Origin: Escherichia phage 1-6af | Strand: one strand, 5' to 3' | Sequence record: OR983333.1 | DNA: 64,000 nucleotides | In this document: positions 1 through 64,000 of the stretch, piece by piece | How positions within the stretch are numbered: the first letter of the stretch is position 1 | How the letters are laid out: every line of letters starts with the position of its first letter | Notes under the pieces: model-generated | What the model saw: the letters and a program-made list of their open reading frames with translations, nothing else | The model's database searches: none | Told to the model about the DNA's origin: nothing | Made by a program: the position numbers and the translations under genes

Positions 1-1557
1 TCTGTAGACAAAACTGGCTATGTCTCAACTACTTCAGTAACTGGTAAATCTATTAAACTTACAGCTCTTCGCAAAGGTGAGATTAACATAACATGTTCTG
101 TCAGCCAAATGACACAAAGGGATTATGACGCGTTTGACGACTATCCTTGGTATCATGCTGTTATATCAAACTGTGCAGTTGCTACAACTCACTATGAAAC
201 ACCACAAGTAAAAGAATTCGAATCTGAACATTTTACTGATCTTCCGGGGTGGGGAGAACAAACAGTGGTAGATAGTGATGGGAATCCTTCAGTTAAGAAG
301 TTCAACTGGAAATGTGAAAGAGTTCGTTCTTTTAACAACAGGCTCTTTGCCCTGAATATGAGGGAATCAAATGCTTCTGGCGTTACAACTAACTACCCAC
401 TTCGTCTTCGTTGGTCTAATTTTGCTAATGAGAACAAAGCTCCTACACTATGGGATGACTTTGCCTATGATCGTTTAGTAACATCTGACTTAGCTTCGAA
501 CATAGTTGGGCAGACTGAGGCTCTGGAAAATGGTTATGCTGGTTACATTGATTTAGCAGACTCCAATGGCAGCTTGATTGATATCCTACCTCTTAAAGAT
601 TACTTGTTCGTTTACACGGAGTTTGAAACGTACATTGGTTCTCCGACTAATAACACGTATCAACCACTGATGTTCAAGAAACTCTTTAATGACTCTGGTA
701 TCCTTGCTCCTGAGTGTGCAGTTGAAGTAGAAGGTAGCCATTTCGTTGTTACTCAGAACGATGTGATCTTACATAACGGCGCAACTAAGAAGTCAATCGC
801 TTCCAACCGTGTCAAGAACATGCTGATTAATGAGATCTGTCTGGTCAACCCGTTAGCTACCAGAGTTCACTTACATCAAGATAAAAAGGAGGTTTGGATT
901 CTTTATGTAGGTCCGGGAGAGCCTAAGGAAAGTTATGCTTGTACTAAAGCTGCTGTATGGAATTACGAGTTTGATACTTGGTCTTTCCGTACTATCCCAT
1001 ATGCTCAGTGTATTGGTTTGGTTGATCCTCCTGTCCTTGAAAGGGGTCCAATTTGGGCTGACTTCCAAGAAATCACTTGGGATGACCCATCGATCAAAGA
1101 GCTTGTTTGGAGAAAGGATGCAACAAACTTCAGACAGAGGATTACGATAGTAGGTTCATTCTTGAGGGGATTCTACCAAGTGGATGTAGGCGCTCTTGAC
1201 TATTTCTATGACAGATTAAATGATGCTGTTATAGAGAAGCCTCTGGAAATGAGGTTGGAGAGGACTGGTATAGATTTTGATAATGTGACGAATGAGTGGA
1301 ATCAGAAGCATGTTAATAGATTCCGTCCTCAGACAACTGGCTCAGGCACCTATACCTTTGAAGCTGGAGGTAGTCAATTCTCAAATGAATATGGACACCC
1401 ACACACATCTAAGACTTATACAATCGGTGTTGACAGACATGTCTCGGTGAGACTGAACCATCCATACCTTTTCTATAATGTTATAGATAATGATGTTAAC
1501 AGTAATGCTGCTATCAATGGGTTAACGATAGAGTTTGCTGTTGGCGGACGGAGATAA
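1..1557 (+). CDS. virion structural protein (tail-associated), probably 5'-partial
   Basis: Frame open from window position 1 into the ORF whose first ATG is at 109; no in-frame stop and no SD before 109; Ig-like strand motif in first 36 codons; terminator follows. Confidence 0.5.
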   Translation, partial: SVDKTGYVSTTSVTGKSIKLTALRKGEINITCSVSQMTQRDYDAFDDYPWYHAVISNCAVATTHYETPQVKEFESEHFTDLPGWGEQTVVDSDGNPSVKKFNWKCERVRSFNNRLFALNMRESNASGVTTNYPLRLRWSNFANENKAPTLWDDFAYDRLVTSDLASNIVGQTEALENGYAGYIDLADSNGSLIDILPLKDYLFVYTEFETYIGSPTNNTYQPLMFKKLFNDSGILAPECAVEVEGSHFVVTQNDVILHNGATKKSIASNRVKNMLINEICLVNPLATRVHLHQDKKEVWILYVGPGEPKESYACTKAAVWNYEFDTWSFRTIPYAQCIGLVDPPVLERGPIWADFQEITWDDPSIKELVWRKDATNFRQRITIVGSFLRGFYQVDVGALDYFYDRLNDAVIEKPLEMRLERTGIDFDNVTNEWNQKHVNRFRPQTTGSGTYTFEAGGSQFSNEYGHPHTSKTYTIGVDRHVSVRLNHPYLFYNVIDNDVNSNAAINGLTIEFAVGGRR

Positions 1558-1561
1558 CAAC

Positions 1562-1590
1562 AAGGGGCTTCGTGCCCCTTTTATTGTTTT
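1562..1590 (+). terminator. intrinsic terminator
   Basis: AAGGGGC-ttcgt-GCCCCTT hairpin followed by TTTTATTGTTTT, directly after the stop at 1555-1557. Confidence 0.6.
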
Positions 1591-1600
1591 GGAGGAACTT

Positions 1601-2569
1601 ATGGGTGCAGGTGGTTTTCGTAAGAACACTGGTCGTAATAACACCACACTCCCGTACAACGTTGGGTTTCTCAATAATGTACAGGACACAGAAACATATA
1701 ACGTAGCCGTATATGACGAGCTACAGAAAGTTAGTACAGCTACTAACCAAATGTTCCAAGCTATTGATGAGATTCACGATGAGATTGATGTTCGTATCAA
1801 AGCTCTTCATGCGATGAATCTACAATTTGATGAGCTTGAGAATAGAGTTACTACAGAGATAGAGACAGCTATTGCAGATATCCAAACTCAGATGGGGAAC
1901 TTATCCACTGAAGATATTTGGGATAATTCTGTTCAACCTCCTGTAAAATTAGAAAGCACTGTATCTGGCTTTAAAACTAGTATTGAAGGTAACACAACTA
2001 AGATTCAAACGGTAGAAGGGATTGTTAACGACCAAGGTCAAGAGATCGCTTTAGTTCAGACAGAGATTCAAAATATCAACGGAAGCCTTTCTCAGTATAT
2101 GAAACTCTCTGAGTATGAAGCTACGTGGGGTGTTAACTCTACAATCAACGGAAAATATGCTGGGGTCAAGCTAACTAACAACGGAACAAACAGTCAATTC
2201 CAAGTAACAGCTAACAAATTTATTGTTGGTGATGGCAGCTCCGGTAACACTCCTTTTGTTTTTGAAAACGGTAGAGCGAAGATGGAGTTTGCTGACATAA
2301 AGAATGTCAACATTACAACTGCTATGATTGCTGACGCTAGAATACAGTGGGCACAAATTGATAATGTCAACATCACAAACGCACAGATTCAGAGTTTGTC
2401 TGCTAATAAAATTACCGCTGGTTCTATGAGTGGTACAAACTGGAGATTGACTGTTGGTGGTGATTTTGTTATGGGTGGTACTGGTGGTTCTCAGCTATGG
2501 ATGAATGGGAACAGGATAGATTTTTATGATGGAAGTGGTACACTCCGTATCAGAATAGGGAGTTGGTAA
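1601..2569 (+). CDS. tail fibre / receptor-binding-like protein
   Basis: ATG 1601 preceded by GGAGGA; coiled-coil N-terminus then repeated NVNIT-type motifs; ORF-track start 1535 overlaps the upstream gene and terminator. Confidence 0.5.
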   Translation: MGAGGFRKNTGRNNTTLPYNVGFLNNVQDTETYNVAVYDELQKVSTATNQMFQAIDEIHDEIDVRIKALHAMNLQFDELENRVTTEIETAIADIQTQMGNLSTEDIWDNSVQPPVKLESTVSGFKTSIEGNTTKIQTVEGIVNDQGQEIALVQTEIQNINGSLSQYMKLSEYEATWGVNSTINGKYAGVKLTNNGTNSQFQVTANKFIVGDGSSGNTPFVFENGRAKMEFADIKNVNITTAMIADARIQWAQIDNVNITNAQIQSLSANKITAGSMSGTNWRLTVGGDFVMGGTGGSQLWMNGNRIDFYDGSGTLRIRIGSW

Positions 2570-2570
2570 T

Positions 2571-3605
2571 ATGGCATATGGAATATGGACAACGCCAGTT
2601 GGACCGGGACCAGCTTCTCCGGCTGAGATTTTTATTGATAGTAATTCCACTTTCCCTCAATTCAAGAATAGGGTCAGTGGTAATTACAACTTTAATGGAG
2701 GTAGTAGAGATTTCCCTATTTCTGGATGGGATGGCTCAGGCCAAATTGTTGTAGTCCCAACCGGCTCTTTGTGTTGGCAATGGGAAGTCCCTCCTAACCT
2801 TGTCCCTGATGTGTATGTTGTAAATAACATAAGTATTGTGAATAACTCAACTTTTAGGGTTAGCATAAATATGAATCCCGGAAGTAACCCATTGTTTGAC
2901 GTGGCTTTCAATGTATATCAAATATGGCCTAGAGCTAATAGAAACTACGGGATAACCTTTTCAAACACAGCTGATTACTTCTCTATATCAGATGCTGGGG
3001 TTGTTGGTCAATGTATTTGGGCTTGGGAAGGAAACATTAATGGTTCTATGCAAATACCAGCCATCAGTGGTTTTGATATGTCAAGAGCTTCTGTGTTTGC
3101 TAACTGGTCTGGAGGGCAAGGTTTACTGTACGATGCAGGGAGTCGTAATATCAGAGTTTATCAAAACAGAACATACGACAATGGAAACAACAACCAAACA
3201 GGTACAATCAACAATGTGAGAGTTGCAGTGTTCTGTGATGGGGCTGGTGTTCCTACTCACAATGGTGGATTGAACATCTACTCACCTAATGGTTCTCAAT
3301 GTGTATTCTCTACTTACAGAACACCTTTTATGGTTGATCGCTTTATGGCTATGAGTGGAGGAGACACTGGACTATCCTATCCTATGATTCCTCTGACGAA
3401 TGGGGCTGGTTCAATTAGAGGCCAAGCTGGTAGTTGGTATTTCCAACACGCAAGATCTCATATAATGAACGGGTCTTCTTTTGGCACAGGGTATGGTCGA
3501 TATATGTTCCAGTGGAGTAGAAACTACGATATGGGTGGTGGTGGGGCTATCTCCCTTCAGGTTCCAGTACTAGATGCTAGGAAGATTTTTAGAAGCATAC
3601 AATAA
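2571..3605 (+). CDS. virion structural protein (putative fibre/adhesin component)
   Basis: Operon position among tail genes; Gly/Asn/Ser-rich beta-type composition. Confidence 0.35.
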   Translation: MAYGIWTTPVGPGPASPAEIFIDSNSTFPQFKNRVSGNYNFNGGSRDFPISGWDGSGQIVVVPTGSLCWQWEVPPNLVPDVYVVNNISIVNNSTFRVSINMNPGSNPLFDVAFNVYQIWPRANRNYGITFSNTADYFSISDAGVVGQCIWAWEGNINGSMQIPAISGFDMSRASVFANWSGGQGLLYDAGSRNIRVYQNRTYDNGNNNQTGTINNVRVAVFCDGAGVPTHNGGLNIYSPNGSQCVFSTYRTPFMVDRFMAMSGGDTGLSYPMIPLTNGAGSIRGQAGSWYFQHARSHIMNGSSFGTGYGRYMFQWSRNYDMGGGGAISLQVPVLDARKIFRSIQ

Positions 3606-3614
3606 GGAGAGCTT

Positions 3615-4397
3615 ATGGCAATTAGAATGGATATAGAAGAACTAGACCCGATGGTTCAACAGGCTTCAAAGAAGTATGGAATCCCAGCTGCTTTGATTCA
3701 TGCTGTAATCCAAAGAGAGTCTAGCGGACGTCCTAAGGTGGCTTCCGGAACTGGTCCTGTCGGTTTGATGCAGATCAGTAAAGGGTTAGCCAAAGACTAT
3801 GGTTACAAACTAGAAGATAGACTTGATCCAGCAAAGAATATCGACATGGGTGCTCGTTACATCAGAGACAACCTGAAAGCTTTTAATGGTGACGTTAAGA
3901 AGGCAATGGTCGGTTACTCAGAGGGAACTGGTGGTGCTAAGCAGATGTTCGCTGGTAAGAAAGGATTTACCCCTCAGGCTCTAGATTCAATGAACAACAA
4001 ACACTTTCTTCCTTTTTATGGTGATGCAGCTTCTCAGATTGCTAACCCTGTTGGAGCTTTGCAAGCTGTTCAACCAGTCAATCAGTTTAGTCCTGACTTA
4101 TTAGATAGAGAGAAGGCCGCACAAGCTCCGACTCAGGCAGAAATTGCTGCTTCTAAGACTGGTGCTTTAGGTGGCAATCCAGTAGAGTTTTACTCTGATG
4201 AAGCACAAGAAGGGGAAGATCAGAAGCCTCAACAGAACTTTGGTAATGCAGTATTAGGGGTAGCTGCTATGCTTGCTGGTAAACCTCCTACTTCTCAAAC
4301 AGTTCAGAGGGCAAGTGCACCACATGCGGCAGGTTCTCAGTACAGTCCACAAACACAAGCAGTGCTCAGACGTTTGGCTAGCATTGGTGTAAAGTAA
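3615..4397 (+). CDS. lytic transglycosylase (SLT domain), virion-associated
   Basis: SLT motifs IQRESSG ... GLMQI ... Y..G; AAGGAG RBS. Confidence 0.75.
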   Translation: MAIRMDIEELDPMVQQASKKYGIPAALIHAVIQRESSGRPKVASGTGPVGLMQISKGLAKDYGYKLEDRLDPAKNIDMGARYIRDNLKAFNGDVKKAMVGYSEGTGGAKQMFAGKKGFTPQALDSMNNKHFLPFYGDAASQIANPVGALQAVQPVNQFSPDLLDREKAAQAPTQAEIAASKTGALGGNPVEFYSDEAQEGEDQKPQQNFGNAVLGVAAMLAGKPPTSQTVQRASAPHAAGSQYSPQTQAVLRRLASIGVK

Positions 4398-4416
4398 TAA
4401 TCTTTAAGGAGGACTT

Positions 4417-5469
4417 ATGTCTTTATTTGGAAAATCAGCTTCTAGCAAAATCACAGTGGCCCCTTCCTCTCAGGTTGATGCCCTGCTGAAGCAGATTGTT
4501 GCTAATGCTCAGAATATGCAGAACAACGATCCGGGATTCATCTCCCAACAACTGGCTGGGTTTAATGGCAACCAACAAGGTGCTCTGAATAACTTAGCAG
4601 CTTCTACTACTCAGAAGCAATTGGCTGATATGTACACACCTCGTACACAGCAAGGGTTGGACCAATTAAACTCTCTTGCACAGCAGTATCAGAATATTGT
4701 CAACAGTGGTGGGGTTACAGCTGATGGTGTTAATAATTTTAGCAAAGGTTTGAACAATTCAGCTTTAGCTCAAGCTACTAGCAAAGCAGCTTCCAACGTA
4801 TCTCTCGGAAATGGTTCTGACTCAGGTTCTCTTCGTAGAGCTGCTGCTCAGGGTGCTGCTTTGAATGGTGCTAATACAAATCTATCTCGAACTATCAATG
4901 GAAAGAATATGGGAATTAATGCCCTTCAACAAGACCAAAACTTCCAGAGAGGCTTACTTGGTGCTCAGTTGGGGTTAGCTGGACAGAACCTTAATCTTGG
5001 TGCACAAGGTGTTCAGGCAACCCAACAAGCTATCCAGAATCAACTCTTGGCTGGTAATTTACAACAGCGACAAGATCAAGCTCAAGCTGACATTAATTGG
5101 CAGAATGCTATTGGCTCTAGGCAGTATGGGTGGAATCAGCTTAACAACCAGCTTAATGTATTAAACAGTGTAAGCCCAATGGCTGGGTACACAATTAAGA
5201 ATGCCGCTCCGGGTATTAACACAGGACAGCAGATTCTCGGTGCTGGTATCACTGGATTAGGTATTGCAGGTCGTATGGGTGCTTTCTCTCCTAACCAACA
5301 GACTCAGAATGCTTGGAGTTCCTATAACAACTCAGGTGGGCAATCTGGAATGGCTGGTCCTATGATTGGAGGTTCTAATCTTTCTCAACAGAAAGGTCAG
5401 TCTAACTGGTTATCCACAGCAGGTAGTAATATCTTAGGTGGTGTCTTAGGGGCATTCGGAGCAAACTAA
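4417..5469 (+). CDS. Gln/Asn/Gly-rich virion internal protein
   Basis: Low-complexity Q/N/G/A-rich ORF with AGGAGG RBS; paralogous to the next gene. Confidence 0.4.
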   Translation: MSLFGKSASSKITVAPSSQVDALLKQIVANAQNMQNNDPGFISQQLAGFNGNQQGALNNLAASTTQKQLADMYTPRTQQGLDQLNSLAQQYQNIVNSGGVTADGVNNFSKGLNNSALAQATSKAASNVSLGNGSDSGSLRRAAAQGAALNGANTNLSRTINGKNMGINALQQDQNFQRGLLGAQLGLAGQNLNLGAQGVQATQQAIQNQLLAGNLQQRQDQAQADINWQNAIGSRQYGWNQLNNQLNVLNSVSPMAGYTIKNAAPGINTGQQILGAGITGLGIAGRMGAFSPNQQTQNAWSSYNNSGGQSGMAGPMIGGSNLSQQKGQSNWLSTAGSNILGGVLGAFGAN

Positions 5470-5481
5470 AGGAGATTTAAT

Positions 5482-6450
5482 ATGGCTTTATTTGGAGGAG
5501 GGAATAGTAAAACTACTTCCCAAATGATTCGCCCTGAATACATTCAACAGTATATTGACCAGCTTAATAAGCAGATTGGTAATACCAGTTCAGGGGATTA
5601 TGTTTATCGAGATAATGTAGGGTTTAATAACAACCAGACGGAGGCACTTAATAACTTAGCACAATCTGGTGCTCTAGGAACTCTCTCACAGCAATATATG
5701 GATGCAGCAGGTCAAGGGTTAGGGTATCTGGATAATGCCTATAAAGGTTATCAGAGCCTCTCTGGACAAGGTGGGATTACTGGAGAACAGATCGGTGCTC
5801 TCGCTGGTCAACTGTATGATGACGATGCTGTGCAAGCAGCTATTACAGCTAATAATGAGCAGGTTCAACAGAACTTGGCACGTAATGCGCTTCCTCAGTT
5901 AGCTCAACAGTTTGCTGGTCAACAAGGCTCAGGTGCTCGTATGGCTAAGTCTTTTGCCCAAGGTGATGCTCTGAATCAGATGCAAGGGCAAGCAACAGAC
6001 ATTACCAATAGTGCCTATAACTCTGCTATTAGCCAAGCTGAAAGTATCCTCTCTGGTAATAGGCAGAATCAGGCAGCTGCTCTCTCAGGTCTTTCTAATA
6101 TTGGTTCTAACCTTTCTAACCTAGGTCAACAGGGTGCTAATTTGTCTCAACAGCAAATGATGAATCAATGGAATGCAGGGTTGCAGCAACAACAGCAACA
6201 ACAGAATGAATATGATAATGCCTACCAGAATGCTCAGAATGCAGCTAATTGGGGATGGCAGGATATCAACAACCAACTCGGTGCAGCAGGTGTACTTAAC
6301 GGCGCTCTCGGACAAACTACAACTACTAAAACATCTGGTGGCAAAGGTGGTTTCCTTGGTGGAGCTATGAGTGGTGCAGCAGCAGGTTCTTCCTTTGGGC
6401 CTTGGGGTGCATTAGCTGGGGGTGTAATCGGTGGGTTGGCTAGTACTTAA
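5482..6450 (+). CDS. Gln/Asn/Gly-rich virion internal protein (tandem paralog)
   Basis: Shares N-terminal pattern M(S/A)LFG...FNxNQ..ALNNLA with 4417..5469. Confidence 0.4.
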   Translation: MALFGGGNSKTTSQMIRPEYIQQYIDQLNKQIGNTSSGDYVYRDNVGFNNNQTEALNNLAQSGALGTLSQQYMDAAGQGLGYLDNAYKGYQSLSGQGGITGEQIGALAGQLYDDDAVQAAITANNEQVQQNLARNALPQLAQQFAGQQGSGARMAKSFAQGDALNQMQGQATDITNSAYNSAISQAESILSGNRQNQAAALSGLSNIGSNLSNLGQQGANLSQQQMMNQWNAGLQQQQQQQNEYDNAYQNAQNAANWGWQDINNQLGAAGVLNGALGQTTTTKTSGGKGGFLGGAMSGAAAGSSFGPWGALAGGVIGGLAST

Positions 6451-6463
6451 TTAGGAGATAAAT

Positions 6464-8119
6464 ATGCAACAGACAACTTACGCTCAGGTTAGAAGTCGTG
6501 ACCCGAGAAATACTTTCTATGGTGTTAATCCAGGAGCGGCTTCGGCCTCTCCTTATATGGCTAGACCGACTCAGACAGCAGACATTTCTATGTACCAACG
6601 TCCTGCTGTACCTTCATCTCTTGCGGGTCTTGTCTCTCAGGCAGAAGAAGATCAGAATGCTATGATTAATCCGGGATTCCAGCAACGTCTTATGGAACAG
6701 CAGAATCAAGGAACCCCTACCAGTCTTCAGGGTATTGATATTGGAGCACCAGCCCCTGTAGCGGCTAATCCTAACCTATCCACTGATCAAGGTTTACAAG
6801 ATGCAGGGCTTATGCCTAGTGACCCTCTTCCGGTAACACCTCCCCCTAAACCACTAGAAGCTGGTCCTATGGAGTTTACTCCTTCTCAGGTGGAACAGGC
6901 ACAAGGTGTGATTAACACTCTTGCTCAAGGACAAGACACTGGTGATGGAATGGCTGCTGCTACTCGTGCTAAAGATCAGGAACGTGTTAACAATGATATC
7001 TTGCAAGTTGCTAAAGCTAAAGACCCTTCAGAAGCTTGGAACAAACTACAGAAAGAACCGTTCTATCAGAACTCTAGTTTCTACACAGGTTTGATGGGTG
7101 TAGGTCTTTCAATCATGTCAGGTAAGTCTCCTATCGAAGCTTTCCAGATTGGTCAGGGAATGGCTAATCAAGATGAGACTAAGAAGCAACTGGAAGCTAA
7201 CCGTGATGCCCTGATTGAACAAGGTTTCTCTCAAGACTCGATCGCAGCTGCTATTGCTAACGGAGACCCTTCTCTGCTGAAGATGAAAGCTGTAGACCCT
7301 GCTCAGAAAGAAGCGTTGTATGCTGCTCGTGAAGAACGACAGAATGCTGAATGGGATAGACGTCAACAGATTCAAGAGCAGACTATGCGTGAGCGTGCTG
7401 AGGAAACTCGTCGAGCCGCTGAAGAAAGAGCTAATATGAACTTTGAACGTCAGAAAGAGTTGATTGGGTATCGTGATAAAGTTAAGGCTGAACGTGCTGA
7501 ACAAGCTGCTCAGAGTTTTAACTTTAACCCGAAAGAAGTTCGTCTTGCTCAGAATACAGCTGAAGGTACGGTTGCTAAGCAGTGGGCAGAGAAAGGTGGT
7601 CTGTTTAACCAGTCTAACAAAGACTTGGATTTGGCTGATAAGGCTGTTAAGGATAAAGACTATCAGACAGCTCGTTCTGCTTACATGCAGGCTATCATGA
7701 ACTCCGCAAGGGCTGAAATCGGTGCTACTCGTTCTCTTACCGAAGAAGATTTGGGGCACTTTGCAGAAGACCCATCAATCTTCATTCGTGTTGGCAACAA
7801 GTTTGCACTTAAATCTGGATGGCGTCCTACTGATTCTGCTCTTGCTTATGCTCGTAAGCAAGCTAACGTTGGTCACACCTCTGCAATGAAAGGTGTTGCT
7901 GATGCTAAGAGAGCTACGATTGAAGCTTACATCGGTTCTGGTATGGATAAGAAGAGAGCTACTGCATTGGTTAACCGTGCAATCCCTTCTGGCGGTTTCT
8001 ACGATCCTCTAGGTGTTTTCTCTGAACAAGCGGAAGAAGCAGTTGGTGGTGCAGCAACCAATCCTAAGCTTAATGGTGCTTTATCAGCTGTCGAAGACAC
8101 TAGCTGGTTCACGCAATAA
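6464..8119 (+). CDS. virion internal / ejection protein
   Basis: 551-aa ORF in structural operon; Pro-rich linker and Arg/Glu-rich coiled coil. Confidence 0.35.
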   Translation: MQQTTYAQVRSRDPRNTFYGVNPGAASASPYMARPTQTADISMYQRPAVPSSLAGLVSQAEEDQNAMINPGFQQRLMEQQNQGTPTSLQGIDIGAPAPVAANPNLSTDQGLQDAGLMPSDPLPVTPPPKPLEAGPMEFTPSQVEQAQGVINTLAQGQDTGDGMAAATRAKDQERVNNDILQVAKAKDPSEAWNKLQKEPFYQNSSFYTGLMGVGLSIMSGKSPIEAFQIGQGMANQDETKKQLEANRDALIEQGFSQDSIAAAIANGDPSLLKMKAVDPAQKEALYAAREERQNAEWDRRQQIQEQTMRERAEETRRAAEERANMNFERQKELIGYRDKVKAERAEQAAQSFNFNPKEVRLAQNTAEGTVAKQWAEKGGLFNQSNKDLDLADKAVKDKDYQTARSAYMQAIMNSARAEIGATRSLTEEDLGHFAEDPSIFIRVGNKFALKSGWRPTDSALAYARKQANVGHTSAMKGVADAKRATIEAYIGSGMDKKRATALVNRAIPSGGFYDPLGVFSEQAEEAVGGAATNPKLNGALSAVEDTSWFTQ

Positions 8120-8186
8120 GACCTAAGTCCTGCCTTCTATAATGTATATAGGGGGTAGGACATTTTTATTTATAAAAGGAGACGTT

Positions 8187-11100
8187 ATGGCTAACATTAA
8201 ACCGTGGGAAGAAGCTTCCAAAGCTCCTGCGTATCTGAATGCCTCTCCGGAGCAACAAGCTCAAATGAGAGAACAATATAAGGCAGCAGGTGGCTCTATT
8301 CCTGAGGAACAACCAGTAGCACAACCACAACAAGAAGAACGTGGTGCTATAGGTGAGTTTGCTCAAGGTGTGTCAAATGCTCTTCAATCTGGTGGTGCAA
8401 ATATTGCAGCTAGTGCTGCTAAAGGTATTGGTGGTTTAGTTGAGATTGGTGAGAATCTAGCTGGAGCACAAACTAGTTATGGTAAGCGTATCCAAGAGAA
8501 CTCTCAGAACCTTCTGAAAGAACGTATGGATAAGATTGAGGATGGGATTGGTAAAACTGTTGGTCAGTATGCTGGCGTTGCTGGTGATATTGGTATGACT
8601 GTTGCTAACCCATTGGCTGCTGCTGCTATCATCGCAGGTCGTGAGACAGGTCGTGCATATGCAGACCAAACCCCTGAAGAGGGAGAAGATAAATCTATTC
8701 TAGATGCGGCCTTAGTTGGTGGTGCTAACTATGCGGCTCAGAGAATTCTTCCGGGCGCTGTTGGTACAGCTGAGTCCACACTTGGACGTATCGGTCAGAA
8801 CGTTGCTAGTAACGCAGTGGCTGGTGCTAAAGGTGGCGCTCTTGTAGGTGCTGCTGAAGCTCAGAACAAGCATGGAGATGATACAACCTTTGCTAATGTA
8901 TTAGAGGGTGCTATCGAAGAAGGTGCTATGGGTGCTGCATTTGGTGGTGCAGTTGGTGGGGTTCATGGTTTGATTAGCCGTCCAGACTCTGCTGTCTTCA
9001 AGAATACTCCAGAGTATGCGAAGACTGATATTGCTGCTGATGACGAACTAATTCGCAGTGCTAAGAATATTGATGAATTGAAAGAAGCCTACTCTAAAGC
9101 TGAAACTGCTAACGCTGCTTCTGCTCTGAATCTTCTGGATGAGAATGGATTCCGTATTACAGATGCTGTTGCTGTAGATTCTCCTGCTGCTCAGCGTATC
9201 CTCAATACTGACCAAGCTCGCGCTGAGAAAGCTGCTTCCGTTCAGAAAGAACATTCCAACATTCCGGGCCTTAACCCTTTAGCTTCTCCTGCTAAAACTC
9301 GTGGTAAAGCATTCGCTGATAACGAGCACAACCAGAAGCAGGCTGTTGCTATGAAGGATGCAATGGCTGATTATACCAAAGACAACACGAAAGCTCTTAC
9401 AGATGTTCTAGATAATCTAGACCGTGAATTAACATCTCTCCGAGCTTCTGGTGATTTTACTGGTAGTCCGATTGATATTAAGAATCGTACACAAGCTGAC
9501 CGTGATTTCATTGATGCTTACAAGACTTTCTACAATGAAGCAAATCGATTCAAAGCTCGTGATGGTGAAGACTTTAATAACTTTGTAGAGAAAGCTGCTG
9601 AACTACAGAAGATGGCTGATAATGTTTCTCCAGAGATGAAGAAAGCTATCGGTGGGTTGAAGAAACTGAAAGGTATGCCTGAAGGTTTTAATCCTATCCA
9701 AGATGCTTACACTCTGAACAATACAGCTAAGTTCATGAGCAATCAAGACCGTGGTTGGACTTCCCTGACTGATGATGGATTCCGTGAGGCTTCTTCACCT
9801 AGTCTGGTAATGAATACTCTCGGTGCTGCTAAGTATGCTCTGAATCGCTTCTCTTCTCAGCGTGCTCGCTCTCAACGTGTTAAGCAACAAGAATCTAACA
9901 GTGAAGCTATCCGCTCTCTTGCTCGTGGTGATTTGGAAGTTGCTCGTGCTAAATCTACTGCTGATGAAGCTCGTGCTAAGATGGAAGAAGAACCAGTTGT
10001 TGATGACATTAAATTTAAGACGCAAAATGACGTGGAAACCGAACCGGTTCGGGAGTCTTCTTCTAGTACTGTGACAGAAGAAAATCCTCCTTCTTCTGCT
10101 CCTCAAGAAACTCCTCTTACAGCTCGTGATTTAGTTGCTCAAAGACGTGCTATCCGTCAGGCTGAACAGCGTCGTGCTGAAGAAGAGGCGTTGGCTGCTC
10201 AAGAAGCTCCGGTCGAACAAGCTCCACAGGCTGAACCTCTCCCTGCTCGCAACCCTTTAGAGGAGCGTCGTGCAATGGAACAGCAACGTGCTCAAGAAGA
10301 GGCCGCACAAGCTCCAGAACCAACCGTAGAGGAACCAACAGTCAAAGCTGAGCCATTACCTGCCCGTGCTCCTAAAGCTCCTAAGGAGGCTGTACAGGAT
10401 GTTAAACCGGCAAGTGGTGTAGAACGTTTAGCTGCTATGTCTAGTGCTGCCCGTCAGGCTACTAAAGATCGTGCAGAACGTTTTGCTCGTTCTCTGTACT
10501 CTAAGGCTGCTAAGGCTAAAGCTACCGCTGAAAACTTCTTGGCTTATAAAGGTGATCCTAAGGAATTGATGCGTCGTATTCGTCAGGAAGACAATGCTAT
10601 CAACACTGAACGTCATGAAGAAATGGCTCGTAACCAGCTGGCTTCACAGCAAGGTATTGCTACTGCTAAGAACAACACTGTACGAACTAATTTTGCTGAA
10701 TGGGTTAAGGAACGTGGTCTGCCAGAAGACATTGCTACTAAGGCATTACGTGCTGAAGAGAAAGGTTTAGGTGGGAACGTTACTAACTTGGATAGTCTGA
10801 AACGTCGTGCTGAAAGGTTGTATCAGAAGCAGCGTGAAGATGAGTTTGATAGATTGTATCAACAAGCTCTAGAAGAGAACAAAGCTTTCGATAATAAGAA
10901 TGCTCCTAAACTGGTTGACCAGAAGAAAGAGCTTCAGTCTGAGATTGATGCTTTGATTGATTCAGAACCTTTACGTCCTGCTCAGAAAGATGCTATGCGC
11001 AAGTTGATGAATGACTTTGTAGATGGAAAGTTTAAATCTTCAGAGAAAGCTGGTAGGGAAGAGGCTTTGGAAGTTGGTCAGATGAAGGATATTTGGGATG

Positions 11101-12608
11101 GGTTTATTAACACCTATAACAGAGAAGTGAATGCCTTCAACAAAGCCAACAAGAACTCTCAATACGAAGCTGCTGCTAAGCATTTACAGGCTCGTGAAGA
11201 ACGTCTTGCTACCCTCAGGAAAAAGGCTCAGGCTCGTTCGGATGCTAAAGCTGCTGTTGAGAATGAACGTAAAACCCTAGAGGCTATTGCAGCTCAGAAG
11301 AGTGAGATTGAGAAGATGATGGAAGGTTTACCTAAACCTGTTCGTGAGGCTCAGGAATCTCGTACATTGAAACAGTTGGCTGCTCACCACGATAAGAACT
11401 CTCCGGTTCCTCCAGAGAAGTTCCGTAGTTATATTGAACGTATTCACAACGCCGAGTCAGATTACCTTGATCGTCAGCGTCGTTTAACTGATGCAGAGGA
11501 AGATGCTCGTCAGGCTAAGTGGAATAAGATGTATGAGCAAGCGGAAGAGATGAACCGTAAGTTTGATGTGGACAAGAGAGTTAAGCGCAGTGAAGAGCTT
11601 AAAGCGGCCCAAGAGCGAGAGAATGACCTTATGGCAGTACAACGTCAACGTGATGACATTCATCGCCGTCTGATGCGTACTATGGAAGATAAGGGCATAT
11701 CTAGAGAGGATGCTGAAGCGTTTGCTGGTTCCTACATGGATAACCGTTATGCACTTCTCGAGAAGCCTATGACTCCAACTGAACATCAGAATGCTCGCTC
11801 TCGTATTGAGGCTGATGTTGAGAAGTTCGCTAAGAAGTACGAATCAATGACTCCTATCGAGAAAGAGATTGTTAAGGTTACTGGGGATACTGAAGGTAAG
11901 CTTGATAACTTGGATGCTGATACTAGGAAGGCTATTGAGGAGGCTCAGAAGGTTGACTCTGATATTAAGAAACTGCAAGAGGAAGAGTTGGAGATGGAGA
12001 AGATTCGTTCTGCTCTGCCTGACGATGAAAGATCTCAAGCAAATTCTGATATCTTGGAAAGCATTAAACAACAGGAAGAGGTCTTTGCTGATAAAGTAGA
12101 GAAAGCTTTCTTGAGTGGTAAAAGCTTGGATGAGTTGGCTAGTGTGGCTGAAGTTTTAGACAGGGTTCATGGTGCAGATAAGGCTGGTAACAACCGTCGC
12201 TTTGTACGTGCATTGCAGACTGCTGCTGAAAACAAGAAGAAGTATGGTGATAATCCAGTAGCTTGGTTTAGTGCTGATGATTATTCTGCTATTGCTAAAC
12301 TTGGTGCTTCTTCCGCAGGTGGTAACAAATCCAGAGCACTGGAGAAGATCTTTGGTTCTACAGCTGAACAGGCTAAGAGTAAGTTGCTTGGTAGGGATGA
12401 TGTAGCGAAGATGAGACGTGTAATTGAAGAGAACCCTGATATTAAGATTCCTTCTTACAAGACAACGAACCGTACTGAGTACTTGAAGTTCTTGGAGAAG
12501 TTTAATGACGAAGGGAAGCCGAAGATTAAACGTGGCTCATTGTCAGAGAAGCTTGAACGCAGTAAGCGTCAATCGAGACTCCGTGTAAGAGTTCGACCTA
12601 AGGAGTGA
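8187..12608 (+). CDS. large internal virion protein (ejection or tape-measure-like)
   Basis: About 1474 aa, Ala/Glu/Lys/Arg-rich coiled coil; ATG 8187 with AAAGGAG RBS (ORF-track start 8142 lacks an RBS). Confidence 0.45.
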   Translation: MANIKPWEEASKAPAYLNASPEQQAQMREQYKAAGGSIPEEQPVAQPQQEERGAIGEFAQGVSNALQSGGANIAASAAKGIGGLVEIGENLAGAQTSYGKRIQENSQNLLKERMDKIEDGIGKTVGQYAGVAGDIGMTVANPLAAAAIIAGRETGRAYADQTPEEGEDKSILDAALVGGANYAAQRILPGAVGTAESTLGRIGQNVASNAVAGAKGGALVGAAEAQNKHGDDTTFANVLEGAIEEGAMGAAFGGAVGGVHGLISRPDSAVFKNTPEYAKTDIAADDELIRSAKNIDELKEAYSKAETANAASALNLLDENGFRITDAVAVDSPAAQRILNTDQARAEKAASVQKEHSNIPGLNPLASPAKTRGKAFADNEHNQKQAVAMKDAMADYTKDNTKALTDVLDNLDRELTSLRASGDFTGSPIDIKNRTQADRDFIDAYKTFYNEANRFKARDGEDFNNFVEKAAELQKMADNVSPEMKKAIGGLKKLKGMPEGFNPIQDAYTLNNTAKFMSNQDRGWTSLTDDGFREASSPSLVMNTLGAAKYALNRFSSQRARSQRVKQQESNSEAIRSLARGDLEVARAKSTADEARAKMEEEPVVDDIKFKTQNDVETEPVRESSSSTVTEENPPSSAPQETPLTARDLVAQRRAIRQAEQRRAEEEALAAQEAPVEQAPQAEPLPARNPLEERRAMEQQRAQEEAAQAPEPTVEEPTVKAEPLPARAPKAPKEAVQDVKPASGVERLAAMSSAARQATKDRAERFARSLYSKAAKAKATAENFLAYKGDPKELMRRIRQEDNAINTERHEEMARNQLASQQGIATAKNNTVRTNFAEWVKERGLPEDIATKALRAEEKGLGGNVTNLDSLKRRAERLYQKQREDEFDRLYQQALEENKAFDNKNAPKLVDQKKELQSEIDALIDSEPLRPAQKDAMRKLMNDFVDGKFKSSEKAGREEALEVGQMKDIWDGFINTYNREVNAFNKANKNSQYEAAAKHLQAREERLATLRKKAQARSDAKAAVENERKTLEAIAAQKSEIEKMMEGLPKPVREAQESRTLKQLAAHHDKNSPVPPEKFRSYIERIHNAESDYLDRQRRLTDAEEDARQAKWNKMYEQAEEMNRKFDVDKRVKRSEELKAAQERENDLMAVQRQRDDIHRRLMRTMEDKGISREDAEAFAGSYMDNRYALLEKPMTPTEHQNARSRIEADVEKFAKKYESMTPIEKEIVKVTGDTEGKLDNLDADTRKAIEEAQKVDSDIKKLQEEELEMEKIRSALPDDERSQANSDILESIKQQEEVFADKVEKAFLSGKSLDELASVAEVLDRVHGADKAGNNRRFVRALQTAAENKKKYGDNPVAWFSADDYSAIAKLGASSAGGNKSRALEKIFGSTAEQAKSKLLGRDDVAKMRRVIEENPDIKIPSYKTTNRTEYLKFLEKFNDEGKPKIKRGSLSEKLERSKRQSRLRVRVRPKE

Positions 12609-12616
12609 TAAAAGAA

Positions 12617-12657
12617 AAGCCCTCAAGGAGAAATCCAAGAGGGCTTTATTTGTTTCT
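12617..12657. terminator. terminator at convergence of rightward and leftward blocks
   Basis: AGCCCTC / GAGGGCT stem followed by TTTATTTGTTT, at the point where the plus and minus gene blocks converge. Confidence 0.5.
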
Positions 12658-12971
12658 AAGTTTTAAAAACCATCAAATTCGTCATACATCCCAATTCTCT
12701 TCAGAAGTCTGGATGTTCATCTTCAAAGCATCCTGAGATGCCTCCGTAGAACCAATCTGATTTACTACCAAGAATAACAACTTCTTCATTCATATAACCC
12801 CCTAGATTGTGTTTATAAAATTAATAAGCTTCTCTTCACTTTCATCAAAAGCTTTTCCAGCTGCTTCCATCTCCCAAGTGTCGGCGTTGTTGATAAAACT
12901 CTGAGCTTCTAATAGGTCGTGGATTAAGTCGAAGAGTTTATTTTTATCTGCTTGTGTGATCATGTCAGTTC

Positions 12972-13199
12972 CTAGATTAAATCGTAATACTGAATAATAT
13001 CAGAGAGTTTGAACTCTCGAATCTCATCTTTCTCTACATCTATTGCTGTCATAATCCAACAAGGTTTGCCACCGTTATGAAAACGGGAGCTAGCAACGGA
13101 GGTTCGGAGTGGAATAACGGACCGGTCAGCAACCTCGCCTCTCCAATTGCGATAGCGAAAGCGAAGCACTTGTTGCGTAGATTTTTGATCATCACTCAT
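12972..13199 (-). CDS. hypothetical protein
   Basis: ATG 13199 overlaps the stop of the HNH gene (ATGAGTGA); the open frame extends to 13334. Confidence 0.35.
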   Translation of the reverse strand: MSDDQKSTQQVLRFRYRNWRGEVADRSVIPLRTSVASSRFHNGGKPCWIMTAIDVEKDEIREFKLSDIIQYYDLI

Positions 13200-13593
13200 T
13201 TCCTTTTTTGAATTGTTTTCTTGCATCATTCTCTTCTTTTGTTTTAATCTTATGACAAGGGTCTTTACATAGAACCTGAAAACCTTCTTTCTCACACAGA
13301 GCACGAGAGATGATTTCATCCCAAGTTGCTTCATGATCTAAGGGAACTATAGGCTCTATGTGGTCAATAGCCATATCCTTTACAGGGTGGTCAGAACCAC
13401 ACATGGCACATTTAAAGTGCATTGCCAGTCTTCCTGTCTTCGGATTAATCTTCTGCTCTGTCTTGGCGTCTGCTAGTGCATCGAACATGGGCTTCCACTT
13501 TCTAGTCAGAGAACGAATCCCTGACTTGATGAAAGAGTTGTAACGAGCTTCAGTCCACATTCCACTACAGCGAGTCTTCTCAGACTTCGCCAT
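13192..13593 (-). CDS. HNH homing endonuclease
   Basis: CxxC ... DHIEP ... C..CH zinc/HNH motifs. Confidence 0.7.
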   Translation of the reverse strand: MAKSEKTRCSGMWTEARYNSFIKSGIRSLTRKWKPMFDALADAKTEQKINPKTGRLAMHFKCAMCGSDHPVKDMAIDHIEPIVPLDHEATWDEIISRALCEKEGFQVLCKDPCHKIKTKEENDARKQFKKGNE

Positions 13594-13759
13594 AATCAGC
13601 TTCTTCCCAAACTCGTTTGTTTACACGATGACTCACTTTGCCCTCACGAGGAATACGACCAGTTCGCTGATCAAACAGTTGATGTTTAATCTTTTGATCT
13701 TTACGAGATTCACGATTGGATGAGTTTTCATCATATGAACGATAATCAAATTTACCCAT
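13580..13759 (-). CDS. hypothetical small protein (59 aa)
   Basis: Below ORF-track cutoff; ATG 13759 with AAGGA RBS; hand translation. Confidence 0.3.
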   Translation of the reverse strand: MGKFDYRSYDENSSNRESRKDQKIKHQLFDQRTGRIPREGKVSHRVNKRVWEEADYGEV

Positions 13760-13772
13760 TATAATATCCTTA

Positions 13773-14615
13773 TTACCAAGATTTATCTAACCATGTCCAG
13801 TCGAACAGGTCTTCCGGAGCCTGACCAACAAAGAGCAGCCGAGCATTCTCAAGCATCTTCTCTTCATCTTCAGTATCGAACTTCTTATAGTATTCCATTC
13901 GTACTATATGATACATGGTCCACTTATCTGTAACACCAGCCAACAATTTAGCTGCTGCCTTCTTCCCTATTCCTTGACGTCGAAGCTGAAGCTTACCGCC
14001 CCACATAACTTCTTTACGTTCCCCACATCCGGGGATATTATCCGTACCATCTCCAATCAACATTTGATAGAAGAAGTTTTGCCATGAGACTAAATCGGAT
14101 ACATAGTGAGGAGGAACTTCTTTCTGTCTTTCTCCACAAGCCCAGCGATAATGCCATCCGGGAGTTATCAACAAATCCTTGTCTCTAGTACAGATGATAG
14201 TATTCTTATCCCTACGTTGTCTTTCAGCTAGTGCATCATCAGCTTCTCTCCCAAAGACCTCAATGTATTCGTACTTGGCTTTAATGTAATCACCAACGTT
14301 TTGCCAGTGAAAAGGTCTTTCTCCGGGAGGTCTGTTTGCCTTGTAGTCTTGCTGCTTAGCAACATCAAAACGGAAGTTACCGCCTTCGCTGAAGTAGAAC
14401 ACAACCTTACTGCAACCTGAGCGAGCAATGATTGTATCTATCTTGTACTGAAGTCGTTCAATCATGAAATTGTAATCAACTGGAACACGTCCTGTGTCAA
14501 GAAAGGGATGCTCCTGAGTAAGAGCACCCACTTCATATCGAAGAACGTCAGCATCCACTATAGCAACTTCAGGGAGCTTAACTTCTTCCATAAATATCAT
14601 CCTGAGCTTGAGCAA
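13773..14615 (-). CDS. 5'-3' exonuclease / flap endonuclease (FEN, RNase H-like)
   Basis: C-terminal GDGTDNIPG motif and acidic DKD cluster typical of phage FEN. Confidence 0.7.
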   Translation of the reverse strand: MLKLRMIFMEEVKLPEVAIVDADVLRYEVGALTQEHPFLDTGRVPVDYNFMIERLQYKIDTIIARSGCSKVVFYFSEGGNFRFDVAKQQDYKANRPPGERPFHWQNVGDYIKAKYEYIEVFGREADDALAERQRRDKNTIICTRDKDLLITPGWHYRWACGERQKEVPPHYVSDLVSWQNFFYQMLIGDGTDNIPGCGERKEVMWGGKLQLRRQGIGKKAAAKLLAGVTDKWTMYHIVRMEYYKKFDTEDEEKMLENARLLFVGQAPEDLFDWTWLDKSW

Positions 14616-15467
14616 TAATCCAATCTAGATCTGAGACTGCTGATTCGATGGTTGAGTCATTAAACAGTAGATATGTTTTTCTCTGTTCGCCTTCAATATA
14701 TGAACGAGAGTCTCCATCAAAAGAGCAACCATCTCTAAGAACTTGGACAACTTGGACATGGAAATTCTTTTCTAGTTCTCGTACCTCTGCATCAAAACCT
14801 CCGTCAGTAAACACGACAATATCATCCTGACCTAGCCCTTCTTGTTTGATACTTTTTACAGCAAGATTCCCCATATGATTGTTGCCAAACATAGGTTTTA
14901 AGAAGTCTTCACTTGTAGAAATCATCAAATCTCTTACAGACTTCCCTCCCCATTCTGGTCTATGTTTTTCTTTCCATTCACGATCTTCATAGCGTGCTAG
15001 AAAATTTTCTAGAGGTATTCCTAGTGCAGCAGCAGCTACTCTGTACATTGGCTCCTTGAAGGATTTGGTTGAATATCCGTGGTGGTATGAATGGGCATTG
15101 ACCCAAGCATTGGCTATCGTATCTTTACCACAACCCGGAGGCCCATTAAGAATTACTACTAAAGGCTTATAGTGGGAATCTCCCACCATATTGGTCAGTG
15201 CTGGATTGCCTTGAGATTCCATTTCTAATTGCTCCGTGTGGTCATGTGAGTAATCTACTGGAGAAGTTTTGTTACCAGTAACTTTAGGTAAAATCGCTCT
15301 AGTTGTTTCTACGTATCTACCGCCATCAACATTGATTTGAAACTCTACAAGTTCATTCTGTAATTCATACCCTGATAAGTTGGATAGCTCCTCCAACTCA
15401 TCTCTGACGAAATTTAAATGTTTGATTTTAATTGCAAGAGCTTTCTTTAAAGCTTTTACCTCTTCAT

Positions 15468-15477
<10 letters not shown>
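14578..15477 (-). CDS. P-loop deoxynucleoside monophosphate kinase-like protein
   Basis: GPPGCGKDT P-loop and FTDGGFDAE / VQVLRDG motifs resembling T4 gp1; about 100-aa N-terminal coiled-coil extension. Confidence 0.5.
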
Positions 15478-16963
<1,486 letters not shown>

Positions 16964-16964
<1 letters not shown>

Positions 16965-17224
16965 TATTTTATTCCACGTTCTTTCAGAGCTTCTAACAAT
17001 CCATTGTGATTGGCAGCACATTCTGTGTACTGGTCCTGATACCACTCCAATGTAGTGGCTAGTGCTTTTCCTTGAGCACTCTCTAAAAGAGGTAGGTCAA
17101 CCCTACATTCAGCTTTTAGGTTTGTTGGTAAGGGCATTGATTGCCTGCTGTTGTCGCTCATTGAACAAGCTGACATACTCATCACTAGCGCAGACATTAT
17201 AAAAAACTGGTTTAGTTTTCTCAT
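16964..17224 (-). CDS. o-spanin (Rz1-like lipoprotein) candidate
   Basis: Signal/lipobox-like MSALVMSMSAC, Pro-containing periplasmic segment; overlaps the 3' part of the i-spanin ORF in another frame. Confidence 0.4.
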
Positions 17225-17459
17225 AATGCATCTCTTTATAAACGGTTTCCGTGTTCTTCTTCCAGTTAGATAAACCGGTAAGAACTCTCTGAGCAACTTC
17301 ATCAGCTGCTCTATTTCTTTCAATCTCTAACTCTTGTTGATGTTTCTCTTTATCCAGATTACTACTGTCTGTTTGGTACTCGTTAAACTTCATACCACCA
17401 AAGAACACAAGAGCTGAGAAAACGATAAACCCTAAGTTATCACTTAATGTGTTTTGCAT
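17109..17459 (-). CDS. i-spanin (Rz-like) candidate
   Basis: N-terminal TM helix then coiled coil; ATG 17459 with GGAGA RBS. Confidence 0.45.
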   Translation of the reverse strand: MQNTLSDNLGFIVFSALVFFGGMKFNEYQTDSSNLDKEKHQQELEIERNRAADEVAQRVLTGLSNWKKNTETVYKEMHYEKTKPVFYNVCASDEYVSLFNERQQQAINALTNKPKS

Positions 17460-17470
17460 GTTGTCTCCAA

Positions 17471-17495
17471 CGAAAAAAGCCACCCGGAGGTGGCT
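17471..17495 (-). terminator. intrinsic terminator
   Basis: GCCACC-tccg-GGTGGC hairpin followed by TTTTTT on the minus strand. Confidence 0.55.
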
Positions 17496-17517
17496 AAGCT
17501 ATAACAAGGAGAGTTAT

Positions 17518-17931
17518 TTATATGAATTTCTGCATACCTTTGATACGAGGGTTATCATCACCAACTCTCGATTTACAGTAAGCGATAAAAGATTCAGTAT
17601 TGAGGTTATCTTTTTGGGAACCCCACTGAAGGTTGTCTGCTCTATTGTTGCTCGGATTATCATCCAGATGCATAACAACAGCGTTAGGAAAAGGTTTATC
17701 ACCGTGAAAAGTCTCACACACTAAGATATGAATCCTTTTCTTAAACTTTCTTTTCTTGTTTACAAACACCATTCTTCCATCTTTCTCTCTATATCCGCTA
17801 TATGGTTTTCCTACGAAAAGCCTAACTCCACCATTATTCATTATGGCTGTGAAAGGCTTAATCTTAACTCTACCAAAAGATGATACGGAAAGGAAATCAT
17901 AATAGGGATGATCTTTCCAGACTTCTTCCAC
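17518..17931 (-). CDS. HNH homing endonuclease
   Basis: HxxxxN...N HNH core (HLDDNPSNNRADNL). Confidence 0.7.
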   Translation of the reverse strand: MEEVWKDHPYYDFLSVSSFGRVKIKPFTAIMNNGGVRLFVGKPYSGYREKDGRMVFVNKKRKFKKRIHILVCETFHGDKPFPNAVVMHLDDNPSNNRADNLQWGSQKDNLNTESFIAYCKSRVGDDNPRIKGMQKFI

Positions 17932-17940
17932 TATTTATCC

Positions 17941-18687
17941 TCAAAATGGGCTATCGTTGTCGTCTTCATAAGTAGAAGCAGGCTCTTTATCAATCGTAGG
18001 GATTGAAGGAGTAGCTTCTTTCTGATCTGTTTCAGAAGCACGAGTAATTTCACGACCAGCCAGAGGCATGTTCTTAGCGTCATTAGCTTGAGTAAGCAGG
18101 TTGCGCTGGAACGGGAACATCAGTTGATAGGATGCTACGTTCTCATCGGTTTCAGCATACGGTTCGAAGAATACCAGAGGACTACGAGCTTCACCAACTG
18201 CTGCACGATATTTGGTTGGGATTGGAGAAATGGTCTTGATGGAGTTTTTAACTTCACCAGCTTTGTTAGTGTAAGAGTTAACCAGAATGTTAACAGGCTG
18301 ACCTAACAGAACATCCTTGAACCAAGACAGATCACCTTTCAGTGCTTGAATACTTGGGTCAATCATCTTGCAAAGATCAAGAATACCAGAGTTCTTAGCT
18401 CGTGGGTTTACATCATAGCTCTTGAACTGGCAAGCCGGACGTGGTTCTAATGCCTTACCATCGGAATCTTTACCAGTAGCATCAACACCAATCAGCTCGA
18501 AAGCTAAATCCATACGGAAAGCCGGATTCTTAGGAGTTACTGCTTTGGTCTTCGGGTCAATCCAAGGGTCACGATTGTGAACACCCAAACCTACTACACG
18601 AACGATACGTGCTTCGTACTCACCATCAGGGATTACATCGTAGTTGGATTTACGGGAAGAAGTTGCGATAGTTGGAATCATAGACAT
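17941..18687 (-). CDS. single-stranded DNA-binding protein
   Basis: Acidic C-terminal tail ending DDNDSPF (SSB-type); sits in replication block; AAGGAAAT RBS. Confidence 0.55.
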   Translation of the reverse strand: MSMIPTIATSSRKSNYDVIPDGEYEARIVRVVGLGVHNRDPWIDPKTKAVTPKNPAFRMDLAFELIGVDATGKDSDGKALEPRPACQFKSYDVNPRAKNSGILDLCKMIDPSIQALKGDLSWFKDVLLGQPVNILVNSYTNKAGEVKNSIKTISPIPTKYRAAVGEARSPLVFFEPYAETDENVASYQLMFPFQRNLLTQANDAKNMPLAGREITRASETDQKEATPSIPTIDKEPASTYEDDNDSPF

Positions 18688-19103
18688 ATTTTAATTTCCT
18701 TATTTAATTTGAAAGATTGTTGCTCTCTTTGAGCGGTTATGTATAGTATACATTACGCTTATACCGATAAGAGTACTATATAATATAAGTATCTTTGGTA
18801 GTAGATATAACACACTAGTAATGTATATATTGTATAGCTGATAAAGTTATTGCAGGCTTGTATATTGGGCAATTCACAGAATCCCTTGCAAGTACCGAAG
18901 GGCAGGAGCCACCTGCGAGATAAAAATAGAGAATTAAGGAATCCTTGATTTAGGTTGTAGGGACTCCTAGGGACTTTGATTCTCTATTTAAAAGAATATT
19001 AATTACTTATTACCTAAATAATTAACTAACTTACTTAAACCAAATTCAAGAACAATAGATAAAAAGATTATTCCTAAGAAAGCTAAAAAGTAAAGGATAT
19101 AAG
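18688..19103 (-). promoter_or_regulatory. AT-rich intergenic control region upstream of the SSB gene
   Basis: 416-bp ORF-free AT-rich region with short inverted repeats (AGAGAAT ... ATTCTCT). Confidence 0.3.
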
Positions 19104-19352
19104 TTACCATTCAAGTAAACCTTTAAAGTTAGATTGTTCTACTATCCTCTGATAGTGAAGATTAGAATCAGCTTGTTTCTTTAACATCTCATTATATTGA
19201 TCTCTGATAGAGTCTTTATAAACTACAGGTTCTTTAAATAATGAGATCTTGTTCTTTTCTTCTTTCATCGAAAACCTTCCTAATCTCTTGCAGAGAAACA
19301 GCTTTATAATTAATTTGCTCCATTGATGTACAGAAATATCTCCAATCATCAA
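19104..19352 (-). CDS. hypothetical protein
   Basis: ORF in operon; 5' end overlaps the upstream gene, start may be internal. Confidence 0.3.
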   Translation of the reverse strand: MMIGDISVHQWSKLIIKLFLCKRLGRFSMKEEKNKISLFKEPVVYKDSIRDQYNEMLKKQADSNLHYQRIVEQSNFKGLLEW

Positions 19353-19737
19353 TTACATGATTATGGGTATGAGCATAAATATTAAACTTCCCTCTCATTT
19401 CATCAGTGTGAATAGGAATATGAGTTACCCAAAACTCTTTATATTTATAATCACCAGAGATTCTACGGAAGACTTTCATCATATCAGGGAGAAGTTCTAA
19501 CCTGTCATGGTTCCCTAAGACTAGATGCTTCTCTCCTTTTACTTCAGCGATGATATCAAGGGCATACTTTTCAAACACCCAATCACCGGTAAAGAATATT
19601 TTGTCTCGCTTAGTTACATGATCAAATGCAGCTAGAATTGCTTTGTCATGTTCTTCGATGGTTTTAAATTGCTTACGAAAACTACAGATGTTGCGATGAC
19701 CTAAGTGACCATCTCCTGCAAAATAAACTTCAGCCAT
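19234..19737 (-). CDS. calcineurin-like metallophosphoesterase
   Basis: GDGHLGH ... GDW ... GNHD metallophosphatase motifs. Confidence 0.6.
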   Translation of the reverse strand: MAEVYFAGDGHLGHRNICSFRKQFKTIEEHDKAILAAFDHVTKRDKIFFTGDWVFEKYALDIIAEVKGEKHLVLGNHDRLELLPDMMKVFRRISGDYKYKEFWVTHIPIHTDEMRGKFNIYAHTHNHVIDDWRYFCTSMEQINYKAVSLQEIRKVFDERRKEQDLII

Positions 19738-19746
19738 AAAGACCTC

Positions 19747-19962
19747 TTAGATAGTACACCCATCACAAGTTAAGTCACCTAGCAGGGATAGGGAAAGTAA
19801 TCTGGATTGCTCATCACTATATAGTTGATCAATCTCTTCTTTAAGTTTTGCCAACTCAATGAAATTGATAAGTTGACCATGTTCGAGACAGTCTGTTTTT
19901 AGTATAAATAAAACTTCAGCGTCTGTTGAATCTTCACTTGAATATTTATCAATGTATTCCAT
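19747..19962 (-). CDS. hypothetical protein
   Basis: Acidic 71-aa ORF with C-terminal CDGC; operon context. Confidence 0.35.
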   Translation of the reverse strand: MEYIDKYSSEDSTDAEVLFILKTDCLEHGQLINFIELAKLKEEIDQLYSDEQSRLLSLSLLGDLTCDGCTI

Positions 19963-20117
19963 TTTTACTCCTATTAATTATGACCAAGATTTAGCTTTTA
20001 CTTCGACGTATGTTTTAACTTCACCTTTCAAGACTTCCTGAGAAGCAATTGCACTTTCCTCAGAGTGATGTACAACGGTGATCTCTTTCTTTCCAATCTT
20101 ATAAGTGTGAATCCAAA

Positions 20118-20318
20118 TCATACTTCTTCCTCATATTCCCAATTTCTTTCATAATATCCAGAGTTGTAGTTTAGGGCGCACTTCTCAGCCTCTTCTATGT
20201 CGTCAGTGTTTAGGATATTTACCCACCCTCCAACTTCATCAAAACCTTCTTCTTCTTCGTTAAACCATACACTATACTTTTTCATCGAGAAGTTCTTCCC
20301 CAATCTTTTACATAGCAT
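20118..20318 (-). CDS. hypothetical protein
   Basis: Acidic 66-aa ORF; operon context. Confidence 0.35.
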   Translation of the reverse strand: MLCKRLGKNFSMKKYSVWFNEEEEGFDEVGGWVNILNTDDIEEAEKCALNYNSGYYERNWEYEEEV

Positions 20319-20454
20319 CGACCGTTAACCCACTTTGTCTCTGACTTAAACTCTTGAGACAATCTCACTTCACAGTCTTCTCTACTGGCATCTCCTCCGA
20401 TATCAATCAGATACAGGAATAGAGCTATACCTAAAGCCCAAAGAATTATCTTCT

Positions 20455-20847
20455 TCATCGAATCACCAAAGGCTCTTCAGAGTACACAGGAGCGGCTATT
20501 TCTACAGGAGGTGCTGCCCTAAGGTCATTAAGTCTTACACCCTTCAGCATCCCATCTAGGTGGTCCTTTTGGGGGATTCCAACAGGGAAGTCGTCAATCC
20601 AGATATCTACAAAGAAACCTAGCTGCCGACATACCTCATCCTTCTGTACACCATTGCAAAAGATGATAGGAATTTGCAAACACTCTGCATCAATCTTAAT
20701 GTCGTGATTATCATACCCATTAGGCTCTGCAAAGCGATAAGTTACAAAACGTACATCATAACCTTTGGCTTGCATTAATGCCACCACAGAGCGCCACAGC
20801 TTTTTATCTGAGGTGTAAGTGTCATCGTAATCTAAACCAATATTCAT
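20455..20847 (-). CDS. HAD-like phosphatase (nucleotidase-like)
   Basis: N-terminal IGLDYDDT (DxDxT) and WIDDF motifs. Confidence 0.45.
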   Translation of the reverse strand: MNIGLDYDDTYTSDKKLWRSVVALMQAKGYDVRFVTYRFAEPNGYDNHDIKIDAECLQIPIIFCNGVQKDEVCRQLGFFVDIWIDDFPVGIPQKDHLDGMLKGVRLNDLRAAPPVEIAAPVYSEEPLVIR

Positions 20848-20863
20848 ATCTAAATCCTTTAGA

Positions 20864-20888
20864 CAAGAAAAGCCGCCCGAAGGCAGCT
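20864..20888 (-). terminator. intrinsic terminator
   Basis: GCTGCC-ttc-GGGCGGC hairpin followed by TTTTCTTG on the minus strand. Confidence 0.5.
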
Positions 20889-20894
20889 TCTTAT

Positions 20895-21092
20895 TTAACT
20901 GTTCACTTTAGCTTCAAGTGTTTCATTTTCAATACTCAAGTCAATCACTACACCAGTAAGCTCAACGACTGCTTGGCGAAGGGCATCTTTACCCATAGAG
21001 TGTACTTGAGATAAGAAGAAAGCTTTACCTTCTTCAGTGGATATGGTTTCTTTCAGTTCAGTTGCAGTCATTCTTTTTCTCTCTCTTTCCAT
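20895..21092 (-). CDS. hypothetical protein
   Basis: 65-aa ORF; operon context. Confidence 0.35.
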   Translation of the reverse strand: MERERKRMTATELKETISTEEGKAFFLSQVHSMGKDALRQAVVELTGVVIDLSIENETLEAKVNS

Positions 21093-21248
21093 AATTCAGC
21101 CAGTTCTAAATAATATTGTGCTTCATCAGCACGTCCTTGTTCACTACAGATGGCGCTTTGACGATAACACCAATCCGATGGCATCTCTTCCACTTCAATC
21201 TCCTTGTTACGAACCAATCAATAAGAATAGTTCATTCGTCTTATTTAT

Positions 21249-21440
21249 TCACTCTGCCAATGCAGGTATCTCTAATCTCTTAATTGTGAATGCTTTGTCT
21301 GGAAACTTTCGAACTAGCTCCGCTGCTTTGCTAATTGCTAAGTTCTCTGTTTCAAAGATACAGAATTGACTATTCAGCGCGGTAATAGTGGAGCCACCAC
21401 TGAAGATGGCCCAAGATTTATAATAATCACGAACACTCAT
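21249..21440 (-). CDS. hypothetical protein
   Basis: 63-aa ORF starting right after the polymerase C-terminal exon. Confidence 0.35.
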   Translation of the reverse strand: MSVRDYYKSWAIFSGGSTITALNSQFCIFETENLAISKAAELVRKFPDKAFTIKRLEIPALAE

Positions 21441-21448
21441 AACCCACC

Positions 21449-21601
21449 TTAGTGCGTATGCATCCAGTTAAGTCCAATCTGACAATCAGATGCCAGAGGA
21501 CATTCCATGTTCAAGTACTCACCAGCTTTCTTAACGCAAAGCTCAGTGTGCTCTTTGAGTTTCTGTACATCGTTACGATTAACTGAGAACTGGCCCTCAT
21601 C
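21449..21601 (-). CDS. DNA polymerase (family A) C-terminal exon / segment
   Basis: Hand translation DEGQFSVNRN ... GLNWMHTH*; continues exon 1 as ...VIDMH|DEGQ..., restoring an HDE motif-C-like sequence and a T7-like C-terminal ...G.NW...H. Confidence 0.6.
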   Translation of the reverse strand, partial: DEGQFSVNRNDVQKLKEHTELCVKKAGEYLNMECPLASDCQIGLNWMHTH

Positions 21602-22208
21602 CATTTATGTTATTCCCAAATTACTTCGGGTATCGGACTATATCATAACAGCATAGCTAATTTGCTGTTGTTGGCGCTTCGAGGGTTTCCCTGTTAACCC
21701 CCTACTCCCGCAGGATAGTCTCTACACTTTCCACTTTCGAATCCATCTACAAGCGATTCCAAAGCTCACACCAAACCTTTCTGCAAGAGCAACACCAGTG
21801 CATTCATTGTTAAGCCAGAACTCTTTAGCAGCATTCTGTCTTTCTCTGTTTCTGCCAGTGTTTGACTCGATAGCATGTGCACTACCTTCTAAGATTTCTA
21901 GATGGTCAGTATTGCAACAAGCTCTATTCTTGCATTTATGGTTAACTTCATAACCGTCAGGGATGTTTCCAAATTTCTCTTCCATGACGTATCTGTGATA
22001 CATGACCCATTTGCCATTTATCATTTTTCGAAAGTAACCATCTTTATTTAGTTTGTGTGAGATAGGGATGATACATCCTGTGCTAGTTGTTTCTAGCACT
22101 AGATCTTTCTTAGCCATATCACCTCCTAATAGCTTAGCTCGGTATTGCCCTCAACTTAATGGTCGGGTTTCACCGAGTTCACCAACTTTTACATGCACAA
22201 TGAAGTTT
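21602..22208 (-). mobile_element. putative group I intron carrying an HNH homing-endonuclease ORF
   Basis: Exon 1 ends ...AUGCAU; intron nt 11-16 GUGCAU can pair with it (P1) giving a U.G at the splice site; intron ends in G; reading frame is restored across the junction. Confidence 0.5.
21722..22117 (-). CDS. HNH homing endonuclease (intron-encoded)
   Basis: HNH motif YEVNHKCKNRACCNTDHL; own AGGAGG RBS; lies inside the polymerase interruption. Confidence 0.7.
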   Translation of the reverse strand: MAKKDLVLETTSTGCIIPISHKLNKDGYFRKMINGKWVMYHRYVMEEKFGNIPDGYEVNHKCKNRACCNTDHLEILEGSAHAIESNTGRNRERQNAAKEFWLNNECTGVALAERFGVSFGIACRWIRKWKV

Positions 22209-23900
22209 ATGCATATCAATTACCTTAGCACAACGAACCCCATCCCTCTCAATCCACTTGTTAAGGAACATCATAGCATATTTCATAACAACAGCACCAG
22301 CACATTGCAGGAGTGTGTTAAGGGCTTTATGAACCATAACTTTACCAGTGGCATCTCGTCTCATTGTAATCTTACGACCATCAACACCAATCAAGTATCC
22401 TTGAGCAGCCTTTTCTGTCATACGATCAATGAGGATTGCAATACATGGGTTCTCTGCCAAGAAACGTGCTCGCATCACTGAACCTTCGTCAGCCCCACCA
22501 CCTACAATTGAACCAAGCTTAGCATCGCCAGCACCGTAGTTGAATGCATAGATAAACGTTTTAGCGTTGTCACGAGTAGGAAGACCAGCAAGTTTCTGGT
22601 TGTGGGAGTGGATATCACCTTCAAGGAGAATATCACGATACATAATAGCAGAAGCTAAACCACGTTCTGCCAGAGCTTTCTTAGCTGGGTTGTTCTCTTC
22701 AATTGCCTCAGCAAGCATATCCCTACACTCTTTAATGAGGTAGTGAGCGAGCATACGAAGTTCAAGCCCAGAACCATCATACCCTAAGAATACTTCTTTA
22801 CCAGCGGGTATGTAATATTTGTAAGCACCTACAGGTTTGTCTTTCTTCCCCGGTTTACCTTTCTCATAAATTACGTTAGTACCTTTTCGTATATAACAAC
22901 CATCAGGAACAACGTTAGTAATAACGAAAGGACGAGAATGATCACTGTCTGAGTTATAGTCAGACTCAAACAAACTGCGACACTCGTGACCAAACAAACC
23001 ACGGGAGGGAATATTAACCACGATACGATGTTTGAATCGAAAAGTCGGCGTAGCGCAGCTGTTAGCTTCTGCCGAAAGTTTACCATCTTCGCGTTCCTTT
23101 GCTATGAGTCCACTGATAAGACCTAGCCTGTGAGCCGCTACAACGCGTCTCTTAAGCAAACTTCCGACACTCCCTAGCTCACCCCCTAACCCTTCTTCAA
23201 GAGTCTCCTCGAGGTTTGTAGGAGCTGTAGGCCACTTGTTTGAAGTGGCTAGTGCTTTCTTAATCTCATCAAACGTTACAGGATTACGTCGATTCGGGTT
23301 TAATCCCAAACCAAACACGTAAGCCTTCATATAGTTCTTAGTTTTAAACCTAAAATGCTTTTCTAAGAACTTCTTAATATCAGCGTCAACCATCTCGGCT
23401 GTCTGCTTCTGCTTAGCATTTCCTCGCATCCAAGCAGTATACCATGCTTGGTATGTTCCATACTTTCTCATATCTTTCTTAATTTCGAAAGTATTCCAAG
23501 GCTTCTTAGATACGTTAAACTCTGGAGGAAGAAAGCCCTCATCCATAAGAGCTTCTTTAACTCGTGCATCTTTCGATGGGTCAAAGTCTACGTATTCGAC
23601 ACAGGTGAAAGCTCCACCAATGTCTTCTCTCTTCAGCCCAACTCTATCACAATAGGCTTGAGGCCACTTCTGCAAAGCTCCAGACTTCTTAAACGGCTTC
23701 ATATAAGTAGAGCCATCTAATCTCATCTTAGGTAAGAGAGGAATCAACTCTCTGTCAATATTAACAATAATCTCTTTAAGGAGGTGAACATACCACCGAG
23801 CATTTCTTCGGTTGAAACTCACTCCGTGCTTTGCTTGCTTAGAGATTATATCAGCGACAGTCATCTCTGTCAAAAATGGAAGAGCGTCCGGGTTGCTCAC
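22209..23900 (-). CDS. DNA polymerase family A, polymerase-domain exon 1
   Basis: Motif A YDGSGLELRMLAHY and motif B RDNAKTFIYAFNYGAGDAKLG; the open frame runs 10 codons into the intron to a stop at 22179. Confidence 0.8.
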
Positions 23901-23916
23901 TTTATACTCCTTTAAA

Positions 23917-24339
23917 TTATTGGTAAAGTAAATCTGTAAATGCTTGGTTATCTTCTACTACATTCAACATGGTGGCTTCATCACTATAAGCCCTAACCGT
24001 CCCGTTGACAACTGTCCAAGGAGGAGGTGGAGGTGGTGCATGGTTAGCCCTAGCTTCACGAGGTTGCTCTCGTACTAAATGAGCCACAACCCTTTGGTTA
24101 GCGACTTCTTCTCTTTCTCGGATAGCTCTTTGGATGTAAGCCAGCTTCATACCCCAAGCTTCTTCAAACTCTTGAGGGTGTTTATCACTGATAACCACAT
24201 ATTGACGTTCAGGAATACCAGATCGAATCTCCGATAATAATTCATGGAACAGATCTAGTTCGTGCTCAGTGAGATTCATTTCGATATCATCCCACTTAAG
24301 AACTAAGAAACGGTTTTGGTGTCTAGCTGGTAATGGCAT
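23917..24339 (-). CDS. hypothetical protein
   Basis: 140-aa ORF with poly-Pro stretch; operon context. Confidence 0.4.
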   Translation of the reverse strand: MPLPARHQNRFLVLKWDDIEMNLTEHELDLFHELLSEIRSGIPERQYVVISDKHPQEFEEAWGMKLAYIQRAIREREEVANQRVVAHLVREQPREARANHAPPPPPPWTVVNGTVRAYSDEATMLNVVEDNQAFTDLLYQ

Positions 24340-24342
24340 AAC

Positions 24343-24618
24343 TCAACCTTTTGGGAATGGCATTAAAGATTCCATAGCAGATTTAATTTCGTTATTGATT
24401 CGTGAGTCACGATAAGAGATAAACTTACCTTTGCTATCACGTAACATCACATTAGTTCTGGCTGTTAAATGAGGGAGTAATGTAATACTGGTTGGGATAG
24501 TATCAATCCCTACAGAACATCTGTCAATAGTTTTGCTTTCAGTTAACAAATAAGACCAAGTCTGCTCTGGATGGTTGGGGTATGTGTCTCGAATCTGTAC
24601 CATAGCTAACTTATTCAT
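24343..24618 (-). CDS. hypothetical protein (tandem paralog A)
   Basis: Shares ARTNV.LR...GKFISY....PFPKG with 24620..24877. Confidence 0.4.
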   Translation of the reverse strand: MNKLAMVQIRDTYPNHPEQTWSYLLTESKTIDRCSVGIDTIPTSITLLPHLTARTNVMLRDSKGKFISYRDSRINNEIKSAMESLMPFPKG

Positions 24619-24619
24619 G

Positions 24620-24877
24620 TTAAACTCCTTTAGGGAATGGGATGAGGTTTTCTACTGCAACACGATATTCTTTCTCTACATCTTTATTCTTATAAGAAAT
24701 GAATTTCCCATCAGCCCCACGGAGGATTACATTAGTACGAGCTGTTTTTGGATTATGACCAATCTGGTTTGCAATTAGGCTGATGTTGTGTTTGACATCA
24801 TGGTTATTAGTGAATTTCCACTTAGCCAGACGGTTAGTCCAAACATCAATGATAGTTACGGTTTTTACAATAGACAT
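24620..24877 (-). CDS. hypothetical protein (tandem paralog B)
   Basis: Paralog of 24343..24618. Confidence 0.4.
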   Translation of the reverse strand: MSIVKTVTIIDVWTNRLAKWKFTNNHDVKHNISLIANQIGHNPKTARTNVILRGADGKFISYKNKDVEKEYRVAVENLIPFPKGV

Positions 24878-24910
24878 AATTATTACCTAAGAAGTTTAAT
24901 TTGGTTTATA

Positions 24911-24940
24911 TAAAAGAAAAGGCCACCCAAGTGGGCAGCC
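24911..24940 (-). terminator. intrinsic terminator
   Basis: GGCTGCCCA-ctt-GGGTGGCC hairpin followed by TTTTCTTTT on minus; near-identical to the terminator at 25157. Confidence 0.5.
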
Positions 24941-24958
24941 TATTGTACTAGAACTGGA

Positions 24959-25144
24959 TTACTCTTCGATGACATTTAATAACAACTTCTGACGGACAAC
25001 TCTTCTCACATATCTATGCTCTTTTTTAATACCGAGAGCACGCTGTCGAACTGAACGCCTGTTTTTGTATTTGTCACACGGATATTTGTCATGACCGGGG
25101 CAGCAATTTCCAGGGTTGATAAAATTGATAATTTCTCTCTTCAT
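24959..25144 (-). CDS. small basic Cys-rich protein
   Basis: 61-aa ORF with CCPGH...C motif, flanked by two near-identical terminators. Confidence 0.4.
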   Translation of the reverse strand: MKREIINFINPGNCCPGHDKYPCDKYKNRRSVRQRALGIKKEHRYVRRVVRQKLLLNVIEE

Positions 25145-25156
25145 CTAATTGCCCTT

Positions 25157-25185
25157 TAATGAAAAGGCCACCCATTTGGGTAGCC
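25157..25185 (-). terminator. intrinsic terminator
   Basis: GGCTACCCA-aat-GGGTGGCC hairpin followed by TTTTCATT on minus. Confidence 0.5.
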
Positions 25186-25190
25186 TCATG

Positions 25191-25508
25191 TTATGATGAG
25201 CTTAAAGCTCCTTTGCGTGCTCCAGCTGCTTTTCCAGCTCGATCACCACTTTTGCCGCCGTTTGAACGGTTTGAGCTGACTGATTCAACACGTAAGTTGC
25301 TTGACGCATTAGAACCTCCAGACTTGACAGCTCGTTTGTGTCCAACGTCTTTACCTCTGACAGCAGCTTTTCCATCGCGCTTTTCAACGATGCGACGTGC
25401 ACGGTGGCGCTGAGCATCTCCGCTCTTGCTCCCAATTCCCGTTTCACCGCGCTTGATCGCAGTCCTTCTTTCTTGTGCATAATCTCTTTTTCCTACATGA
25501 TCTGCCAT
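25191..25508 (-). CDS. basic low-complexity protein (frame uncertain)
   Basis: ATG overlaps the HNH stop (TAATG) with AGGAGA RBS; an alternative overlapping frame 25202..25480 encodes a helical protein. Confidence 0.3.
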   Translation of the reverse strand: MADHVGKRDYAQERRTAIKRGETGIGSKSGDAQRHRARRIVEKRDGKAAVRGKDVGHKRAVKSGGSNASSNLRVESVSSNRSNGGKSGDRAGKAAGARKGALSSS

Positions 25509-25837
25509 TAGATTTCTCCTGATTCTCTTTGATTAAAGGTGTGGATGGCGTGGCAATTAGCACACAATATCCTGCACTTCCTCATCTCTTCTTTTACTTG
25601 AGATAAAGATCTGGTGTGCCCTTTGGAGAGTTCGAATGACTTAGTTAATGGATTTAAATGATCAAACTGAAGAGCAGATGCGTGGCCCTTAAAGCCACAC
25701 TCAGAGCATCCATAGAATGTTTTAACTCTACGAATAAAAGCTAGTTGCCTAACTCTTCTTCTCTCGTTATCTGCCTTTCTCTTATCTCTATTTCCTGGGT
25801 CGGCCCATCTACACGAGTCATTGCAAAACCTCTGCAT
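25508..25837 (-). CDS. HNH homing endonuclease
   Basis: CSECG ... FDHLNP ... CANCH zinc/HNH motifs. Confidence 0.65.
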   Translation of the reverse strand: MQRFCNDSCRWADPGNRDKRKADNERRRVRQLAFIRRVKTFYGCSECGFKGHASALQFDHLNPLTKSFELSKGHTRSLSQVKEEMRKCRILCANCHAIHTFNQRESGEI

Positions 25838-25952
25838 TATATACTTCGTTACAAATGGTACCTTACAGGTTTCACATTCCTTGTGGTAGGTTGCTATTTG
25901 GACCTCCTACTCAGTGTAAATAAAACCCTCTTCTATCATTGACTTTTGAGTA

Positions 25953-26132
25953 CTAATCACTCCACCCTCCCGGTGGTTCAAAATTTTCTTGAACATCCAG
26001 AACCTCTACATCATCACTCAGGTAGGTACTCTTGCCAAAACCTAAAAGCCAGCGAGCTTTATCAATATCTTTATAAAAATTAAGAGCTGCACTACCATCA
26101 TAACACTCACGAACTATAATACCGATTTTCAT
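25953..26132 (-). CDS. hypothetical small protein (59 aa)
   Basis: Below ORF-track cutoff; start overlaps the PhoH stop (TAATG); hand translation. Confidence 0.3.
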   Translation of the reverse strand: MKIGIIVRECYDGSAALNFYKDIDKARWLLGFGKSTYLSDDVEVLDVQENFEPPGGWSD

Positions 26133-26872
26133 TAACTGTTTACCTTTTCCATTGCTTTAACAATCGCCTTACAGAAACCAGAACGAACAATATCATCTGA
26201 CTCACCGTCTACAATCTCAGCGAACTCATACAGATCATGTTCATCAATAAAATTAGTAGCCCAAGTTAGGCCACTCTCACGACCACGCATATCATGCTGG
26301 TTAGTATCACCCATGCAGAACAGCTGAGAGGTTTCTCCCAATCGAGTCATGATTGAGAAGGCTTCATCTTTAGTGGTGTTCTGGAACTCATCAACAATAA
26401 CAATAGCATCATTGAAAGAACGACCACGGAGATATTCCAGAGGTACAAATTCAATGTTACCATTTCCGATTTGGCATTCATAGAATCCCTTACCGTATCG
26501 CTGAGTAATAACATCAATGATAGGCATCAGGTAGGGTTCAAACTTCTCGCGCATTCCTCCCGGAAGTAACCCAAGAGAGTTACCCATGCCGACCGAAGGG
26601 CGACTCAGAATGATCTTCTGAATCTTACCGCTTTTCAGTGCATCAATAACCGTGGAAGTGATTACAAAGGTCTTACCACAGCCCGCAGGAGCATCTGTGA
26701 ACACAACTTGTTTAGTCTTGATAGCATTGAGTAGCTCAGACTGAAACTGGTTCTGAGGGACTACAGGCTTTGCTAAAACCACCTCTTCATACTCTCGCTT
26801 ACCTTTACGAGTAACAAGTGCTTCTCGACGAAGGTCTTTCCGTGATTCTTTCCGTGATTGACGACGACTCAT
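26132..26872 (-). CDS. phoH: PhoH-like ATPase
   Basis: Walker A APAGCGKTF and PhoH-like architecture. Confidence 0.75.
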   Translation of the reverse strand: MSRRQSRKESRKDLRREALVTRKGKREYEEVVLAKPVVPQNQFQSELLNAIKTKQVVFTDAPAGCGKTFVITSTVIDALKSGKIQKIILSRPSVGMGNSLGLLPGGMREKFEPYLMPIIDVITQRYGKGFYECQIGNGNIEFVPLEYLRGRSFNDAIVIVDEFQNTTKDEAFSIMTRLGETSQLFCMGDTNQHDMRGRESGLTWATNFIDEHDLYEFAEIVDGESDDIVRSGFCKAIVKAMEKVNS

Positions 26873-27054
26873 TTACGCTCTCCAATTTCTTCGTAATGAC
26901 ACTCAGTAGTTAAGCAGTCTTTACAGATTGCTGTATAAACCCTGACGTTAGTAAATCGTTTGTTCTTCCCTTTGGTTGGAGAGCCTTTGGCAAGCTCTCT
27001 GATAACCTTGTTACTTAAATGAAGGTTTGTTCCTTCACATTTAGAGCACTTCAT
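26869..27054 (-). CDS. zinc-ribbon protein
   Basis: CSKCEG ... CKDC Cys pairs. Confidence 0.4.
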   Translation of the reverse strand: MKCSKCEGTNLHLSNKVIRELAKGSPTKGKNKRFTNVRVYTAICKDCLTTECHYEEIGERK

Positions 27055-27062
27055 TGTTTACC

Positions 27063-27308
27063 TCAGAAATTATAAGGGTCATAATCAAGAGAATCAAACC
27101 CATAATCTGAGCTATTAAGGTATCGGCGCTTTAATCCGAAATCTTCGTAGTGAGGTTTTCCAGGAACAGTTTTGCCTTTGGTTATGTTCGTTACTTGACT
27201 AGAAGAGAAAAGGTGAACCCCTTCAGAAGTCCTAGCAGAAGATTTTTCTCCTTTCTTAACCACTTTTCCTTTTTTGGCCCATCCTTCGAATGTTCTATAT
27301 TGCATCAA
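27063..27308 (-). CDS. hypothetical protein
   Basis: 81-aa ORF; operon context. Confidence 0.35.
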   Translation of the reverse strand: MMQYRTFEGWAKKGKVVKKGEKSSARTSEGVHLFSSSQVTNITKGKTVPGKPHYEDFGLKRRYLNSSDYGFDSLDYDPYNF

Positions 27309-27314
27309 AACTCC

Positions 27315-27515
27315 TTACCACAATGTCCATTCAGTAAGGGACCACAGAGAGTCCCCTATGTGGGTGTTGTCATGTCGGATGAGATCTTTGATTTTATCAA
27401 CATCAGTCAAGTGAGTTACATTCAAGATATCCTCAACATCTGGAACATGTTTGAATATGGCAACAATGTTATTACCATCATCAGAAAACTCCTCAAGCAC
27501 ATAAACTACACTCAT
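27315..27515 (-). CDS. hypothetical protein
   Basis: 66-aa acidic ORF; operon context. Confidence 0.35.
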   Translation of the reverse strand: MSVVYVLEEFSDDGNNIVAIFKHVPDVEDILNVTHLTDVDKIKDLIRHDNTHIGDSLWSLTEWTLW

Positions 27516-27835
27516 GCGACATTAGCCTCTTTATGAAGTCTATAAATAGCTGTCGCCATGCAAGCAACAGCCTCGTTGTGTGGGAGGTGCATCCCTGTAG
27601 AACCATCCCAATCTTTGAACTCACTGTCAAAGACTCCGGTAGGCTCTGGATACAGAGCTTGCAGCTCCACTAGATCGTTAGCAACTTGTTGCCATTTATC
27701 GTCAGACCAGATAGGGTCATCCAACCAGTAATACAAATAGGAATGGATGATCAATTGCCTTCTGTGCCGATTAATTACTTCAGCGGGACTTATCTCACTT
27801 CCATTTGAAGTCCTAAATGTATTACTGTCAATCAT
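27512..27835 (-). CDS. hypothetical protein
   Basis: 107-aa ORF; start/stop overlap with neighbours. Confidence 0.35.
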   Translation of the reverse strand: MIDSNTFRTSNGSEISPAEVINRHRRQLIIHSYLYYWLDDPIWSDDKWQQVANDLVELQALYPEPTGVFDSEFKDWDGSTGMHLPHNEAVACMATAIYRLHKEANVA

Positions 27836-28038
27836 TACGAAAATTCCCGTTCTGTTAAAGAGTGCTGAACTTCATTATCCGGAGACCAAACCTTTTCTCC
27901 ATTTACCAATTTCTTAGCATCTTCATCTGAAGCACAATCTAAAGCAGGATTATCAGGTGTTGGCTTCTTTGGAAATCTTTTCCAAGTCCAAAAATATCCG
28001 TCATCGTCTTGGCAACCAAGAGTCCACAAAGTTTTCAT
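27835..28038 (-). CDS. hypothetical protein
   Basis: 67-aa ORF; operon context. Confidence 0.35.
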   Translation of the reverse strand: MKTLWTLGCQDDDGYFWTWKRFPKKPTPDNPALDCASDEDAKKLVNGEKVWSPDNEVQHSLTEREFS

Positions 28039-28053
28039 TTCACAACCTTAAAT

Positions 28054-28296
28054 TTAAATGTTGTTGGGTGAGAATAATTCCACACAGTCAAGCATGTAGT
28101 AGGAGTAACCAAAGGGTTTGGCTGTTAAGTTGGAAACCATTTTATCAAAAAGGGATTGAGAAACATCCTCTTCTACTCCAACATCCTCAAGCTGCTGCTT
28201 TGTAGGATAGTCAGTGAAAGAGCAAAGAATTTCTGTATCCTCTCCTCTGTCTGCATCCTCAACACGACTCAGAATCCAAATATTCTTCCTAACCAT
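28054..28296 (-). CDS. hypothetical protein
   Basis: 80-aa ORF; operon context. Confidence 0.35.
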   Translation of the reverse strand: MVRKNIWILSRVEDADRGEDTEILCSFTDYPTKQQLEDVGVEEDVSQSLFDKMVSNLTAKPFGYSYYMLDCVELFSPNNI

Positions 28297-28297
28297 T

Positions 28298-28954
28298 TTA
28301 ATTCTCCAAAGTTTTCTTCAGAGCTGCCCACGAGATTGGGTAGAGCTTAGCCATCTCTTCATCTACGGATTTAGCAAACACTCGAACTTCATATTGAGCG
28401 TGAGAGGATAGTCGCTGACGGCACAACTCAAACCAGCCATACAAAGAACCAGTCCACACCCACTCAGTGATCATCCCCTGAGGAAGAACAAATCGAGCTT
28501 GCTCTGGTGCAATAAATTCAATCAACTTATCATATGCTGCTAAAGAAGCTTCATATGCATCATTAATCAACATTAATGCTTCAGCTCGCTCTCCGTCGAT
28601 GAGTTGAATCCCTGAACCTGCATGGAGGTCCGAAGGTCTCGCAAAAATCTCTTTAGGGATGAAGACTTCAACTGCTCCATCTTTATACCGCCGGGACATT
28701 TCGTTCCACGAGAATCCAACCTGATGCTTTCCCAGCTGTCTCGCAATTGCGATAGGTGCTTTGCATCGGAAACTGACTTGCGGGTGTCGGAATGGAGTAC
28801 AGTGTTTTTCCCGTGCAAGGAAGTTGATAAGTTTTGTGTCTCTCTCATTTAAGTCACCTTCTCGAACAACACCGAAAGATACTCTAGCTGCATTGACTAC
28901 AGATTTGTCACTTCCCATAGCTTCGATTAATGTTGCTTGTAGTTGTTCATTCAT
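28298..28954 (-). CDS. thyX: flavin-dependent thymidylate synthase ThyX
   Basis: Matches ThyX along its length by eye: AARVSF, HCTPF.H...F.CKAPIAIARQ, SRRY, SHAQYEVR. Confidence 0.9.
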   Translation of the reverse strand: MNEQLQATLIEAMGSDKSVVNAARVSFGVVREGDLNERDTKLINFLAREKHCTPFRHPQVSFRCKAPIAIARQLGKHQVGFSWNEMSRRYKDGAVEVFIPKEIFARPSDLHAGSGIQLIDGERAEALMLINDAYEASLAAYDKLIEFIAPEQARFVLPQGMITEWVWTGSLYGWFELCRQRLSSHAQYEVRVFAKSVDEEMAKLYPISWAALKKTLEN

Positions 28955-28969
28955 CCGTGAATATCCTTA

Positions 28970-29245
28970 TTATTTATTGCTCAGGGCTGTATCCAAAAAA
29001 GCTTTCAGGTTTGCTTCAGTCTGCATACCAGAGAGGCTGTAGTGTGCACCACTGTTACGGTCAGGCACAACGAAAGCAGGGATGCTTCGTACACCATACT
29101 TAACAGCTTGCTCACGACCATCACCTTCAAGGATGTTAATCTCTTCCACTTCTACATCAAACTCCTTAACAACCTTCTCAAAGGTAGGAGCCATTGCTTT
29201 ACATGGAGCACACTGATCACTATAAAACTTAATTACTTTAGACAT
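28970..29245 (-). CDS. thioredoxin/glutaredoxin-like protein
   Basis: CAPC redox motif in a thioredoxin-fold-sized protein with cis-Pro-type IPAF segment. Confidence 0.65.
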   Translation of the reverse strand: MSKVIKFYSDQCAPCKAMAPTFEKVVKEFDVEVEEINILEGDGREQAVKYGVRSIPAFVVPDRNSGAHYSLSGMQTEANLKAFLDTALSNK

Positions 29246-29253
29246 GTAAATCC

Positions 29254-29433
29254 TTATGCAGTCAGGAGGTGAAGCAGGAATGGGATAACAACAGCTATGA
29301 TAACCATGATGGTTGATGCTGTTTGAATCTCACCTTTCTTATCAGGGGTTTCTTCAATAAGCTTCCCAGAAGCCCAATAAATACCACCACCAATAAAGAT
29401 AGCCCAAATACCCCATACGATTGCTGATAACAT
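29254..29433 (-). CDS. small membrane protein (2 TM helices, 59 aa)
   Basis: Below cutoff; ATG 29433 with AAGGA RBS; hand translation; the ORF-track frame 29295..29567 is probably a shadow. Confidence 0.35.
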   Translation of the reverse strand: MLSAIVWGIWAIFIGGGIYWASGKLIEETPDKKGEIQTASTIMVIIAVVIPFLLHLLTA

Positions 29434-29493
29434 ATATCTATATCCTTATAAATAAGTTCGCCCCACCTCGGGTTAGGAGACAGGGCGGAGGTT

Positions 29494-30057
29494 TTAGTAA
29501 GACACATCACCACTTGAATGGGACATGTTGCTCTTGACGAAGTAGCAATACTTGCCAAGACCTTCATTAATTTCTTGAAGCATACTCTGATCGACAGGGT
29601 AGGTGGCTAAATCACCATCAAACTCATCCATCTTCTCAATAATACACATCAAGGTCATGCACATATCAGAGAGCATACCGTCCATGTCTAGATCAGCATT
29701 ACCCTCTGAGAACCAAGCATGAGAGAGGTAGTTAGCTGCTGTAGCATCCACTTTAACACAGTGGTAACGCATACGTTCAGCAATACGATCTCCTACCTGT
29801 CGTGCGTAATCTTCCAGCTCATCAAACATACCATGAACACCTTGAAATCCTGCACCAGAGACGTTCCAGTGGTAGTTTTTAGCTTTGATATGCAAGAGTT
29901 CCATGTTAGCTTGTAAGCAGCTCAGGATGTGTTCTAGGCTGTTTCCACTAATCATACCCTGCATTGTTTCAAGGCGAGAGATTGATAGGTCGGACCGGTC
30001 TAACATGCTATAACTGTCACGACCGATCTCAGGTAAATCAAAAACATTCTTATGCAT
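29494..30057 (-). CDS. Dps-like ferritin-fold protein
   Basis: Dps signature region HIKAKNYHWNVSGAGFQGVHGMFDE...IAER; start at Met 30057 with GGAG RBS (ORF track extends to 30096). Confidence 0.6.
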   Translation of the reverse strand: MHKNVFDLPEIGRDSYSMLDRSDLSISRLETMQGMISGNSLEHILSCLQANMELLHIKAKNYHWNVSGAGFQGVHGMFDELEDYARQVGDRIAERMRYHCVKVDATAANYLSHAWFSEGNADLDMDGMLSDMCMTLMCIIEKMDEFDGDLATYPVDQSMLQEINEGLGKYCYFVKSNMSHSSGDVSY

Positions 30058-30379
30058 TTGGGTTTTCTCCATCCAGTTCAACTGAGTTAGCAACATTACG
30101 TGCGATATTATCCATTACCTGCTGAGTAATTACGATGCAGTTCTGTGGGTCTACTGACTTAGAACGCCCCATTTCAGGGTCATACACCTTAACTCGCTTA
30201 GCAGTTGAACCTGTAACCTGAAGAACCTTCAACAGATATCCCTGATTACCAATAGACCAAGCAACAACATCACGATTCTTGATAAAGCGACCAAGCATAT
30301 CACGATGATAAAACTGTTGCATCACCTTGGATTTTGTAATCTCTTCAGTGGGCGGGGCCACTTTACTCAAATCTAACAT
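30050..30379 (-). CDS. hypothetical protein
   Basis: 109-aa ORF; operon context. Confidence 0.35.
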   Translation of the reverse strand: MLDLSKVAPPTEEITKSKVMQQFYHRDMLGRFIKNRDVVAWSIGNQGYLLKVLQVTGSTAKRVKVYDPEMGRSKSVDPQNCIVITQQVMDNIARNVANSVELDGENPNA

Positions 30380-30451
30380 AACTCTCTCCTGTAAAATACA
30401 AATTCTTGTTGTACTCTATATACATTTGAGAGTTACCATATCTACTACCAA

Positions 30452-30661
30452 TCAGTAATAAATTACTTTAGACATAAAAGAACCCGAGTTAGGGTCTTCG
30501 TACCAGCGATGAATGTCAGCACTTTTAACTGTTCCAATTAAAGTTTTCATCTTCTTCTTAGCAATACGAGCATCTTTACGGGTGTCAAATAATTTGATAT
30601 TATCTTTACCTAGATGGTGTCCATCTTCCCAAACAACACGAACAGCCCATATCTTTTTCAT
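30452..30661 (-). CDS. hypothetical protein (tandem paralog)
   Basis: Shares MxxxWxxxxxW start and xYY/HY end with 30661..30855. Confidence 0.4.
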   Translation of the reverse strand: MKKIWAVRVVWEDGHHLGKDNIKLFDTRKDARIAKKKMKTLIGTVKSADIHRWYEDPNSGSFMSKVIYY

Positions 30662-30855
30662 TAGTAATGTACCTTTCCGCTGATATAAACACGACCAGAG
30701 GAATACTCTCTGGCCTTATGAATGCTAATACTCTTAGTTAAGTCCATATTGAACATAGACTTTTTAAACTCTCGAGCTTGTTGGCGGGTAGGTAGTGCAG
30801 TCATAGTCATACCACCTGATGCCCACTTAATCTTCGCTAACCAGAATTGTCTCAT
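30661..30855 (-). CDS. hypothetical protein (tandem paralog)
   Basis: Paralog of 30452..30661. Confidence 0.4.
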   Translation of the reverse strand: MRQFWLAKIKWASGGMTMTALPTRQQAREFKKSMFNMDLTKSISIHKAREYSSGRVYISGKVHY

Positions 30856-30908
30856 TTATCTTTCATCCACATTAAAGGAGAGATGAAGTCTACTTCTCAT
30901 AGACTTCG

Positions 30909-31379
30909 CTAGGAGTTTTGCCTCTTCAAGAGTTTTACTCCATACACAGACTCACGTTTACCATCTTTTTGAACAGATACACAGAACGTCCCGCCCTTCT
31001 CTTGGTAGACATTCTTAACTCCTAGCTTGTTATCAACCCTTGTCTTAGCATTCTGACTGTTCTCAGAGTGAGAGCACTTTCTCAGGTTAGTTTCTTCTAG
31101 GTTTTCTCTGTTACCATCGGCATGATCTATTTGATATTCATCCGATAAATCCTCACCAGTATAAAGAACAAAAAGAATCCTATGATTATGGACACGAACT
31201 CCTCCTAAGGGAATTTGATAATACCCATCTTTTGTGAGCTTGCCATCAGGTTTACCTACTATATCATTAGCAAACTTACTAGGCTTCCTTTTCCAAGAAA
31301 GCCCTGAAGGGGATGACATGTCTATATTAAAGAGATCAACTACTTCATCATAGCATATCAGCATGATTTGTTCCACCAA
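30909..31379 (-). CDS. HNH homing endonuclease
   Basis: HNH motif YQIDHADGNRENL...N. Confidence 0.65.
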   Translation of the reverse strand: MVEQIMLICYDEVVDLFNIDMSSPSGLSWKRKPSKFANDIVGKPDGKLTKDGYYQIPLGGVRVHNHRILFVLYTGEDLSDEYQIDHADGNRENLEETNLRKCSHSENSQNAKTRVDNKLGVKNVYQEKGGTFCVSVQKDGKRESVYGVKLLKRQNS

Positions 31380-31902
31380 AAGCTTTTGTTGGCCCTTGTT
31401 GGTTATTGTATGAACCTTTAGTTGCGTAGCTATCCTCTTCCGAGGATGAGTGTTTAAAGAATTCCATCTGACCGATACGCATTCCCGGCTTGATCAGCAG
31501 AGAGTGGTGCTGTAGGACGTTCTTGAATTCCATAGTTAACTGACTGCCATGCCAACCACCGTCAGCATGACCAGCGTGCATGTGCTCTAAGAAGCAACGA
31601 CCGACAGTAGATCGTAGCATGAAGTCACAGCTAATGTTGTCTGGAAGGTTGAATGTCTCCACTGTATGAGCTAAGAAACACTCACCCGGTTTGATCACCA
31701 ACCCTTCCTCTGGAATCATAACCTCATTGAAATTAGGGGATTCTTTAGCAGAGATATCAACAACCCCATTAGCTGCACCTTCCATCAGAACACGATCTCC
31801 AATACGAACATCAATGCTGGAGGAATTAACAGCTGAGTGTGGTGCATCAATAACACCATCATCAATTAATTTATGTAACTCTGGGCTTCCTAGTAAACTC
31901 AT
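31348..31902 (-). CDS. dcd: dCTP deaminase
   Basis: Length about 184 aa and C-terminal KGSYNNQQG resemble bacterial Dcd. Confidence 0.7.
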   Translation of the reverse strand: MSLLGSPELHKLIDDGVIDAPHSAVNSSSIDVRIGDRVLMEGAANGVVDISAKESPNFNEVMIPEEGLVIKPGECFLAHTVETFNLPDNISCDFMLRSTVGRCFLEHMHAGHADGGWHGSQLTMEFKNVLQHHSLLIKPGMRIGQMEFFKHSSSEEDSYATKGSYNNQQGPTKAFGGTNHADML

Positions 31903-31911
31903 TCTTATTCC

Positions 31912-33225
31912 TTAGTTATTTGTTTCCATGTCAAAAGAGATTCCACGACCCGCTTCATCGGCAAACCGAACTGTACGGGTTTGAGGTTCTAATACTTCAG
32001 GGTTGTTGGCAATAAAGCGATCAGCGAGATTATCTACCACATCTTGGGCCACACCTTCATCAGTCCACACAGCCCTAACAGGTGCGTTGATATCACCAAC
32101 AGCAAAACCCTGACCAGAGAACTGGTGACGGCTAACAGTCAAGCCGTTTGATCGACCACGAGAAGGACTAGACATCCATTGCTCCATAGAATCACTTGTA
32201 ATACCAAGAGCTTCTTCAAAAGATGTTCTACGAGAAGAGCTTAGATTTCGTGCTTCATTTGCTCGACGTCTTGTAGGGGCTACAAACACCCCTTCAATTG
32301 CATTGTGTCGGTTAGGTTCGTCTTCTCTACCAAGCAGATCACCACCTGTATTAGTTGTTAAATTTGTCAACCCTTCAGACCAATACGCATGAATCTGACC
32401 GGAACCGTGAAGACTAGACATAATCTGAATCTCTTCATAAGGGATTCCAAAAAATCGACTCATGTCTCGGTTAACACAATATAGAGCACTTGTTGTATCC
32501 TCAATAAGAGCAACCTGACCTATTTCATTAACAAGATGACTGACTGGCTGAGGTGTAGGAAGGTATCGAGTTTGGGCCATATATTGATATGCAACAGATG
32601 GGGCTGAGAATCTTAACACTTGTGAATTAGGCCACTTTTTGTGAACGTATCTGATTTCACGACTAGAAACAACCACAGGGCAAGGGGCGGTCATAGCTAA
32701 ATACCCATGAGGGGTCATGAATAAGTTGTCAAGAGTCATCGCACCACGGCACATCATAGGAAAGTTATCCAATACCTCTTCGATAGAAGTAGGATAATTA
32801 AACATGAATTGGATACGAACCCCATTCCACTGAAACTCAATAATATCAGTGAATGTTAATTGAGAACCCCCAGCATAGGATTCGTTTGTAGCTTCAGCAA
32901 GAAGAGATGAATACTCAATATCTTGAGACTCAAGCCACTCTTTAACGTTACTTTCAACTTCTCGTCCGAGATCTTGCCACTGCTCATGACGGATGAAAGT
33001 ATTTCGAGTTCTTGGGGCCTGTCCTCTGACAATAAAGATATCAATGTCATGCGGAGCTGTGTTATTAAGCACAGCATCACGAATAGCCCCACCAGTGATG
33101 ATAGGACAAATACAGTCTGGAATCAAGTTGTTGTTAATCAGCTGTTCAATGAAGTGACGACCAACAGTGATATCCGGTTGTTGAGCAACCTTATCTTCAA
33201 TTCGGTTAATCGGGATAACAATCAT
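31912..33225 (-). CDS. Pol-beta-superfamily nucleotidyltransferase (CCA-adding enzyme / poly(A) polymerase-like head)
   Basis: GGAIRDAVL...DIDIFI NTase motif; Ser/Arg-rich C-terminal half; ATG 33225 overlaps upstream stop. Confidence 0.5.
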   Translation of the reverse strand: MIVIPINRIEDKVAQQPDITVGRHFIEQLINNNLIPDCICPIITGGAIRDAVLNNTAPHDIDIFIVRGQAPRTRNTFIRHEQWQDLGREVESNVKEWLESQDIEYSSLLAEATNESYAGGSQLTFTDIIEFQWNGVRIQFMFNYPTSIEEVLDNFPMMCRGAMTLDNLFMTPHGYLAMTAPCPVVVSSREIRYVHKKWPNSQVLRFSAPSVAYQYMAQTRYLPTPQPVSHLVNEIGQVALIEDTTSALYCVNRDMSRFFGIPYEEIQIMSSLHGSGQIHAYWSEGLTNLTTNTGGDLLGREDEPNRHNAIEGVFVAPTRRRANEARNLSSSRRTSFEEALGITSDSMEQWMSSPSRGRSNGLTVSRHQFSGQGFAVGDINAPVRAVWTDEGVAQDVVDNLADRFIANNPEVLEPQTRTVRFADEAGRGISFDMETNN

Positions 33226-33226
33226 T

Positions 33227-33784
33227 TTACATTTTCCAATATAATGAAGGTGGGTCGTAAGGGTCAAATCCTGTGATTTCACACAAGAAAAGATAAACCT
33301 TAACAGTTAAGTTAACGTCCTGTTCACAATAAGTAAACATATCTTCAGTGAAAGCATCCCATGCTTCCTCTTGCTCACCATAATCGCCCTTAAGTTCTCC
33401 TAAGAACTCACCCCACTGCTTCAAACCATGACCCCTTGGGCCACGTCTAGGGTCGCCTTTCGGATACTCAGGACTGTCACCAATACGGTCAGGTTTAAGA
33501 TATCGACTAAGACATAAAGTGTCAAAGACGTTAAAATTATATTTAATCAAAGAGGGATACATCTTCTTCAGAGCAGGTAAGTCGAAGTCAATAATATTAT
33601 GACCCACGAGCACATCTGCTTCTGTCAGTTTACGAATCCCGTCTTCGATTTGGTGAGGCCGATAGCCCCACCTTTCACCAGTTTCAACATCGAAGATATA
33701 AATACACCATACTTTAGTTATGTCATCGTACAGTGCATTACTCTCGATATCGAATGCAAACACTTTCTTCTTTTTCTTTACCAC
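33227..33784 (-). CDS. 3'-5' exonuclease (family-A polymerase exo domain encoded as a separate gene)
   Basis: Exo I FDIESNAL, Exo [14 protein letters not shown], Exo III-like YCEQDV, matching the T7 polymerase N-terminus. Confidence 0.8.
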
Positions 33785-35568
33785 GGTGAAGCTCCATCTG
33801 CTTGGTTGACGAGAGAAGCTGCATCCTCTCCATTAGTTAAAACGAATGGATTATCTTCATCAACTTCAAAGTCTTCCCTCTCTACAAGTCTACCGGTTTC
33901 ACTGATATACTTAGTATAACAGACACCTGTCTGACCGTAGTTGCGTTCTTTCAGTAATCGAATGACTGAGAGGTTCTTAGCTAAGCCGTCAGCTTGCTTG
34001 TCACGCTCAAAACCAATGATACACTGACACCAACGCATAAGAGAACGAGAGCCAGTGAACTGCACTTCACGTACCTGTCCACCTTCTTCATGAGGAGCAC
34101 CACCTGCCGGAGCATTAAGGTGAGATAACACGAAAGCGGTAAAGTCTAGTTCTTTACACATACCAGCAAGCTCGGAAGCAATCTTACTGATTTCAGTGTT
34201 AATCTCTGAAGGGGTTAAATGAGACACCAGAGCGGTAATGTTATCAAGGATGATGAACTTACACTGGTTTTCAACTACCCAGAAACGAATACACTGTTTA
34301 ATGTCTTCCCACTCATTCTGTCCGAAGTTGTCATACAAGAAGAATTTGTCTGCATAACGAAGTGCTTCATTACGCAAATCCTCCTCATCATATTCAACAT
34401 CGGGTCGGTGGAAAGGAATTGATGCTGACTTACCAGCAATGTTCTTAACAGACATGCCTACCTTCTCTTCCAAGAAGAAGCCACCTCCATTAAAACCATG
34501 CTCTAAGCACAGATGAGCAACCAGCTCGTGAGCAATGAGTGTTTTACCACTACCAACCCCACCACCAATTGCTACCACCTCTCCCCATCGAATACCGAAG
34601 GTCATCTCATTCAGAGTCTTCCACGGATATGGGATACCCCACTCCGCTTTCTTCAGAGCATCATCAAGGCAATCAAAGATTGTTACAGCTCCAGCAGGAG
34701 ATTCCCGCTTTGCTGAATACTTGAGAATGTTGAATAACTCTTGACCACGACCAGACAGAAGCATATCATTCGCATCCTTAATCTCTTTCTCCACACCGTT
34801 GTATGGGAAGGTTCCTTTAGGGATACGAGCAAACTTGACATGAGGGAATAAAGAACGACCTTTTGTTAAAGCTATCTCACCTGCATCATCGTTGTCCATG
34901 CAGAGCACAACCTCCTCAAAACCATTTACGAAGTCTCGATTACGAGACAACACAGAAGAGATTGAACCTGCACCGAACGGTAAAGAAACACAGGCTGGTT
35001 TAATGTTTGTTGCATTTGTAAAAGCTGTAAGGACATGGAAACCAGACATACAAGATAGCGGGTCTTCAAAAATGAAGAGCTTCTTGTTGTACACATCTCC
35101 ACGTTGAGCTTGTGCCATACCAAATAAATCTGCTTCTTTCACACTGCCGACATAATAAAACTTCTTATTATCTAGCAGCTTAACCTCGTAACCAACAATG
35201 TTTCCATCACGTTCGCGAGGAAAGAAGTAGCTGTCTGGAGTCTGACCGTCAGTTTGACTGAGGCCAATACGACACTCAAAACGCTCTGATACAGCTTTTG
35301 GGATTAAACGTCGAGTAAGCTCTCCCTGAGGAAGCTCTAAGCAATCATCTAAGACTTCTCTCAACTCTTCAGGGGATAACTCTTTTCTCTCGTTTGGAGT
35401 AGGTGTAGTGCCCTTTTCGAACACTTCGTAATTCCCACAACGGTTACAACTTCCCCACTCCTCACCTGTCTCTTCGTTACGGAAGAGAATCATGTGGTTG
35501 TGGGTTTTATCACGACCATGAGAGATACATTCCTTACAACCTGTGTCTCCCAAAATGATCTTTGACAT
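33778..35568 (-). CDS. DNA primase-helicase (T7 gp4-like)
   Basis: N-terminal zinc ribbon, [16 protein letters not shown], helicase Walker [10 protein letters not shown] and Walker B IILDNI. Confidence 0.85.
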
Positions 35569-35594
35569 GCTCTTCCTCCTTGGAATCCTTGAGC

Positions 35595-35798
35595 TTAGTA
35601 GAACGAACGAATTTCATCCCACACTTGTTCCTGTTCTTTCCTATAAAAAGAAAGTTGGGTCTTGAACATCTCCACTGATGATTCAAAGTTTTTGGTTTGT
35701 GCAGCTTCAACGAAACGTTCATGTCGGTTGATTTTGCACCGTAGCATTAAATACTTGGCTTCAAGTCTCCGAAGAGCCTGCCTTTTCTCAAGATTCAC
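35595..35798 (-). CDS. hypothetical protein
   Basis: 67-aa helical ORF; a second overlapping frame 35534..35722 exists. Confidence 0.3.
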   Translation of the reverse strand: MNLEKRQALRRLEAKYLMLRCKINRHERFVEAAQTKNFESSVEMFKTQLSFYRKEQEQVWDEIRSFY

Positions 35799-36207
35799 TT
35801 TTCAGATACTCTGACCAGTCGCCAGATTCAACCAGAACGTCTTGTTCTTCGTCGATGTGATAAATCCAAGCGATAACAGTTTCACCTGAGTCCATCTTAA
35901 CAGCAATCTGAGTACGCTGATAGAAGCTGTCTTCAGGGCTATGTTTGTTGTAACCTTCCAGACGGTCATACGGACCTTCCAGACCTGCTTTGTCAGTAGC
36001 AAACACTTCTACACGAACAGGCTTATTATTATTGCTGTGTGTGAGAGAGATGCTTGGGAAGTAGGAACCACCATAACGGAACAGATCGAAGTTGTCTTCA
36101 GTCCAACCTTCACCAATTGACTTAGCACCAGCTCGGTCATTAACTAAATAGTTAGCTTGACCACGACGAAGAGAACCATAAGTTGCTACGTAAATTACTT
36201 CTGACAT
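35788..36207 (-). CDS. GGCT/AIG2-like (gamma-glutamyl cyclotransferase fold) protein
   Basis: N-terminal YGSLRRG and ...AWIY pattern of the AIG2/GGCT family. Confidence 0.65.
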   Translation of the reverse strand: MSEVIYVATYGSLRRGQANYLVNDRAGAKSIGEGWTEDNFDLFRYGGSYFPSISLTHSNNNKPVRVEVFATDKAGLEGPYDRLEGYNKHSPEDSFYQRTQIAVKMDSGETVIAWIYHIDEEQDVLVESGDWSEYLKSES

Positions 36208-36276
36208 TATCTATACCTTTGTTGGTTTGTTTAGTTTATCCGAACTAGCCTCCTCTTTCGAAGAGGCTAAAGCAGA

Positions 36277-36462
36277 TTACTCTGTAATAAAGATTTTGAT
36301 TACGCCACAGATCGCTGCACTTTCAAACACTGCAATAGCTTCACTTCCTTGAAAGAAGGCCACTTTGCCATCAGTGAAGTTAAACATATCAGCATCGAGG
36401 TCCATAGCTCGCATTTCACCAGCTGCATTGGTATCTTTAAACAGAACTTTATACTTATTCAC
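36277..36462 (-). CDS. hypothetical protein
   Basis: 61-aa ORF inside the ligase operon. Confidence 0.35.
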   Translation of the reverse strand: MNKYKVLFKDTNAAGEMRAMDLDADMFNFTDGKVAFFQGSEAIAVFESAAICGVIKIFITE

Positions 36463-36707
36463 AGATAGGTCACTCCTTTGTCTTGTTGTGCTTCAGTGAT
36501 GATACGTTCTACACATTCCATAGAATACTTATCACCACGTTTCAGGAAAGTTACAATTGCAGAGAATTGATTACCAATCATTCGCTGATTAGTAATACCC
36601 CACTCCTCACACAATTTACGCAACTCTTTACGAGAGCCTACAATAAGAGGCTCTTTTTGTTCTATCATTCCATTTTGTACTAGATCTTCCAATGAAAACA
36701 TATCCAT
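36459..36707 (-). CDS. hypothetical protein
   Basis: 82-aa ORF; start/stop overlap. Confidence 0.35.
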   Translation of the reverse strand: MDMFSLEDLVQNGMIEQKEPLIVGSRKELRKLCEEWGITNQRMIGNQFSAIVTFLKRGDKYSMECVERIITEAQQDKGVTYL

Positions 36708-36713
36708 ATATCC

Positions 36714-37910
36714 TTAGTAGTTTACAACAGTGCCATCATTCAGGGTAATGCTATTAATCTGCAACACACGACCAAGCTGACGATCACTAATTGGAGCATT
36801 CCAGCCAGAGCGGTAGAAGTTACGACCGCAGAAGAAAACAATTACGTTACTTGCTACAGTTGAACCGTTTTCAGGATGCTTGATGTTAGCGATGTAATAA
36901 CCACGACGCAGATTACGACGGGTGATCGGGGTGATCTCTAACCCTTGCTCTTCAACTTGCATCGTTTCAGGAACAGGTTCCGAAGATTCTTCAGCAACTG
37001 GCTCAGCTGTTAATGCAAAGTTCTCATCATCTGCTGATTCAGCAAATTCTTCTTCCGCTTCTTCAACAGGCAGTTGGTAAGCAACACGATAGTCAGGTTC
37101 AACACCAGAGAAGCTCTTAACAAACTCAACGATATTGTGAGTGTAAGTCTCCAGAGTTGTACCAGTCAGTCCCGGAGCTGTATTTACTTCCAGAACCCAA
37201 GCGTTATTCCCTTTACTAATCAGATCAACAGCACCGAAGTTTAAGCCCAGAGCAGATACAGCTTTGTGAGCTTGAATCAGAACTTGATCAGGAGGAGCTT
37301 CAGTGAATGCGTTAGAATAAACCCAACCAGTGTGATGGTTACGAATATCTTCACGGTAGCTTTCCAGTTCACGATATCCATTACGACGAATCTTCTTCTG
37401 AACGTAAGTGATAACACCTTCAAACACATGAACACGCCATTCACGACGTGGGCCTTGAATACCTTTCGTATACAGAGGAGCACTTGCAACACCTTCTCCC
37501 GGAAGACGAACGGTGATACCTTCACCAGAGTGACCAGTTAAGGTTGCACGTTCATAAACAATTTCGGTTCGGTTCCAGTTCAGAGCTAATTCGTGATCGA
37601 TAGTGTATTCAACAGTCTTAACTTCAGCCAAACGCAATGCGTTGAACGCTGCAATCTTGTTAGCCGCTCGGTTCAGAGCTTCAACAGGGTTCAATACGGT
37701 TGCACCACCAAAGAAAGAAGCATCATAACGGCGGTTGCCATAGTTTACAACAATATCACCAGCTCGAGAACGATAACGAGAGCCTTCTGATACCAAAGAC
37801 ATTACGTTAGCATTTAAGCGGAGTTCCTGAATCTTAGTATTAATTGCAGAAGTAAGTTCACGAACTGAATCGGAAGGGCCATAAGGAAGAACACGGATAC
37901 GAGTAGTCAT
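36714..37910 (-). CDS. RimK-like ATP-grasp ligase
   Basis: ATP-grasp motifs EWRVHVFEG and FGAVDLI...WVLEVNTAPGL; acidic linker and C-terminal extra domain. Confidence 0.75.
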   Translation of the reverse strand: MTTRIRVLPYGPSDSVRELTSAINTKIQELRLNANVMSLVSEGSRYRSRAGDIVVNYGNRRYDASFFGGATVLNPVEALNRAANKIAAFNALRLAEVKTVEYTIDHELALNWNRTEIVYERATLTGHSGEGITVRLPGEGVASAPLYTKGIQGPRREWRVHVFEGVITYVQKKIRRNGYRELESYREDIRNHHTGWVYSNAFTEAPPDQVLIQAHKAVSALGLNFGAVDLISKGNNAWVLEVNTAPGLTGTTLETYTHNIVEFVKSFSGVEPDYRVAYQLPVEEAEEEFAESADDENFALTAEPVAEESSEPVPETMQVEEQGLEITPITRRNLRRGYYIANIKHPENGSTVASNVIVFFCGRNFYRSGWNAPISDRQLGRVLQINSITLNDGTVVNY

Positions 37911-37912
37911 TG

Positions 37913-38137
37913 TTAGATACCTTTAAGTTTAAGAATTTCGTTACGAGTTTTTTGAATCTGAGCTTCAATTTCGAAGTAGTCGTTGAACGCATCGTTCTCT
38001 ACTTCATCGGATGGTGCATCAATCAGACCGAAAGCGAACGGATACAGCTTTCGCTGCTCCGTTACTAATTCGATATGAACTCCCATATAATACTGTAGGA
38101 GAGTGATCTTTGGTTTCTTAGGAACCAGATTTGACAT
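37913..38137 (-). CDS. hypothetical protein
   Basis: 74-aa ORF in the ligase operon. Confidence 0.35.
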   Translation of the reverse strand: MSNLVPKKPKITLLQYYMGVHIELVTEQRKLYPFAFGLIDAPSDEVENDAFNDYFEIEAQIQKTRNEILKLKGI

Positions 38138-38351
38138 GAGGTTCTACCTTAATGCCTTTGATTTTTACATAATCAGCAAGCACGTTGTTGATCACCGTTG
38201 GGAAAGGAACCTCAACCTGTGTTTCAAGTACTTGACCAATACCAGCTTGCATCCACTTTTGGATTGCACGAAGGTTATCACATCCTGTGCTCGTCATCGG
38301 GATACGTCGAGTAGTTACAACGTTATCCAGCATCATCTTACGAATTTCCAT
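38118..38351 (-). CDS. hypothetical protein
   Basis: 77-aa ORF in the ligase operon. Confidence 0.35.
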   Translation of the reverse strand: MEIRKMMLDNVVTTRRIPMTSTGCDNLRAIQKWMQAGIGQVLETQVEVPFPTVINNVLADYVKIKGIKVEPHVKSGS

Positions 38352-38353
38352 AC

Positions 38354-40384
38354 TTAACCTCTATTCAATGAACATTTAGGAGAATTACAATAAACTTGAT
38401 TCATAGAACCAAGCGTACAACTTTCAGCATCGCGCCACGGAATCTGCTTAAAACACTCTGAGCAGTATCCAAGGGTTGACCACATGGCTTTGGTGAAGTC
38501 AGTGCTTCGGTTTCCGTCGAAGCTGACAACAGTTTTGCGGAGAGTTGTTCGTGATTCAGGAAACACACCTGCTTTCTCAGCAGGTTCCTCCTTTTTTGGC
38601 TTAGTTGAGATTGCAAAAATACTGTTGCTACGTTTCTCAACATAAGCATCAACAACATCCTCCAGAGTGATGCCTGTCTGTTTCGCTGAGGAAGGTAATA
38701 CAGTCATACGACCAATCATATCTTCAGTTACACGTAAAGCAAACTCAGGACGACGGGCGTTTGTTGTATCTGTTGCTTTAATCCATACATAACCATCTTT
38801 GATCGTAGCATTAGATACTTTCTTCTTTACCTCTACAGCGCAGGCTTTACAGATATCTTCACCGCGAAGACGACTAAGTTCATCATCGAACTCATTCTCT
38901 GTTTTAACTTCACCACAGATTTCACAAACACCAATAGGAGTCTCCTCCTCTTCTTCCTCTTTAGGTTTAGTCAAACCTTCCAGACATTCAGGATGCCAGT
39001 AGCACTGATATGCGAAGACTGCTTTAGGTGCATCCTTCCAATCAATGTGTTTGTCACAACCACCACAATCACCATGAGAATGTGCTTCCCAGAATTTACG
39101 AGTGATAGTAACGCCATTCTTGTTGACGAAACTATCATTCATGTCAAAAGGGATATCATCATCAAAGTCAGCAGTAGTAGACTCAGGCTCCTTTTTCTCC
39201 AGAGATGGGTCAACAAAACGACCTGCTGTGATCACTAAGCGAACCATAGCATTAACTTCGGAGATACAGGATACTGTCCCACGGTAAACAATTTTAGGGT
39301 CTTTCAGGGCATCCTGATAAGCCTTAATATCTACGTTATGGACATCACCTTCGATATACTCTTGAGATTTCTCATCGTAGATATAACCAATCATCTTACC
39401 ACGAGAAGGAACAGCACCAGCAGTTGCATAAGGAACAAACTCATGCGGAGTGATTTCCACAGTCATATCGCGGCGAATATCAATGTTTCGATCACTTGCG
39501 ATTTTGTTTTGACTTACCACTGCGTTTCTTCGACGAACATCTGCCGCTGTCACTCCCGGCTTCGTGTCGTAGGGATTGCTTGTACTGCTTTTTGAGGAAC
39601 TTTGATAGTTGCTTTGGCTGTAGTTGTTCGAGTAATAACTGCCCCAACGATTGGCTACCGTAAAAACCGGAAGCTCGTGGGCGACCTCTTCAACCAGAGT
39701 CATGCCGTTGTTTGACATATCAAAGATATACTCTGTACCAACTTTACATTCAAAATGCTCGTCAATACGGTTCTTATGAGACTTAGAACGCTTCAGAATC
39801 CACATCAACATATCTTCTTCAGAAGCACCAAACCAATCTCTGTTACAACGTGCGAGGTGGAAAGGACGCTCTTCGTTACGAATGATATGAAGGCGGTTAT
39901 CAGAAGCATCATGCCAGATTAAGGTGAAAGCACCATCCAGCTTTTGAATAGTCTCTGCTGCACCGATAGTGTTAATAGAGTGGCAGATGTTCTCGCTGTC
40001 TACCTCGAAGCTTTTGCTGTCAGGTAACAGATCTTGGTCCATCAAGGTTCCATTATGAACCAGAGTGATGTTACCATGTTGGAAAGGATGGGCGTTCTTG
40101 GCGTTAACTGCACCTTTCGTTGCATGACGACTGTGACCAACAATCCATGAAGGTGCTACAGTGTAAGCTGTTTCACCAGTGGTGTGCTTCTTGTACTCAT
40201 CTTGTAGGATGAATGCGAAAGAAGGAAGAGCTTCTTTATAAGTGAAGACTTCCTTAGTGCTTTTACGCTGACCAAAGATACCGGAGGAATGTTGTCCTCG
40301 GAATACTCCAGCATAAAAGAGTTGGTTGAATACGTCTAAATCAGTGCTTGACAGATTACCGCCAGCTAATACGATGCCACAAAT
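38354..40384 (-). CDS. class-II (Ntn) glutamine amidotransferase-domain protein with non-canonical start
   Basis: Upstream of the ORF-track start the same frame encodes (I)CGIVLAGG...FRGQHSSGIFG...GHSRHATKG...HNGTL; the catalytic Cys codon follows ATT; no ATG/GTG/TTG between an in-frame TAG (40388-40390) and 40045. Confidence 0.65.
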   Translation of the reverse strand: MCGIVLAGGNLSSTDLDVFNQLFYAGVFRGQHSSGIFGQRKSTKEVFTYKEALPSFAFILQDEYKKHTTGETAYTVAPSWIVGHSRHATKGAVNAKNAHPFQHGNITLVHNGTLMDQDLLPDSKSFEVDSENICHSINTIGAAETIQKLDGAFTLIWHDASDNRLHIIRNEERPFHLARCNRDWFGASEEDMLMWILKRSKSHKNRIDEHFECKVGTEYIFDMSNNGMTLVEEVAHELPVFTVANRWGSYYSNNYSQSNYQSSSKSSTSNPYDTKPGVTAADVRRRNAVVSQNKIASDRNIDIRRDMTVEITPHEFVPYATAGAVPSRGKMIGYIYDEKSQEYIEGDVHNVDIKAYQDALKDPKIVYRGTVSCISEVNAMVRLVITAGRFVDPSLEKKEPESTTADFDDDIPFDMNDSFVNKNGVTITRKFWEAHSHGDCGGCDKHIDWKDAPKAVFAYQCYWHPECLEGLTKPKEEEEEETPIGVCEICGEVKTENEFDDELSRLRGEDICKACAVEVKKKVSNATIKDGYVWIKATDTTNARRPEFALRVTEDMIGRMTVLPSSAKQTGITLEDVVDAYVEKRSNSIFAISTKPKKEEPAEKAGVFPESRTTLRKTVVSFDGNRSTDFTKAMWSTLGYCSECFKQIPWRDAESCTLGSMNQVYCNSPKCSLNRG

Positions 40385-40463
40385 TTTCTAATCCACCTGA
40401 AGGGTAAACCCTTTCATCTAATTAACCTTTAAATTGTGCCCCTTTGTCAGAGGCACCCATTGA

Positions 40464-41567
40464 TTACAGCGCTTGTTCTAACTGATTTTCCAGATGGTCT
40501 GGAATGTACCCTGTGATATTGCTATCACTGTGACCTGACTCACGTAGTAAGTCAAAAATAGCACGGATACGTTGTTCTGGAGCGTGTCTTACTTGAGATA
40601 GGTCTGCTGTACGAAGCATAACCAAAATCTCTTGATACAAGTTGTTAGCGTTCCCTCGGACATAACCAAGGAATCCATAGAAGTCTGACATAAGACGCAA
40701 GTCAACAAGAACATCTCCGTTGGAGTTGGTTCGACGTAAACGAATACGACCAGACTGTTCTACTTCATGAGAACGACAATACAAAACATCACGGGCCATA
40801 CAATAACCTGAATGCAAATCCGATTCATCCAGATTGTAATCCAGAGGAAGGTAAGGAAGCATTGGGGCAAATCGTACAGTATTTAAATGCTCAACAAACT
40901 GATCGTTGCTCATATCTGCGTTATCTAAAGCCAGCTTCTTCAGCATCAAGAAGCGGTTAACCAGATTGAGAAGTTGACCACGTTTCCACTTAGGCTCGCT
41001 GATACGGAACTCAATCGAACCGTATTGGGCAAGTGGCAGAAGGTTCAGGGATGTATACTTATCCCATGAACGAACCAGACGGTTGAAGAACTCTTCACCA
41101 TCGTAGTTAAATGCGTCAGAGGCATTCATTACCTGTGCTTGTACCACTGCAAACGCAGGGCAGAAATTGCTACGGTAACGATGGTAGCCTGAGCACTTGA
41201 ACAACATCTTTTCGTAGAAGGTCCAAGCGAGAATGGTTTTCTTGAGGATATTACTATCAGCATCCCTCATATCCATATGAACGTGAGTAGAGCAACGCCA
41301 AGTCCCCTCGGCGTGCGATTCAGCTACTGCTTCACTCAGGTTGTTGATAGCGTCTAACAACTCCTGTCCGTTGTAAGGTCGTGAACATACCATTTCACAA
41401 CCATTACGCAGGGAACCATCCTCTGTACAATCCCACATATCTGCTTCGATATGATCGGAACCTTCGAGTTCAAGTTCAATACCGACACCGCACTGAAGTG
41501 CAATTGAACTATGCGCCTCAGTTAAACGTCCTTCTCGATATCCAAAAGTTTGCGCTACAGTTGTCAT
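40464..41567 (-). CDS. GS/GCS2-like carboxylate-amine ligase (amidoligase)
   Basis: GIELELEG and STHVHMD motifs resembling the YbdK/GCS2 family. Confidence 0.6.
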   Translation of the reverse strand: MTTVAQTFGYREGRLTEAHSSIALQCGVGIELELEGSDHIEADMWDCTEDGSLRNGCEMVCSRPYNGQELLDAINNLSEAVAESHAEGTWRCSTHVHMDMRDADSNILKKTILAWTFYEKMLFKCSGYHRYRSNFCPAFAVVQAQVMNASDAFNYDGEEFFNRLVRSWDKYTSLNLLPLAQYGSIEFRISEPKWKRGQLLNLVNRFLMLKKLALDNADMSNDQFVEHLNTVRFAPMLPYLPLDYNLDESDLHSGYCMARDVLYCRSHEVEQSGRIRLRRTNSNGDVLVDLRLMSDFYGFLGYVRGNANNLYQEILVMLRTADLSQVRHAPEQRIRAIFDLLRESGHSDSNITGYIPDHLENQLEQAL

Positions 41568-42181
41568 AACGAATCCACCAACGTAATATTATAATTGCTA
41601 AGGTTTTCAGAGATGTGATGAAAATGCTCCAGAAGTCGCATCGGTTGCTGACCGTAAGAGTCACGAGGTGCTTCCAGATCTACTTGTCCTACCAGTGCAC
41701 CTTTATAATGCACCTTACCATCCGTAGGGTTGATGTAAATGTAACGAGTAACCAATCCATCAAATTCAGGATTGAACAGACTGTAAACCATTTCACCAGA
41801 GATCGAACGACCAATCCCAGGAGCGTTTCGAATCTTGTTACCCATCAAACCCTTCGCTCTCTGACGAACAGGGTTGATGTGAGTCCAGCTTACAGTGTTA
41901 CCGTTATGGAACAGATAACCAACATCAGGCGATTCAAGAATCAAGGTTGGGTCGAACACTGGAATATTCATCGTAGTGTTTCGAAGATTCCCTTGCTCAT
42001 TCTTGTACCACTGCTCTACAACAAAGTACAAAGCCTGTTCTGCTTCGTGAGAGAAGTCATCGCTGCGGAAGTTACCGCTCTGCTCAACACCAATCACAAA
42101 ACACGGAAGGTTGATATTGCCTGCCCGTTTAGCAATCCATGTACCATTATAGTAATGAGAAAAATCAGCTACTAAGCTCAC
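41564..42181 (-). CDS. hypothetical protein (ligase operon)
   Basis: 205-aa ORF; start/stop overlap with neighbours. Confidence 0.4.
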   Translation of the reverse strand: MSLVADFSHYYNGTWIAKRAGNINLPCFVIGVEQSGNFRSDDFSHEAEQALYFVVEQWYKNEQGNLRNTTMNIPVFDPTLILESPDVGYLFHNGNTVSWTHINPVRQRAKGLMGNKIRNAPGIGRSISGEMVYSLFNPEFDGLVTRYIYINPTDGKVHYKGALVGQVDLEAPRDSYGQQPMRLLEHFHHISENLSNYNITLVDSL

Positions 42182-42190
42182 GATAACCTC

Positions 42191-42997
42191 TTATGCTACC
42201 TGAAGGAGTTTGATCTGCTGGTCAGCTTCTTTAACGTTGTTCCCGTTAATGATTTCATGAAGCTTCTCAATCGGAAGGCGAGAGTGCAATGCCATCAGAG
42301 TGGACATATCACACTGCTGAACAACCTTGTCAACCTGATCGTAAACAAACTTACGGTTTTCACGATCACTAATCCAGAAGTTAGACAGAGAGCGGTATTC
42401 AATACCATAGTCTTTATAACGGATTGCAGATGCTTTACCGTAGAGTTCTTTACGGCGAGTATCTTTGTCCATAATTACTGCTGGGAGAGACAGGAAGTAG
42501 TCACACAGCACACCAAGCATCATCTGAGTTTGCAAAGTGATATCCAAAGCACCAACTACACCAAGATGTACGTGACCACCGGCAGTACGAAGCCCCTTAT
42601 TCTGGGAAGTCGGGGATGGGTTCTTCTGACCAGTGAAGGCGTTGAAATCAGGAGTGCACCCGAAGATGAACGCTGATTCATTAAAGGTCTTCATCTCTTC
42701 TTCAGTGAAGATGTGAGAGCTAACACCAGGAGCTGTTTCCATGTCCAGTTTGTTCAGGACATTATTGGTGAGATCAATACCACGTTGCATGTTATCGTTA
42801 AACGCTTCAAAACCGCTCTGTGGGTCAATATCAAACTCAGCCAATACGTTGTCCTCTTGGAGACGAACATCCTTAGCCAGAGCGATCTTATCGTCCTTAG
42901 AGCAGCCTAATAAACCGGCTACAGAAGTGATGATACCATTGCTAGTACGAACAAACATTTCAGGGTCAGAGCCGATAAGGAATTTGCGCTTAGTCAT
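42191..42997 (-). CDS. amidoligase-like protein (second GS-like paralog)
   Basis: N-terminal GSDPE and GGHVHLG motifs. Confidence 0.5.
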   Translation of the reverse strand: MTKRKFLIGSDPEMFVRTSNGIITSVAGLLGCSKDDKIALAKDVRLQEDNVLAEFDIDPQSGFEAFNDNMQRGIDLTNNVLNKLDMETAPGVSSHIFTEEEMKTFNESAFIFGCTPDFNAFTGQKNPSPTSQNKGLRTAGGHVHLGVVGALDITLQTQMMLGVLCDYFLSLPAVIMDKDTRRKELYGKASAIRYKDYGIEYRSLSNFWISDRENRKFVYDQVDKVVQQCDMSTLMALHSRLPIEKLHEIINGNNVKEADQQIKLLQVA

Positions 42998-43961
42998 TGT
43001 AATACTCCACTAGTTCAGAAAAGAGAGATGAGATTGTGTTACCAACTTCTTCAAGAGTAAGACCGGAATCTGCTCCAGTTCTCTGAATCAGTCGGGCTGT
43101 AAAGTTTTGTACTGTAATGTTTCCCAACTTGTCATCTATTGTTTCACGTTTGTGACCATAACAGTTGGACCAGAGTCTTAACCACTCTGACATTGTTTCA
43201 TACTCGTCTGGGTCTTGATCTTTAGCACGAGCAAATCTTCGTAAGGCATCTTGGTTATGGTTACGAACATAACCATGCCCGTTGTCGCCAACACCGAAGG
43301 GGTTTTGAACCCATACTTGTTTCGTGTATTCATCAGAGTCAACAACCAAAGGAAGGAATGCTGCTGCTGACATATTGTTGTTAATAACAATAGAGGTGCT
43401 CTCGCTACTCCCATTGGCTCTTCCTCGTTGAGACCATCCACCGAAGAAGTCACGACCCAACCCAGCTAACACTAGAGCGATGCCGATGCGTTTACGCTTA
43501 AGCCACTCTTCCCTGTCTTCAATTCCTTCTGCTAGGAAATCCATTCCACGATACTGCCCTTCCAGAATGCTACGGAAGAGCATGAGTCCTGTGAAGATCT
43601 GATCTGCTGGATGCTCACGAAGGTTGACAGCAACACTATTCGCTGAAGTGATCGTAAATACGTCACGATAGCAAGACATGGAGTTCATAATGTCTGCTGT
43701 TTCAACCAAATTCTTTTCAATATCAGATGTAACATGACCATGAAAAGAGTGAGTCCAGTAATTCAACATCTCCAGTTGCAAGTTGATATCACGGTTGAAG
43801 CGACGATAGCGCCCTTCTTCCGTGATAACTTCACCATTAATGTCATTTACACACTGGCCTTGCATGTAGTTGTGGATACCGAAGCACCCACGACCTAAGA
43901 ACTTCTGTTCCCCTAAATCCTGTTGAAGATTCTGAGGTACGATCGTTGTGGAGATTGACAT
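42990..43961 (-). CDS. hypothetical protein (ligase operon)
   Basis: 323-aa ORF; overlapping start/stop. Confidence 0.4.
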   Translation of the reverse strand: MSISTTIVPQNLQQDLGEQKFLGRGCFGIHNYMQGQCVNDINGEVITEEGRYRRFNRDINLQLEMLNYWTHSFHGHVTSDIEKNLVETADIMNSMSCYRDVFTITSANSVAVNLREHPADQIFTGLMLFRSILEGQYRGMDFLAEGIEDREEWLKRKRIGIALVLAGLGRDFFGGWSQRGRANGSSESTSIVINNNMSAAAFLPLVVDSDEYTKQVWVQNPFGVGDNGHGYVRNHNQDALRRFARAKDQDPDEYETMSEWLRLWSNCYGHKRETIDDKLGNITVQNFTARLIQRTGADSGLTLEEVGNTISSLFSELVEYYND

Positions 43962-43971
43962 AACTAACCTT

Positions 43972-45171
43972 TTATTTTCCTAAAAATAATCCGCTCATAA
44001 CACCATCCCACTCAGAGGATGGAATCACTGAATACTCCGAACTTTGGTCCAGAGTTCCACTACTAAATCGCTGAACAATGTTGTAGATGTTGAACAGGTC
44101 TTTAGCCTCGGCACGAATGCCATATACTAATTTATTTGCTGTTCTTTCATCTTTAGAGACACGACGAGCAAAGTTAACCAAAAGGTTATCACATTTCAGG
44201 ATTTCTGATTCACTCTCTACTAGATCGGGGTGCATTACTGGCAAGAACATTGAGTTGTTAACTCGCAATTCTGCTGTTTCGTCGTTCTCATAATGAATCC
44301 ACTTAAAGTCTTCATCACGGAAGTGACCGCATCCATCTCTGTATGACTGTTGACGCCAAGGCACTTGAAATGCTTCAGCGTATTTATCAGCCATACCAAC
44401 TGTAAATAGCGACGCTGGGAAGATACAAGCATCCCAATCATTACCAACCAGAGTTGCTTTCGTTTCACCCAAGAGGTTAGTGTAAGTGCTAACCATTCGT
44501 GAGTAAACATAAGCCTGAAGGATTGTCCAGCCTTCAACCAACCATTTGTGGAGGAAGGTTTCAACTTGACTCTCTTCATCTTCACAATAGAAGGTTCGAT
44601 CTAACATCAAATAGAATAGACAACGATCAGCAGGAACATTTTCAGTTGCTACCCCCATAAAACCTTTATCGTGCCAGCGTAAACAGGAGGGACGATCTTT
44701 GTCCACAAATGCTTCCATAGCTTCCAGTACAGCACGAGGTGTGGTTCGATGTTCAGGGTTTTTGTCGTTCCAACGTTCAATGTTATTCTTAGGGGGCGTG
44801 TCTTCATCTTCATACGAACACCAACTTAAAGCTTCAGCTACATGCTTTTCATCACGCCAACTTCTAAAGCCTAACATCTTCATATGAGTTCCAGAGTTCC
44901 AGATATGCTTGATTTTACACATATCCATCTCTCGGCTTAACAGGAACTCTTCCCCATCAGCACTACGAACGTTAGATTCTTCATGCCACACTCGAACGTG
45001 CATATTCCATCCATGAGTTGCCTCATACATGTTAGGGTCGAAGTAGTCATCATATTCTTCGTCGTCTTCATCAACGCCACCATTATAGTTGCGAAGCTGA
45101 AGGAACCCATAACAAGGAGGACTAACCGTTAAAACATTACCTTCAGTATCTTCTAATGTTACTGGAAACAT
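43972..45171 (-). CDS. hypothetical Trp-rich acidic protein (ligase operon)
   Basis: 399-aa ORF; operon context. Confidence 0.4.
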   Translation of the reverse strand: MFPVTLEDTEGNVLTVSPPCYGFLQLRNYNGGVDEDDEEYDDYFDPNMYEATHGWNMHVRVWHEESNVRSADGEEFLLSREMDMCKIKHIWNSGTHMKMLGFRSWRDEKHVAEALSWCSYEDEDTPPKNNIERWNDKNPEHRTTPRAVLEAMEAFVDKDRPSCLRWHDKGFMGVATENVPADRCLFYLMLDRTFYCEDEESQVETFLHKWLVEGWTILQAYVYSRMVSTYTNLLGETKATLVGNDWDACIFPASLFTVGMADKYAEAFQVPWRQQSYRDGCGHFRDEDFKWIHYENDETAELRVNNSMFLPVMHPDLVESESEILKCDNLLVNFARRVSKDERTANKLVYGIRAEAKDLFNIYNIVQRFSSGTLDQSSEYSVIPSSEWDGVMSGLFLGK

Positions 45172-45182
45172 TATACCAACCT

Positions 45183-45545
45183 CTATTGGTTTTTAATTAA
45201 CTCAATCGACTTACGGATATAAAGAATATCTCGGAAGTTTCGATAGTTGTTCATAAATTGATGCTTCTGGAACTCAGCTTCTTCCAGAGCTTTCTTTGCT
45301 TCTGCGTAGTTTTTACGGGCAAGATGTACAACCCGCTCTGGTAACACGTTTGCACGATGGATTAGATACTTATGAGCTTTCATGTTACTTTGCTCACGAG
45401 CAATCTTACCTTTAGCAACCTTGATACCATTTGCAATCCAAGCAAGTTCTTGCTCAAGCTCATCGTTGGACATTCCACCGAGGTTTGATGCAACCTTGTT
45501 CAGAGTTTCAATATTAACGTTGCCCTTGATGGGACGTGTATTCAT
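45183..45545 (-). CDS. hypothetical protein
   Basis: 120-aa helical ORF, first gene of the ligase operon. Confidence 0.4.
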   Translation of the reverse strand: MNTRPIKGNVNIETLNKVASNLGGMSNDELEQELAWIANGIKVAKGKIAREQSNMKAHKYLIHRANVLPERVVHLARKNYAEAKKALEEAEFQKHQFMNNYRNFRDILYIRKSIELIKNQ

Positions 45546-45547
45546 AC

Positions 45548-45700
45548 TTACTCCTGTTGTTTACACTCGTCAATAACCCACTGATAAGTGGATTGCCCAG
45601 AAAAGAAACACTGAATAAATCCAGATGTTCTCTGCGTTACCAGTGCTAGTGCACAAATCACTACCGCTGCTGCTAGCAGTTTTAAATCTAATTTAGACAT
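45548..45700 (-). CDS. small signal-peptide-like protein (50 aa)
   Basis: Below cutoff; ATG 45700 with GAGG RBS; hydrophobic N-terminus; hand translation. Confidence 0.3.
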   Translation of the reverse strand: MSKLDLKLLAAAVVICALALVTQRTSGFIQCFFSGQSTYQWVIDECKQQE

Positions 45701-45926
45701 ATTTCCTCTCGTTGAATTTAAAAAAGGACTCTCCGAAAAGAGTCAAGCTTTAAATACAAAAAGATATTACCCAATATCTGTGGATAACCTGCTCTTAAAA
45801 TATCTATCCGACGGATGTTCGAGGAATGTTCCTCTCCCTAGCATCGGCCCCATACGGGAAATATATTAAGATTAGGTTAGTTGAGTCAGAATAACTCACA
45901 TAGCCCTCCGAAGAAGGCTATAGGTG

Positions 45927-46160
45927 TTACTCGCCTTTCTTAGCACGGTCTTTGGCAGTCTTGCCAGTGCGGATGCGGTGTGAAACGTTAACCAGAGTGC
46001 CACCTTCAACTACAGTAACGCTCTTGTTTTTAGCCAGATCAAACACAGTCTTCTCTGTGCCGCCCAAGCGAATTTGCTTAGGCTCACTGAAGGTTTGGGT
46101 TGATTTAGATTGGAACTGGAATGGTTGACGGATTGCATCAATTGCGCTTACTTTAGACAT
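45927..46160 (-). CDS. hypothetical protein
   Basis: 77-aa basic ORF with AAGGAA RBS. Confidence 0.4.
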   Translation of the reverse strand: MSKVSAIDAIRQPFQFQSKSTQTFSEPKQIRLGGTEKTVFDLAKNKSVTVVEGGTLVNVSHRIRTGKTAKDRAKKGE

Positions 46161-46266
46161 AGGGGAAATTCCTTAAAAAGTCATGGCTGCGTAGAGGGAA
46201 TTCCCTACGCAAATTGGGCCGCCCACAGAGAGGCGTCATAGTACTAAAAGGAGGAGAGAAGAAGGC

Positions 46267-46383
46267 TTATTTAGCTACCTTTTTCTGTCCATTTACGAAC
46301 CAGATAATTGAACCATCAGGCTGTCGTTGACCGAAGCCTTTCTGGTTAATCATATCGTCATAAGAATATGCTTTACGTCTCAT
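46267..46383 (-). CDS. hypothetical small protein (38 aa)
   Basis: Below cutoff; AGGAAAA RBS; hand translation. Confidence 0.25.
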   Translation of the reverse strand: MRRKAYSYDDMINQKGFGQRQPDGSIIWFVNGQKKVAK

Positions 46384-46394
46384 TTGTTTTCCTA

Positions 46395-46607
46395 TTAACA
46401 GGCGTAGTTACTTAGATACACATGCCGATCTCTCAGCACCTCACCAAGAAAAGATTTGTAATCTTCTGTTATGTCAGAATAAAACTTCTCTTTAGCTTCT
46501 TCCTCAGACACTTTCCACAACTTAGAAAGTTGGTTGAACAATACTTCCTCAGAGGAGAACAGTAGGTATGCATTCTGGATGAGTATATCTTTCTCTTCTT
46601 GAGTCAT
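46395..46607 (-). CDS. hypothetical protein
   Basis: 70-aa ORF; operon context. Confidence 0.4.
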   Translation of the reverse strand: MTQEEKDILIQNAYLLFSSEEVLFNQLSKLWKVSEEEAKEKFYSDITEDYKSFLGEVLRDRHVYLSNYAC

Positions 46608-46614
46608 AGATCAC

Positions 46615-46863
46615 CTATGAAGTTAAAATAATCTCAGCCTTAATAAACTTCTCACCAACAACCATATCTCCAGACACAGGACGAACTTCTCCAGTTCCTA
46701 AGTTAACAGCTCCAGCAGGTTGACAACCTATGCTCTTAGCTGTCAGCATGTAAATCTTTTGAAGATGGCACTCTTGGAGAGTGAACACATCTGACATGTT
46801 TAGATCTTTAACACGGAGGACTGTTTCCTCTTTGCTCTTAACTTTAATATGAATAGTGCTCAT
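46615..46863 (-). CDS. small beta-rich protein (paralog family member)
   Basis: About 80 aa; shares a loose motif with the family described in findings. Confidence 0.4.
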   Translation of the reverse strand: MSTIHIKVKSKEETVLRVKDLNMSDVFTLQECHLQKIYMLTAKSIGCQPAGAVNLGTGEVRPVSGDMVVGEKFIKAEIILTS

Positions 46864-46865
46864 AA

Positions 46866-47111
46866 TTACTCCTGAACCACTGACATACGAATCATTTCAA
46901 CCTGAGTATCACTTTTCATAACACCCAGAACACCAGTCATAAGATTAACTGTAGTAATCCAACCTTCTTCGACAGAGATCTTATTGGATACATTGGTAAC
47001 TCGCATATAATACTGAGGCGATGCTAAACCTTGTTGGATTACGAAAGGGTTTCCGGGAATAATTGTATCCAGTGAAACAGTTTTATCTTTAATCTTGGGA
47101 AGGATCTTCAT
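46866..47111 (-). CDS. small beta-rich protein (paralog family member)
   Basis: LxxIPGNPF motif; tandem with neighbours. Confidence 0.45.
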   Translation of the reverse strand: MKILPKIKDKTVSLDTIIPGNPFVIQQGLASPQYYMRVTNVSNKISVEEGWITTVNLMTGVLGVMKSDTQVEMIRMSVVQE

Positions 47112-47359
47112 TATGTGTTATCCACCAAAAGTTCTGCTGACACAGGAACAACTCGGCACCAGATAGAAGGTGCTGTTACGTTACCATCGGATAAACGAAG
47201 GGTAATTGCTCGATCAGAGTTAACGGTTACATTAGGACTTTCAGACACAGACCCTTTAACATAGAGAGTAGCACTCTCAGGGAATTTAAATACTGCTCCG
47301 CTGGGAAGGGAGTTGATATCAACCGTGGTCACTTCTTCTTTCTTGTGAGTAATCTTCAT
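47111..47359 (-). CDS. small beta-rich protein (paralog family member)
   Basis: INSLPSGAVF motif; ATGA overlap with neighbour. Confidence 0.45.
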   Translation of the reverse strand: MKITHKKEEVTTVDINSLPSGAVFKFPESATLYVKGSVSESPNVTVNSDRAITLRLSDGNVTAPSIWCRVVPVSAELLVDNT

Positions 47360-47367
47360 ATTGATTC

Positions 47368-47679
47368 CTATTTAAGTTTGAGGCTAATATTAAGGTGCAT
47401 ACATGCCCTGTTCTGTACAGCAGCATAGCTTCTACCGAGCATGTCAGCCATTCTCTGAATAGACATGAACCCAGCATTACGGATAAGGAACTGGTCTTCT
47501 TCTTCAGACCATTTAACTCGGATTGAAGCTCTTGATATTCCGAATTTAGTGCAAGCTGTATTAACTGCATTCTCCGTTACATTCATAATCTGAGCAACTT
47601 CTTTAACCGAGTACTCTTTGATTAGTCTCCGAAGATTTTCAATCTGCATCGGAGTCCATATAGTTCTTCGTGCTTTCAT
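47368..47679 (-). CDS. HTH DNA-binding protein (two tandem HTH-like repeats)
   Basis: Two repeats of W..E......S..E.A.....AV pattern (sigma region-4 / Myb-like); GGAGG RBS. Confidence 0.45.
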   Translation of the reverse strand: MKARRTIWTPMQIENLRRLIKEYSVKEVAQIMNVTENAVNTACTKFGISRASIRVKWSEEEDQFLIRNAGFMSIQRMADMLGRSYAAVQNRACMHLNISLKLK

Positions 47680-47706
47680 ACATCCTCCAATTAGATATTA
47701 TTCGAT

Positions 47707-47853
47707 TTGGTTACAGGTGTAGGATTCGAACCTACGCTCGGACTCCCTAGCCATCACCAAAGGAATGCATCCAATGGGCATACGGTCATTTGACCACGGG
47801 CGACTGCTTTACCGTAGGCTCTGCATTAGTGAGCCTCATAAGCTATACCTGTA
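47707..47853 (-). other. tRNA-like element of non-canonical length
   Basis: Minus strand reads GTAGG-TTCGAAT-CCTAC (T-arm), ACCTGTA, A, CCA; the only complementary 5' acceptor (TACAGGT) lies about 147 nt upstream, so no standard cloverleaf. Confidence 0.3.
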
Positions 47854-47982
47854 ACTAATTGCCAGGGATTCCACCTGGCTCCATCTGTTTTTAAAGTCAC
47901 TCAGATATCGTCCGGACTCTTTGCTGAGGGCCGTACAGGCTACTTCAAGTAACTGCTGTAAAGATTATTCCACAGCTTACCA

Positions 47983-48081
47983 CGATGAGGAGGTGCCTCA
48001 TCAGGAGAGTACACTAGCTCTGGGCCACGCCGTAGATATCGGCCTCCCTTCTACAGCTAATCAGCTAGTGTACTCTCCTGA
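47983..48081. repeat. nested inverted repeats (7-bp hairpin plus 20-bp perfect inverted repeat with 43-nt spacer)
   Basis: GATGAGG-aggtg-CCTCATC, then ATCAGGAGAGTACACTAGCT ... AGCTAGTGTACTCTCCTGAT. Confidence 0.6.
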
Positions 48082-48327
48082 TAATTTATAAATAGGGGGA
48101 GGGGACGAATCCTCCCTTATCCTATTAATTAGTATTGCATGTAAGATCTAACAATCGGTTGCCTTTGTAGGAATAAGCGTTATGCTAATCCAGCACTAAA
48201 CTCCCGCCCCCTTAGTGGGCTGGGTTATTAAAGGGTAACGCCCTTATGGGCTAGTTACATGAATGTTAGTTTGATAGGAGATCTGAAGTCCTATCTCAAA
48301 GGACTCTCGTAAGAATCCTTCACGATA

Positions 48328-48459
48328 TTACTTATTCATCTCTCGTCGGCTATCTCTCCAAGCCAACCAAGTGTAGGTTTTCAGTTCTTCAAAGTCTTCT
48401 GGAGAGAATAGATACTCTTTGAAGGTATCACCAAACCACTTTAAAAATTCTTCAGTCAT
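48328..48459 (-). CDS. hypothetical small protein (43 aa)
   Basis: Below cutoff; hand translation; weak AAGAGA RBS. Confidence 0.25.
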   Translation of the reverse strand: MTEEFLKWFGDTFKEYLFSPEDFEELKTYTWLAWRDSRREMNK

Positions 48460-48468
48460 AATATTCTC

Positions 48469-48642
48469 TTAGCAAGACTGGTCACACGGCTGATCACCGC
48501 ATGTTTTACAAATTACTGGTGAATAACTACAGGCAGGGTAGACAGAAACCCCATCCCATGTCTCACACCCACAATCAGGACATGTGCCGTTTGATTCCAT
48601 GTCATCATCGTCATCTACTTCACCGCCACCAAAACAACTCAT
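48469..48642 (-). CDS. small Cys-rich zinc-binding protein (57 aa)
   Basis: Below cutoff; ATG 48642 with AAGGAG RBS; CPDCGC ... CKTCGD..C pattern; hand translation. Confidence 0.4.
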   Translation of the reverse strand: MSCFGGGEVDDDDDMESNGTCPDCGCETWDGVSVYPACSYSPVICKTCGDQPCDQSC

Positions 48643-48651
48643 ACAGGCTCC

Positions 48652-48873
48652 TTAGTAAACTAAACCTATAGCCTTTGCATCGGGCTGAGGGACTACCTTT
48701 GCGCTAGGGCGATAACCATCCACTGAACCATTCCAAAGGTTGACACAGGTAATATACCCATCGTCTATGATGTCTGTTTTAATCCAGAAGTGTTTATCAT
48801 GACCAAAGATACTTCCGTTTGGCAGCGTGGACAGTTCAGCGGTTTTAAGTGACTGCTTAGAGTCTAGTTTCAT
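48652..48873 (-). CDS. small beta-rich protein (paralog family member)
   Basis: LSTLPNGSIFG..KHFWI motif. Confidence 0.45.
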   Translation of the reverse strand: MKLDSKQSLKTAELSTLPNGSIFGHDKHFWIKTDIIDDGYITCVNLWNGSVDGYRPSAKVVPQPDAKAIGLVY

Positions 48874-48880
48874 AATAACC

Positions 48881-49129
48881 TCAATTATCGTAGCATGTAT
48901 TCCAATACATGTAGTTAACGTACGTTCTCGGTTTGATTCCGTACATGATGAAGTGAGTCTTCTTGATCCTTTCCTTCAGCGTGTAATAAAGGCCATCACT
49001 GAAGTTACCAATCTTTACTTGGAAGCGTAAGGAGCGAGCATCCATTCGAAGCATGGAGATTAGCTGTACCCTACTACCTCCAGCCATCTCTTCAAGAAGC
49101 TTCTTTGTATTCCAATAATGAGCTGTCAT
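48881..49129 (-). CDS. hypothetical protein
   Basis: 82-aa ORF; operon context. Confidence 0.35.
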   Translation of the reverse strand: MTAHYWNTKKLLEEMAGGSRVQLISMLRMDARSLRFQVKIGNFSDGLYYTLKERIKKTHFIMYGIKPRTYVNYMYWNTCYDN

Positions 49130-49130
49130 A

Positions 49131-49412
49131 TTACCACTCCTTACCGGTTGTTGTTACAGAACCACCACACCACTGTGCATCTGACAAGGTTTTAGTTTCC
49201 TCATCTACTGCTGCACCGTTCAGGCATGAGATACCACTGTAACGCATATCAATTTCACCAGAAGGAACCTTCTCACCTTTGTGCCAGCGAGAAACACAAA
49301 CACCTTCCACTGCTACTGCACACCATCCATCAGGACGGCTCTGTACGCAGCCTGTAAGGGCTATGCAGACAAGGAAGATACATATTAAGGATATTACACC
49401 ACCCCATGACAT
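49131..49412 (-). CDS. lipoprotein
   Basis: Signal peptide with lipobox LTGC from internal Met; GGAGG RBS; ORF track extends to 49469 over the palindromic element. Confidence 0.45.
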   Translation of the reverse strand: MSWGGVISLICIFLVCIALTGCVQSRPDGWCAVAVEGVCVSRWHKGEKVPSGEIDMRYSGISCLNGAAVDEETKTLSDAQWCGGSVTTTGKEW

Positions 49413-49420
49413 AACACACC

Positions 49421-49510
49421 TCCAAGAGCCTCTAGCGAGGATGACAGGGTTCGAACCTGCATACTCCAATTACTTCTTTAACGACCGCTTAGAAGGCGGG
49501 GAAGATACAT
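49421..49510. repeat. palindromic tRNA-like intergenic element
   Basis: 13-bp perfect inverted repeat TCTAGCGAGGATG ... CATCCTCGCTAGA enclosing GGTTCGAACC and a CCGC-CTTCTAA-GCGG stem-loop (minus sense). Confidence 0.45.
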
Positions 49511-49525
49511 CCTCGCTAGAAGCTC

Positions 49526-49966
49526 TTATTTATTATTGAAACCCTTGCTCCAGTAATACTTACCGTTGCAAGACCTACTACAAAAATGGTTTTGGTTTTC
49601 TTTGTGGACCTTGTTACCCCTTCTCTCAAAAGATGTGCCACAATTACTACAAATCAAAGTAATGACCACACCCTTAGGTCTGTTCTCTAAGGTCTTCTTT
49701 AGGTGATCATTTGTGCTTAGAATCTGAAGGTTAGATATCTCATCATTGGTTGGATTTTGATCAACATGATCTACCTCTTCCTCCGCAGTAAGATACCTCC
49801 CTACATGGCAAGACATTAAATACCTTGCATAAGAGATCGTAGTCCTATCTGTGTTAGAATTGAATAGGTCAACACGCCTCCTCCCATCCTTACTTGTCCT
49901 TAAATACCCCAACCTCCAGTCATTGATGAAGGGGTATTCCAACTCTATTTTCAATACCACCTCCAT
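49526..49966 (-). CDS. HNH homing endonuclease
   Basis: HNH motif EEVDHVDQNPTNDEISNL...NDH plus C-terminal zinc ribbon. Confidence 0.65.
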   Translation of the reverse strand: MEVVLKIELEYPFINDWRLGYLRTSKDGRRRVDLFNSNTDRTTISYARYLMSCHVGRYLTAEEEVDHVDQNPTNDEISNLQILSTNDHLKKTLENRPKGVVITLICSNCGTSFERRGNKVHKENQNHFCSRSCNGKYYWSKGFNNK

Positions 49967-49989
49967 TGAGCTAAGGGTGCTAGATTTGT

Positions 49990-50199
49990 TTAACTAAAGA
50001 TACGAATGGCTACATCGTGACCAATATGACCGGGAACTTTATGCTGTTCTATTTTCAAACAGTGTTTACAGATACGAGATACACGAGATTCTTTTCTCTC
50101 GACCGGAGTGTCTTTAGCGTGGGTGATATGTAGGTTCTCAGTGATCACCCACTCGTGTTTACATCCAGAATCTTCGGGCTTTTTCTTACGAAAGAACAT
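49990..50199 (-). CDS. small zinc-ribbon protein (tandem paralog 1)
   Basis: MFFRKKKP...CKHEW...CKHC; start at internal Met of ORF 49990..50241. Confidence 0.4.
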   Translation of the reverse strand: MFFRKKKPEDSGCKHEWVITENLHITHAKDTPVERKESRVSRICKHCLKIEQHKVPGHIGHDVAIRIFS

Positions 50200-50207
50200 A
50201 ACACCCC

Positions 50208-50372
50208 TTAGATCAGATCTGTTTTCTTGTGCAGACCACACACTTTACAGCGAGAGTAGATACGCAACCCTTGTCGCTCTCTGTCAGTAAGTTTATTTGT
50301 GATCGTCAGTTCATAAGTATGAAGATCTTCCCACTCATGGAAATGAAAGAAGCGTTTGAACCATTTGATCAT
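50208..50372 (-). CDS. small zinc-ribbon protein (tandem paralog 2, 54 aa)
   Basis: Below cutoff; hand translation MIKWFKRFFHFHEW...CKVCG. Confidence 0.35.
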   Translation of the reverse strand: MIKWFKRFFHFHEWEDLHTYELTITNKLTDRERQGLRIYSRCKVCGLHKKTDLI

Positions 50373-50381
50373 AATGATTCC

Positions 50382-50543
50382 TTAGATTACATCACGATGA
50401 CTAACATCACCACACACCTTACACTGAATAACGTAACGTGTGCCCTTGTCGTTATTCCCATCTGAATCTGTATAGACCAGAGGGCGAGTATTAATAATCT
50501 TCCAATCATGACAATGAAAGACACGCTTTAGCCACTTGAACAT
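50382..50543 (-). CDS. small zinc-ribbon protein (tandem paralog 3)
   Basis: MFKWLKRVFHCHDW...CKVCG from internal Met; the N-terminal 58 codons of the ORF-track call look non-coding. Confidence 0.35.
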   Translation of the reverse strand: MFKWLKRVFHCHDWKIINTRPLVYTDSDGNNDKGTRYVIQCKVCGDVSHRDVI

Positions 50544-50550
50544 ATTAACC

Positions 50551-50802
50551 TCAAGCACAAGCAGGGAGAGTGATGATTTTATACTGACCATCAAACTCAC
50601 TAAACAAACCCAAGAATGTAGGACTGTACGTACCAGTGCAAACAAACTCATCAAACAATGCGTTATAGCTAGGCTTAATCTTCCAAGCCCATACATAACC
50701 CATCTTGTCAATTGCAATGTAACGAGTGTTCAGAGGAACAGTCATCATCACACCGTCAACTTCGATCACTTTAGTGATTGGTGCAGCTTGAAAGTTTTTC
50801 AT
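50551..50802 (-). CDS. hypothetical protein
   Basis: 83-aa ORF; operon context. Confidence 0.35.
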   Translation of the reverse strand: MKNFQAAPITKVIEVDGVMMTVPLNTRYIAIDKMGYVWAWKIKPSYNALFDEFVCTGTYSPTFLGLFSEFDGQYKIITLPACA

Positions 50803-50984
50803 ACTTTACCTTTGATAAAAATATCATTACCACAGACACAGCATGAACGAACAACAGTAGCGCCACGCTGAACGATACGAACCTCTTCCTTAACCAGATT
50901 AATACGAGCACCGCAGCAAGGGGAGTTGACATAAGAGTAACCAGCTTGCGTATGTTTTATTGTTTGCTTAGACATTTTATTCAA
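50799..50984 (-). CDS. zinc-ribbon protein
   Basis: CCG ... CCVCG Cys clusters. Confidence 0.4.
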   Translation of the reverse strand: MNKMSKQTIKHTQAGYSYVNSPCCGARINLVKEEVRIVQRGATVVRSCCVCGNDIFIKGKV

Positions 50985-51321
50985 GATCTCTCAGTTGTTC
51001 AGCCATTTGTTCGCATTCGTTGATGCAGAAAGCTTCTGTTCTTGGAACCCCGTTAGGGTTGAACCGTGTCTTATCACCTGCATGGGCACAATCAAATCCG
51101 ATTGTATTTAAACCACCCATCTCTTCAAGGGTGTCTTGCCATGTGACACCACCATGAACACTTACATAACAAACCTTTTCCTTTCCGTTATATCCGGTGA
51201 AGTTTTTATGTTTTAAGCTGTCTGGTAGCTCTACATATCCACAAAAATGGGAGTCGTTCATGTGCATAATCACAGCACGAAGACCTGATTTAGTGACCCA
51301 ATCTTTAACCATGCGTCTCAT
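50977..51321 (-). CDS. hypothetical protein
   Basis: 114-aa ORF with His/Cys/Asp-rich segments. Confidence 0.4.
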   Translation of the reverse strand: MRRMVKDWVTKSGLRAVIMHMNDSHFCGYVELPDSLKHKNFTGYNGKEKVCYVSVHGGVTWQDTLEEMGGLNTIGFDCAHAGDKTRFNPNGVPRTEAFCINECEQMAEQLRDLE

Positions 51322-51365
51322 ATAAGCACCTCTTGTTAGTTTAAGTAAGAGTTGTCCCTTAATTA

Positions 51366-51393
51366 AAACAACAAAGGCCGCCCGAAGGCAGCC
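51366..51393 (-). terminator. intrinsic terminator
   Basis: GGCTGCC-ttcg-GGCGGCC hairpin with T-rich runs on both sides. Confidence 0.5.
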
Positions 51394-51402
51394 TTTTATT
51401 TA

Positions 51403-51543
51403 TTAACTGTTATACGTCCAACCACCTTGCTTGTTACGAATGGCTGACATTGCATGAATCCAAAAGCCTTCCAGTTTCAGAGCACCGTTAGCTACTGCAT
51501 CCATACGTTCAGGGCGGTTCATACGTTTGGTTGATACTTTCAT
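51403..51543 (-). CDS. hypothetical small protein (46 aa)
   Basis: Below cutoff; hand translation. Confidence 0.3.
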   Translation of the reverse strand: MKVSTKRMNRPERMDAVANGALKLEGFWIHAMSAIRNKQGGWTYNS

Positions 51544-51901
51544 ACCTATCTCTCTTTGTTAGTGGAGGCATTATTGCCAGTTGATATAAGGAATAGCCCT
51601 AGTCAGTAGACTAATCCTGACCGCGTACTCATTGCCGACCTTCTCTGCCTAAGAGTTCAGGTTCTAGAGCTATCTCTTATTCCAACTGGTGAAGACTCCC
51701 TACCCCTAGGAAGTCTCCTGAATCCCAAACTAATACGTACCCCTACATATCAGAAAGTCTTTCGAAAATTAACAGGTTTTAGTCTAGCACCGGATGTTCG
51801 AGCAAGCTCTCCCTAGCGGTGTGGCATATGCCTGAATTAATAAGTTAATGAGGAACACCCTCACATAGCCCTCTGATAAACACAAGGGCTATAAGTCGGT
51901 G

Positions 51902-52120
51902 TTACTTTTGAGTCAAATACAAATCAGGGCGAGGCATAACAGTGGTTGATGGATTGAAATTACCAACATAACCAGTGCTTAGATTGGCAGCCCTGCGTAG
52001 TCCATTAGAGAGATCATCATCTAGCATCAGCCAGAATTTTTGATCATAAGAGAAAACATCTCCCCCTTTAAGATCTTCCACATTTGCATATTTAGGAGTC
52101 TCAACTACTTTAATTTCCAT
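51902..52120 (-). CDS. small beta-rich protein (paralog family member)
   Basis: VEDLKGGDVF..QKFWL motif. Confidence 0.45.
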   Translation of the reverse strand: MEIKVVETPKYANVEDLKGGDVFSYDQKFWLMLDDDLSNGLRRAANLSTGYVGNFNPSTTVMPRPDLYLTQK

Positions 52121-52378
52121 CTACTTACCCTTGTTGGTAATAATAACATCATGAAGAAGAACAATCTTGCTTTTCGAGCTAAGCTTAAGGACTTGCTTAT
52201 TTGTCAGACTGAGGACGACACAACCACCATCAGAAGGCTTGGTCTCTTCAATCTGTGGGGTAAATAGCTGAACAACCATGTAGAAATCTGTTCGTGTTTC
52301 CCTGATTTGGAATACATCTCCAAGTTTGAGATCACCAACACACAAAGACGGTTCCTTTACTTCAAGATTAATCTTCAT
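52121..52378 (-). CDS. small beta-rich protein (paralog family member)
   Basis: VGDLKLGDVF...FYMV motif. Confidence 0.45.
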   Translation of the reverse strand: MKINLEVKEPSLCVGDLKLGDVFQIRETRTDFYMVVQLFTPQIEETKPSDGGCVVLSLTNKQVLKLSSKSKIVLLHDVIITNKGK

Positions 52379-52604
52379 CTTTAGCCTCTATATTGGTTAT
52401 GTGGAGATCACTGCGTACTTGGCAGACTTCATCTCGTTTAATAGGAATGAGCTTTCCAGTTACCACATCAACACAGTTCACATAATTTTCTGCGTATAGA
52501 CTGTCAGTTCTAATGTAAAAGAACCCTTTAGACTCAAACAGAACCCCCGGCTTCATGTTATTTAAGCGAAGCATTGTACGATCGGATTTAATATTAACTT
52601 TCAT
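52368..52604 (-). CDS. small beta-rich protein (paralog family member)
   Basis: LNNMKPGVLF..GFFYI motif. Confidence 0.45.
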   Translation of the reverse strand: MKVNIKSDRTMLRLNNMKPGVLFESKGFFYIRTDSLYAENYVNCVDVVTGKLIPIKRDEVCQVRSDLHITNIEAKDED

Positions 52605-52606
52605 CT

Positions 52607-52888
52607 TTAATCCACCTTATTGGTAAGTCGAGCATTATCAACTACCTGAACAACAGTATCTTTTCTCAACATTGTTATTCTATCCGAAGTGAGATCTACT
52701 ACTACCCTTTCATCAGACTTCCAACTAGCTGAATAAACGGTTGAGGAATCTAGCTTTACTGTAAGATATAATTTATTTTTAGGTGGCACAGTTTCAAAAA
52801 CACTTCCCACCTTCAGATCTTTCAGCTGCTTGACTACAGGGGCTGTATTAATATCATGCTTCATTGTTAATCTCCTGCTGCTTAGCAA
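52607..52888 (-). CDS. small beta-rich protein (paralog family member)
   Basis: LKDLKVGSVF...LYLTV motif. Confidence 0.45.
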   Translation of the reverse strand: MLSSRRLTMKHDINTAPVVKQLKDLKVGSVFETVPPKNKLYLTVKLDSSTVYSASWKSDERVVVDLTSDRITMLRKDTVVQVVDNARLTNKVD

Positions 52889-53150
52889 TAGCTACTCGCA
52901 AGTCTTCATTAGCACGAGCAAGGCGTAATACTTCATTGTTGAGGTTCTGAAGACGCTTGTTTCTGTCCTCTACTTGCATAATAAGATCGTTAAGTGTTAC
53001 TTTAACTTTCTCATTATACATCTCATCCACTCGAACTAGGGATTTATACATTCTCTCCCAGCTTGCTGCTTTGTTTCTGAGAATAATAAATCCTAGAACG
53101 CTGATAGTTAAACAGCTTACAAAAAGGAATTTATATACTTCTAAAGTCAT
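52854..53150 (-). CDS. membrane-anchored coiled-coil protein
   Basis: N-terminal TM helix then heptad-rich coiled coil. Confidence 0.4.
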   Translation of the reverse strand: MTLEVYKFLFVSCLTISVLGFIILRNKAASWERMYKSLVRVDEMYNEKVKVTLNDLIMQVEDRNKRLQNLNNEVLRLARANEDLRVAIAKQQEINNEA

Positions 53151-53350
53151 ATTATTTTACCCTTTATCAGAGATTAAAAGTAATATTATTTAAGTAAGTT
53201 ATATTTAGTAAACTTATTTTCTAAGAAATTTTCAAAGGGTCTATATACAGAGCATTACCCATAGTTCCAGAATACTGCCATCTTTTTCAATAAATTTACT
53301 AAGTGGTTGGTTTATAAAGGAATTTAGTTTGTCAAATCTGGCACTAGTGA

Positions 53351-53740
53351 TTATTCCCTAGAGCTATTATCGAACACTAAATCACCACAATACATAGGAT
53401 TGGCATACCATTTTGGCACCCCTTCGCTCTTACTCTGAAAGTAAGTCCCACTATACAGCGGAACATAATTCTTCTTAAGGGCACGTTTAGCTAACCGCTC
53501 GCTTTCTCCAATGGCTTGCTTAGTCATCGGATTTTTATCACGAATCAGCTTTACATAACGTTTATAAGGTTTCTCCTGTTTTAATAGTACCGGAATCCAC
53601 TCAAACTGGTTCTTTTGTCTTATCACCTGTTCAGCGGTCAGTTTTCGTTGGGCCATTCTATTTATCACGGTATCCGCAACTAAAGCCTTACATGCGGTTG
53701 GCTGATTCCCTGCCTCATAATAAATAGTCAATGTCAACAT
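53351..53740 (-). CDS. SleB-like cell-wall hydrolase (endolysin candidate)
   Basis: N-terminal TIYYEAGNQP...ALVADTVINRM resembles the cell-wall hydrolase (SleB-type) family. Confidence 0.5.
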   Translation of the reverse strand: MLTLTIYYEAGNQPTACKALVADTVINRMAQRKLTAEQVIRQKNQFEWIPVLLKQEKPYKRYVKLIRDKNPMTKQAIGESERLAKRALKKNYVPLYSGTYFQSKSEGVPKWYANPMYCGDLVFDNSSRE

Positions 53741-53787
53741 TAGCTGGGCCGTTGTTATCAGAACTTGCTACCTCCTGTTTTACGGGC

Positions 53788-53816
53788 ATAAAAAAGCCCC
53801 AGCCGTAGCCGGGGCA
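53788..53816 (-). terminator. intrinsic terminator
   Basis: GC-rich hairpin GCCCCGGC / GCTGGGGC followed by TTTTTT on minus. Confidence 0.5.
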
Positions 53817-53875
53817 AACCTGAAAGCAACACATGACCGTTGCTATAAATACACTCGCAAATGCACTTACAGCAA

Positions 53876-53900
53876 CGCAAAAAGCCGCTCAAAGGCGGCT
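53876..53900 (-). terminator. intrinsic terminator
   Basis: AGCCGCC-tttga-GCGGCT hairpin followed by TTTTTGCGTT on minus. Confidence 0.45.
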
Positions 53901-53956
53901 ATGCGGAAGCTTCAAATGGGGAGAGGGCACGACGCTACAGAAAGAGCGTCATAGTA

Positions 53957-54130
53957 CTAAAAAGAGAGGCTATTGGAGAGGTTACTTATTGCCTTCCTTA
54001 ATGCCTTGTTTTCTTGTTTAACCAATTCGTTTTCTTCTTGCAAGGATGCTACCAGATGGACCAGAACATCAACTACTGCATCACCTTGCCGCATCTCTCT
54101 GACTTTATTTAGAATCTCTGAATAAATCAT
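53957..54130 (-). CDS. hypothetical small coiled-coil protein (57 aa)
   Basis: Below cutoff; ATGA overlap with upstream stop; its stop lies inside a conserved motif. Confidence 0.3.
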   Translation of the reverse strand: MIYSEILNKVREMRQGDAVVDVLVHLVASLQEENELVKQENKALRKAISNLSNSLSF

Positions 54131-54570
54131 TTTACCCTCGCCTCTTTGATGGGGTCAATGTATTTCTCAACGCCCCATTTATGTTTACTATCTGCGTAGA
54201 AAACATCAGGCGCACACTGACTTGTCTTAGGGAATGCTTGCGGGTCTTTCGTGCTACCTTTAAACTTCTGCTTACCACGGGTGCGACCATTACAGAAGAT
54301 TTCTAACTTCTTCTCTTCTTCTGTTTTAGCGCCCCCGCTCTGTAACAAAGAACGTTTATGATCAGCTAACAACAACGCATCAGCACGATGGACACGATGG
54401 CCTACACGTTTTGCCACACTAGAAGGAACATGGGATTCAGCTTCAGCCTTTGCAGCACGACGTTTTAAACTACGCTTACTAACGTGATTGGTTGCCTTTG
54501 GCTTCTCTTTCTCCAATTCAGAAATAGAAAAACAACGACCGCCCTTCATGCTGATTTTAGATTTAGCCAC
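54127..54570 (-). CDS. basic protein, unknown function
   Basis: 147-aa Lys/Arg-rich ORF in a locally GC-richer block. Confidence 0.4.
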   Translation of the reverse strand: MAKSKISMKGGRCFSISELEKEKPKATNHVSKRSLKRRAAKAEAESHVPSSVAKRVGHRVHRADALLLADHKRSLLQSGGAKTEEEKKLEIFCNGRTRGKQKFKGSTKDPQAFPKTSQCAPDVFYADSKHKWGVEKYIDPIKEARVK

Positions 54571-54639
54571 AATCTTATTCCTTTCAGTGATAAGTTATAT
54601 CGGGCAAGCCCATCAAGGCGATAGGCTTGAACAAATAAC

Positions 54640-54849
54640 TTAATCAAGTAAACTAAACGATTTCCAACTACGTAGAAGGATTGTACCGTCATCCATAGTT
54701 ACACACAACTTTAGTAGTTTCTTATTGGCACTACTCACCGTTGTAATTCGTCCGGTTGTGCATTTACCTTTGTTGCTGTAAAGATATACAACACGACGAC
54801 CTAACAGTCGGGAGGGAGCTTTCTTAAACTCTGAAATATTAGTGATCAT
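54640..54849 (-). CDS. hypothetical protein
   Basis: 69-aa ORF; ATGA overlap with upstream gene. Confidence 0.35.
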   Translation of the reverse strand: MITNISEFKKAPSRLLGRRVVYLYSNKGKCTTGRITTVSSANKKLLKLCVTMDDGTILLRSWKSFSLLD

Positions 54850-55070
54850 AATGCTTGATACCTTTGGATGTGTTCAATACGGGTGGATTGAGCAAAGGAC
54901 GCTTTAACAGCCATTTTTCTAACTTCTTCTTTACGCTGATTAGCGTGTACAGTATCCCAATGATTGTCATCACGTTGGCGCTGTAATATCTTACTACATT
55001 TGCGATGGTTTCCCGTGCTGCGATGTTTCTCACAAATAGGACACTTACCAAAATTGCTACTGAATATCAT
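54846..55070 (-). CDS. basic zinc-finger protein
   Basis: CPICEKH...C motif; 4-nt overlaps with both neighbours; preferred over alternative frame 54839..55051. Confidence 0.35.
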   Translation of the reverse strand: MIFSSNFGKCPICEKHRSTGNHRKCSKILQRQRDDNHWDTVHANQRKEEVRKMAVKASFAQSTRIEHIQRYQAL

Positions 55071-55294
55071 TTTCTTAATCCCAACTTTCTTAAGATACGG
55101 CCTAACGTTGTTTCTTGCGTGATAATATAGCTGATCGCTTCACGTTCCAACGTCTCAATCTTCATTGGAGACGGATACCATTCACCGGTAATAACACATT
55201 TACATTCAACGCCATACTTTTTAGATAGGCGGTAATGTTGACCGTTGACAAGATTCCTATAGATCGTGGTATGTGTAATTAACATGATCGTCAC
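55067..55294 (-). CDS. hypothetical protein
   Basis: 75-aa ORF; operon context. Confidence 0.35.
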   Translation of the reverse strand: MTIMLITHTTIYRNLVNGQHYRLSKKYGVECKCVITGEWYPSPMKIETLEREAISYIITQETTLGRILRKLGLRK

Positions 55295-55396
55295 CTTTGA
55301 TTAGATTCTTTGATTAATGCACTGAATCAATGCACTGATAAAAGAAAAGGCGCTACCCGTTAAGATAGCGCCTTATGCTTATTTGAATTGTCTTAC

Positions 55397-56305
55397 TTAT
55401 GCCGCTTGGCGTGCCGCCATAATTTCAGCCGCTTTACGCAATACTTCTTCCTCTTCTGCTTTCGCCGCTTGTTCGGTACGGGTAGCAACCGTTGAAGAGA
55501 TACGACTGCGCAGTCCTTCTAACTTCTCCTGCATAGCTGCGATAGTCTTTTCCATTTCATCAGCGTATGAATCGAGGGATTCTAATTCCTTGCTTGATGC
55601 GTTCATCAGATAGTCATCGGAGATCGCTACCGTTGAGGCCGTTACTTTCTTGATGAGTGAGTCGAAAGACTTTTTAACCTTGCCGACTTCTTCACTTAAG
55701 GCGATAGTATTATCGCTAGTAGCGCCGTTGCGCTCATCAGCCAGCAATTTGGCTTCGATACGGATTGCATTCAAGCGTTCAACTAAAGCGTAAATATCCT
55801 GATTAAAATCTTCCTTGTTTTTCGCAGGTATTTGCAGGTGTGCCGCTACGTTGTCATTGCAACCCTTGTAAAAGTTAGGGTTATCGACTTCAATTTCACG
55901 ACCGAGGGCAAAATTTTCGAAAGCATTTGACCAGCGAGCTCGATTTTGTTCCATTTTGGCCTTAATTTGCGCTTCTTTCGCATCTTCTTTCGCTTTCGCT
56001 TCACCTTCCAGATTAATCCACTTTTTACGACCGTTTGCCGCATCAGTGTTAAACTTGATAGGAGTTAAGAAAGTAATTGCAGTGGCAATAACATCCATAT
56101 CACGGAAACGTTCAGTTAACAAGAAGTCAACCGCCGCCTGCAATACGTCCAGCTTCTTACCATTACTGCGGAAGTGCTGTAAGTGCCCTAACAGGAAGTT
56201 AGAAACATCTTGTTTGATCGCCGCGTTATTACTGCGAATGTTGTTAGCCAGAGCATTAAAACCGGATTCGTTAACCAGAGTAAAGATTTTAGCCATGATA
56301 TTCAC
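55397..56305 (-). CDS. hypothetical coiled-coil protein
   Basis: 302-aa helical ORF; AAAGGTGAA RBS. Confidence 0.45.
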   Translation of the reverse strand: MNIMAKIFTLVNESGFNALANNIRSNNAAIKQDVSNFLLGHLQHFRSNGKKLDVLQAAVDFLLTERFRDMDVIATAITFLTPIKFNTDAANGRKKWINLEGEAKAKEDAKEAQIKAKMEQNRARWSNAFENFALGREIEVDNPNFYKGCNDNVAAHLQIPAKNKEDFNQDIYALVERLNAIRIEAKLLADERNGATSDNTIALSEEVGKVKKSFDSLIKKVTASTVAISDDYLMNASSKELESLDSYADEMEKTIAAMQEKLEGLRSRISSTVATRTEQAAKAEEEEVLRKAAEIMAARQAA

Positions 56306-57118
56306 CTTTCAATTGTAAGGGCGCTATTGCCCCGCTCTCTATGAGCTTGTTTAAGTCACTATTAACTTAACTATAACCACTCGTTGTTAAGTAGTTATAG
56401 GTAAGCGGGGCGGTCTTATCAGGAGTTAACCTTGCCGCCCCCTTATCCGTGATGTTTCATCTGGTATCTTTAATTAGTCGCTATAAACGAAGCCGACCTG
56501 ATAGCGATGATCAATCATCACAATAAGGCTGTGTGTCCGACTCTAATTAGTTACATTATTGTAACCGTCGGCAATATCGTCCACTTTGCTTTCGCTCTCG
56601 CCTATCCTTTTATATCAGCTCTCTATCGCTAGTCATCGCCCACTACGGGATACTATTGCGAAAGAGTCACTAACCGCCTAATATTCCGACGTTTTATATC
56701 TTTCAGCGAGTTTACTACATTACCCGACTATGTACTTTCATCATAAGATGAATCTCAAGCCGTTCACATCGTAAACGTTCACACTAAACCTTATTGTTAA
56801 ATAGCAATTTGCCACTTTTAACCACTCCCCGCCGCCCTCAATTGGGCGTTAATTCGTCGGGATTGCCTACCCTGATTAACTTCTTTCACTGTAGCGCCTT
56901 GTTAGCGATGACCGCCGCTACCCTTAACCGTGGGCGATTAGCTTAAGCCTTTGCGTGCACTCAATGAATCCGTTTACCAGTGGTGACGTTTCCAGTAAGG
57001 GAATGTAAAACTGTTTACCCTGATAATTTAGGGAGTTTTACGCCGTTTTATCTGGTATGCTTTCCGATGGTTATTATCATCCAGCATATTCAACCGATAT
57101 AGGAGAATGTTTAAATTA

Positions 57119-57743
57119 TTAAAGAGCGGTAAATCTATCAGTGTGCTTTCTCACACTATGCAACTGTTAGCCGTTGTTACGCTTTCCTTAAGCGGTGATT
57201 TGCTTAAGTGATGCTCATTATGAATCATGTTGTTTTCGCTGTCAACCGCTTTTTAATCTTTTTTCGTCGTTCCCGCTATTGGGAGGATATATCAATCAGC
57301 TTTATTTGATTGAAGATTAAGCGGTGATGCTTAACTTATGATTCATATTGTTAAAGAGCGTTAGCCTTTTAGAGTGTCTGCTAATCACTGTCACATTTAA
57401 GGCTTACTTATTCATTAACGGGCCGCCTACACCCGAACTACTCGCTGCACTATGTGCCACTTTTCCCGCGATACGTTGATTTGGGAACTTGTTAGCGGTG
57501 TATCTGCTAACTTGTGGTTAGTATGGACTACTTTAACCACGTTTGCAACTCTTTTTATCATCTTCTTTTAATTCCTTTCCCTTATCTCGCGTGAATCTAT
57601 GCGAAAGGGCAAGATGATAAGTTTTTAAAGAGCGGGATTTTTTAAGTCATCGCTGACTATGCTCACTATATATCAGGCTGTTTTCGGTGTCAATACTCTT
57701 TTTGAGAATATTTTCACTTTCTAACCTGATTTTTAAAGAGCGG
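57119..57743. repeat. dispersed TTAAAGAGCGG repeats inside a 1.8-kb ORF-free region
   Basis: Copies at 57119, 57351, 57625, 57733 (plus strand) and an inverted GAGCGGGGCAAT copy at 56326-56338; also TWAGCGGTGW-like repeats. Confidence 0.45.
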
Positions 57744-58076
57744 GGCAATTTCTTGCCTTGTATGTTTTACATCGTACCCGATGAAATGAAGTATACGCTA
57801 ATCAGATGAGATTGCAATAGGGTAAAGCAAATTATTTTAAACTTTTTCACTATAGGAAGGTAAAAGAGCAGGCGCACGCGATACATCATAGAAAACGGCT
57901 TGTAAAGCGATATTTAGCGGCCTAAAACGCATCACAACGAGCTAAAAGGGAGTAAGGCATACACTCACCTCATAAAAGAGAAAAGCCTCACTAGGAGGCT
58001 TACAGGAAGGATTAGAGAATCAGATAGATTATGACCATAGGCATGACTACGGCACAATACAGAAGAAAGATTAAGC

Positions 58077-58442
58077 CTATGGATTTACACATTGACCGTT
58101 ACCGGATGCCATTTCATTCATAGACTCATCAAAGAGCGTCAACGATGAGCGCATCAAGTGATCGACCGTAATTTGCTTACCAGTGGTTTCATTTACCAGT
58201 TGAATAGTTTTATCATATGATTGTACATGATCGAAATCATTTACATGTAAAATAATAACTTTAGGTGACTTTTTACCAGTGTCATAGTTTTCTACAATAT
58301 AGGTGCACTGTAAACCGTCAACCGTAGCAGGGGAGAACGTTGCAGCCTTAACGCTACCCATAGCTGACAGCAGGACACCTAACAGGAGAACGACAAGGAA
58401 GAAGCCTACAATCGTTTTAACGACGAATTTAATAAACCACAT
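58077..58442 (-). CDS. membrane-anchored periplasmic protein (superinfection-exclusion-like candidate)
   Basis: N-terminal TM/signal anchor then soluble domain; early-operon position. Confidence 0.4.
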   Translation of the reverse strand: MWFIKFVVKTIVGFFLVVLLLGVLLSAMGSVKAATFSPATVDGLQCTYIVENYDTGKKSPKVIILHVNDFDHVQSYDKTIQLVNETTGKQITVDHLMRSSLTLFDESMNEMASGNGQCVNP

Positions 58443-58640
58443 AGCAATTAACCTTTAATATTGAGATTAAGCAAATCGAGAGCGGCAACAATCAGTAAAT
58501 AGTTTAAAGAAATGAAGCCCACGACAAACAAAAACAAAAACAGCACAACAGACCTTAAAGAACGTAAGAATAAAGCATGTCAGCGACGAATAACGCCACT
58601 GTAACAACGAACAAGCAACGCCAAAAATAATCATGAATCA

Positions 58641-58895
58641 TTAGTTGCCTTTACCCTTAAATAGTGCTACTCTGAGCAGTTCGATTTCTTCCAGCGATAA
58701 GAGAATCCGACGTTGCGCCAAATACTGACCAGCTAGGAGGGTATCCATGATCAAAGCAACAGCGGGAAAGCTCACCGTCTTAATATTATCGCCGACAATA
58801 AACAAGATTAGACACTTGTCAGAGTCATCAGTATATGAGAAATCAATCTCACCATAATTGTGAGTCGGAATAGTAAAGCTATGCTCTTTAGTCAT
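58641..58895 (-). CDS. hypothetical protein
   Basis: 84-aa ORF; 8-nt overlap with upstream gene. Confidence 0.4.
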   Translation of the reverse strand: MTKEHSFTIPTHNYGEIDFSYTDDSDKCLILFIVGDNIKTVSFPAVALIMDTLLAGQYLAQRRILLSLEEIELLRVALFKGKGN

Positions 58896-59139
58896 GTATC
58901 AATCTTTCACTTAACAGGTTAGCCAGTGACAAATCACCTTTGATATAGATGTCACGAAAATCAGCACGGGTAATTTCAAGGCCAGCAAATTTCAACCATT
59001 TTTTAGCTGACTGAAAATCCATTTTGCAAAAAGTGATAATAGGCACGATAAGCTGACCATCAAGCGTATTAAACATGATAGCAGTATCGCCAACAAAACA
59101 AGAAAAGTCGTTAGATAATTCAACTTCTTTAATAGCCAT
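58888..59139 (-). CDS. hypothetical protein
   Basis: 83-aa ORF; operon context. Confidence 0.4.
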   Translation of the reverse strand: MAIKEVELSNDFSCFVGDTAIMFNTLDGQLIVPIITFCKMDFQSAKKWLKFAGLEITRADFRDIYIKGDLSLANLLSERLIHD

Positions 59140-59175
59140 TATTTATACTCCCAAAAGATTGGCAAATTAATTTAT

Positions 59176-59667
59176 TCACTTACTAGCCTTAATGCAGTTG
59201 GCTAAATTAACGTGAACAGTATAAACAGCGTTGTCAGCGTTATTGTAAACAGTTGTGGCGATCATCGACTCATTAACCGGACCATAACTCACAAGATTAG
59301 TAACGGCTTTAACGTCTTCATAACGTTGTACAGTGCCAAATGTCACCATATCCATATCGTTATCGGTACGCTTAAGCACCAAATCACTGTTAGGCTGATT
59401 ATCTAGCGTTTTAGATTGAAAGAGAACGCCATCATTAGTAACGTTGCTAAATTTCATCTTTAACACGATGGAAGTGCCATCACTATCAGCACCGTTACAA
59501 ATCATCCAACCCTTATTGATGGAACTAGAGAAGACACTAGCCGCATCAGTTGCAGGAGTAGGACTAGCGATAGCCTTATCAGAAAGAGATGTGACCAGTG
59601 CACTAACACCAATCGCTGCAACTAGTGCATAACTTGCCAGATTAACTACCTGCATTGCTTTAGCCAT
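59176..59667 (-). CDS. secreted protein with signal peptide (first gene of leftward block)
   Basis: Signal peptide with AIAS cleavage-like site; GGAG RBS. Confidence 0.45.
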   Translation of the reverse strand: MAKAMQVVNLASYALVAAIGVSALVTSLSDKAIASPTPATDAASVFSSSINKGWMICNGADSDGTSIVLKMKFSNVTNDGVLFQSKTLDNQPNSDLVLKRTDNDMDMVTFGTVQRYEDVKAVTNLVSYGPVNESMIATTVYNNADNAVYTVHVNLANCIKASK

Positions 59668-59860
59668 TTCGTTACTCCTTAGATAGATTCAGTCAACTGT
59701 CATCAACTATATATTAAAGGAAAAGACTGTCAACCATCTATTTTCTAACTTTCTTGCATCCTACTGAAAACTAAAGGAATTTAATTTACTAAACTTTCCA
59801 TACTCAGAGAATCAGCTTACTTCTTATTGTTACTTTATAACACTACGGGTAACAGACCAA

Positions 59861-60330
59861 CAGACCAGGACAAACGGGGATACAACAACCGCAGGACAGA
59901 CCACGGGGAAACATGCAAGATAGTGCGGTAATAATATACCACTTAAATAATTGTATAACTCAAACATCAAAGACCATTCGCTACGCTCATGTACGCTGAA
60001 AAAAGAAAGTAATAAAAGAATATAATAACTGTTAATTACTATCTTTCCACTTAATTAATACATACATCATTATTGCACTCATAATCATTACTATTGAAAC
60101 TATTTACACTCAAACTATGGGGGGAATGCGACGCTAACGCTGCCATTGGAACGGTAACAATACGGTATTATTAGACCTGTTATGATTGTGCCTGTACTAG
60201 TTTATACAGTGCTAGCCTTTCTCTCACTCTTTAAAGGGGTACTAAATAAACGGGTAGGTAATGTATTGGGTAGTATACACGGGGGAATAATTACGGGGAG
60301 TAGGCACGGGGAAAGGTGGAACATGTAAAG
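59861..60330. repeat. CACGGGGA(A) and CAGACCA repeat cluster flanking an AT-rich core
   Basis: ACGGGGA at 59874, 59903, 60279, 60293, 60306; CAGACCA three times at 59853-59901; 300-bp AT-rich core between; divergent gene orientation on both sides. Confidence 0.5.
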
Positions 60331-60453
60331 GGAAGGTAAAGGCATTGCCAATAACCCTTTTTTAAATGAGGACTCCCCCTTTTTAGGAAACGCGCGGGAA
60401 GCGGCTAGCCCCACTCGGTCAAATCAGAATTTTAAACTCTTATATATAAGAAT

Positions 60454-60660
60454 ATGCCCCAACTTTATGTTGTGGATTTAAGCTTAAGAGAGGACTTAAT
60501 GAATCTAATTAAAGTATTTAGACGGATGAAGTGTAAGCACAATTACTATCTTCTTCGTAAAGCTTACGGGGATGAAAGAATACATGGTTTGTATCTATCA
60601 ACATGGAAGTGTAAGGAATGTGGTAAGTTGAGATTCAGTACGTGGGTGGATAAGCCTTAA
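60454..60660 (+). CDS. small zinc-ribbon protein
   Basis: CKHN ... CKECG Cys pairs; first rightward gene. Confidence 0.4.
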   Translation: MPQLYVVDLSLREDLMNLIKVFRRMKCKHNYYLLRKAYGDERIHGLYLSTWKCKECGKLRFSTWVDKP

Positions 60661-60874
60661 CGTGACATGGCCTTTATGGGGGTGCCTTAACATGAAGTCC
60701 CCTTTATGTCTTAACTTTATCAGAGGGATTTATGACTGAAGATGAATATGGTAGCTTCTCTGAAGAAGACTACGAAAATGAATACAGGTATGCTCGCGGG
60801 TGTCAATGTGAGGGTGCCTTTACGGGTAGGTCTTATGATGTGCCCTTTATACTCTTATTCAGAGGAGAAGAATT

Positions 60875-61141
60875 ATGAATTTAGTATTAGACTTTTTATC
60901 AGAGTTGATTCCACGGTTCAGAACGGAGAAATGTGCCTTCATTAAAGAATCCTCTGATAAGTATGGAGATGGTGAGATGATGGAACTCACTTGCATTGGT
61001 CGTCTGGTTGACTTAGGTGATGAAACAGATTTCGATGTTACGATGGATGTTAGCAGTTTAGGTTGGTTATTCTTCAGAGCATTCGTATCGTACAAATATG
61101 AAACATTTAAAGATTACAGCAAGGGAGGGACAGATGAATAA
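60875..61141 (+). CDS. hypothetical protein
   Basis: 88-aa ORF with AGGAGAAGAA RBS. Confidence 0.35.
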   Translation: MNLVLDFLSELIPRFRTEKCAFIKESSDKYGDGEMMELTCIGRLVDLGDETDFDVTMDVSSLGWLFFRAFVSYKYETFKDYSKGGTDE

Positions 61142-61766
61142 TAAAATAATCGCAGTTAATATGGAAGGTGTTTATGGAGGTAGCTTCCCTTCTGGTTCTC
61201 CTTTCCACACTAAAGCGATGGACCTTAACGAGTATAATTCACAGCTGTGTCGCTCTGGCTGTAGCTTACAACGTTTAGAAACTATGGGAAATGTTTCAGG
61301 ATTGGCTGTACAAGATTTATATAGTGGAAGTATTCTTAAACCAAATATTACGGAGAACAAAAACATGTTAGATTTGATTCATACTACTCGCCCTAACTCT
61401 AAAACTAAATCAGCACCATCTACTCTGGAAGTAGTTGAGTATGAGTCTACTAAACATGATCACCTCCCTGACTATGCTCGTGCAATGATTGAGATGATTG
61501 AAGAAGCTGAATATGAAATGCTCCATGATTACATTACCTCCAAAGATGAATGGCATCGTGATGTTCGAATCGAAGAAGATGGTACAGAAATAATTACGTG
61601 GATTCATAAGAGTGAGCTAGTAGACGACGCACTGCGAGACTACGAAAAATTTTTGGTCGACGGCTCTATTCTTTTAGAGGAAGAGAAGGGTGTAGAACTT
61701 CCGTGGGAAGGTGAGACGATTGCTCTAGGTAAGATGTTTAACCTGTCCGTTGGTGATTGTAAGTAA
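61134..61766 (+). CDS. hypothetical protein
   Basis: ATG 61134 preceded by AAGGGAGGGA; ORF-track start 61098 lacks an RBS. Confidence 0.4.
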   Translation: MNNKIIAVNMEGVYGGSFPSGSPFHTKAMDLNEYNSQLCRSGCSLQRLETMGNVSGLAVQDLYSGSILKPNITENKNMLDLIHTTRPNSKTKSAPSTLEVVEYESTKHDHLPDYARAMIEMIEEAEYEMLHDYITSKDEWHRDVRIEEDGTEIITWIHKSELVDDALRDYEKFLVDGSILLEEEKGVELPWEGETIALGKMFNLSVGDCK

Positions 61767-61822
61767 TATTTGCCTCCATTGGGAGGCTTTTTGTGTTGTT
61801 GATAATGTAGAAGGAGTATAAA

Positions 61823-62296
61823 ATGTTTGGAGAAAACGGAGAACTCACGCCTGCACAGGTAGCTGAGATTACAGGAAGATTACCCGGAGTAACGGAAGAA
61901 CTTGAAGGCCGTGGTATGAACCCAAGCAATGGGAAGTTTCAAAAGGGAAATAAATTCGGACGACCCAGAGGTAGTAGAGGTAAACTGACACAATTAATGT
62001 TGGACCGTGTTGCTGCAAGTCATTTGTCTCCTGATGAAGTGTTAATTCAAATTTACGAAGATCCTAATATTCCACCTGATCTTAGATTCAAGGCTGCATC
62101 AAAAGTTGCAGATCTGGTATATCCTAAGGCGGCCTCTGTTGAAGTTAAGATTGAGGAAGAGAATGTAATCAACGAAGAATCATTGAATGCACAAATCAAG
62201 GACTTCTTGACTGGAGCACTTGGTATCGACGTTATGCCTCCAGAAGAAGACAACTCTGAGGACGCTGAAAAGGGGGAGGAAGCGGACGAGAGTTAA
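61823..62296 (+). CDS. putative terminase small subunit
   Basis: 157-aa ORF immediately upstream of terL with basic N-terminal region and acidic C-terminus; assignment by position only. Confidence 0.3.
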   Translation: MFGENGELTPAQVAEITGRLPGVTEELEGRGMNPSNGKFQKGNKFGRPRGSRGKLTQLMLDRVAASHLSPDEVLIQIYEDPNIPPDLRFKAASKVADLVYPKAASVEVKIEEENVINEESLNAQIKDFLTGALGIDVMPPEEDNSEDAEKGEEADES

Positions 62297-62457
62297 GTAA
62301 AGGAAACAGGGAGCTGTCGAAGAACATCTGATTAGCAATCTGAGGATTGTTATAGTTTTATTGCCACGATGTTCTTTTACAGTGTACCCTTGTAGTGGAG
62401 AGGGGAGGTTCTTTGACGAAGGGACTTTCCCTTTTCTATTTTTAAACTGGAGGAAGT

Positions 62458-63999
62458 ATGTCATTAGATAAACAAATTTATGAAGCTCTAACTGGTAACA
62501 ACCTTAGTGTAGACGAAAAGAAAGCACTATTGAATATGTTGAAAGAGCGTGACCAATGGAGGAAGTATAATAGGATTTTGTCTTTCAAGGCGTACGACTT
62601 CCAAAAGAAATTTTATGCAGCAGGATTGAAGCATCGCTTTAGATTCTTGTGTGCAGCGAACCGTGTTGGTAAATCTTACAGCGAGGCATATGAGTTTGCT
62701 TGTCATGTCACAGGTCGCTACCCAACTTGGTGGACAGGATATAAATTTAAAAGACCTATCTTAGCATGGGCAGTTGGTATTACAGGGGATTCCACAAGGA
62801 AAGTATTGCAAAAGGAATTGTTTGGTACACCTATCGGAAAGGATACAAACTTATTGGGGACAGGTGTCATTCCTCGTGATGCTATCGTCATTGACACGAT
62901 AGAACGAGATGGTAACAAACTTCAAATCGTACAAATTAAACATCAAAATGAGAGAGGAGAATTTGACGGTTTAAGTACATTAGAATTCCGTTCAACCCAA
63001 CAGGGTGAACACACATTGATGGGTGCGACAGTTGACTACATTTGGTTAGACGAAGAAGATCCATACGAGTCTATGGCTATATTCGCACAGTGCGTCACAC
63101 GTACACTCACAACTAAAGGTCTAGTTACAATTACAGCTACACCAGAGAACGGTTTAACGGAACTGGTAGATAAATTTATGAAAGGTGAAGGGGATGAGAA
63201 CACAGGTTCTCTATATTTCCAGAATGCTTCTTGGTGGGATGCTCATGTAGACCTAGGTGGACATATCACTGACCAAGATATAAAAGATATGACTGAAGGT
63301 ATTCCAGCGTGGCAATTAGAAATGCGTTCGAAAGGTATGCCATTGTTAGGAAGTGGTTTGATATATGATGTATCGGATGACACAATTAAATGTGAGCCAT
63401 TCGAAATTCCCGATACGTGGAAACGTGTCTGTGCAATTGATATTGGTATTGATCACCCAACTGCTGCTGTTTGGACAGCTTACGACGCAAACACGGATAC
63501 TATCTATGTTTACGACTCATATAAAGAAGGTGGCTTTACTCCAGTGTATCATGCTCCAGCTATTAATGGTCGTGGTCAGTGGATTCCTGTCATCCTACCG
63601 CACGATGCGGACAATATTGAGAAAGGTAGTGGCTCATCTGTTGCTCAATTCTATAAGAATGCAGGGGTTAACGTACAGAGTGAGACCTTCTACAACAAAA
63701 TTGGAATGGATGGTAAAAAGAACTTCTTTGTAGAACCGGGAATCACAGATATCCGAGAAAGAATGATGAGTGGACGCTTTAAAATCTTTAACACAGCCGC
63801 TAACGCTAAGCTATTCGAAGAGAAAGCTAGATATCACCGTAAGGTTGGTAAGATTATTAAAGAATATGATGACTTAATGGATGCAATGCGCTATTCAGCG
63901 TGCTCTGTTACACATCGTGGTCGCTCTAAACATGATGTTAGCTACGGAAGTGCTTCTCTGTATGAGGCAAACGTAAGCAGATGGAATCAGAGTTACTAA
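62458..63999 (+). CDS. terL: terminase large subunit
   Basis: Walker A AANRVGKSY, Walker B YIWLDEED, C-terminal RNase-H-like nuclease segment AIDIGIDHPTAA. Confidence 0.8.
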   Translation: MSLDKQIYEALTGNNLSVDEKKALLNMLKERDQWRKYNRILSFKAYDFQKKFYAAGLKHRFRFLCAANRVGKSYSEAYEFACHVTGRYPTWWTGYKFKRPILAWAVGITGDSTRKVLQKELFGTPIGKDTNLLGTGVIPRDAIVIDTIERDGNKLQIVQIKHQNERGEFDGLSTLEFRSTQQGEHTLMGATVDYIWLDEEDPYESMAIFAQCVTRTLTTKGLVTITATPENGLTELVDKFMKGEGDENTGSLYFQNASWWDAHVDLGGHITDQDIKDMTEGIPAWQLEMRSKGMPLLGSGLIYDVSDDTIKCEPFEIPDTWKRVCAIDIGIDHPTAAVWTAYDANTDTIYVYDSYKEGGFTPVYHAPAINGRGQWIPVILPHDADNIEKGSGSSVAQFYKNAGVNVQSETFYNKIGMDGKKNFFVEPGITDIRERMMSGRFKIFNTAANAKLFEEKARYHRKVGKIIKEYDDLMDAMRYSACSVTHRGRSKHDVSYGSASLYEANVSRWNQSY

Positions 64000-64000
64000 A

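What the first reader, a model, noticed from the sequence alone, without database searches (positions are those of the whole stretch)
21449..23900. DNA polymerase interrupted between motifs B and C by a putative group I intron carrying an HNH gene
The pol ORF stops 10 codons past ...VIDMH and lacks motif C. Downstream, after a free-standing HNH ORF, a short frame encodes DEGQ...GLNWMHTH with a T7-like C-terminus. Joining at 22209|21601 gives ...VIDMH-DEGQ..., an HDE motif-C-like sequence in frame. The 5' exon ends AUGCAU and intron nt 11-16 are GUGCAU, so a 6-bp P1 helix with a U.G at the splice site is possible; the intron ends in G. At 607 nt with a 396-nt ORF it is compact, so the ribozyme core would have to overlap the ORF.
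Basis: partly seen in the sequence, partly recalled or inferred. Interest (0 to 1): 0.7.

Follow-up and report, generated by a model that had tools for sequence, protein, structure and literature searches.

The report
Self-splicing intron splitting phage DNA polymerase
The DNA polymerase gene of this E. coli phage (a phiEco32-like Kuravirus) is interrupted at its catalytic "HDE" motif by a 607-base mobile group I intron carrying its own homing-endonuclease gene; it is a relative of an intron already characterised in T7-like phages, so it is a solid but ordinary finding.

Summary
All features are on the minus strand. Polymerase exon 1 is 23900..22209, the intron is 22208..21602 (607 nt), and exon 2 is 21601..21449. 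An intron-less relative, phage WFI101126, is collinear with the window and breaks exactly at this point (ATGCAC|GATGAG). Joining the exons gives a 614-aa family A polymerase that aligns with T7 DNA polymerase through motif C to its last residue.

The insert is a group I intron of subgroup IA2 architecture. It is homologous at the DNA level (65-69%) to the intron at the same H|DE site in T7-like phages 13a and K1F. Its 131-aa HNH protein is 60% identical, without gaps, to I-TslI of phage PhiI.

On 13 ORF-deleted copies my P1-P10 model pairs in 98.4% of cells, with 18 pairs changed on both sides. One such change is in P1, where the guide sequence follows the host exon (A-U here, G-C in T7-likes).

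Only about 10 of 97 Kuravirus-like records carry the intron, and intron and exon relationships disagree in phage PAS59, which indicates mobility. Splicing itself was not tested.

This is a new member of a known kind.

The parts
22209..23900 (-). DNA polymerase exon 1: GTG start at 23900, 564 codons, ending ...VIDMH (codon CAU).
   Evidence: ORF list. Pfam DNA_pol_A matches up to profile position 334/381. It is collinear at 97% with intron-less WFI101126 up to 22210.
21602..22208 (-). Group I intron of IA2 architecture, 607 nt, from AAACUU... to ...AUAAAUG (omega-G at 21602).
   Evidence: Empty-site comparison. Rfam RF00028 scores 26.2 bits, E=2.6e-4, on 21794..21614. It shares 65-69% nt identity with T7-like polymerase introns. 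Covariation supports the fold.
21449..21601 (-). DNA polymerase exon 2: DEGQ...GLNWMHTH plus stop, carrying motif C Asp-Glu and the C-terminal His.
   Evidence: Pfam DNA_pol_A profile positions 335-380/381. It aligns with the T7 DNA polymerase C-terminus to the last residue. It is 95% identical to WFI101126 from 21601.
22193..22214 (-). P1 and the internal guide. Exon AUGCAU (22214..22209) pairs with GUGCAU (22198..22193), with U.G at the splice site. The P10 guide UUCAUU (22204..22199) pairs with the exon 2 start GAUGAG (21601..21596).
   Evidence: Coordinates. The P1 distal pair is A-U in Kuravirus-like phages and Vp_R1 and G-C in T7-likes, following the host codon. P10 has 2 pairs with changes on both sides.
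22129..22186 (-). 5' half of the core: P3 5' strand GUUGGUG; J3/4 AA; P4 CUCGGU/ACCGAG; J4/5 GAAA; extended P5 hairpin CCCGACCAUUAAGUUGAGGG; J5/4 CAAU; P6 5' CU; P6a 5' CUAU.
   Evidence: P3 has 4-5 covarying pairs and P5 has 2. RNAalifold and single-sequence MFE folding both recover P3, P4 and P5.
21722..22117 (-). Intron-encoded HNH homing endonuclease gene (131 aa) in the P6a loop. It has its own Shine-Dalgarno AGGAGG at 22127..22122 and is in a different frame from exon 1.
   Evidence: Pfam HNH_3 at 7e-12. PHROG 6254 at 2.4e-41. 60% identity, gap-free, to I-TslI of phage PhiI. 45.6% identity to T3 gene 5.3 over residues 6-89. pN is far below pS (0.01-0.13 versus 0.35-0.54) among Kuravirus-like copies.
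21615..21734 (-). 3' half of the core: P6a 3' GUGG (21734..21731); P6 3' AG (21728..21727); P7 GACUA (21720..21716) pairing with UAGUC (21640..21636); P7.1 UCCUGCGGGA; GUA linker; P7.2 GGGGGUU...AACCCUC; P3 3' CGCCAAC; P8 AACAGCA...UGCUGUU; P9 CCCGAA-GUAA-UUUGGG.
   Evidence: P8 and P9 each have 4 pairs with changes on both sides. P7 and P7.1 are invariant in all 13 copies.

Best explanation
The polymerase gene is split by a mobile group I intron of subgroup IA2 architecture, of the PhiI/W31/13a/K1F type, inserted between the His and Asp codons of motif C (H|DE).

**Splicing (inferred by homology).** The gene is transcribed as one pre-mRNA. The intron RNA folds into P1 and P3-P9, with no P2. 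The HNH ORF is looped out of P6a. The 12-nt guide UUCAUU-GUGCAU holds the end of exon 1 (AUGCAU, U.G at the cleavage site) and the start of exon 2 (GAUGAG). An external guanosine attacks the 5' splice site. The freed exon 1 then attacks after the terminal G at 21602. The exons are joined into an mRNA for a 614-aa polymerase.

**Homing (inferred by homology).** The HNH protein, a homolog of I-TslI, is translated from its own ribosome-binding site. It probably cuts intron-less polymerase alleles of co-infecting relatives near this site, so that repair copies the intron in.

**What is shown and what is inferred.** Shown here: the exact boundaries, the empty site, homology to the T7-like introns and to I-TslI, a covarying core, a patchy distribution, and discordance between intron and exons. 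Inferred: that this copy splices and that its endonuclease is active.
For: - **Empty site.** Intron-less WFI101126 and four other intron-less Kuraviruses read ATGCA(C/T)|GATGA(G/A) exactly where the window has the 607-nt insert.
- **Product.** The spliced protein is 614 aa, as in intron-less phages. It aligns with T7 DNA polymerase across AWVHDEIQ / IDMHDEGQ to the C-terminal His. The Pfam profile is continuous at 334|335.
- **Homology.** The intron is 65-69% identical over 83-99% of its length to introns at the same H|DE site in T7-like phages. In the 13a, K1F, JeanTinguely and Bas102 records gp5 is annotated as a two-piece joined CDS.
- **Literature.** PhiI and W31 carry IA2 introns at E. 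coli Pol I site 881 with an HNH ORF in P6a. The related Pf-WMP3 intron, modelled on them, has P7.1 and P7.2 linked by G-U-A and lacks P2 (PMC3428280). The window shows the same architecture.
- **Endonuclease.** The 13a endonuclease is in the same 90% cluster as I-TslI of PhiI. The window HNH is 60% identical to I-TslI, with the same 131-aa length.
- **Covariation.** 54 pairs were counted on 13 copies. 98.4% of cells pair, against 33-47% when partners are slid. 18 pairs change on both sides, and 0 of 500 shuffles reach these values.
- **Independent folds.** RNAalifold independently recovers P1, P3, P4, P5, P8 and P9. The single-sequence MFE of the window copy recovers the same helices.
- **P1 follows the host exon.** The pair is A-U in Kuravirus-like phages and Vp_R1 and G-C in T7-likes.
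- **Splice-site U.** All intron-containing alleles have CAU at the His codon. Intron-less alleles have CAC or CAU.
- **Rfam.** RF00028 gives E=2.6e-4 here. The join-annotated 13a and K1F copies also fall below the gathering score, at 37.9 and 35.7 bits.
- **Mobility.** About 10 of 97 related records carry the intron. PAS59 has SU7-like exons (pS 0.24) but a window-like endonuclease (pN 0.033 against 0.12).
Against: - No RNA data exist for this phage or any Kuravirus-like phage, so splicing is inferred from homology and structure.
- The Rfam score (26.2 bits) is below the gathering score of 50.
- The last three intron bases form an AUG in frame with exon 2, so translation of a separate 51-aa peptide from unspliced RNA cannot be excluded.
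- P6 and P6a are short (2 + 4 bp) and less well supported than the other helices. The J6/7 implied by the model (6 nt) is longer than the 2-4 nt I recall as typical for group I introns.
- P7 and P7.1 never vary, so they are neutral for covariation.
- The 13 sequences are related, so shuffle counts overstate significance. The slid-partner control keeps relatedness; its usual weakness (a structure derived from these same sequences) inflates paired cells more than the both-sided changes, which are 18 pairs here against 1-5 when slid.
Confidence: 0.93

Rival explanations
1. The polymerase is a genuinely split gene. The insert is a decayed or non-splicing intron remnant carrying a homing endonuclease, and the enzyme is assembled from two polypeptides: 573 aa, plus 51 aa started at the AUG at 21604.
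For: An in-frame AUG overlaps the 3' junction in all Kuravirus-like copies and in the Edwardsiella copy. GenBank records annotate two polymerase CDSs and an endonuclease. There is no RNA evidence.
Against: - The ribozyme parts are 98-100% identical in PE006 and PAS59, while the HNH ORF in the same copies has 35-49% synonymous differences. This shows selection on the RNA itself.
- Compensatory changes maintain P1, P3, P5, P6, P8, P9 and P10.
- The guide sequence matches this host's exon.
- T7-like homologs end in AAG or UAG, without a junction AUG, and are reported to splice.
- A weak ribosome-binding context precedes the AUG (GGGAAUAACAUAAAUG).
- The 573-aa product would carry a 9-residue junk tail and lack the catalytic Asp of motif C.
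Confidence: 0.04
2. The insert is removed at the protein level as an intein, or skipped by the ribosome through translational bypassing or frameshifting.
For: Inteins also target conserved polymerase motifs and carry homing endonucleases. The insert sits exactly between two codons.
Against: - The exon 1 frame hits a stop after 9 codons.
- The HNH ORF is in another frame, starting at intron nt 92, and has its own Shine-Dalgarno.
- Pfam found HNH_3, weak zinc-loop and HTH matches, and no intein domain.
- A 607-nt bypass has no precedent that I know of.
- The RNA covariation has no explanation under this model.
Confidence: 0.01
3. The intron splices but is no longer mobile. The HNH protein is inactive or has been put to another use, and the element is inherited only vertically.
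For: No cleavage data exist. The intron is fixed in some lineages (SU7, ECBP2).
Against: - The HNH ORF is under strong purifying selection, with pN 0.01-0.13 against pS 0.35-0.54.
- It is full length in every copy.
- Only ~10 of 97 related records carry the intron.
- PAS59 shows discordance between intron and exons.
- Homologous copies occur in several different phage groups: Autographiviridae, Gordonclarkvirinae and Grimontviridae.
Confidence: 0.15

Closest known systems
Group I (IA2) intron of the DNA polymerase gene (gene 5) of T7-like phages PhiI and W31, encoding HNH homing endonuclease I-TslI (Bonocora & Shub 2004 and 2009, as cited in PMC3428280). The same element is annotated as a joined gp5 in phages 13a and K1F.
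   Same: - The insertion point is the same, between His and Asp of motif C, which is E. coli Pol I site 881.
- The architecture is the same: no P2, ORF in P6a, P7.1-GUA-P7.2.
- DNA identity is 65-69% across nearly the whole intron.
- The endonuclease is the same length (131 aa) and 59-60% identical.
   Different: - The host gene belongs to a different phage lineage: Kuravirus, Gordonclarkvirinae, whose polymerase has separately encoded exonuclease subunits (PMC9965538).
- The guide sequence differs by one base to match the exon (GUGCAU versus GUGCAC).
- P5 is 9 nt longer and P7.2 is shorter.
- The intron ends in AUG, in frame with exon 2.
- Splicing and homing have not been tested for this copy.
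Group I introns with nicking HNH endonucleases in family A polymerase genes of Bacillus phages SPO1, SP82 and Bastille (I-HmuI, I-HmuII, I-BasI) and of cyanophage Pf-WMP3 (I-PfoP3I).
   Same: A group I intron carrying an HNH gene interrupts a conserved motif of a phage family A polymerase. The Pf-WMP3 intron is IA2 with its ORF starting in P6a.
   Different: The insertion site is different: E. coli site 674 in the fingers subdomain, against 881 at motif C. No DNA-level similarity to these introns was seen.
T3 gene 5.3 and phiYeO3-12 gene 5.3, free-standing HNH homing endonuclease genes next to intron-less polymerase genes.
   Same: The protein is homologous to the window HNH: 45.6% identity over residues 6-89 for T3. 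From my recollection of Bonocora & Shub 2009, T3 gp5.3 cuts the polymerase gene at the same position as I-TslI. I could not read that paper here.
   Different: It is free-standing, not inside an intron, and lacks the C-terminal ~40 residues that overlap the ribozyme in the window copy.

Membership tests
Group I intron | P1 helix between the 5' exon end and an internal guide, with U at exon position -1 paired to G. | tested here: met
   AUGCAU pairs with GUGCAU over 6 bp, with U.G at the splice site in all 13 copies. The distal pair covaries A-U/G-C.
Group I intron | Terminal guanosine (omega-G) at the 3' end, and P10 pairing to the 3' exon. | tested here: met
   G at 21602 in the window and in all homologs. 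UUCAUU pairs with GAUGAG over 6 bp, with 2 pairs changed on both sides.
Group I intron | Conserved core helices P3-P9, including the P3/P7 pseudoknot, supported by covariation. | tested here: met
   98.4% of cells pair and 18 pairs change on both sides. 0 of 500 shuffles reach these values, and slid controls give 33-47%. RNAalifold recovers P3, P4, P5, P8 and P9. P7 is invariant, so it is neutral.
Group I intron | Match to the Rfam RF00028 covariance model at the gathering score (50 bits). | tested here: not met
   26.2 bits, E=2.6e-4. Homologs annotated as joined genes are also below threshold: 13a 37.9, K1F 35.7, Aeromonas PT2 39.0 bits. The 396-nt ORF inside P6a and the extra P7.1/P7.2 helices depress the score.
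Group I intron | Guanosine-dependent self-splicing. | not testable with these tools
   This needs in-vitro transcription with GTP, or RT-PCR from infected cells.
Subgroup IA2 | Extra helices P7.1 and P7.2 between P7 and the 3' strand of P3, joined by G-U-A. | tested here: met
   UCCUGCGGGA - GUA - GGGGGUU..AACCCUC at 21715..21681. The criterion is as stated in PMC3428280. P7.1 is invariant. P7.2 was tested only at its two outer pairs: one is invariant and the other varies on one side only (G-C versus G.U).
PhiI/W31-type polymerase intron (I-TslI element) | Insertion between the His and Asp codons of motif C (E. coli Pol I site 881). | tested here: met
   IDMH|DEGQ in the window, AWVH|DEIQ in 13a. 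Site 881 for PhiI/W31 is from PMC3428280. The alignment with T7 DNA polymerase confirms the position.
PhiI/W31-type polymerase intron (I-TslI element) | Sequence homology of the ribozyme and the endonuclease to the characterised element. | tested here: met
   65-69% nt identity to the introns of 13a, K1F and Sekstaphage-1. The 13a endonuclease clusters at 90% or more with I-TslI of PhiI. The window HNH is 60% identical to I-TslI. The PhiI and W31 intron DNA itself was not available.
HNH homing endonuclease | HNH catalytic motif. | tested here: met
   Pfam HNH_3 scores 45.2 bits against a cut-off of 24.8. PHROG 6254, HNH endonuclease, at 2.4e-41.
HNH homing endonuclease | Site-specific cleavage of the intron-less allele, and homing. 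| not testable with these tools
   Only indirect support is available: the patchy distribution, the PAS59 discordance, and pN far below pS.
Intein | One continuous reading frame through the insert, with intein splicing blocks. | tested here: not met
   A stop occurs 9 codons into the insert, and the HNH ORF is in another frame. Pfam found no intein domain.

The most novel reading that the evidence does not exclude
The same intron-plus-endonuclease element has moved between unrelated phage families: T7-like Autographiviridae, phiEco32-like Gordonclarkvirinae and Vibrio Grimontviridae. It did so by targeting the almost universal (A/G)UGCAY|GAUGAR sequence of polymerase motif C. It re-tuned its guide sequence by a single base to fit each host's exon (A-U here, G-C in T7-likes). 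It is still moving among Kuravirus-like phages, as PAS59 shows. On this reading, motif C of family A polymerases is a shared landing site that links the gene pools of otherwise unrelated phages. A more speculative addition: the junction AUG in Kuravirus-like copies might allow exon 2 to be translated separately as a fail-safe.
Probability: 0.6. Interest if true: 0.4.

Novelty: new member of a known kind. Interest (0 to 1): 0.3.

Why it matters
**Annotation.** This phage's closest records (1-6bf, FH3) label all five ORFs here as hypothetical. Related records list two polymerase fragments and an endonuclease. None of the Kuravirus-like records I inspected annotates a joined polymerase CDS. Kuraviruses are being isolated for phage therapy, so a correct gene model for the essential polymerase is useful.

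**Biology.** The finding extends the host range of the PhiI/W31 intron family from T7-like phages to at least two other phage lineages at the identical codon boundary. It also gives a clean natural example of a guide sequence co-adapting to a new exon. It does not reveal a new mechanism.

Tried and rejected
- **Rfam at gathering threshold, whole window.** It found only a tRNA. An E-value scan of the whole window found nothing at E<=0.01. The group I hit appears only when the 1.2-kb region is searched alone, so no other intron was detected in the window at that sensitivity.
- **Primary papers.** I tried to read Bonocora & Shub 2004 and 2009, and they are not held. Statements about them rest on PMC3428280 or on my memory, and are marked as such.
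- **PhiI intron DNA.** I tried to fetch AY769989, and it is not in the collection. The link was made through the I-TslI protein cluster instead.
- **Literature on Kuravirus, phiEco32 or ECBP2 introns.** Searches found nothing. The Kuravirus comparative paper mentions separately encoded exonuclease subunits but no intron.
- **PDB search with the HNH protein.** No hit at E<=1.
- **Alternative P6 pairings.** I first tried CAAGC/GCUUG and a 7-bp CUAAGCU/AGUGUAG helix. I rejected both because they are not maintained in K1F, the Aeromonas copy or the Edwardsiella copy. The 2-bp P6 plus 4-bp P6a model is the one that holds in all copies.
- **Raw identity as evidence of transfer.** The intron is more similar between phages than the exons are, but that could reflect constraint. 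I replaced this argument with the comparison of synonymous and nonsynonymous differences.
- **Promoter and terminator scan of the region.** It gave nothing inside the intron above chance.
Full report
**1. What is in the sequence**

All features lie on the minus strand.
- A 573-aa ORF (23900..22179) matches Pfam DNA_pol_A only up to profile position 334 of 381. It ends ...AKVIDMH followed by nine unrelated codons and a stop.
- A 131-aa ORF (22117..21722) matches Pfam HNH_3 at E=7e-12.
- A 51-aa ORF (21604..21449) matches DNA_pol_A from profile position 335 to 380.

The polymerase profile is therefore cut cleanly in two at 334|335.

**2. Identity of the window, and the empty site**

The region is 99.9% identical to Escherichia phage 1-6bf and belongs to the phiEco32-like phages (Kuravirus, Gordonclarkvirinae). 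Of 97 related records, only about 10 cover 80% or more of the query. The rest match in two pieces, as if they lacked the middle.

Against the intron-less phage WFI101126, the window is collinear at 97% down to 22210 and again at 95% from 21601. WFI101126 reads GATATGCAC|GATGAGGGC. The window reads GATATGCAT|AAACTT...AAATG|GATGAGGGC.

Removing 22208..21602 (607 nt) gives a 614-aa protein, the same length as the WFI101126 polymerase. This protein aligns with T7 DNA polymerase through AWVHDEIQ / IDMHDEGQ to the C-terminal His.

Four further intron-less Kuraviruses show the same uninterrupted site. They have CAC or CAT at the His codon, whereas all intron-containing alleles have CAT, the U needed at the 5' splice site.

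**3. What the insert is**

*Rfam.* The group I model (RF00028) hits 21794..21614 at 26.2 bits, E=2.6e-4, and aligns the hallmark AGACUA ... GAUAUAGUC (P7) segments, P8 and P9. The score is below the gathering score of 50. So are the scores of homologous introns in T7-like phages whose gp5 is annotated as a joined CDS: 13a 37.9 bits and K1F 35.7 bits.

*DNA homology.* A sensitive DNA search with the 607-nt insert finds 63 phage records.
- Kuravirus-like copies are 85-100% identical.
- T7-like Autographiviridae (13a, K1F, Sekstaphage-1, JeanTinguely and others) are 65-69% identical over 83-99% of the insert.
- Further copies occur in Vibrio phage Vp_R1 (Grimontviridae) and in Aeromonas, Edwardsiella and Klebsiella autographivirids.

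In all 15 copies I extracted, the insert lies between the His and Asp codons of motif C.

*Match to the published element.* PMC3428280 states that the PhiI and W31 introns sit at E. coli Pol I site 881 and carry their HNH genes in P6a. It describes its own Pf-WMP3 intron, modelled on them, as subgroup IA2 with P7.1 and P7.2 linked by G-U-A and as lacking P2. The window copy has exactly this layout.

*Endonuclease.* The 13a intron endonuclease falls in the same 90%-identity cluster as "I-TslI [Phage PhiI]". The window HNH protein is 60% identical to I-TslI, gap-free and of the same 131-aa length. It also matches the free-standing gene 5.3 of T3.

**4. Secondary structure and covariation**

I removed the ORF from 13 distinct copies, aligned them (alignment A1) and wrote a P1-P10 model. 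The model was derived from these same sequences, so the paired-cell figures are partly circular; the both-sided changes are the stronger evidence.

| Measure | Model | Control |
|---|---|---|
| Cells forming standard pairs | 98.4% | 33-47% with partners slid 1-3 columns |
| Pairs with changes on both sides | 18 of 54 | 1-5 when slid |
| Shuffles reaching the observed paired-cell, both-sided-change or covariation values | 0 of 500 | n/a |

- Pairs changed on both sides, by helix: P3 has 4, P8 has 4, P9 has 4, P5 has 2, P10 has 2, and P1 and P6 have 1 each.
- P4, P7 and P7.1 are essentially invariant.
- RNAalifold, with no input from me, predicts P1, P3 (7 bp), P4, P5, P8 and P9.
- The MFE fold of the window's own mini-intron gives the same helices, plus a 7-bp P7.2.

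The most telling pair is the distal pair of P1. In Kuravirus-like phages and Vp_R1 the exon is AUGCAU (Met-His) and the guide is GUGCAU. In T7-likes the exon is GUGCAU (Val-His) and the guide is GUGCAC. The guide has been adjusted to this host's exon, which only makes sense if P1 is used.

Immediately 5' of it, UUCAUU can pair with the first six bases of exon 2 (GAUGAG). Together these form a continuous 12-nt guide for both exons.

**5. The endonuclease gene**

- It starts at intron nt 92, in a different frame from exon 1, five bases after an AGGAGG.
- Its last codons supply the 3' strands of P6a and P6.
- Its UAG stop codon is one base from P7.

Among Kuravirus-like copies, nonsynonymous differences are far fewer than synonymous ones: pN 0.01-0.13 against pS 0.35-0.54. 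The non-coding ribozyme parts are 98-100% identical in PE006 and PAS59, while synonymous sites in the same copies differ by 35-49%. Both the protein and the RNA are under selection.

**6. Mobility**

Three observations point to movement of the intron:
- It is present in a minority of related genomes.
- Homologous copies sit at the same codon boundary in different phage groups.
- Phage PAS59 has flanking exons close to SU7 and ECBP2 (pS 0.24-0.27, pN 0.003-0.007), but an endonuclease close to the window's (pN 0.033) and far from SU7's (pN 0.12).

The intron has therefore moved, or been exchanged, independently of the surrounding gene.

**7. Rivals**

*Two-polypeptide polymerase.* The intron's last three bases, AUG, are in frame with exon 2. 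That reading cannot be formally excluded without RNA or protein data. It does not explain the conserved and covarying RNA, and T7-like copies lack the AUG.

*Intein, or ribosomal bypass.* Both are excluded by the reading frames.

**8. Comparison with the known, and novelty**

This is a member of the PhiI/W31 (I-TslI) intron family. It differs in four ways:
- the host lineage;
- one guide base;
- a longer P5;
- a shorter P7.2.

I found no paper that mentions an intron in Kuravirus-like phages. None of the Kuravirus-like records I inspected annotates a joined polymerase CDS.

It is a new member of a known kind. It is useful for annotation and as a tidy case of cross-lineage intron spread, but it is not a new mechanism. 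Splicing and homing in this phage remain to be shown experimentally.

Noticed in passing
window 23873..23845 (-): A perfect 12/12 sigma-70 consensus promoter (TTGACA, 17 nt, TATAAT, with an extended -10 TG) lies inside the first ~18 codons of the polymerase ORF. It is identical in seven Kuravirus relatives and absent in SU7. A transcript from it would start downstream of the annotated polymerase start codon.
   Followed up: partly
The AUG is present in all Kuravirus-like copies and the Edwardsiella copy. T7-like, Klebsiella and Aeromonas copies end AAG or UAG instead.
   Followed up: partly
window 25508..25837 (-): A second, separate HNH-type ORF (109 aa) lies about 1.6 kb upstream of the polymerase. 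It scores 21.0 bits on Pfam HNH, against a cut-off of 21.4. No group I signal was found near it in the whole-window Rfam scans.
   Followed up: partly
window 21249..21440 (-): The 63-aa ORF just downstream of polymerase exon 2 belongs to Pfam family T4_Y13H (E=7.8e-22), a small phage T4 protein family of unknown role.
   Followed up: no
window 49436..49514 (-): This was the only Rfam hit at gathering threshold in the whole window: a tRNA at 29.7 bits, just above the cut-off of 29.
   Followed up: no
L010 (Aeromonas phage vB_AhaP_PT2) 1-49 and 491-1114: This phage's polymerase region holds the motif-C intron. About 450 nt upstream of it lies the 3' end of a second group I intron (RF00028 23.4 bits, cut off at the locus edge). 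The polymerase probably has two introns.
   Followed up: partly
L011 (Edwardsiella phage DT115P1) and L012 (Klebsiella phage RCIP0053), just after the P1 guide: These copies carry an extra hairpin, ACGUCGAGUAAUUGACGU, where P2 would be. The window and the T7-like copies lack P2. In these two copies the ORF stops 7 nt earlier, yet GGUGUAG before P7 is kept as non-coding sequence.
   Followed up: partly
L008 (Escherichia phage PAS59) versus L003 (SU7), L009 (ECBP2) and the window: The exons flanking the intron are SU7-like, but the intron endonuclease is window-like. This is a recombination or homing footprint.
   Followed up: yes
window 22192..22132 (-) (intron nt 17-77): The P3-P5 part of the core alone matches at 80-85% in Rhizobium phage RHph_N3_13, Aeromonas phages phiA047, phiA009, phiA019 and PhAER-3, and inside the primase/helicase gene of Salmonella phage PVPSE1. 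These are probably other group I introns sharing this 5' core.
   Followed up: no
L016 (Escherichia phage ev_rybdy3) 2021-2383: Some intron-less Kuraviruses (ev_rybdy3, ev_rybdy8, EcoN5) have an extra insertion immediately after the polymerase gene that the window lacks; in ev_rybdy3 it is a 363-nt ORF.
   Followed up: no

Follow-up and report, generated by a model that had tools for sequence, protein, structure and literature searches.

A T7-gp5-type replicase in three coding segments in a phiEco32-like coliphage: a stand-alone exonuclease gene and a predicted group I intron in polymerase motif C

Introduction

The placement of the 3'-5' exonuclease and polymerase domains of a T7-type replicase in separate genes has been published for Kuravirus and its relatives, with a description for phage YF01 (PMC9965538), as well as for the LUZ24 group and phiEco32 (PMC3517423); the latter source attributes the phiEco32 case to Savalia 2008 and mentions an intron in the polymerase gene of LUZ24. 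The genes for polymerase and nucleotide metabolism in phiEco32 have been assigned to a single middle-expression cluster (PMC8948821). A split T7-like PolA is also known from S-SBP1-like cyanophages (Czernecki et al. 2023; PMC10201439), where complex formation was inferred: an AlphaFold2 model of this independently split enzyme predicts that the exo-pol complex is preserved, and the exonuclease domain is reportedly required for PolA stability (PMC10201439). A second kind of interruption is found in gene 5 of the T7-like phages PhiI, W31, 13a, and K1F: a group IA2 intron that harbors the gene for the HNH endonuclease I-TslI (Bonocora & Shub 2004, cited through PMC3428280). In the literature searched, we found no report of the purification of a naturally split family A replicase.

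Here we describe the replicase locus of Escherichia phage 1-6af (OR983333.1), of which a stretch of 64,000 nucleotides, hereafter the window, was analyzed. Because phiEco32/Kuravirus-like and LUZ24-like phages share the exo/pol split as a published, lineage-wide trait, its occurrence here is not a new discovery. As a whole, the locus is probably best explained by an ancient fission of exonuclease and polymerase, a probable reassembly of the two proteins, and an intron in motif C that would be removed by splicing.

Phage identity and layout of the locus

A megablast search returned 99 related records, among them phage FH3 (99.4% identical); sequence and gene order agree with those of FH3, 1-6bf, ES17, and Bas90 at 92-99% identity. 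On sequence grounds, the source of the window is a phiEco32/Kuravirus-type coliphage of the Gordonclarkvirinae, which is predicted to encode its replicase, a family A polymerase of the T7-gp5 type, in three coding segments (Table 1). The layout of exonuclease and polymerase genes is common to the 99 phage records and to independent metagenomic contigs, and is confirmed as neither chance nor an assembly artefact.

Table 1. Predicted features of the replicase locus, in order along the minus strand (window coordinates)
Feature	Coordinates	Strand	Basis
Primase/helicase gene (T7 gp4-like)	33778..35568	-	Pfam DnaB_C 1e-10; phrog_239 1e-175
Stand-alone 3'-5' proofreading exonuclease subunit, 185 aa	33227..33784	-	Matches residues 2-190 of T7-type gp5
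Cassette between polymerase halves, 9.3 kb, ~25 genes	23901..33226	-	Pfam and PHROG scans; Bas90 and ES17 annotation
Free-standing HNH gene in cassette	30909-31379	-	Pfam and PHROG scans
Thioredoxin gene in cassette	28970-29245	-	Pfam and PHROG scans
Polymerase exon 1, codons 1-564, ending ..VIDMH within motif C	22209..23900	-	Motifs A and B; hhalign to gp5 206-704
Group I (IA2-type) intron, 607 nt	21602..22208	-	Exact insertion relative to Bas90 and ES17
Intron internal guide sequence GUGCAU	22193-22198	-	
HNH homing endonuclease within intron, 131 aa	21722..22117	-	Pfam HNH_3 7e-12; phrog_6254 2e-41
Intron J8/7-P7' element AUGAUAUAGUCC	21635-21646	-	
Intron terminal G	21602	-	
Polymerase exon 2, codons 565-614 and stop, opening with D565-E566 of motif C	21449..21601	-	PHROG DNA-polymerase C-terminus matches

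The stand-alone exonuclease gene

The exonuclease ORF matches Pfam DNA_pol_A_exo1 (PF01612) at 1.2e-8 (35.4 bits; cutoff, 23.6) and PHROG families labeled "DNA polymerase exonuclease subunit" at 1e-76 and 1e-38; GenBank records use the same name for the gene. All elements of a DEDDy PolA-type exonuclease (DxE, Nx2-3(F/Y)D, Yx3D, and an RNase H-like fold) are present, with Exo I as FDIES (D12, E14), Exo II as HNIIDFD (H62, N63, D68), and Exo III as YCEQD (Y152, D156). The residues D12, E14, H62, N63, D68, and D156 show no variation across 40 homologs, and 90% or more of the sequences retain Y152. The 65 homologs found are without exception stand-alone proteins of about 100-250 aa. A weak secondary Pfam match to RNase_H_2 (1.4e-4) was also recorded.

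The first-pass annotation of this DNA had proposed a separate 185-aa T7-like exonuclease gene with Exo I-III motifs, which the ORF, motifs, and family matches bear out. It had also named a closer relationship to free-standing DnaQ-type exonucleases as an observation that would speak against this proposal. An origin of the ORF as an unrelated DnaQ-type enzyme, or of the layout as an assembly artefact, could draw on the RNase_H_2 match; however, the sole PDB sequence matches are to T7 gp5 (E = 2e-12), and the best 27 fold matches of an AF2 model (pLDDT 94.7) are all to T7 gp5 (E ~1e-11), with TREX, ExoI, and diDNase scoring at ~1e-5. A tblastn search retrieved 1,925 phage records, nearly all of which carry a DNA polymerase annotation, and the layout recurs in some 99 independent genomes and several metagenomes. 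This explanation is refuted, and we assign it a negligible probability.

The polymerase gene and its complementarity with the exonuclease

The polymerase ORF begins at 23900 with GTG, preceded by an AGGAG Shine-Dalgarno sequence, in agreement with the start given in the first-pass annotation. The T7-like family A motifs are present (A, DxxxLE; B, RxxxKxxxYxxxYG; C, HDE), set in a palm/fingers/thumb fold. Exon 1 holds the motif A residues D375 and E380 and the motif B residues R443, K447, and Y451, the last at the position of T7 Y526. Motif C is complete solely after removal of the intron, as the unspliced ORF stops within it (..VIDMH/DE..); conceptual splicing restores HDE and gives a 614-aa protein whose sequence departs at two positions from that of the uninterrupted polymerase in relatives. 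Throughout 47 polymerase homologs, D375/E380, R443/K447/Y451/G456, and H564/D565/E566 are invariant. ORF callers start exon 2 at 21604, where the last three intron bases (AUG) are taken as a start codon.

The best solved relative by sequence is T7 gp5, which also provides the best Foldseek matches (1.6e-25) for an AF2 model of the polymerase (pLDDT 88.5). Alignment to T7-type gp5, which the first-pass annotation had suggested for mapping the domain boundaries, was done with hhalign and places the exonuclease family on gp5 residues 2-190 (probability 99.7%) and the polymerase family on residues 206-704 of T7-type gp5 (probability 100%); the two proteins therefore tile one T7-type gp5. The polymerase protein lacks an exonuclease domain, and its family profile covers gp5 residues 206-704 only; an intact domain there was the other observation named beforehand as contradictory. 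Likewise, the two proteins map to neighboring, non-overlapping segments of phrog_17 (positions 667-826 and 836-1185). Judged by these alignments, exo and pol together make up one gene, each supplying the part that the other lacks. The invariant catalytic residues show that both are under selection for catalysis.

The lower bound of the first-pass annotation, 21449, coincides with the end of the third polymerase piece, a 51-codon ORF holding the polymerase C-terminus, which was left unexplained there. That annotation also passed over the earlier description of the split for this phage group and the additional splitting of the polymerase gene by a group I intron.

A group I intron in motif C

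The insertion separates His564 from Asp565 in motif C, at the equivalent of site 881 of E. coli Pol I. Helices P1, P3, P4, P5, P7, P7.1, P7.2, P8, P9, and P10 can all be formed, with P7.1 and P7.2 joined by GUA, and ten copies from Kuravirus-like, T7-like, Vibrio, and Aeromonas phages show compensatory changes in P1, P3, P5, P7.2, P8, and P9. P6, worked out by hand from the sequences, is tentative (3 bp, with one mismatch in Vp_R1). In P1, exon AUGCAU pairs with the guide, leaving a U.G pair at the 5' splice site, and P10 pairs with exon 2. The structural hallmarks of subgroup IA2 are found together: the P1 U.G pair, the terminal G, the P3-P9 core, J8/7, and P7.1/P7.2. The score for Rfam Intron_gpI (RF00028) is 26.2 bits (E = 2e-4), below the gathering threshold of 50 bits; the annotated homologous intron of phage 13a is also sub-threshold (37.9 bits), and an ORF-less intron of a relative reaches 102 bits. 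The low scores of the 13a and window introns are probably due to the 400-nt ORF inside.

This ORF extends from the P6 region to the 5' strand of P7, has its own AGGAGG ribosome-binding site, and has a stop codon that abuts P7. Its product is 59% identical to the intron ORF of phage 13a over all 131 aa with no gaps, and by this resemblance is a putative homing endonuclease of the I-TslI type.

The intron occurs in about seven of some 90 Kuravirus-like genomes, a patchy distribution that fits mobility. None of the Kuravirus-like records inspected annotates it as an intron; in GenBank, the intron-bearing relatives carry two separate "DNA polymerase" CDSs and a homing endonuclease. Such records, together with the in-frame AUG directly ahead of exon 2 and the sub-threshold Rfam score, could reflect a plain fracture of the gene by a free-standing HNH gene, with no splicing, in which case fragments of 573 and 51 aa would assemble or the gene would be dead. 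We regard such a fracture as very improbable. A whole group I core is present with compensatory changes in six helices, alongside the U.G pair, terminal G, and P10 pairing; a T7-like phage intron at the identical site is 65-68% identical and its CDS is annotated as joined; and splicing of the PhiI and W31 introns is documented (PMC3428280). A fracture would also place the catalytic Asp-Glu pair from motif C within a peptide of 51 aa. These phages were isolated as viable lytic phages.

From homology to the PhiI and W31 introns, and given the restored reading frame, the window intron is instead predicted to self-splice: guided by P1 and P10, this would rejoin the exons to yield the 614-aa polymerase. 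With the polymerase gene interrupted in this way, RNA splicing would join two of its three coding segments. The pair of annotated DNA polymerase genes and the homing endonuclease would then be one intron-containing gene in this phage and about six relatives.

Gene fission and the intervening cassette

The distance from the exonuclease stop to the polymerase start, with the polymerase downstream, is 9,326 bp, which matches the separation of about 9 kb previously noted. The roughly 25 intervening genes also agree with that account, and every kind it named is present: nucleotidyltransferase, dCTP deaminase, ferritin/Dps-like, ThyX, PhoH, and HNH genes. Small ORFs and a stand-alone Nlig-Ia domain gene complete the inventory alongside thioredoxin. 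The order primase/helicase, exonuclease, cassette, polymerase is kept in Bas90, ES17, BroderSalsa, and metagenomic contigs; the gap amounts to 1.6 kb in the LUZ24-like BroderSalsa and to 8.3 kb and >10 kb in metagenomic contigs. From gene order and the 65 stand-alone homologs, the fission is lineage-wide.

The evidence shows an ancient gene fission at the inter-domain linker, which parted the 3'-5' exonuclease from the polymerase domain. The exonuclease gene stayed at the ancestral site directly behind primase/helicase, whose stop codon overlaps the exonuclease start (GTGGTAA). The polymerase gene is found 9.3 kb downstream, on the far side of an inserted cassette of nucleotide-metabolism and homing-endonuclease genes.

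Do the exonuclease and polymerase work together?

The two proteins most likely reassemble non-covalently in a T7-gp5-like geometry, giving a two-subunit proofreading polymerase. The polymerase could conversely act alone without proofreading, with the 185-aa exonuclease as an independent enzyme rather than a stable subunit; recombination, repair, host-DNA degradation, and trans-acting editing at variable dosage are candidate roles. The genes are 9.3 kb apart in separate translation units, and the predicted polymerase model folds confidently on its own. Against such independence, the exonuclease is specifically T7-gp5-like, unlike free-standing DnaQ, TREX, and ExoI, and is co-encoded in conserved order with an exo-less polymerase in every genome examined. 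The reported requirement of PolAs for the exonuclease domain and the complex predicted for the cyanophage enzyme (PMC10201439) point the same way. Both genes also share one strand within a block equivalent to the phiEco32 middle-expression cluster (PMC8948821), and no exact phage promoter motif occurs between them in the window. An independent exonuclease is thus unlikely, and a two-subunit proofreading enzyme is favored over a polymerase without intrinsic proofreading.

It is also improbable that the exonuclease, instead of being a fixed part of the polymerase, serves as a dissociable editor that depends on dosage, comparable in function to the epsilon subunit of Pol III. As the exonuclease is translated with primase/helicase and far from the polymerase, fidelity could then be set through the exo:pol ratio, and intron splicing would, if this were true, add a further control on the amount of active polymerase. 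For a naturally split replicase, these easily grown coliphages would offer a convenient system for asking whether PolA proofreading operates across a non-covalent interface.

Comparison with known systems

The arrangement in phiEco32/Kuravirus is the same, with DNA polymerase and 3'-5' exonuclease as separate, distant genes; the split is identical, and the window phage adds the motif-C intron that most members are missing. In the LUZ24 group (Bruynoghevirus-like; "DNA polymerase part I / part II"), exonuclease and polymerase are likewise separate genes in the same order of primase/helicase, exonuclease, gap, and polymerase, and the polymerase is 38-41% identical to that of the window, though the gap in LUZ24-like BroderSalsa is ~1.6 kb with six small ORFs as compared with 9.3 kb and ~25 genes here. 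In S-SBP1, by contrast, the two genes are adjacent and derive from a recent +1 frameshift, whereas 9,326 bp and ~25 genes separate them in the window phage. The window-type fission is common to a broad, deep clade and is therefore independent of, and older than, the S-SBP1 split.

For both halves, T7 gp5 is the best relative in structure as well as in sequence, and T7 gene 5 follows gene 4 much as the window exonuclease follows the primase/helicase gene. However, T7 gp5 is a single polypeptide with both domains, while the window exonuclease is in a separate gene; the T7 polymerase domain also lacks three insertions of the window polymerase (~aa 140-205, 320-365, and 391-415). T7 gp5 depends on host thioredoxin, whereas the window phage encodes a thioredoxin of its own.

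The T7-like gene 5 intron has the same insertion point (His/Asp of motif C), an ORF in the P6 region, and core elements shared with the window intron (GGUGAACUCGGUGAA..., AGACUAUCC..., and AUGAUAUAGUCC). In the window intron, P5 is longer, P7.2 is shorter, P8 is different, and a guide change of U to C matches the exon change of A to G (AUG versus GUG codon); it resides in a gene for an exo-less polymerase, in a different phage family. The shared intron family and site suggest that unrelated coliphage families with common hosts have exchanged introns. A second reading, less ambitious than that of the dosage-dependent editor and likewise given a low probability, is that T7-like phages passed the motif-C intron to a different family, with its guide re-tuned to the new exon; such a transfer, if true, would show homing across family boundaries in nature.

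Three-segment organization of the DNA polymerase

Querying the nucleotide database with positions 21000–34000 of the window (megablast) returned 99 matching phage records, nearly all from E. coli podophages of the phiEco32/Kuravirus group (Gordonclarkvirinae); phage FH3 ranked first, aligning to 98% of the query at 99.4% identity. Transcription between 21 and 36 kb is on the minus strand, and the polymerase is encoded here in three segments: a 3'-5' exonuclease gene (exo) and two exons of the polymerase gene (pol), the latter interrupted by an intron. As the first-pass annotation proposed, exo is a separate gene; its product matches Pfam DNA_pol_A_exo1 (1.2e-8, exceeding the curated cutoff) and PHROG families titled "DNA polymerase exonuclease subunit." Its GTG start codon is preceded by GGAG and overlaps the stop codon of the primase/helicase gene (GTGGTAA), and exo would be translated directly after primase/helicase, probably by coupling to it. 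The pol gene does begin at 23900, with a GTG codon and an upstream AGGAG, and its ORF has matches to Pfam DNA_pol_A and to DNA polymerase families in PHROG. The separation between the two genes, placed by that annotation at about 9 kb, is 9,326 bp, and the intervening cassette contains the nucleotidyltransferase, dCTP deaminase, ferritin/Dps-like, ThyX, PhoH, and HNH genes it had listed (Pfam, PHROG), as well as thioredoxin, a stand-alone Nlig-Ia domain, and small ORFs.

Coordinates of features in the polymerase region and elsewhere in the window
Feature	Position	Strand	Description
exo	33227–33784	−	3'-5' exonuclease, 185 aa
Nucleotidyltransferase (mechanical ORF)	31912–33282	−	456 aa, GTG start; 56-nt overlap with exo
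Free-standing HNH endonuclease	30909–31379	−	Adjoins dCTP deaminase gene; in ES17, not in Bas90
Thioredoxin	28970–29245	−	Pfam Thioredoxin, 2e-13; between exo and pol
Nlig-Ia-only protein	27512–27835	−	107 aa; Pfam PF22745, 3.8e-35
Second ORF with weak HNH match	25508–25837	−	3.6e-4, slightly under cutoff
Cassette	23901–33226	−	Genes between exo and pol
pol exon 1	22209–23900	−	
pol intron	21602–22208	−	
pol exon 2	21449–21601	−	
TAATGTATA, exact copy	8140–8148	+	
TAATGTATA, exact copy	18747–18755	−	Faces the next copy, ~18.8 kb
TAATGTATA, exact copy	18819–18827	+	
Rfam tRNA match	49436–49514	−	29.7 bits; gathering score 29

In the nucleotidyltransferase, residue 20 is the first one covered by the PHROG match, and the protein annotated in relatives has 437 aa and starts from an ATG 2 nt past the exo stop (33225); the two genes therefore abut without overlap. 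Much of the difference among related genomes in this region is due to homing-endonuclease insertions. Relatives label the 107-aa Nlig-Ia protein "DNA ligase"; the domain is the N-terminal NAD+-binding domain of NAD-dependent DNA ligases. Separately, pol residues ~55–109 align to the thioredoxin-binding loop of T7 gp5, with a length ~25 residues shorter, and thioredoxin has been proposed as a processivity factor for the related phage Privateer (PMC7881722). Outside this region, ARAGORN identified zero tRNAs in the window, and the marginal Rfam tRNA match may be fortuitous or may mark a tRNA of degenerate or atypical form.

The sigma factor gp36 of phiEco32 uses a single-element promoter motif, TAATGTATA, of which the window has three exact copies, none of them between exo and pol; one-mismatch copies occur at chance frequency. 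For phiEco32, the genes for the polymerase and for nucleotide metabolism have been grouped in a single cluster with middle expression (PMC8948821). Differing temporal regulation of exo and pol was dropped as a candidate explanation given the chance frequency of the motif and this single middle cluster.

Exonuclease and polymerase as halves of a T7-type enzyme

Sequence comparisons and structural models identify the exo and pol genes as halves of one polymerase. Searched against all PDB sequences, exo matched T7 gp5 alone (query 10–160 to gp5 3–178, E = 2e-12), and T7 gp5 was also the best match for pol (E = 1e-32). Profile–profile comparison aligned the exo family to residues 2–190 (99.7%) and the pol family to residues 206–704 (100%) of gp5 from the T7-like phage 13a; the two products thus tile gp5 end to end, with the break at the inter-domain linker. 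Against the full-length PolA profile phrog_17, exo covers positions 667–826 and pol positions 836–1185. The 27 highest-ranking PDB fold matches of the AlphaFold2 model of exo (pLDDT 94.7) are all T7 gp5 (~1e-11), as compared with ~1e-5 for the free-standing DnaQ-type nucleases TREX, ExoI, and diDNase; the pol model (pLDDT 88.5) likewise found T7 gp5 as its best fold match (1.6e-25). The preference for T7 gp5 in both sequence and fold rules out a free-standing DnaQ-type exonuclease. An intact exonuclease domain inside the pol ORF is also ruled out, as the pol family covers only residues 206–704 of 13a gp5, and the earlier description of exo as a T7-like exonuclease holds against both of these possibilities.

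Catalytic motifs are intact in both genes. The exo residues D12, E14, H62, N63, D68, and D156 are invariant among homologs, as are the pol residues of motif A (D375/E380), motif B (R443/K447/Y451), and motif C (H564/D565/E566). The main rival explanation, in which exo acts as a nuclease in its own right beside a polymerase that lacks proofreading, appears unlikely. In the favored two-part polymerase, the 185-aa exo product and a 614-aa pol product would dock as in T7 gp5 to form a proofreading replicase.

A group I intron in polymerase motif C

The pol ORF of the window encodes 573 aa and ends ..VIDMH-KLHCACKSW before its stop codon; relatives encode a 614-aa protein reading ..VIDMHDEGQFSV.., and the missing C-terminus is found in a 51-codon ORF at 21449–21604 (−) that reads MDEGQFSV... 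Aligned with the DNA of the intron-less relatives Bas90 and ES17, the window carries exactly 607 extra nt, which separate the motif C codons for His and Asp. Conceptual splicing yields a 614-aa protein with two differences from the Bas90 polymerase (R552K and G554K). The insert contains a 131-aa HNH ORF with its own AGGAGG site; its product aligns gap-free to that of the 13a intron ORF at 59% identity. An intein is ruled out by stops in the exon reading frame, the separate ribosome-binding site, and the lack of an in-frame fusion between the HNH ORF and the exons.

The RNA structure of the insert was reconstructed with helices delimited by conserved anchors, MAFFT alignment of ORF-deleted introns having misaligned P7.2-P3'-P8. 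In the window copy, P1 forms between exon AUGCAU and guide GUGCAU, with a U.G pair at the splice site; P10 pairs exon 2 GAUGAGG with CUUCAUU, immediately 5' of the guide. P3 (GUUGGUG/CGCCAAC), P7 (GACUAU/AUAGUC), P4, P5, P7.1, P7.2, and P8 all form, as does P9, with a GUAA loop, and the last base of the intron is G. P6 was assigned tentatively by hand, as 3 bp (GCU/AGU in the window, GCC/GGC in 13a, and a mismatch in Vp_R1). Among ten intron copies, pairing is maintained by compensatory changes: P1 contains A-U in Kuravirus-like and Vp_R1 copies (exon codon AUG) and G-C in T7-like copies (GUG); P3 occurs as four different sequences; P5 varies between C-G and U-A; and the window, 13a, Vp_R1, and PT2 each have their own, wholly different P7.2, P8, and P9 stems. 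The last base of exon 1 (22209, −) is U (CAU) in all intron-bearing alleles, supplying the U required at the 5' splice site, as compared with C (CAC) in Bas90 and ES17; this pattern is consistent with homing that co-converted the adjoining exon.

The Rfam group I model matched the 3' part of the insert, at 26.2 bits and under the gathering score (E = 2e-4 for the region, in E-value mode on 1.1 kb); at the gathering threshold, Rfam returned no intron in the whole window. The 601-nt copy in 13a scores 37.9 bits, likewise under threshold, so the low score is a property of this ORF-bearing subfamily.

The insert is 85–100% identical (blastn) in about seven Kuravirus-like phages (FH3, 1-6bf, PE006, pEC-N1203-2Af.1, PAS59, ECBP2, and SU7). 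A homologous element is present in 13a, JeanTinguely, Bas102, and K1F, whose annotations join the polymerase CDS across it. PMC3428280 describes the introns of the T7-like phages PhiI and W31 as subgroup IA2, inserted at E. coli Pol I site 881 (between His881 and Asp882), with the endonuclease I-TslI encoded in P6a; the insertion site in the window is identical. Sequence and predicted structure place the insert in the PhiI/W31 (I-TslI) family of mobile group IA2 introns, and we infer that it is spliced, the pol pre-mRNA presumably self-splicing. It is a new member of this known family, in a new host lineage, and the existing pol annotation is corrected: the records inspected contain two polymerase CDSs and an endonuclease, with no joined gene. 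Among the 20 listed papers mentioning Kuravirus, the word "intron" appeared in a single one, once, and was absent from all the Kuravirus-focused ones. Scanning IMG/VR with the Kuravirus-type 5' junction pattern, which is of low specificity, returned 13 matches, two of them true intron copies, indicating that the intron is rare there too.

A second site is occupied in relatives. An ORF-less group I intron (102 bits on Rfam Intron_gpI) lies in pol motif B, between ..AKTFIYAFN and YGAGD.., at 4354–4617 of a metagenomic Kuravirus-like contig (L012) and also in a second relative (L013). Database pol fragments of ~450 aa (P0076, P0080-82, P0120, P0135 of Aeromonas phage BUCT695) probably reflect this site. 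Together with the motif C intron, these data indicate that pol in this phage group has been invaded at at least two conserved motifs.

Origin of the split and comparison with known systems

A search of 5.8 billion proteins recovered 65 exo homologs, the most distant at 34% identity, and every one is a stand-alone protein of ~100–250 aa. Among the homologs of pol is the LUZ24-group "DNA polymerase part II" (38–41% identity). The gene order gamma-glutamyl cyclotransferase, primase/helicase, exo, cassette, pol is conserved in Bas90 and ES17; the LUZ24-like phage BroderSalsa has the same order with an exo–pol gap of 1.6 kb, and metagenomic contigs with this order have gaps of 8.3 kb and >10 kb containing DCD, ThyX, ferritin, and NrdD/NrdG genes. 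The simplest reading would be one old fission of a T7-type gene 5, in which exo kept the place where gene 5 begins, directly after the gene 4 homolog, and the nucleotide-metabolism cassette subsequently grew between exo and pol.

No biochemical work on these split enzymes turned up in the searched literature. The split itself is an already known feature of this phage group, and the first-pass annotation described it accurately. In the Kuravirus YF01, the 5'-3' and 3'-5' exonuclease subunits of the DNA polymerase have been reported to be encoded separately (PMC9965538), and the polymerase is likewise split across the whole LUZ24 group, according to the phage tf paper (PMC3517423), which also cites an earlier report of similar organization in phiEco32. 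S-SBP1-like cyanophages represent an independent, recent fission into adjacent genes, for which the exo–pol complex was modelled as preserved, with PolAs needing the exonuclease domain for stability (Czernecki et al., 2023; PMC10201439).

What the first reader, a model, noticed from the sequence alone, without database searches (positions are those of the whole stretch)
31912..33225. Pol-beta-type nucleotidyltransferase resembling a CCA-adding enzyme head domain
The GGAIRDAVL...DIDIFI motif is typical of class-II tRNA nucleotidyltransferases and poly(A) polymerases. Together with the tRNA-like elements this suggests tRNA repair or maturation, perhaps against host anticodon nucleases. A CD-NTase-like signalling or anti-defence enzyme is an alternative. 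The C-terminal half is Ser/Arg-rich and disordered.
Basis: partly seen in the sequence, partly recalled or inferred. Interest (0 to 1): 0.5.

Follow-up and report, generated by a model that had tools for sequence, protein, structure and literature searches.

The report
Phage CCA-enzyme-like minimal nucleotidyltransferase
This is the conserved, functionally untested nucleotidyltransferase gene of phiEco32-like (Kuravirus) coliphages: its catalytic head looks like that of tRNA CCA-adding enzymes, but it lacks what those enzymes need to read nucleotides and bind tRNA, and it sits in the DNA-replication operon, so it is probably not a tRNA repair enzyme.

Summary
A 437-aa ORF (31912..33225, minus strand) carries ITGGAIRDAVLNNTAPHDIDIFIV, and its C-terminal third is Ser/Arg/Gly-rich and predicted disordered. 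The window is Escherichia phage FH3 (Kuravirus). The gene is the phiEco32 gp73 orthologue, already annotated 'nucleotidyltransferase' (phrog_12715) and called a 'class II CCA-adding enzyme domain' for phage SU10 in 2014.

[quoted passage not shown] It fails the membership test for a CCA-adding enzyme:
- Motifs B (RRD) and D (EDxxR) are absent.
- There is no body/tail tRNA-binding domain.
- An invariant Gln sits where the third catalytic carboxylate is expected.

The family is tiny (31 clusters among 1.84 billion representatives) and is always placed primase/helicase, Pol A exonuclease subunit, NTase, dCTP deaminase. Its nearest relatives are an untested NTase family next to DNA polymerase in Autographiviridae (hhalign 95%) and, more weakly, Gad2, the anti-Gabija NTase-like protein (61%; same invariant Gln).

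The tRNA link is weak: phiEco32's tRNA-Arg encodes its own CCA, and phiAS7, which carries a related NTase, has no tRNA.

My best reading is a replication-linked, possibly counter-defence nucleotidyl transferase of unknown substrate. Interest is moderate.

The parts
31912..33225 (-). Complete NTase gene (437 aa plus stop); orthologue of phiEco32 gp73
   Evidence: phrog_12715, E=1.9e-248; 89.7% aa identity to phiEco32 YP_001671818.1
32356..33225 (-). Confidently folded part, aa 1-290: the NTase head plus a family-specific alpha/beta subdomain. The core conserved across the family is aa 1 to about 215 (32581..33225).
   Evidence: AF2 pLDDT >90 over most of aa 1-290; conservation
33028..33099 (-). 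Motif A, ITGGAIRDAVLNNTAPHDIDIFIV. Holds the GG turn, R49-D50 and the catalytic D60 and D62.
   Evidence: aligned to GGAVRD...DxD of CCA-adding enzymes
32788..32853 (-). Beta-hairpin, aa 125-146. Holds the always-acidic position 127 (D/E) and the invariant Q139 (codon 32809..32811). Q139 occupies the column of the invariant Asp of phrog_1614 and the invariant Gln of Gad2.
32746..32763 (-). FPMMCR segment (aa 155-160), aligned with the motif-B-like FDxxxN of phrog_1614 and FDFT of Gad2. The Asp is replaced by the invariant P156, and there is no RRD.
32629..32661 (-). Conserved helix R189-[D/E]190-x-x-Y193-x-x-K-K197-x-P199. A candidate nucleotide- or substrate-contacting element; it is not an EDxxR template.
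32044..32355 (-). Disordered Ser/Arg/Gly-rich linker (aa 291-394). Variable in length and sequence, and absent from the shortest family members.
31912..32043 (-). Acidic C-terminal segment (aa 395-437, net charge -5), modelled at low confidence as a helix followed by a hairpin
33227..33784 (-). Upstream gene: stand-alone 3'-5' exonuclease subunit of the split family A DNA polymerase. Its stop codon lies one base before the NTase ATG.
31348..31902 (-). Downstream gene: dCTP deaminase

Best explanation
What it is (well supported): a divergent, head-domain-only offshoot of the class II (CCA-adding enzyme / poly(A) polymerase) branch of Pol-beta nucleotidyltransferases.
- It belongs to a phage-restricted group that also holds the Pol A-adjacent NTases of Autographiviridae (phrog_1614) and, more distantly, Gad2.
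- It is a core gene of Gordonclarkvirinae. Its ATG follows the stop codon of the Pol A exonuclease subunit gene by one base, which suggests co-translation (inferred), and dCTP deaminase lies downstream.

How it most likely works (inferred): it is catalytically active. D60 and D62 would bind the metals, with Q139 and/or D/E127 in place of the usual third carboxylate. It would transfer a nucleotidyl group from an NTP or dNTP to a hydroxyl acceptor.
- It lacks the RRD ribose sensor, the EDxxR base template and the tRNA-binding body/tail, so it is not a CCA-adding enzyme.
- I think the acceptor is most likely tied to phage DNA replication or its protection from host nucleases: a DNA or primer 3' end, a nucleotide, or a protein.
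- In that case the protein acts as a replication-linked counter-defence enzyme in the manner of Gad2, and the disordered, acidic tail tethers it to a partner.

Substrate and product are unknown.
For: Fold and catalytic motif:
- Motif A is invariant.

Not a CCA enzyme:
- No RRD or EDxxR in 26 of 26 members at homologous positions. In the human CCA-adding enzyme, the D and R of EDxxR could not be replaced in an in vivo selection screen (PMC11784652).
- Only about 290 folded residues, then disorder.

Replication linkage:
- The gene order primase/helicase, exonuclease subunit, NTase, dCTP deaminase is kept in phiEco32, in Bas89 (38% identity) and in a metagenomic relative at 28% identity.
- The stop and start codons abut.
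- The homologous phrog_1614 gene (hhalign 95%, E=3.4e-8) lies next to, or within two small genes of, DNA polymerase A in five Autographiviridae. Its position varies between upstream and downstream.

Counter-defence link:
- Precomputed Pfam assigns PF26128 'Gad2' (weak) to most close family members.
- hhalign against a 30-sequence Gad2 alignment gives Prob 61%, E=8.2e-5 over 111 columns. Invariant Q139 pairs with invariant Gad2 Q88.
- The two AF2 models show the same order of secondary-structure elements.
- Gad2 is a genetically validated anti-Gabija protein with a predicted NTase domain. Its mechanism is still unknown.
- phrog_1614 is accessory and host-biased: 37 of 46 Pectobacterium Autographiviridae against 60 of more than 500 others (PMC7693777).
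- Gordonclarkvirinae are unusually resistant to RM systems. Humolli et al. single out this NTase together with Dcd (PMC11990801).
Against: - No biochemical or genetic data exist for this family.
- The Gad2 link is weak: HMM-to-sequence scores are about 16-20 bits and hhalign gives only 61%. It could reflect nothing more than a shared class II-like head.
- Gad2 lacks the R-D of GGxxRD and has a different, ordered C-terminal domain.
- A strictly core, syntenic gene is atypical for an anti-defence function.
- Adjacency to Pol A within Autographiviridae may be inherited gene order in a compact DNA-metabolism module.
- The nearest solved structures all act on RNA 3' ends.
- Placing Q139 at the third-carboxylate position rests on alignments, and on my recollection that this residue is E79 in the Geobacillus enzyme. 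I could not do a 3D superposition.
Confidence: 0.4

Rival explanations
1. RNA 3'-end tailing enzyme. Either a minimal tRNA CCA-adding/repair enzyme or a poly(A)/oligo-nucleotide polymerase acting on host or phage RNA, with the Arg/Ser-rich disordered tail supplying RNA binding.
For: - All top structural neighbours add nucleotides to tRNA or RNA 3' ends.
- Motif A matches GGAVRD...DxD of E. coli Cca.
- Database annotations of homologues say 'class II CCA-adding enzyme'.
- Most Kuraviruses carry a tRNA-Arg(UCU) (PMC9965538).
- This window carries a tRNA-like element without an encoded CCA.
- From my own knowledge: E. coli PAP I also uses a basic, disordered C-terminus for RNA binding.
Against: - Motifs B and D are absent. 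D and R of motif D could not be replaced in a selection screen on the human CCA-adding enzyme.
- There is no body/tail domain.
- The third-carboxylate column holds Gln.
- phiEco32's tRNA-Arg encodes its own CCA, and the E. coli host has its own Cca.
- phiAS7 has a related NTase but no tRNA.
- The tRNA-like variant occurs in only 3 phage records.
- The tail is not net basic: net -1 over aa 291-394 and -5 at the end.
Confidence: 0.25
2. DNA-modification enzyme. Together with dCTP deaminase (and perhaps the nearby amidoligase/GATase/ATP-grasp cluster) it installs or activates a covalent base modification that protects the genome from restriction, as Humolli et al. suggested.
For: [quoted passage not shown] The authors point to Dcd plus this NTase.
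- The gene abuts dcd.
- The window has 32 EcoRV and 7 EcoRI sites, so site loss alone would not explain resistance to those enzymes, if they were among those tested.
- The RRD ribose sensor is lost.
Against: - Palindrome and Dcm-site avoidance is strong: 14 six-base palindromes are absent and CCWGG occurs 9 times against 71 expected. This is typical of DNA that restriction enzymes can still read.
- The phage has ThyX and Dcd, an ordinary dTTP supply route.
- I know of no precedent for a Pol-beta NTase in base hypermodification.
- Homologues occur in Autographiviridae for which no DNA modification was mentioned in the annotations or the paper read here.
Confidence: 0.08
3. CD-NTase-like enzyme that makes or mimics a nucleotide second messenger, or otherwise depletes a nucleotide pool.
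For: - It has the Pol-beta NTase fold.
- Phage NTases that make competing cyclic nucleotides to inhibit STING effectors have been described (preprint 10.1101/2025.06.06.658234).
Against: - CD-NTases rank below all class II enzymes.
- There is no PADLOC or NCBIfam hit.
- The GGxxRD motif is a class II signature, not a CD-NTase one (from my own knowledge).
Confidence: 0.05
4. Largely non-catalytic replisome accessory protein that keeps an NTase fold, for example a scaffold bound through its acidic tail.
For: - Gln replaces the third carboxylate and Pro replaces the motif-B Asp.
- The gene start abuts the stop of the exonuclease subunit gene.
- The C-terminus is acidic.
Against: G45, G46, R49, D50, D60 and D62 are invariant across members of about 21-34% identity, which argues for a maintained active site.
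Confidence: 0.1

Closest known systems
Class II tRNA nucleotidyltransferases and bacterial poly(A) polymerase I (Pfam PolyA_pol head domain; PDB 1miv, 3aql, 3h37, 1ou5, 4wby)
   Same: - Same motif A, GGxxRD...DxD.
- Same strand/helix order through the catalytic hairpin.
   Different: - No motif B (RRD) and no motif D (EDxxR); motifs C and E are not detectable.
- No body or tail domain.
- A roughly 20-residue helical insert follows the DxD strand.
- An invariant Gln occupies the third-carboxylate column.
- A disordered tail replaces the tRNA-binding domains.
- The Pfam score is below the gathering threshold.
phrog_1614: the 'putative nucleotidyltransferase / CCA-nucleotidyltransferase' of Autographiviridae (phiAS7 gp03, PP47 gp28, and others). 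Described but not tested (Evseev et al. 2020, PMC7693777).
   Same: - Homologous: hhalign Prob 95%, E=3.4e-8 over about 100 columns; Foldseek E=2.7e-6.
- Phage-only, head-only NTase.
- Encoded beside the family A DNA polymerase genes.
   Different: - phrog_1614 proteins are about 180-205 aa with no disordered tail.
- They keep an invariant Asp in the third-carboxylate column (D134) and a motif-B-like FDxxxN (D151, N155). The Kuravirus family has Q139 and P156 there.
- phrog_1614 is accessory and host-biased, not core.
Gad2 (Gabija anti-defence 2; Pfam PF26128; Bacillus phage SPbetaL7, WIT28108.1)
   Same: - Precomputed weak Pfam Gad2 hits on most Kuravirus members.
- hhalign Prob 61%, E=8.2e-5 over 111 columns.
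- GG...DxD, and the same invariant Gln on the second hairpin strand (Q139 / Q88).
- Same order of secondary-structure elements in the AF2 models.
   Different: - Gad2 has GG(T/A)ITS instead of GGAVRD.
- It keeps the motif-B-like Asp (FD106FT).
- It has a conserved, ordered C-terminal domain.
- It sits in a variable anti-defence locus of temperate SPbeta phages, not in a replication operon.
- The similarity is weak: about 16-20 bits HMM to sequence.
CD-NTases (CdnE, DncV) and other Pol-beta NTases (TENT5, TUTases, Pol X)
   Different: Lower structural scores than every class II enzyme, no sequence-level hit and no PADLOC hit.

Membership tests
Pol-beta nucleotidyltransferase superfamily | alpha-beta-alpha-beta core with a G[GS] turn and a DxD (or DxE) metal-binding pair on the next strand | tested here: met
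   [not shown]
Pol-beta nucleotidyltransferase superfamily | Third catalytic carboxylate on a neighbouring strand | tested here: inconclusive
   The column that holds the invariant D134 in phrog_1614 holds the invariant Q139 here and Q88 in Gad2. An always-acidic residue (D/E127) lies on the paired strand. No coordinates were available to check the geometry.
Class II CCA-adding enzymes / poly(A) polymerases | Motif A, GGxVRD...DxD, in the head domain | tested here: met
   GGAIRD...DID aligns with E. coli Cca GGAVRD...DRD and with 6ibp.
Class II CCA-adding enzymes / poly(A) polymerases | Pfam PolyA_pol (PF01743) at or above the gathering score | tested here: not met
   19.1 bits against a cutoff of 23, and only profile positions 3-77 of 126 are matched. 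18 of 26 members hit, the best at E=2.5e-4.
Class II CCA-adding enzymes / poly(A) polymerases | Motif B (RRD; contacts the NTP ribose) | tested here: not met
   No RRD at a homologous position in 26 of 26 members. The aligned segment is F-P156-x-M with an invariant Pro. E. coli Cca has RRDLTINALA.
Class II CCA-adding enzymes / poly(A) polymerases | Motif D (EDxxR; the amino-acid template for CTP and ATP) | tested here: not met
   No conserved EDxxR: a single, non-homologous occurrence in 26 sequences. The nearest conserved helix reads R-[D/E]-x-x-Y-x-x-K-K. D and R of EDxxR could not be replaced in an in vivo selection screen on the human enzyme (PMC11784652).
Class II CCA-adding enzymes / poly(A) polymerases | Neck, body and tail helical domains that bind the tRNA or RNA | tested here: not met
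   [not shown]
Class II CCA-adding enzymes / poly(A) polymerases | CCA or poly(A) addition to RNA 3' ends | not testable with these tools
   Needs an enzyme assay.
phrog_12715 (Gordonclarkvirinae nucleotidyltransferase; phiEco32 gp73 orthologues) | Full-length match to the family profile, and conserved position between the Pol A exonuclease subunit and dCTP deaminase | tested here: met
   E=1.9e-248 over aa 1-437. 89.7% identity to phiEco32 gp73. Synteny.
Gad2 (PF26128) | Significant match to the Gad2 family profile | tested here: inconclusive
   The precomputed hits are flagged 'weak'. The local Pfam copy lacks the model. hhalign gives Prob 61%, E=8.2e-5. HMM-to-sequence scores are 16-20 bits.
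Gad2 (PF26128) | Conserved Gad2 C-terminal domain (aa about 240-400) | tested here: not met
   The alignment covers only Gad2 residues 15-128. The tail here is disordered and unrelated.
Gad2 (PF26128) | Inhibition of Gabija defence | not testable with these tools
   Needs co-expression and phage knockout experiments. Gabija is not mentioned in the BASEL paper.
CD-NTases | cGAS/DncV-like fold and sequence signature | tested here: not met
   [not shown]

The most novel reading that the evidence does not exclude
The Kuravirus NTase, the Pol A-adjacent NTases of Autographiviridae and Gad2 form one phage-specific clade of class II-derived 'head-only' nucleotidyltransferases. Their shared job would be to nucleotidylate DNA ends, replication intermediates or a nucleotide cofactor, so that nuclease-based defences that sense DNA ends or nucleotide levels (Gabija-like, possibly also restriction systems) fail to act. 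In Gordonclarkvirinae this counter-defence enzyme would have become a fixed, replisome-coupled core gene. That would help explain their unusual resistance to host immunity and would also point to a mechanism for Gad2.
Probability: 0.2. Interest if true: 0.7.

Novelty: new variant of a known kind. Interest (0 to 1): 0.4.

Why it matters
The gene is catalogued ('nucleotidyltransferase', 'CCA-adding enzyme domain') but has never been tested, and the tRNA label is probably misleading.

It is a core gene of a common, therapeutically used group of E. coli phages. Their resistance to restriction is unexplained, and this very gene was singled out as a suspect (PMC11990801).

Two links make it experimentally tractable:
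- a widespread family of NTases encoded next to Pol A in T7-like phages;
- more tentatively, Gad2, whose mechanism against Gabija is still unknown.

Bas86-93 infect an E. coli K-12 derivative with restored O16 O-antigen. One set of assays and knockouts could therefore assign a function to three uncharacterised phage NTase families at once.

If it turns out to be an ordinary RNA-tailing enzyme, the result mainly corrects an annotation.

Tried and rejected
- CCA-adding enzyme membership: rejected. Motifs B and D and the body/tail are absent.
- Maturation of the phage's own tRNA: rejected as the main role. phiEco32's tRNA-Arg encodes CCA. ARAGORN finds no tRNA in the window or in phiAS7. The tRNA-like element occurs in only 3 phage records.
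- CD-NTase: considered, but not supported.
- Longer GTG start at 33282: rejected. It overlaps the exonuclease gene, and all homologues start at the ATG.
- Fusion with the exonuclease or another partner in relatives (Rosetta-stone evidence): none seen. All 31 clusters match from residue about 1, and the longest protein is 482 aa.

Dead ends:
- The afdb50 fold library was not available.
- The local Pfam copy lacks PF26128, so the Gad2 hit could not be rescored.
- phmmer against the PDB gave nothing meaningful.
- hhalign against a single E. coli Cca sequence aligned only motif A.
- The Gad2 profile finds nothing in the PDB.
- Three papers were not held: PMC3275717, PMC11115931 and the Emajogi preprint.
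- No model coordinates are returned by the tools. The positions of Q139, D127 and Y193 relative to a bound NTP could therefore not be checked by superposition.
Full report
**1. Observation**

The minus strand carries one long ORF, 31912..33282, from a GTG.
- The ATG at 33225 gives the 437-aa protein of the finding. All 26 aligned relatives start at this Met.
- The ATG lies one base after the TAA stop of the upstream gene (TAAAATG), so the reported coordinates are right.
- The motif reads ITGGAIRDAVLNNTAPHDIDIFIV (aa 43-66, window 33028..33099).
- The tail is disordered in the AF2 model: pLDDT <50 for aa 292-394.
- Aa 291-394 contain R 11.5%, S 11.5% and G 10.6%. The last 43 residues are acidic, net -5.

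**2. Source of the window and annotation status**

The region is 100% identical to Escherichia phage FH3 (OR886155.1) and about 95% identical to phiEco32, SU10, ES17 and other Kuravirus phages of the Gordonclarkvirinae.
- The protein is the orthologue of phiEco32 gp73 (89.7% aa identity), which RefSeq names 'nucleotidyltransferase'.
- It matches phrog_12715 over its full length at E=1.9e-248.
[quoted passage not shown] One peptide was detected in a crude SU10 preparation.
I found no functional study.

**3. The family**

An exhaustive phmmer search of 1.84 billion cluster representatives returns only 31 clusters at E<1e-3, and none is a canonical CCA-adding enzyme.
- In an alignment of 26 members (A1; 21-34% identity to the query apart from one close homologue), the conserved core is aa 1 to about 215.
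- Invariant residues are G45, G46, R49, D50, D60, D62, F64, Y117, I128, Q139, P156, Y193 and K197. Positions 127 and 190 are always acidic.
- Everything after about aa 290 varies in length and sequence, and is missing from the 274-320-aa members.
- AF2 on this alignment gives a confident model for aa 1-290 (mostly pLDDT >90). The order of elements is helix, beta1, GG, helix, beta2 (DxD), long helix (80-100), a hairpin (125-133 and 136-146), then a small alpha/beta subdomain.

**4. What it resembles**

- The top 37 Foldseek hits are all class II tRNA nucleotidyltransferases.
- At sequence level the similarity is confined to motif A. Pfam PolyA_pol scores 19.1 bits, below the cutoff of 23. The family profile finds 6ibp at E=0.003. 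hhalign to E. coli Cca aligns only residues around GGAVRD...DxD.
- NCBIfam and PADLOC give nothing.

**5. It is not a CCA-adding enzyme by the defining motifs**

Class II enzymes have catalytic-core motifs A to E. The D and R of motif D (EDxxR) form the nucleotide template, and no substitutions at them were recovered in an in vivo selection screen on the human enzyme (PMC11784652). E. coli Cca shows RRDLTINALA (motif B) and FGEDPLRVLRVARF (motif D).
- None of the 26 family members has RRD or EDxxR at a homologous position.
- The segment aligned with motif B is F-P156-M-M, with an invariant Pro.
- The only conserved helix downstream reads R-[D/E]-x-x-Y-x-x-K-K.
- There is no body or tail domain.
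- In the hairpin's second strand, the related phrog_1614 family has an invariant Asp (D134). From memory, the Geobacillus enzyme has E79, its third catalytic carboxylate, at this position. This family has an invariant Gln (Q139) there. Whether D/E127 on the paired strand substitutes for it could not be checked without coordinates.
- The strict conservation of GG, RD and DxD argues that the active site is still in use.

**6. The tRNA argument**

- ARAGORN finds no tRNA in the window.
- Rfam finds one borderline tRNA-like element at 49436..49514(-): 29.7 bits against a cutoff of 29. It has a T arm and a UCU anticodon loop, no D arm, a 24-nt variable region, no encoded CCA and a 19-bp extended acceptor-like stem.
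- It sits where phiEco32 has a normal tRNA-Arg(UCU), and that tRNA encodes its own CCA.
- The variant element, with an adjacent HNH gene, occurs in only 3 phage records. The NTase is found in 97.
- phiAS7, which carries a homologous NTase, has no tRNA gene at all.
- The NTase therefore does not track phage tRNAs. Repair of host tRNAs damaged by a defence system cannot be excluded, but nothing here points to it.

**7. Genomic context and relatives**

The gene order primase/helicase (33778..35568), Pol A 3'-5' exonuclease subunit (33227..33784), NTase, dCTP deaminase (31348..31902) holds in several genomes:
- phiEco32, O18-011 and Bas89 (38% identity);
- a metagenomic relative at 28% identity.

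Further along the same strand lie ThyX, PhoH and the Pol A catalytic subunit (22179..23900).

The best viral structural match outside the family is phiAS7 gp03, a member of phrog_1614.
- hhalign between the two families gives 95% probability, E=3.4e-8.
- tblastn with phiAS7 gp03 finds matches in 177 phage records, those inspected being Autographiviridae.
- In five genomes I inspected, the gene lies immediately next to, or within two small genes of, the family A DNA polymerase, sometimes upstream and sometimes downstream.
- Evseev et al. called these 'putative CCA-nucleotidyltransferases'. They noted an accessory, host-biased distribution: 37 of 46 Pectobacterium phages against 60 of more than 500 other Autographiviridae. 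They left the function open (PMC7693777).

**8. The Gad2 lead**

The precomputed Pfam annotation of most close family members is PF26128, which is named 'Gad2' and flagged weak.
- Gad2 is the second Gabija anti-defence protein of SPbeta-like phages. It is 400 aa with a predicted NTase domain.
- It was validated genetically: a knockout sensitises SPbetaL7, and a homologue from a Brevibacillus prophage blocks Gabija.
- Its mechanism was still listed as unknown in 2026.

I tested the relationship directly.
- I retrieved Gad2 (OQ921347.1, 109563..110765) and built a 30-sequence family alignment.
- hhalign against A1 gave Prob 61%, E=8.2e-5 over 111 columns (A1 22-175 against Gad2 15-128). Invariant Q139 pairs with invariant Gad2 Q88, and P156 pairs with invariant D106 of a motif-B-like FDFT.
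- An AF2 model of a Gad2 homologue shows the same order of elements, with Q88 on the second hairpin strand.
- HMM-to-sequence scores are low, at 16-20 bits.

The link is real enough to follow but is not proof of shared function. Gad2 lacks the R-D of motif A and has its own ordered C-terminal domain.

**9. The DNA-modification idea**

[quoted passage not shown] They point to the dCTP deaminase and this NTase as possible signs of a covalent modification (PMC11990801).
- Against a general base modification, the window shows strong palindrome avoidance. Fourteen six-base palindromes are absent, and CCWGG occurs 9 times against 71 expected.
- On the other hand it retains 32 EcoRV and 7 EcoRI sites.
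- Dcd plus ThyX is an ordinary dTTP supply route.
- I rate this rival low but not excluded.

**10. Synthesis**

Shown:
- a conserved, probably active Pol-beta NTase head of class II ancestry;
- loss of the class II nucleotide-template and tRNA-binding elements;
- fixed placement in the replication operon;
- homology to NTases encoded beside Pol A in T7-like phages;
- a weak affinity to Gad2.

Inferred: the acceptor is more likely connected with replication or its protection from host nucleases than with tRNA.

My estimates:
- replication-linked / counter-defence transferase, about 0.4;
- RNA or tRNA 3'-end tailing, about 0.25;
- non-catalytic accessory protein, about 0.1;
- DNA modification, about 0.08;
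- CD-NTase-like, about 0.05;
- the remainder is unknown.

**11. Novelty and interest**

The gene and its family are already catalogued, and the CCA-like head was already noted, so the finding as written is not new.

What this analysis adds:
- it fails the CCA-enzyme membership test;
- the third-carboxylate and motif-B positions are substituted;
- it is homologous to phrog_1614;
- it has a tentative bridge to Gad2.

That makes it a new variant of a known kind, with a testable hypothesis. Interest is moderate (0.4).

**12. Limits**

- The tools return no model coordinates, so no active-site superposition was possible.
- The afdb50 library was unavailable.
- The local Pfam copy lacks PF26128.
- The identity of E79 as the third carboxylate in the Geobacillus enzyme rests on my own knowledge, as does the RNA-binding role of PAP I's basic C-terminus.

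Noticed in passing
window 49436..49514 (-), extended stem about 49425..49526: A tRNA-like element sits at the locus where phiEco32 has a normal tRNA-Arg(UCU). It has a T arm, a UCU anticodon loop, no D arm, a 24-nt variable region holding a D-loop-like AATTGGA, no encoded CCA and a 19-bp extended acceptor-like stem. It scores 29.7 bits on Rfam tRNA (cutoff 29) and ARAGORN misses it. It folds at -45 kcal/mol (z=-5.9). It could be a rearranged or degenerate tRNA, or a tRNA-like processing signal.
   Followed up: partly
window 49526..49966 (-): A 146-aa ORF lies immediately upstream of the tRNA-like element and is annotated as an HNH endonuclease in Bas93. The ORF plus the variant tRNA-like element occur together in only 3 phage records. 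In the other Kuraviruses only the downstream lipoprotein-like gene matches. This suggests that a homing-endonuclease insertion remodelled the tRNA locus.
   Followed up: partly
window 30909..31379 (-): An HNH_3 homing endonuclease gene overlaps the 3' end of dCTP deaminase by about 30 nt. It is present in FH3, ES17, EcoN5 and O18-011 but absent from phiEco32, SU10 and Bas90/91, whose alignments begin at query position 887.
   Followed up: partly
whole window (1..64000): Restriction-site avoidance is strong. Fourteen of the 64 six-base palindromes are absent (for example GGATCC, CTGCAG, CCATGG, GCATGC). CCWGG (Dcm) occurs 9 times against 71 expected, and GGCC, GCGC and CCGG are at roughly half of expectation. 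GATATC (32), AAGCTT (33) and CAGCTG (22) are over-represented. This bears on the reported RM resistance of Gordonclarkvirinae.
   Followed up: partly
window 33227..33784 (-) and 22179..23900 (-): The family A DNA polymerase is split. A stand-alone 185-aa 3'-5' exonuclease subunit and the polymerase-domain protein are encoded about 9 kb apart on the same strand, with some 20 genes between them in phiEco32.
   Followed up: partly
window about 36714..45171 (-): The phiEco32-type cluster lies just upstream of the replication genes. It comprises a gene whose phiEco32/O18-011 orthologue is annotated RimK-like / ATP-grasp (no Pfam hit for the window ORF), a glutamine amidotransferase, Amidoligase_2, a COOH-NH2 ligase and (in relatives) a gamma-glutamyl cyclotransferase. 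Its product and target are unknown. It might be connected with the unexplained defence resistance.
   Followed up: no
window about 48596..48719: The window is circularly permuted relative to the GenBank record of FH3. Window 31000 corresponds to record position 60721, and window 49300 to record position 705. About 124 bp at the two record ends appear only once in the window, consistent with a terminal repeat or an assembly overlap.
   Followed up: no
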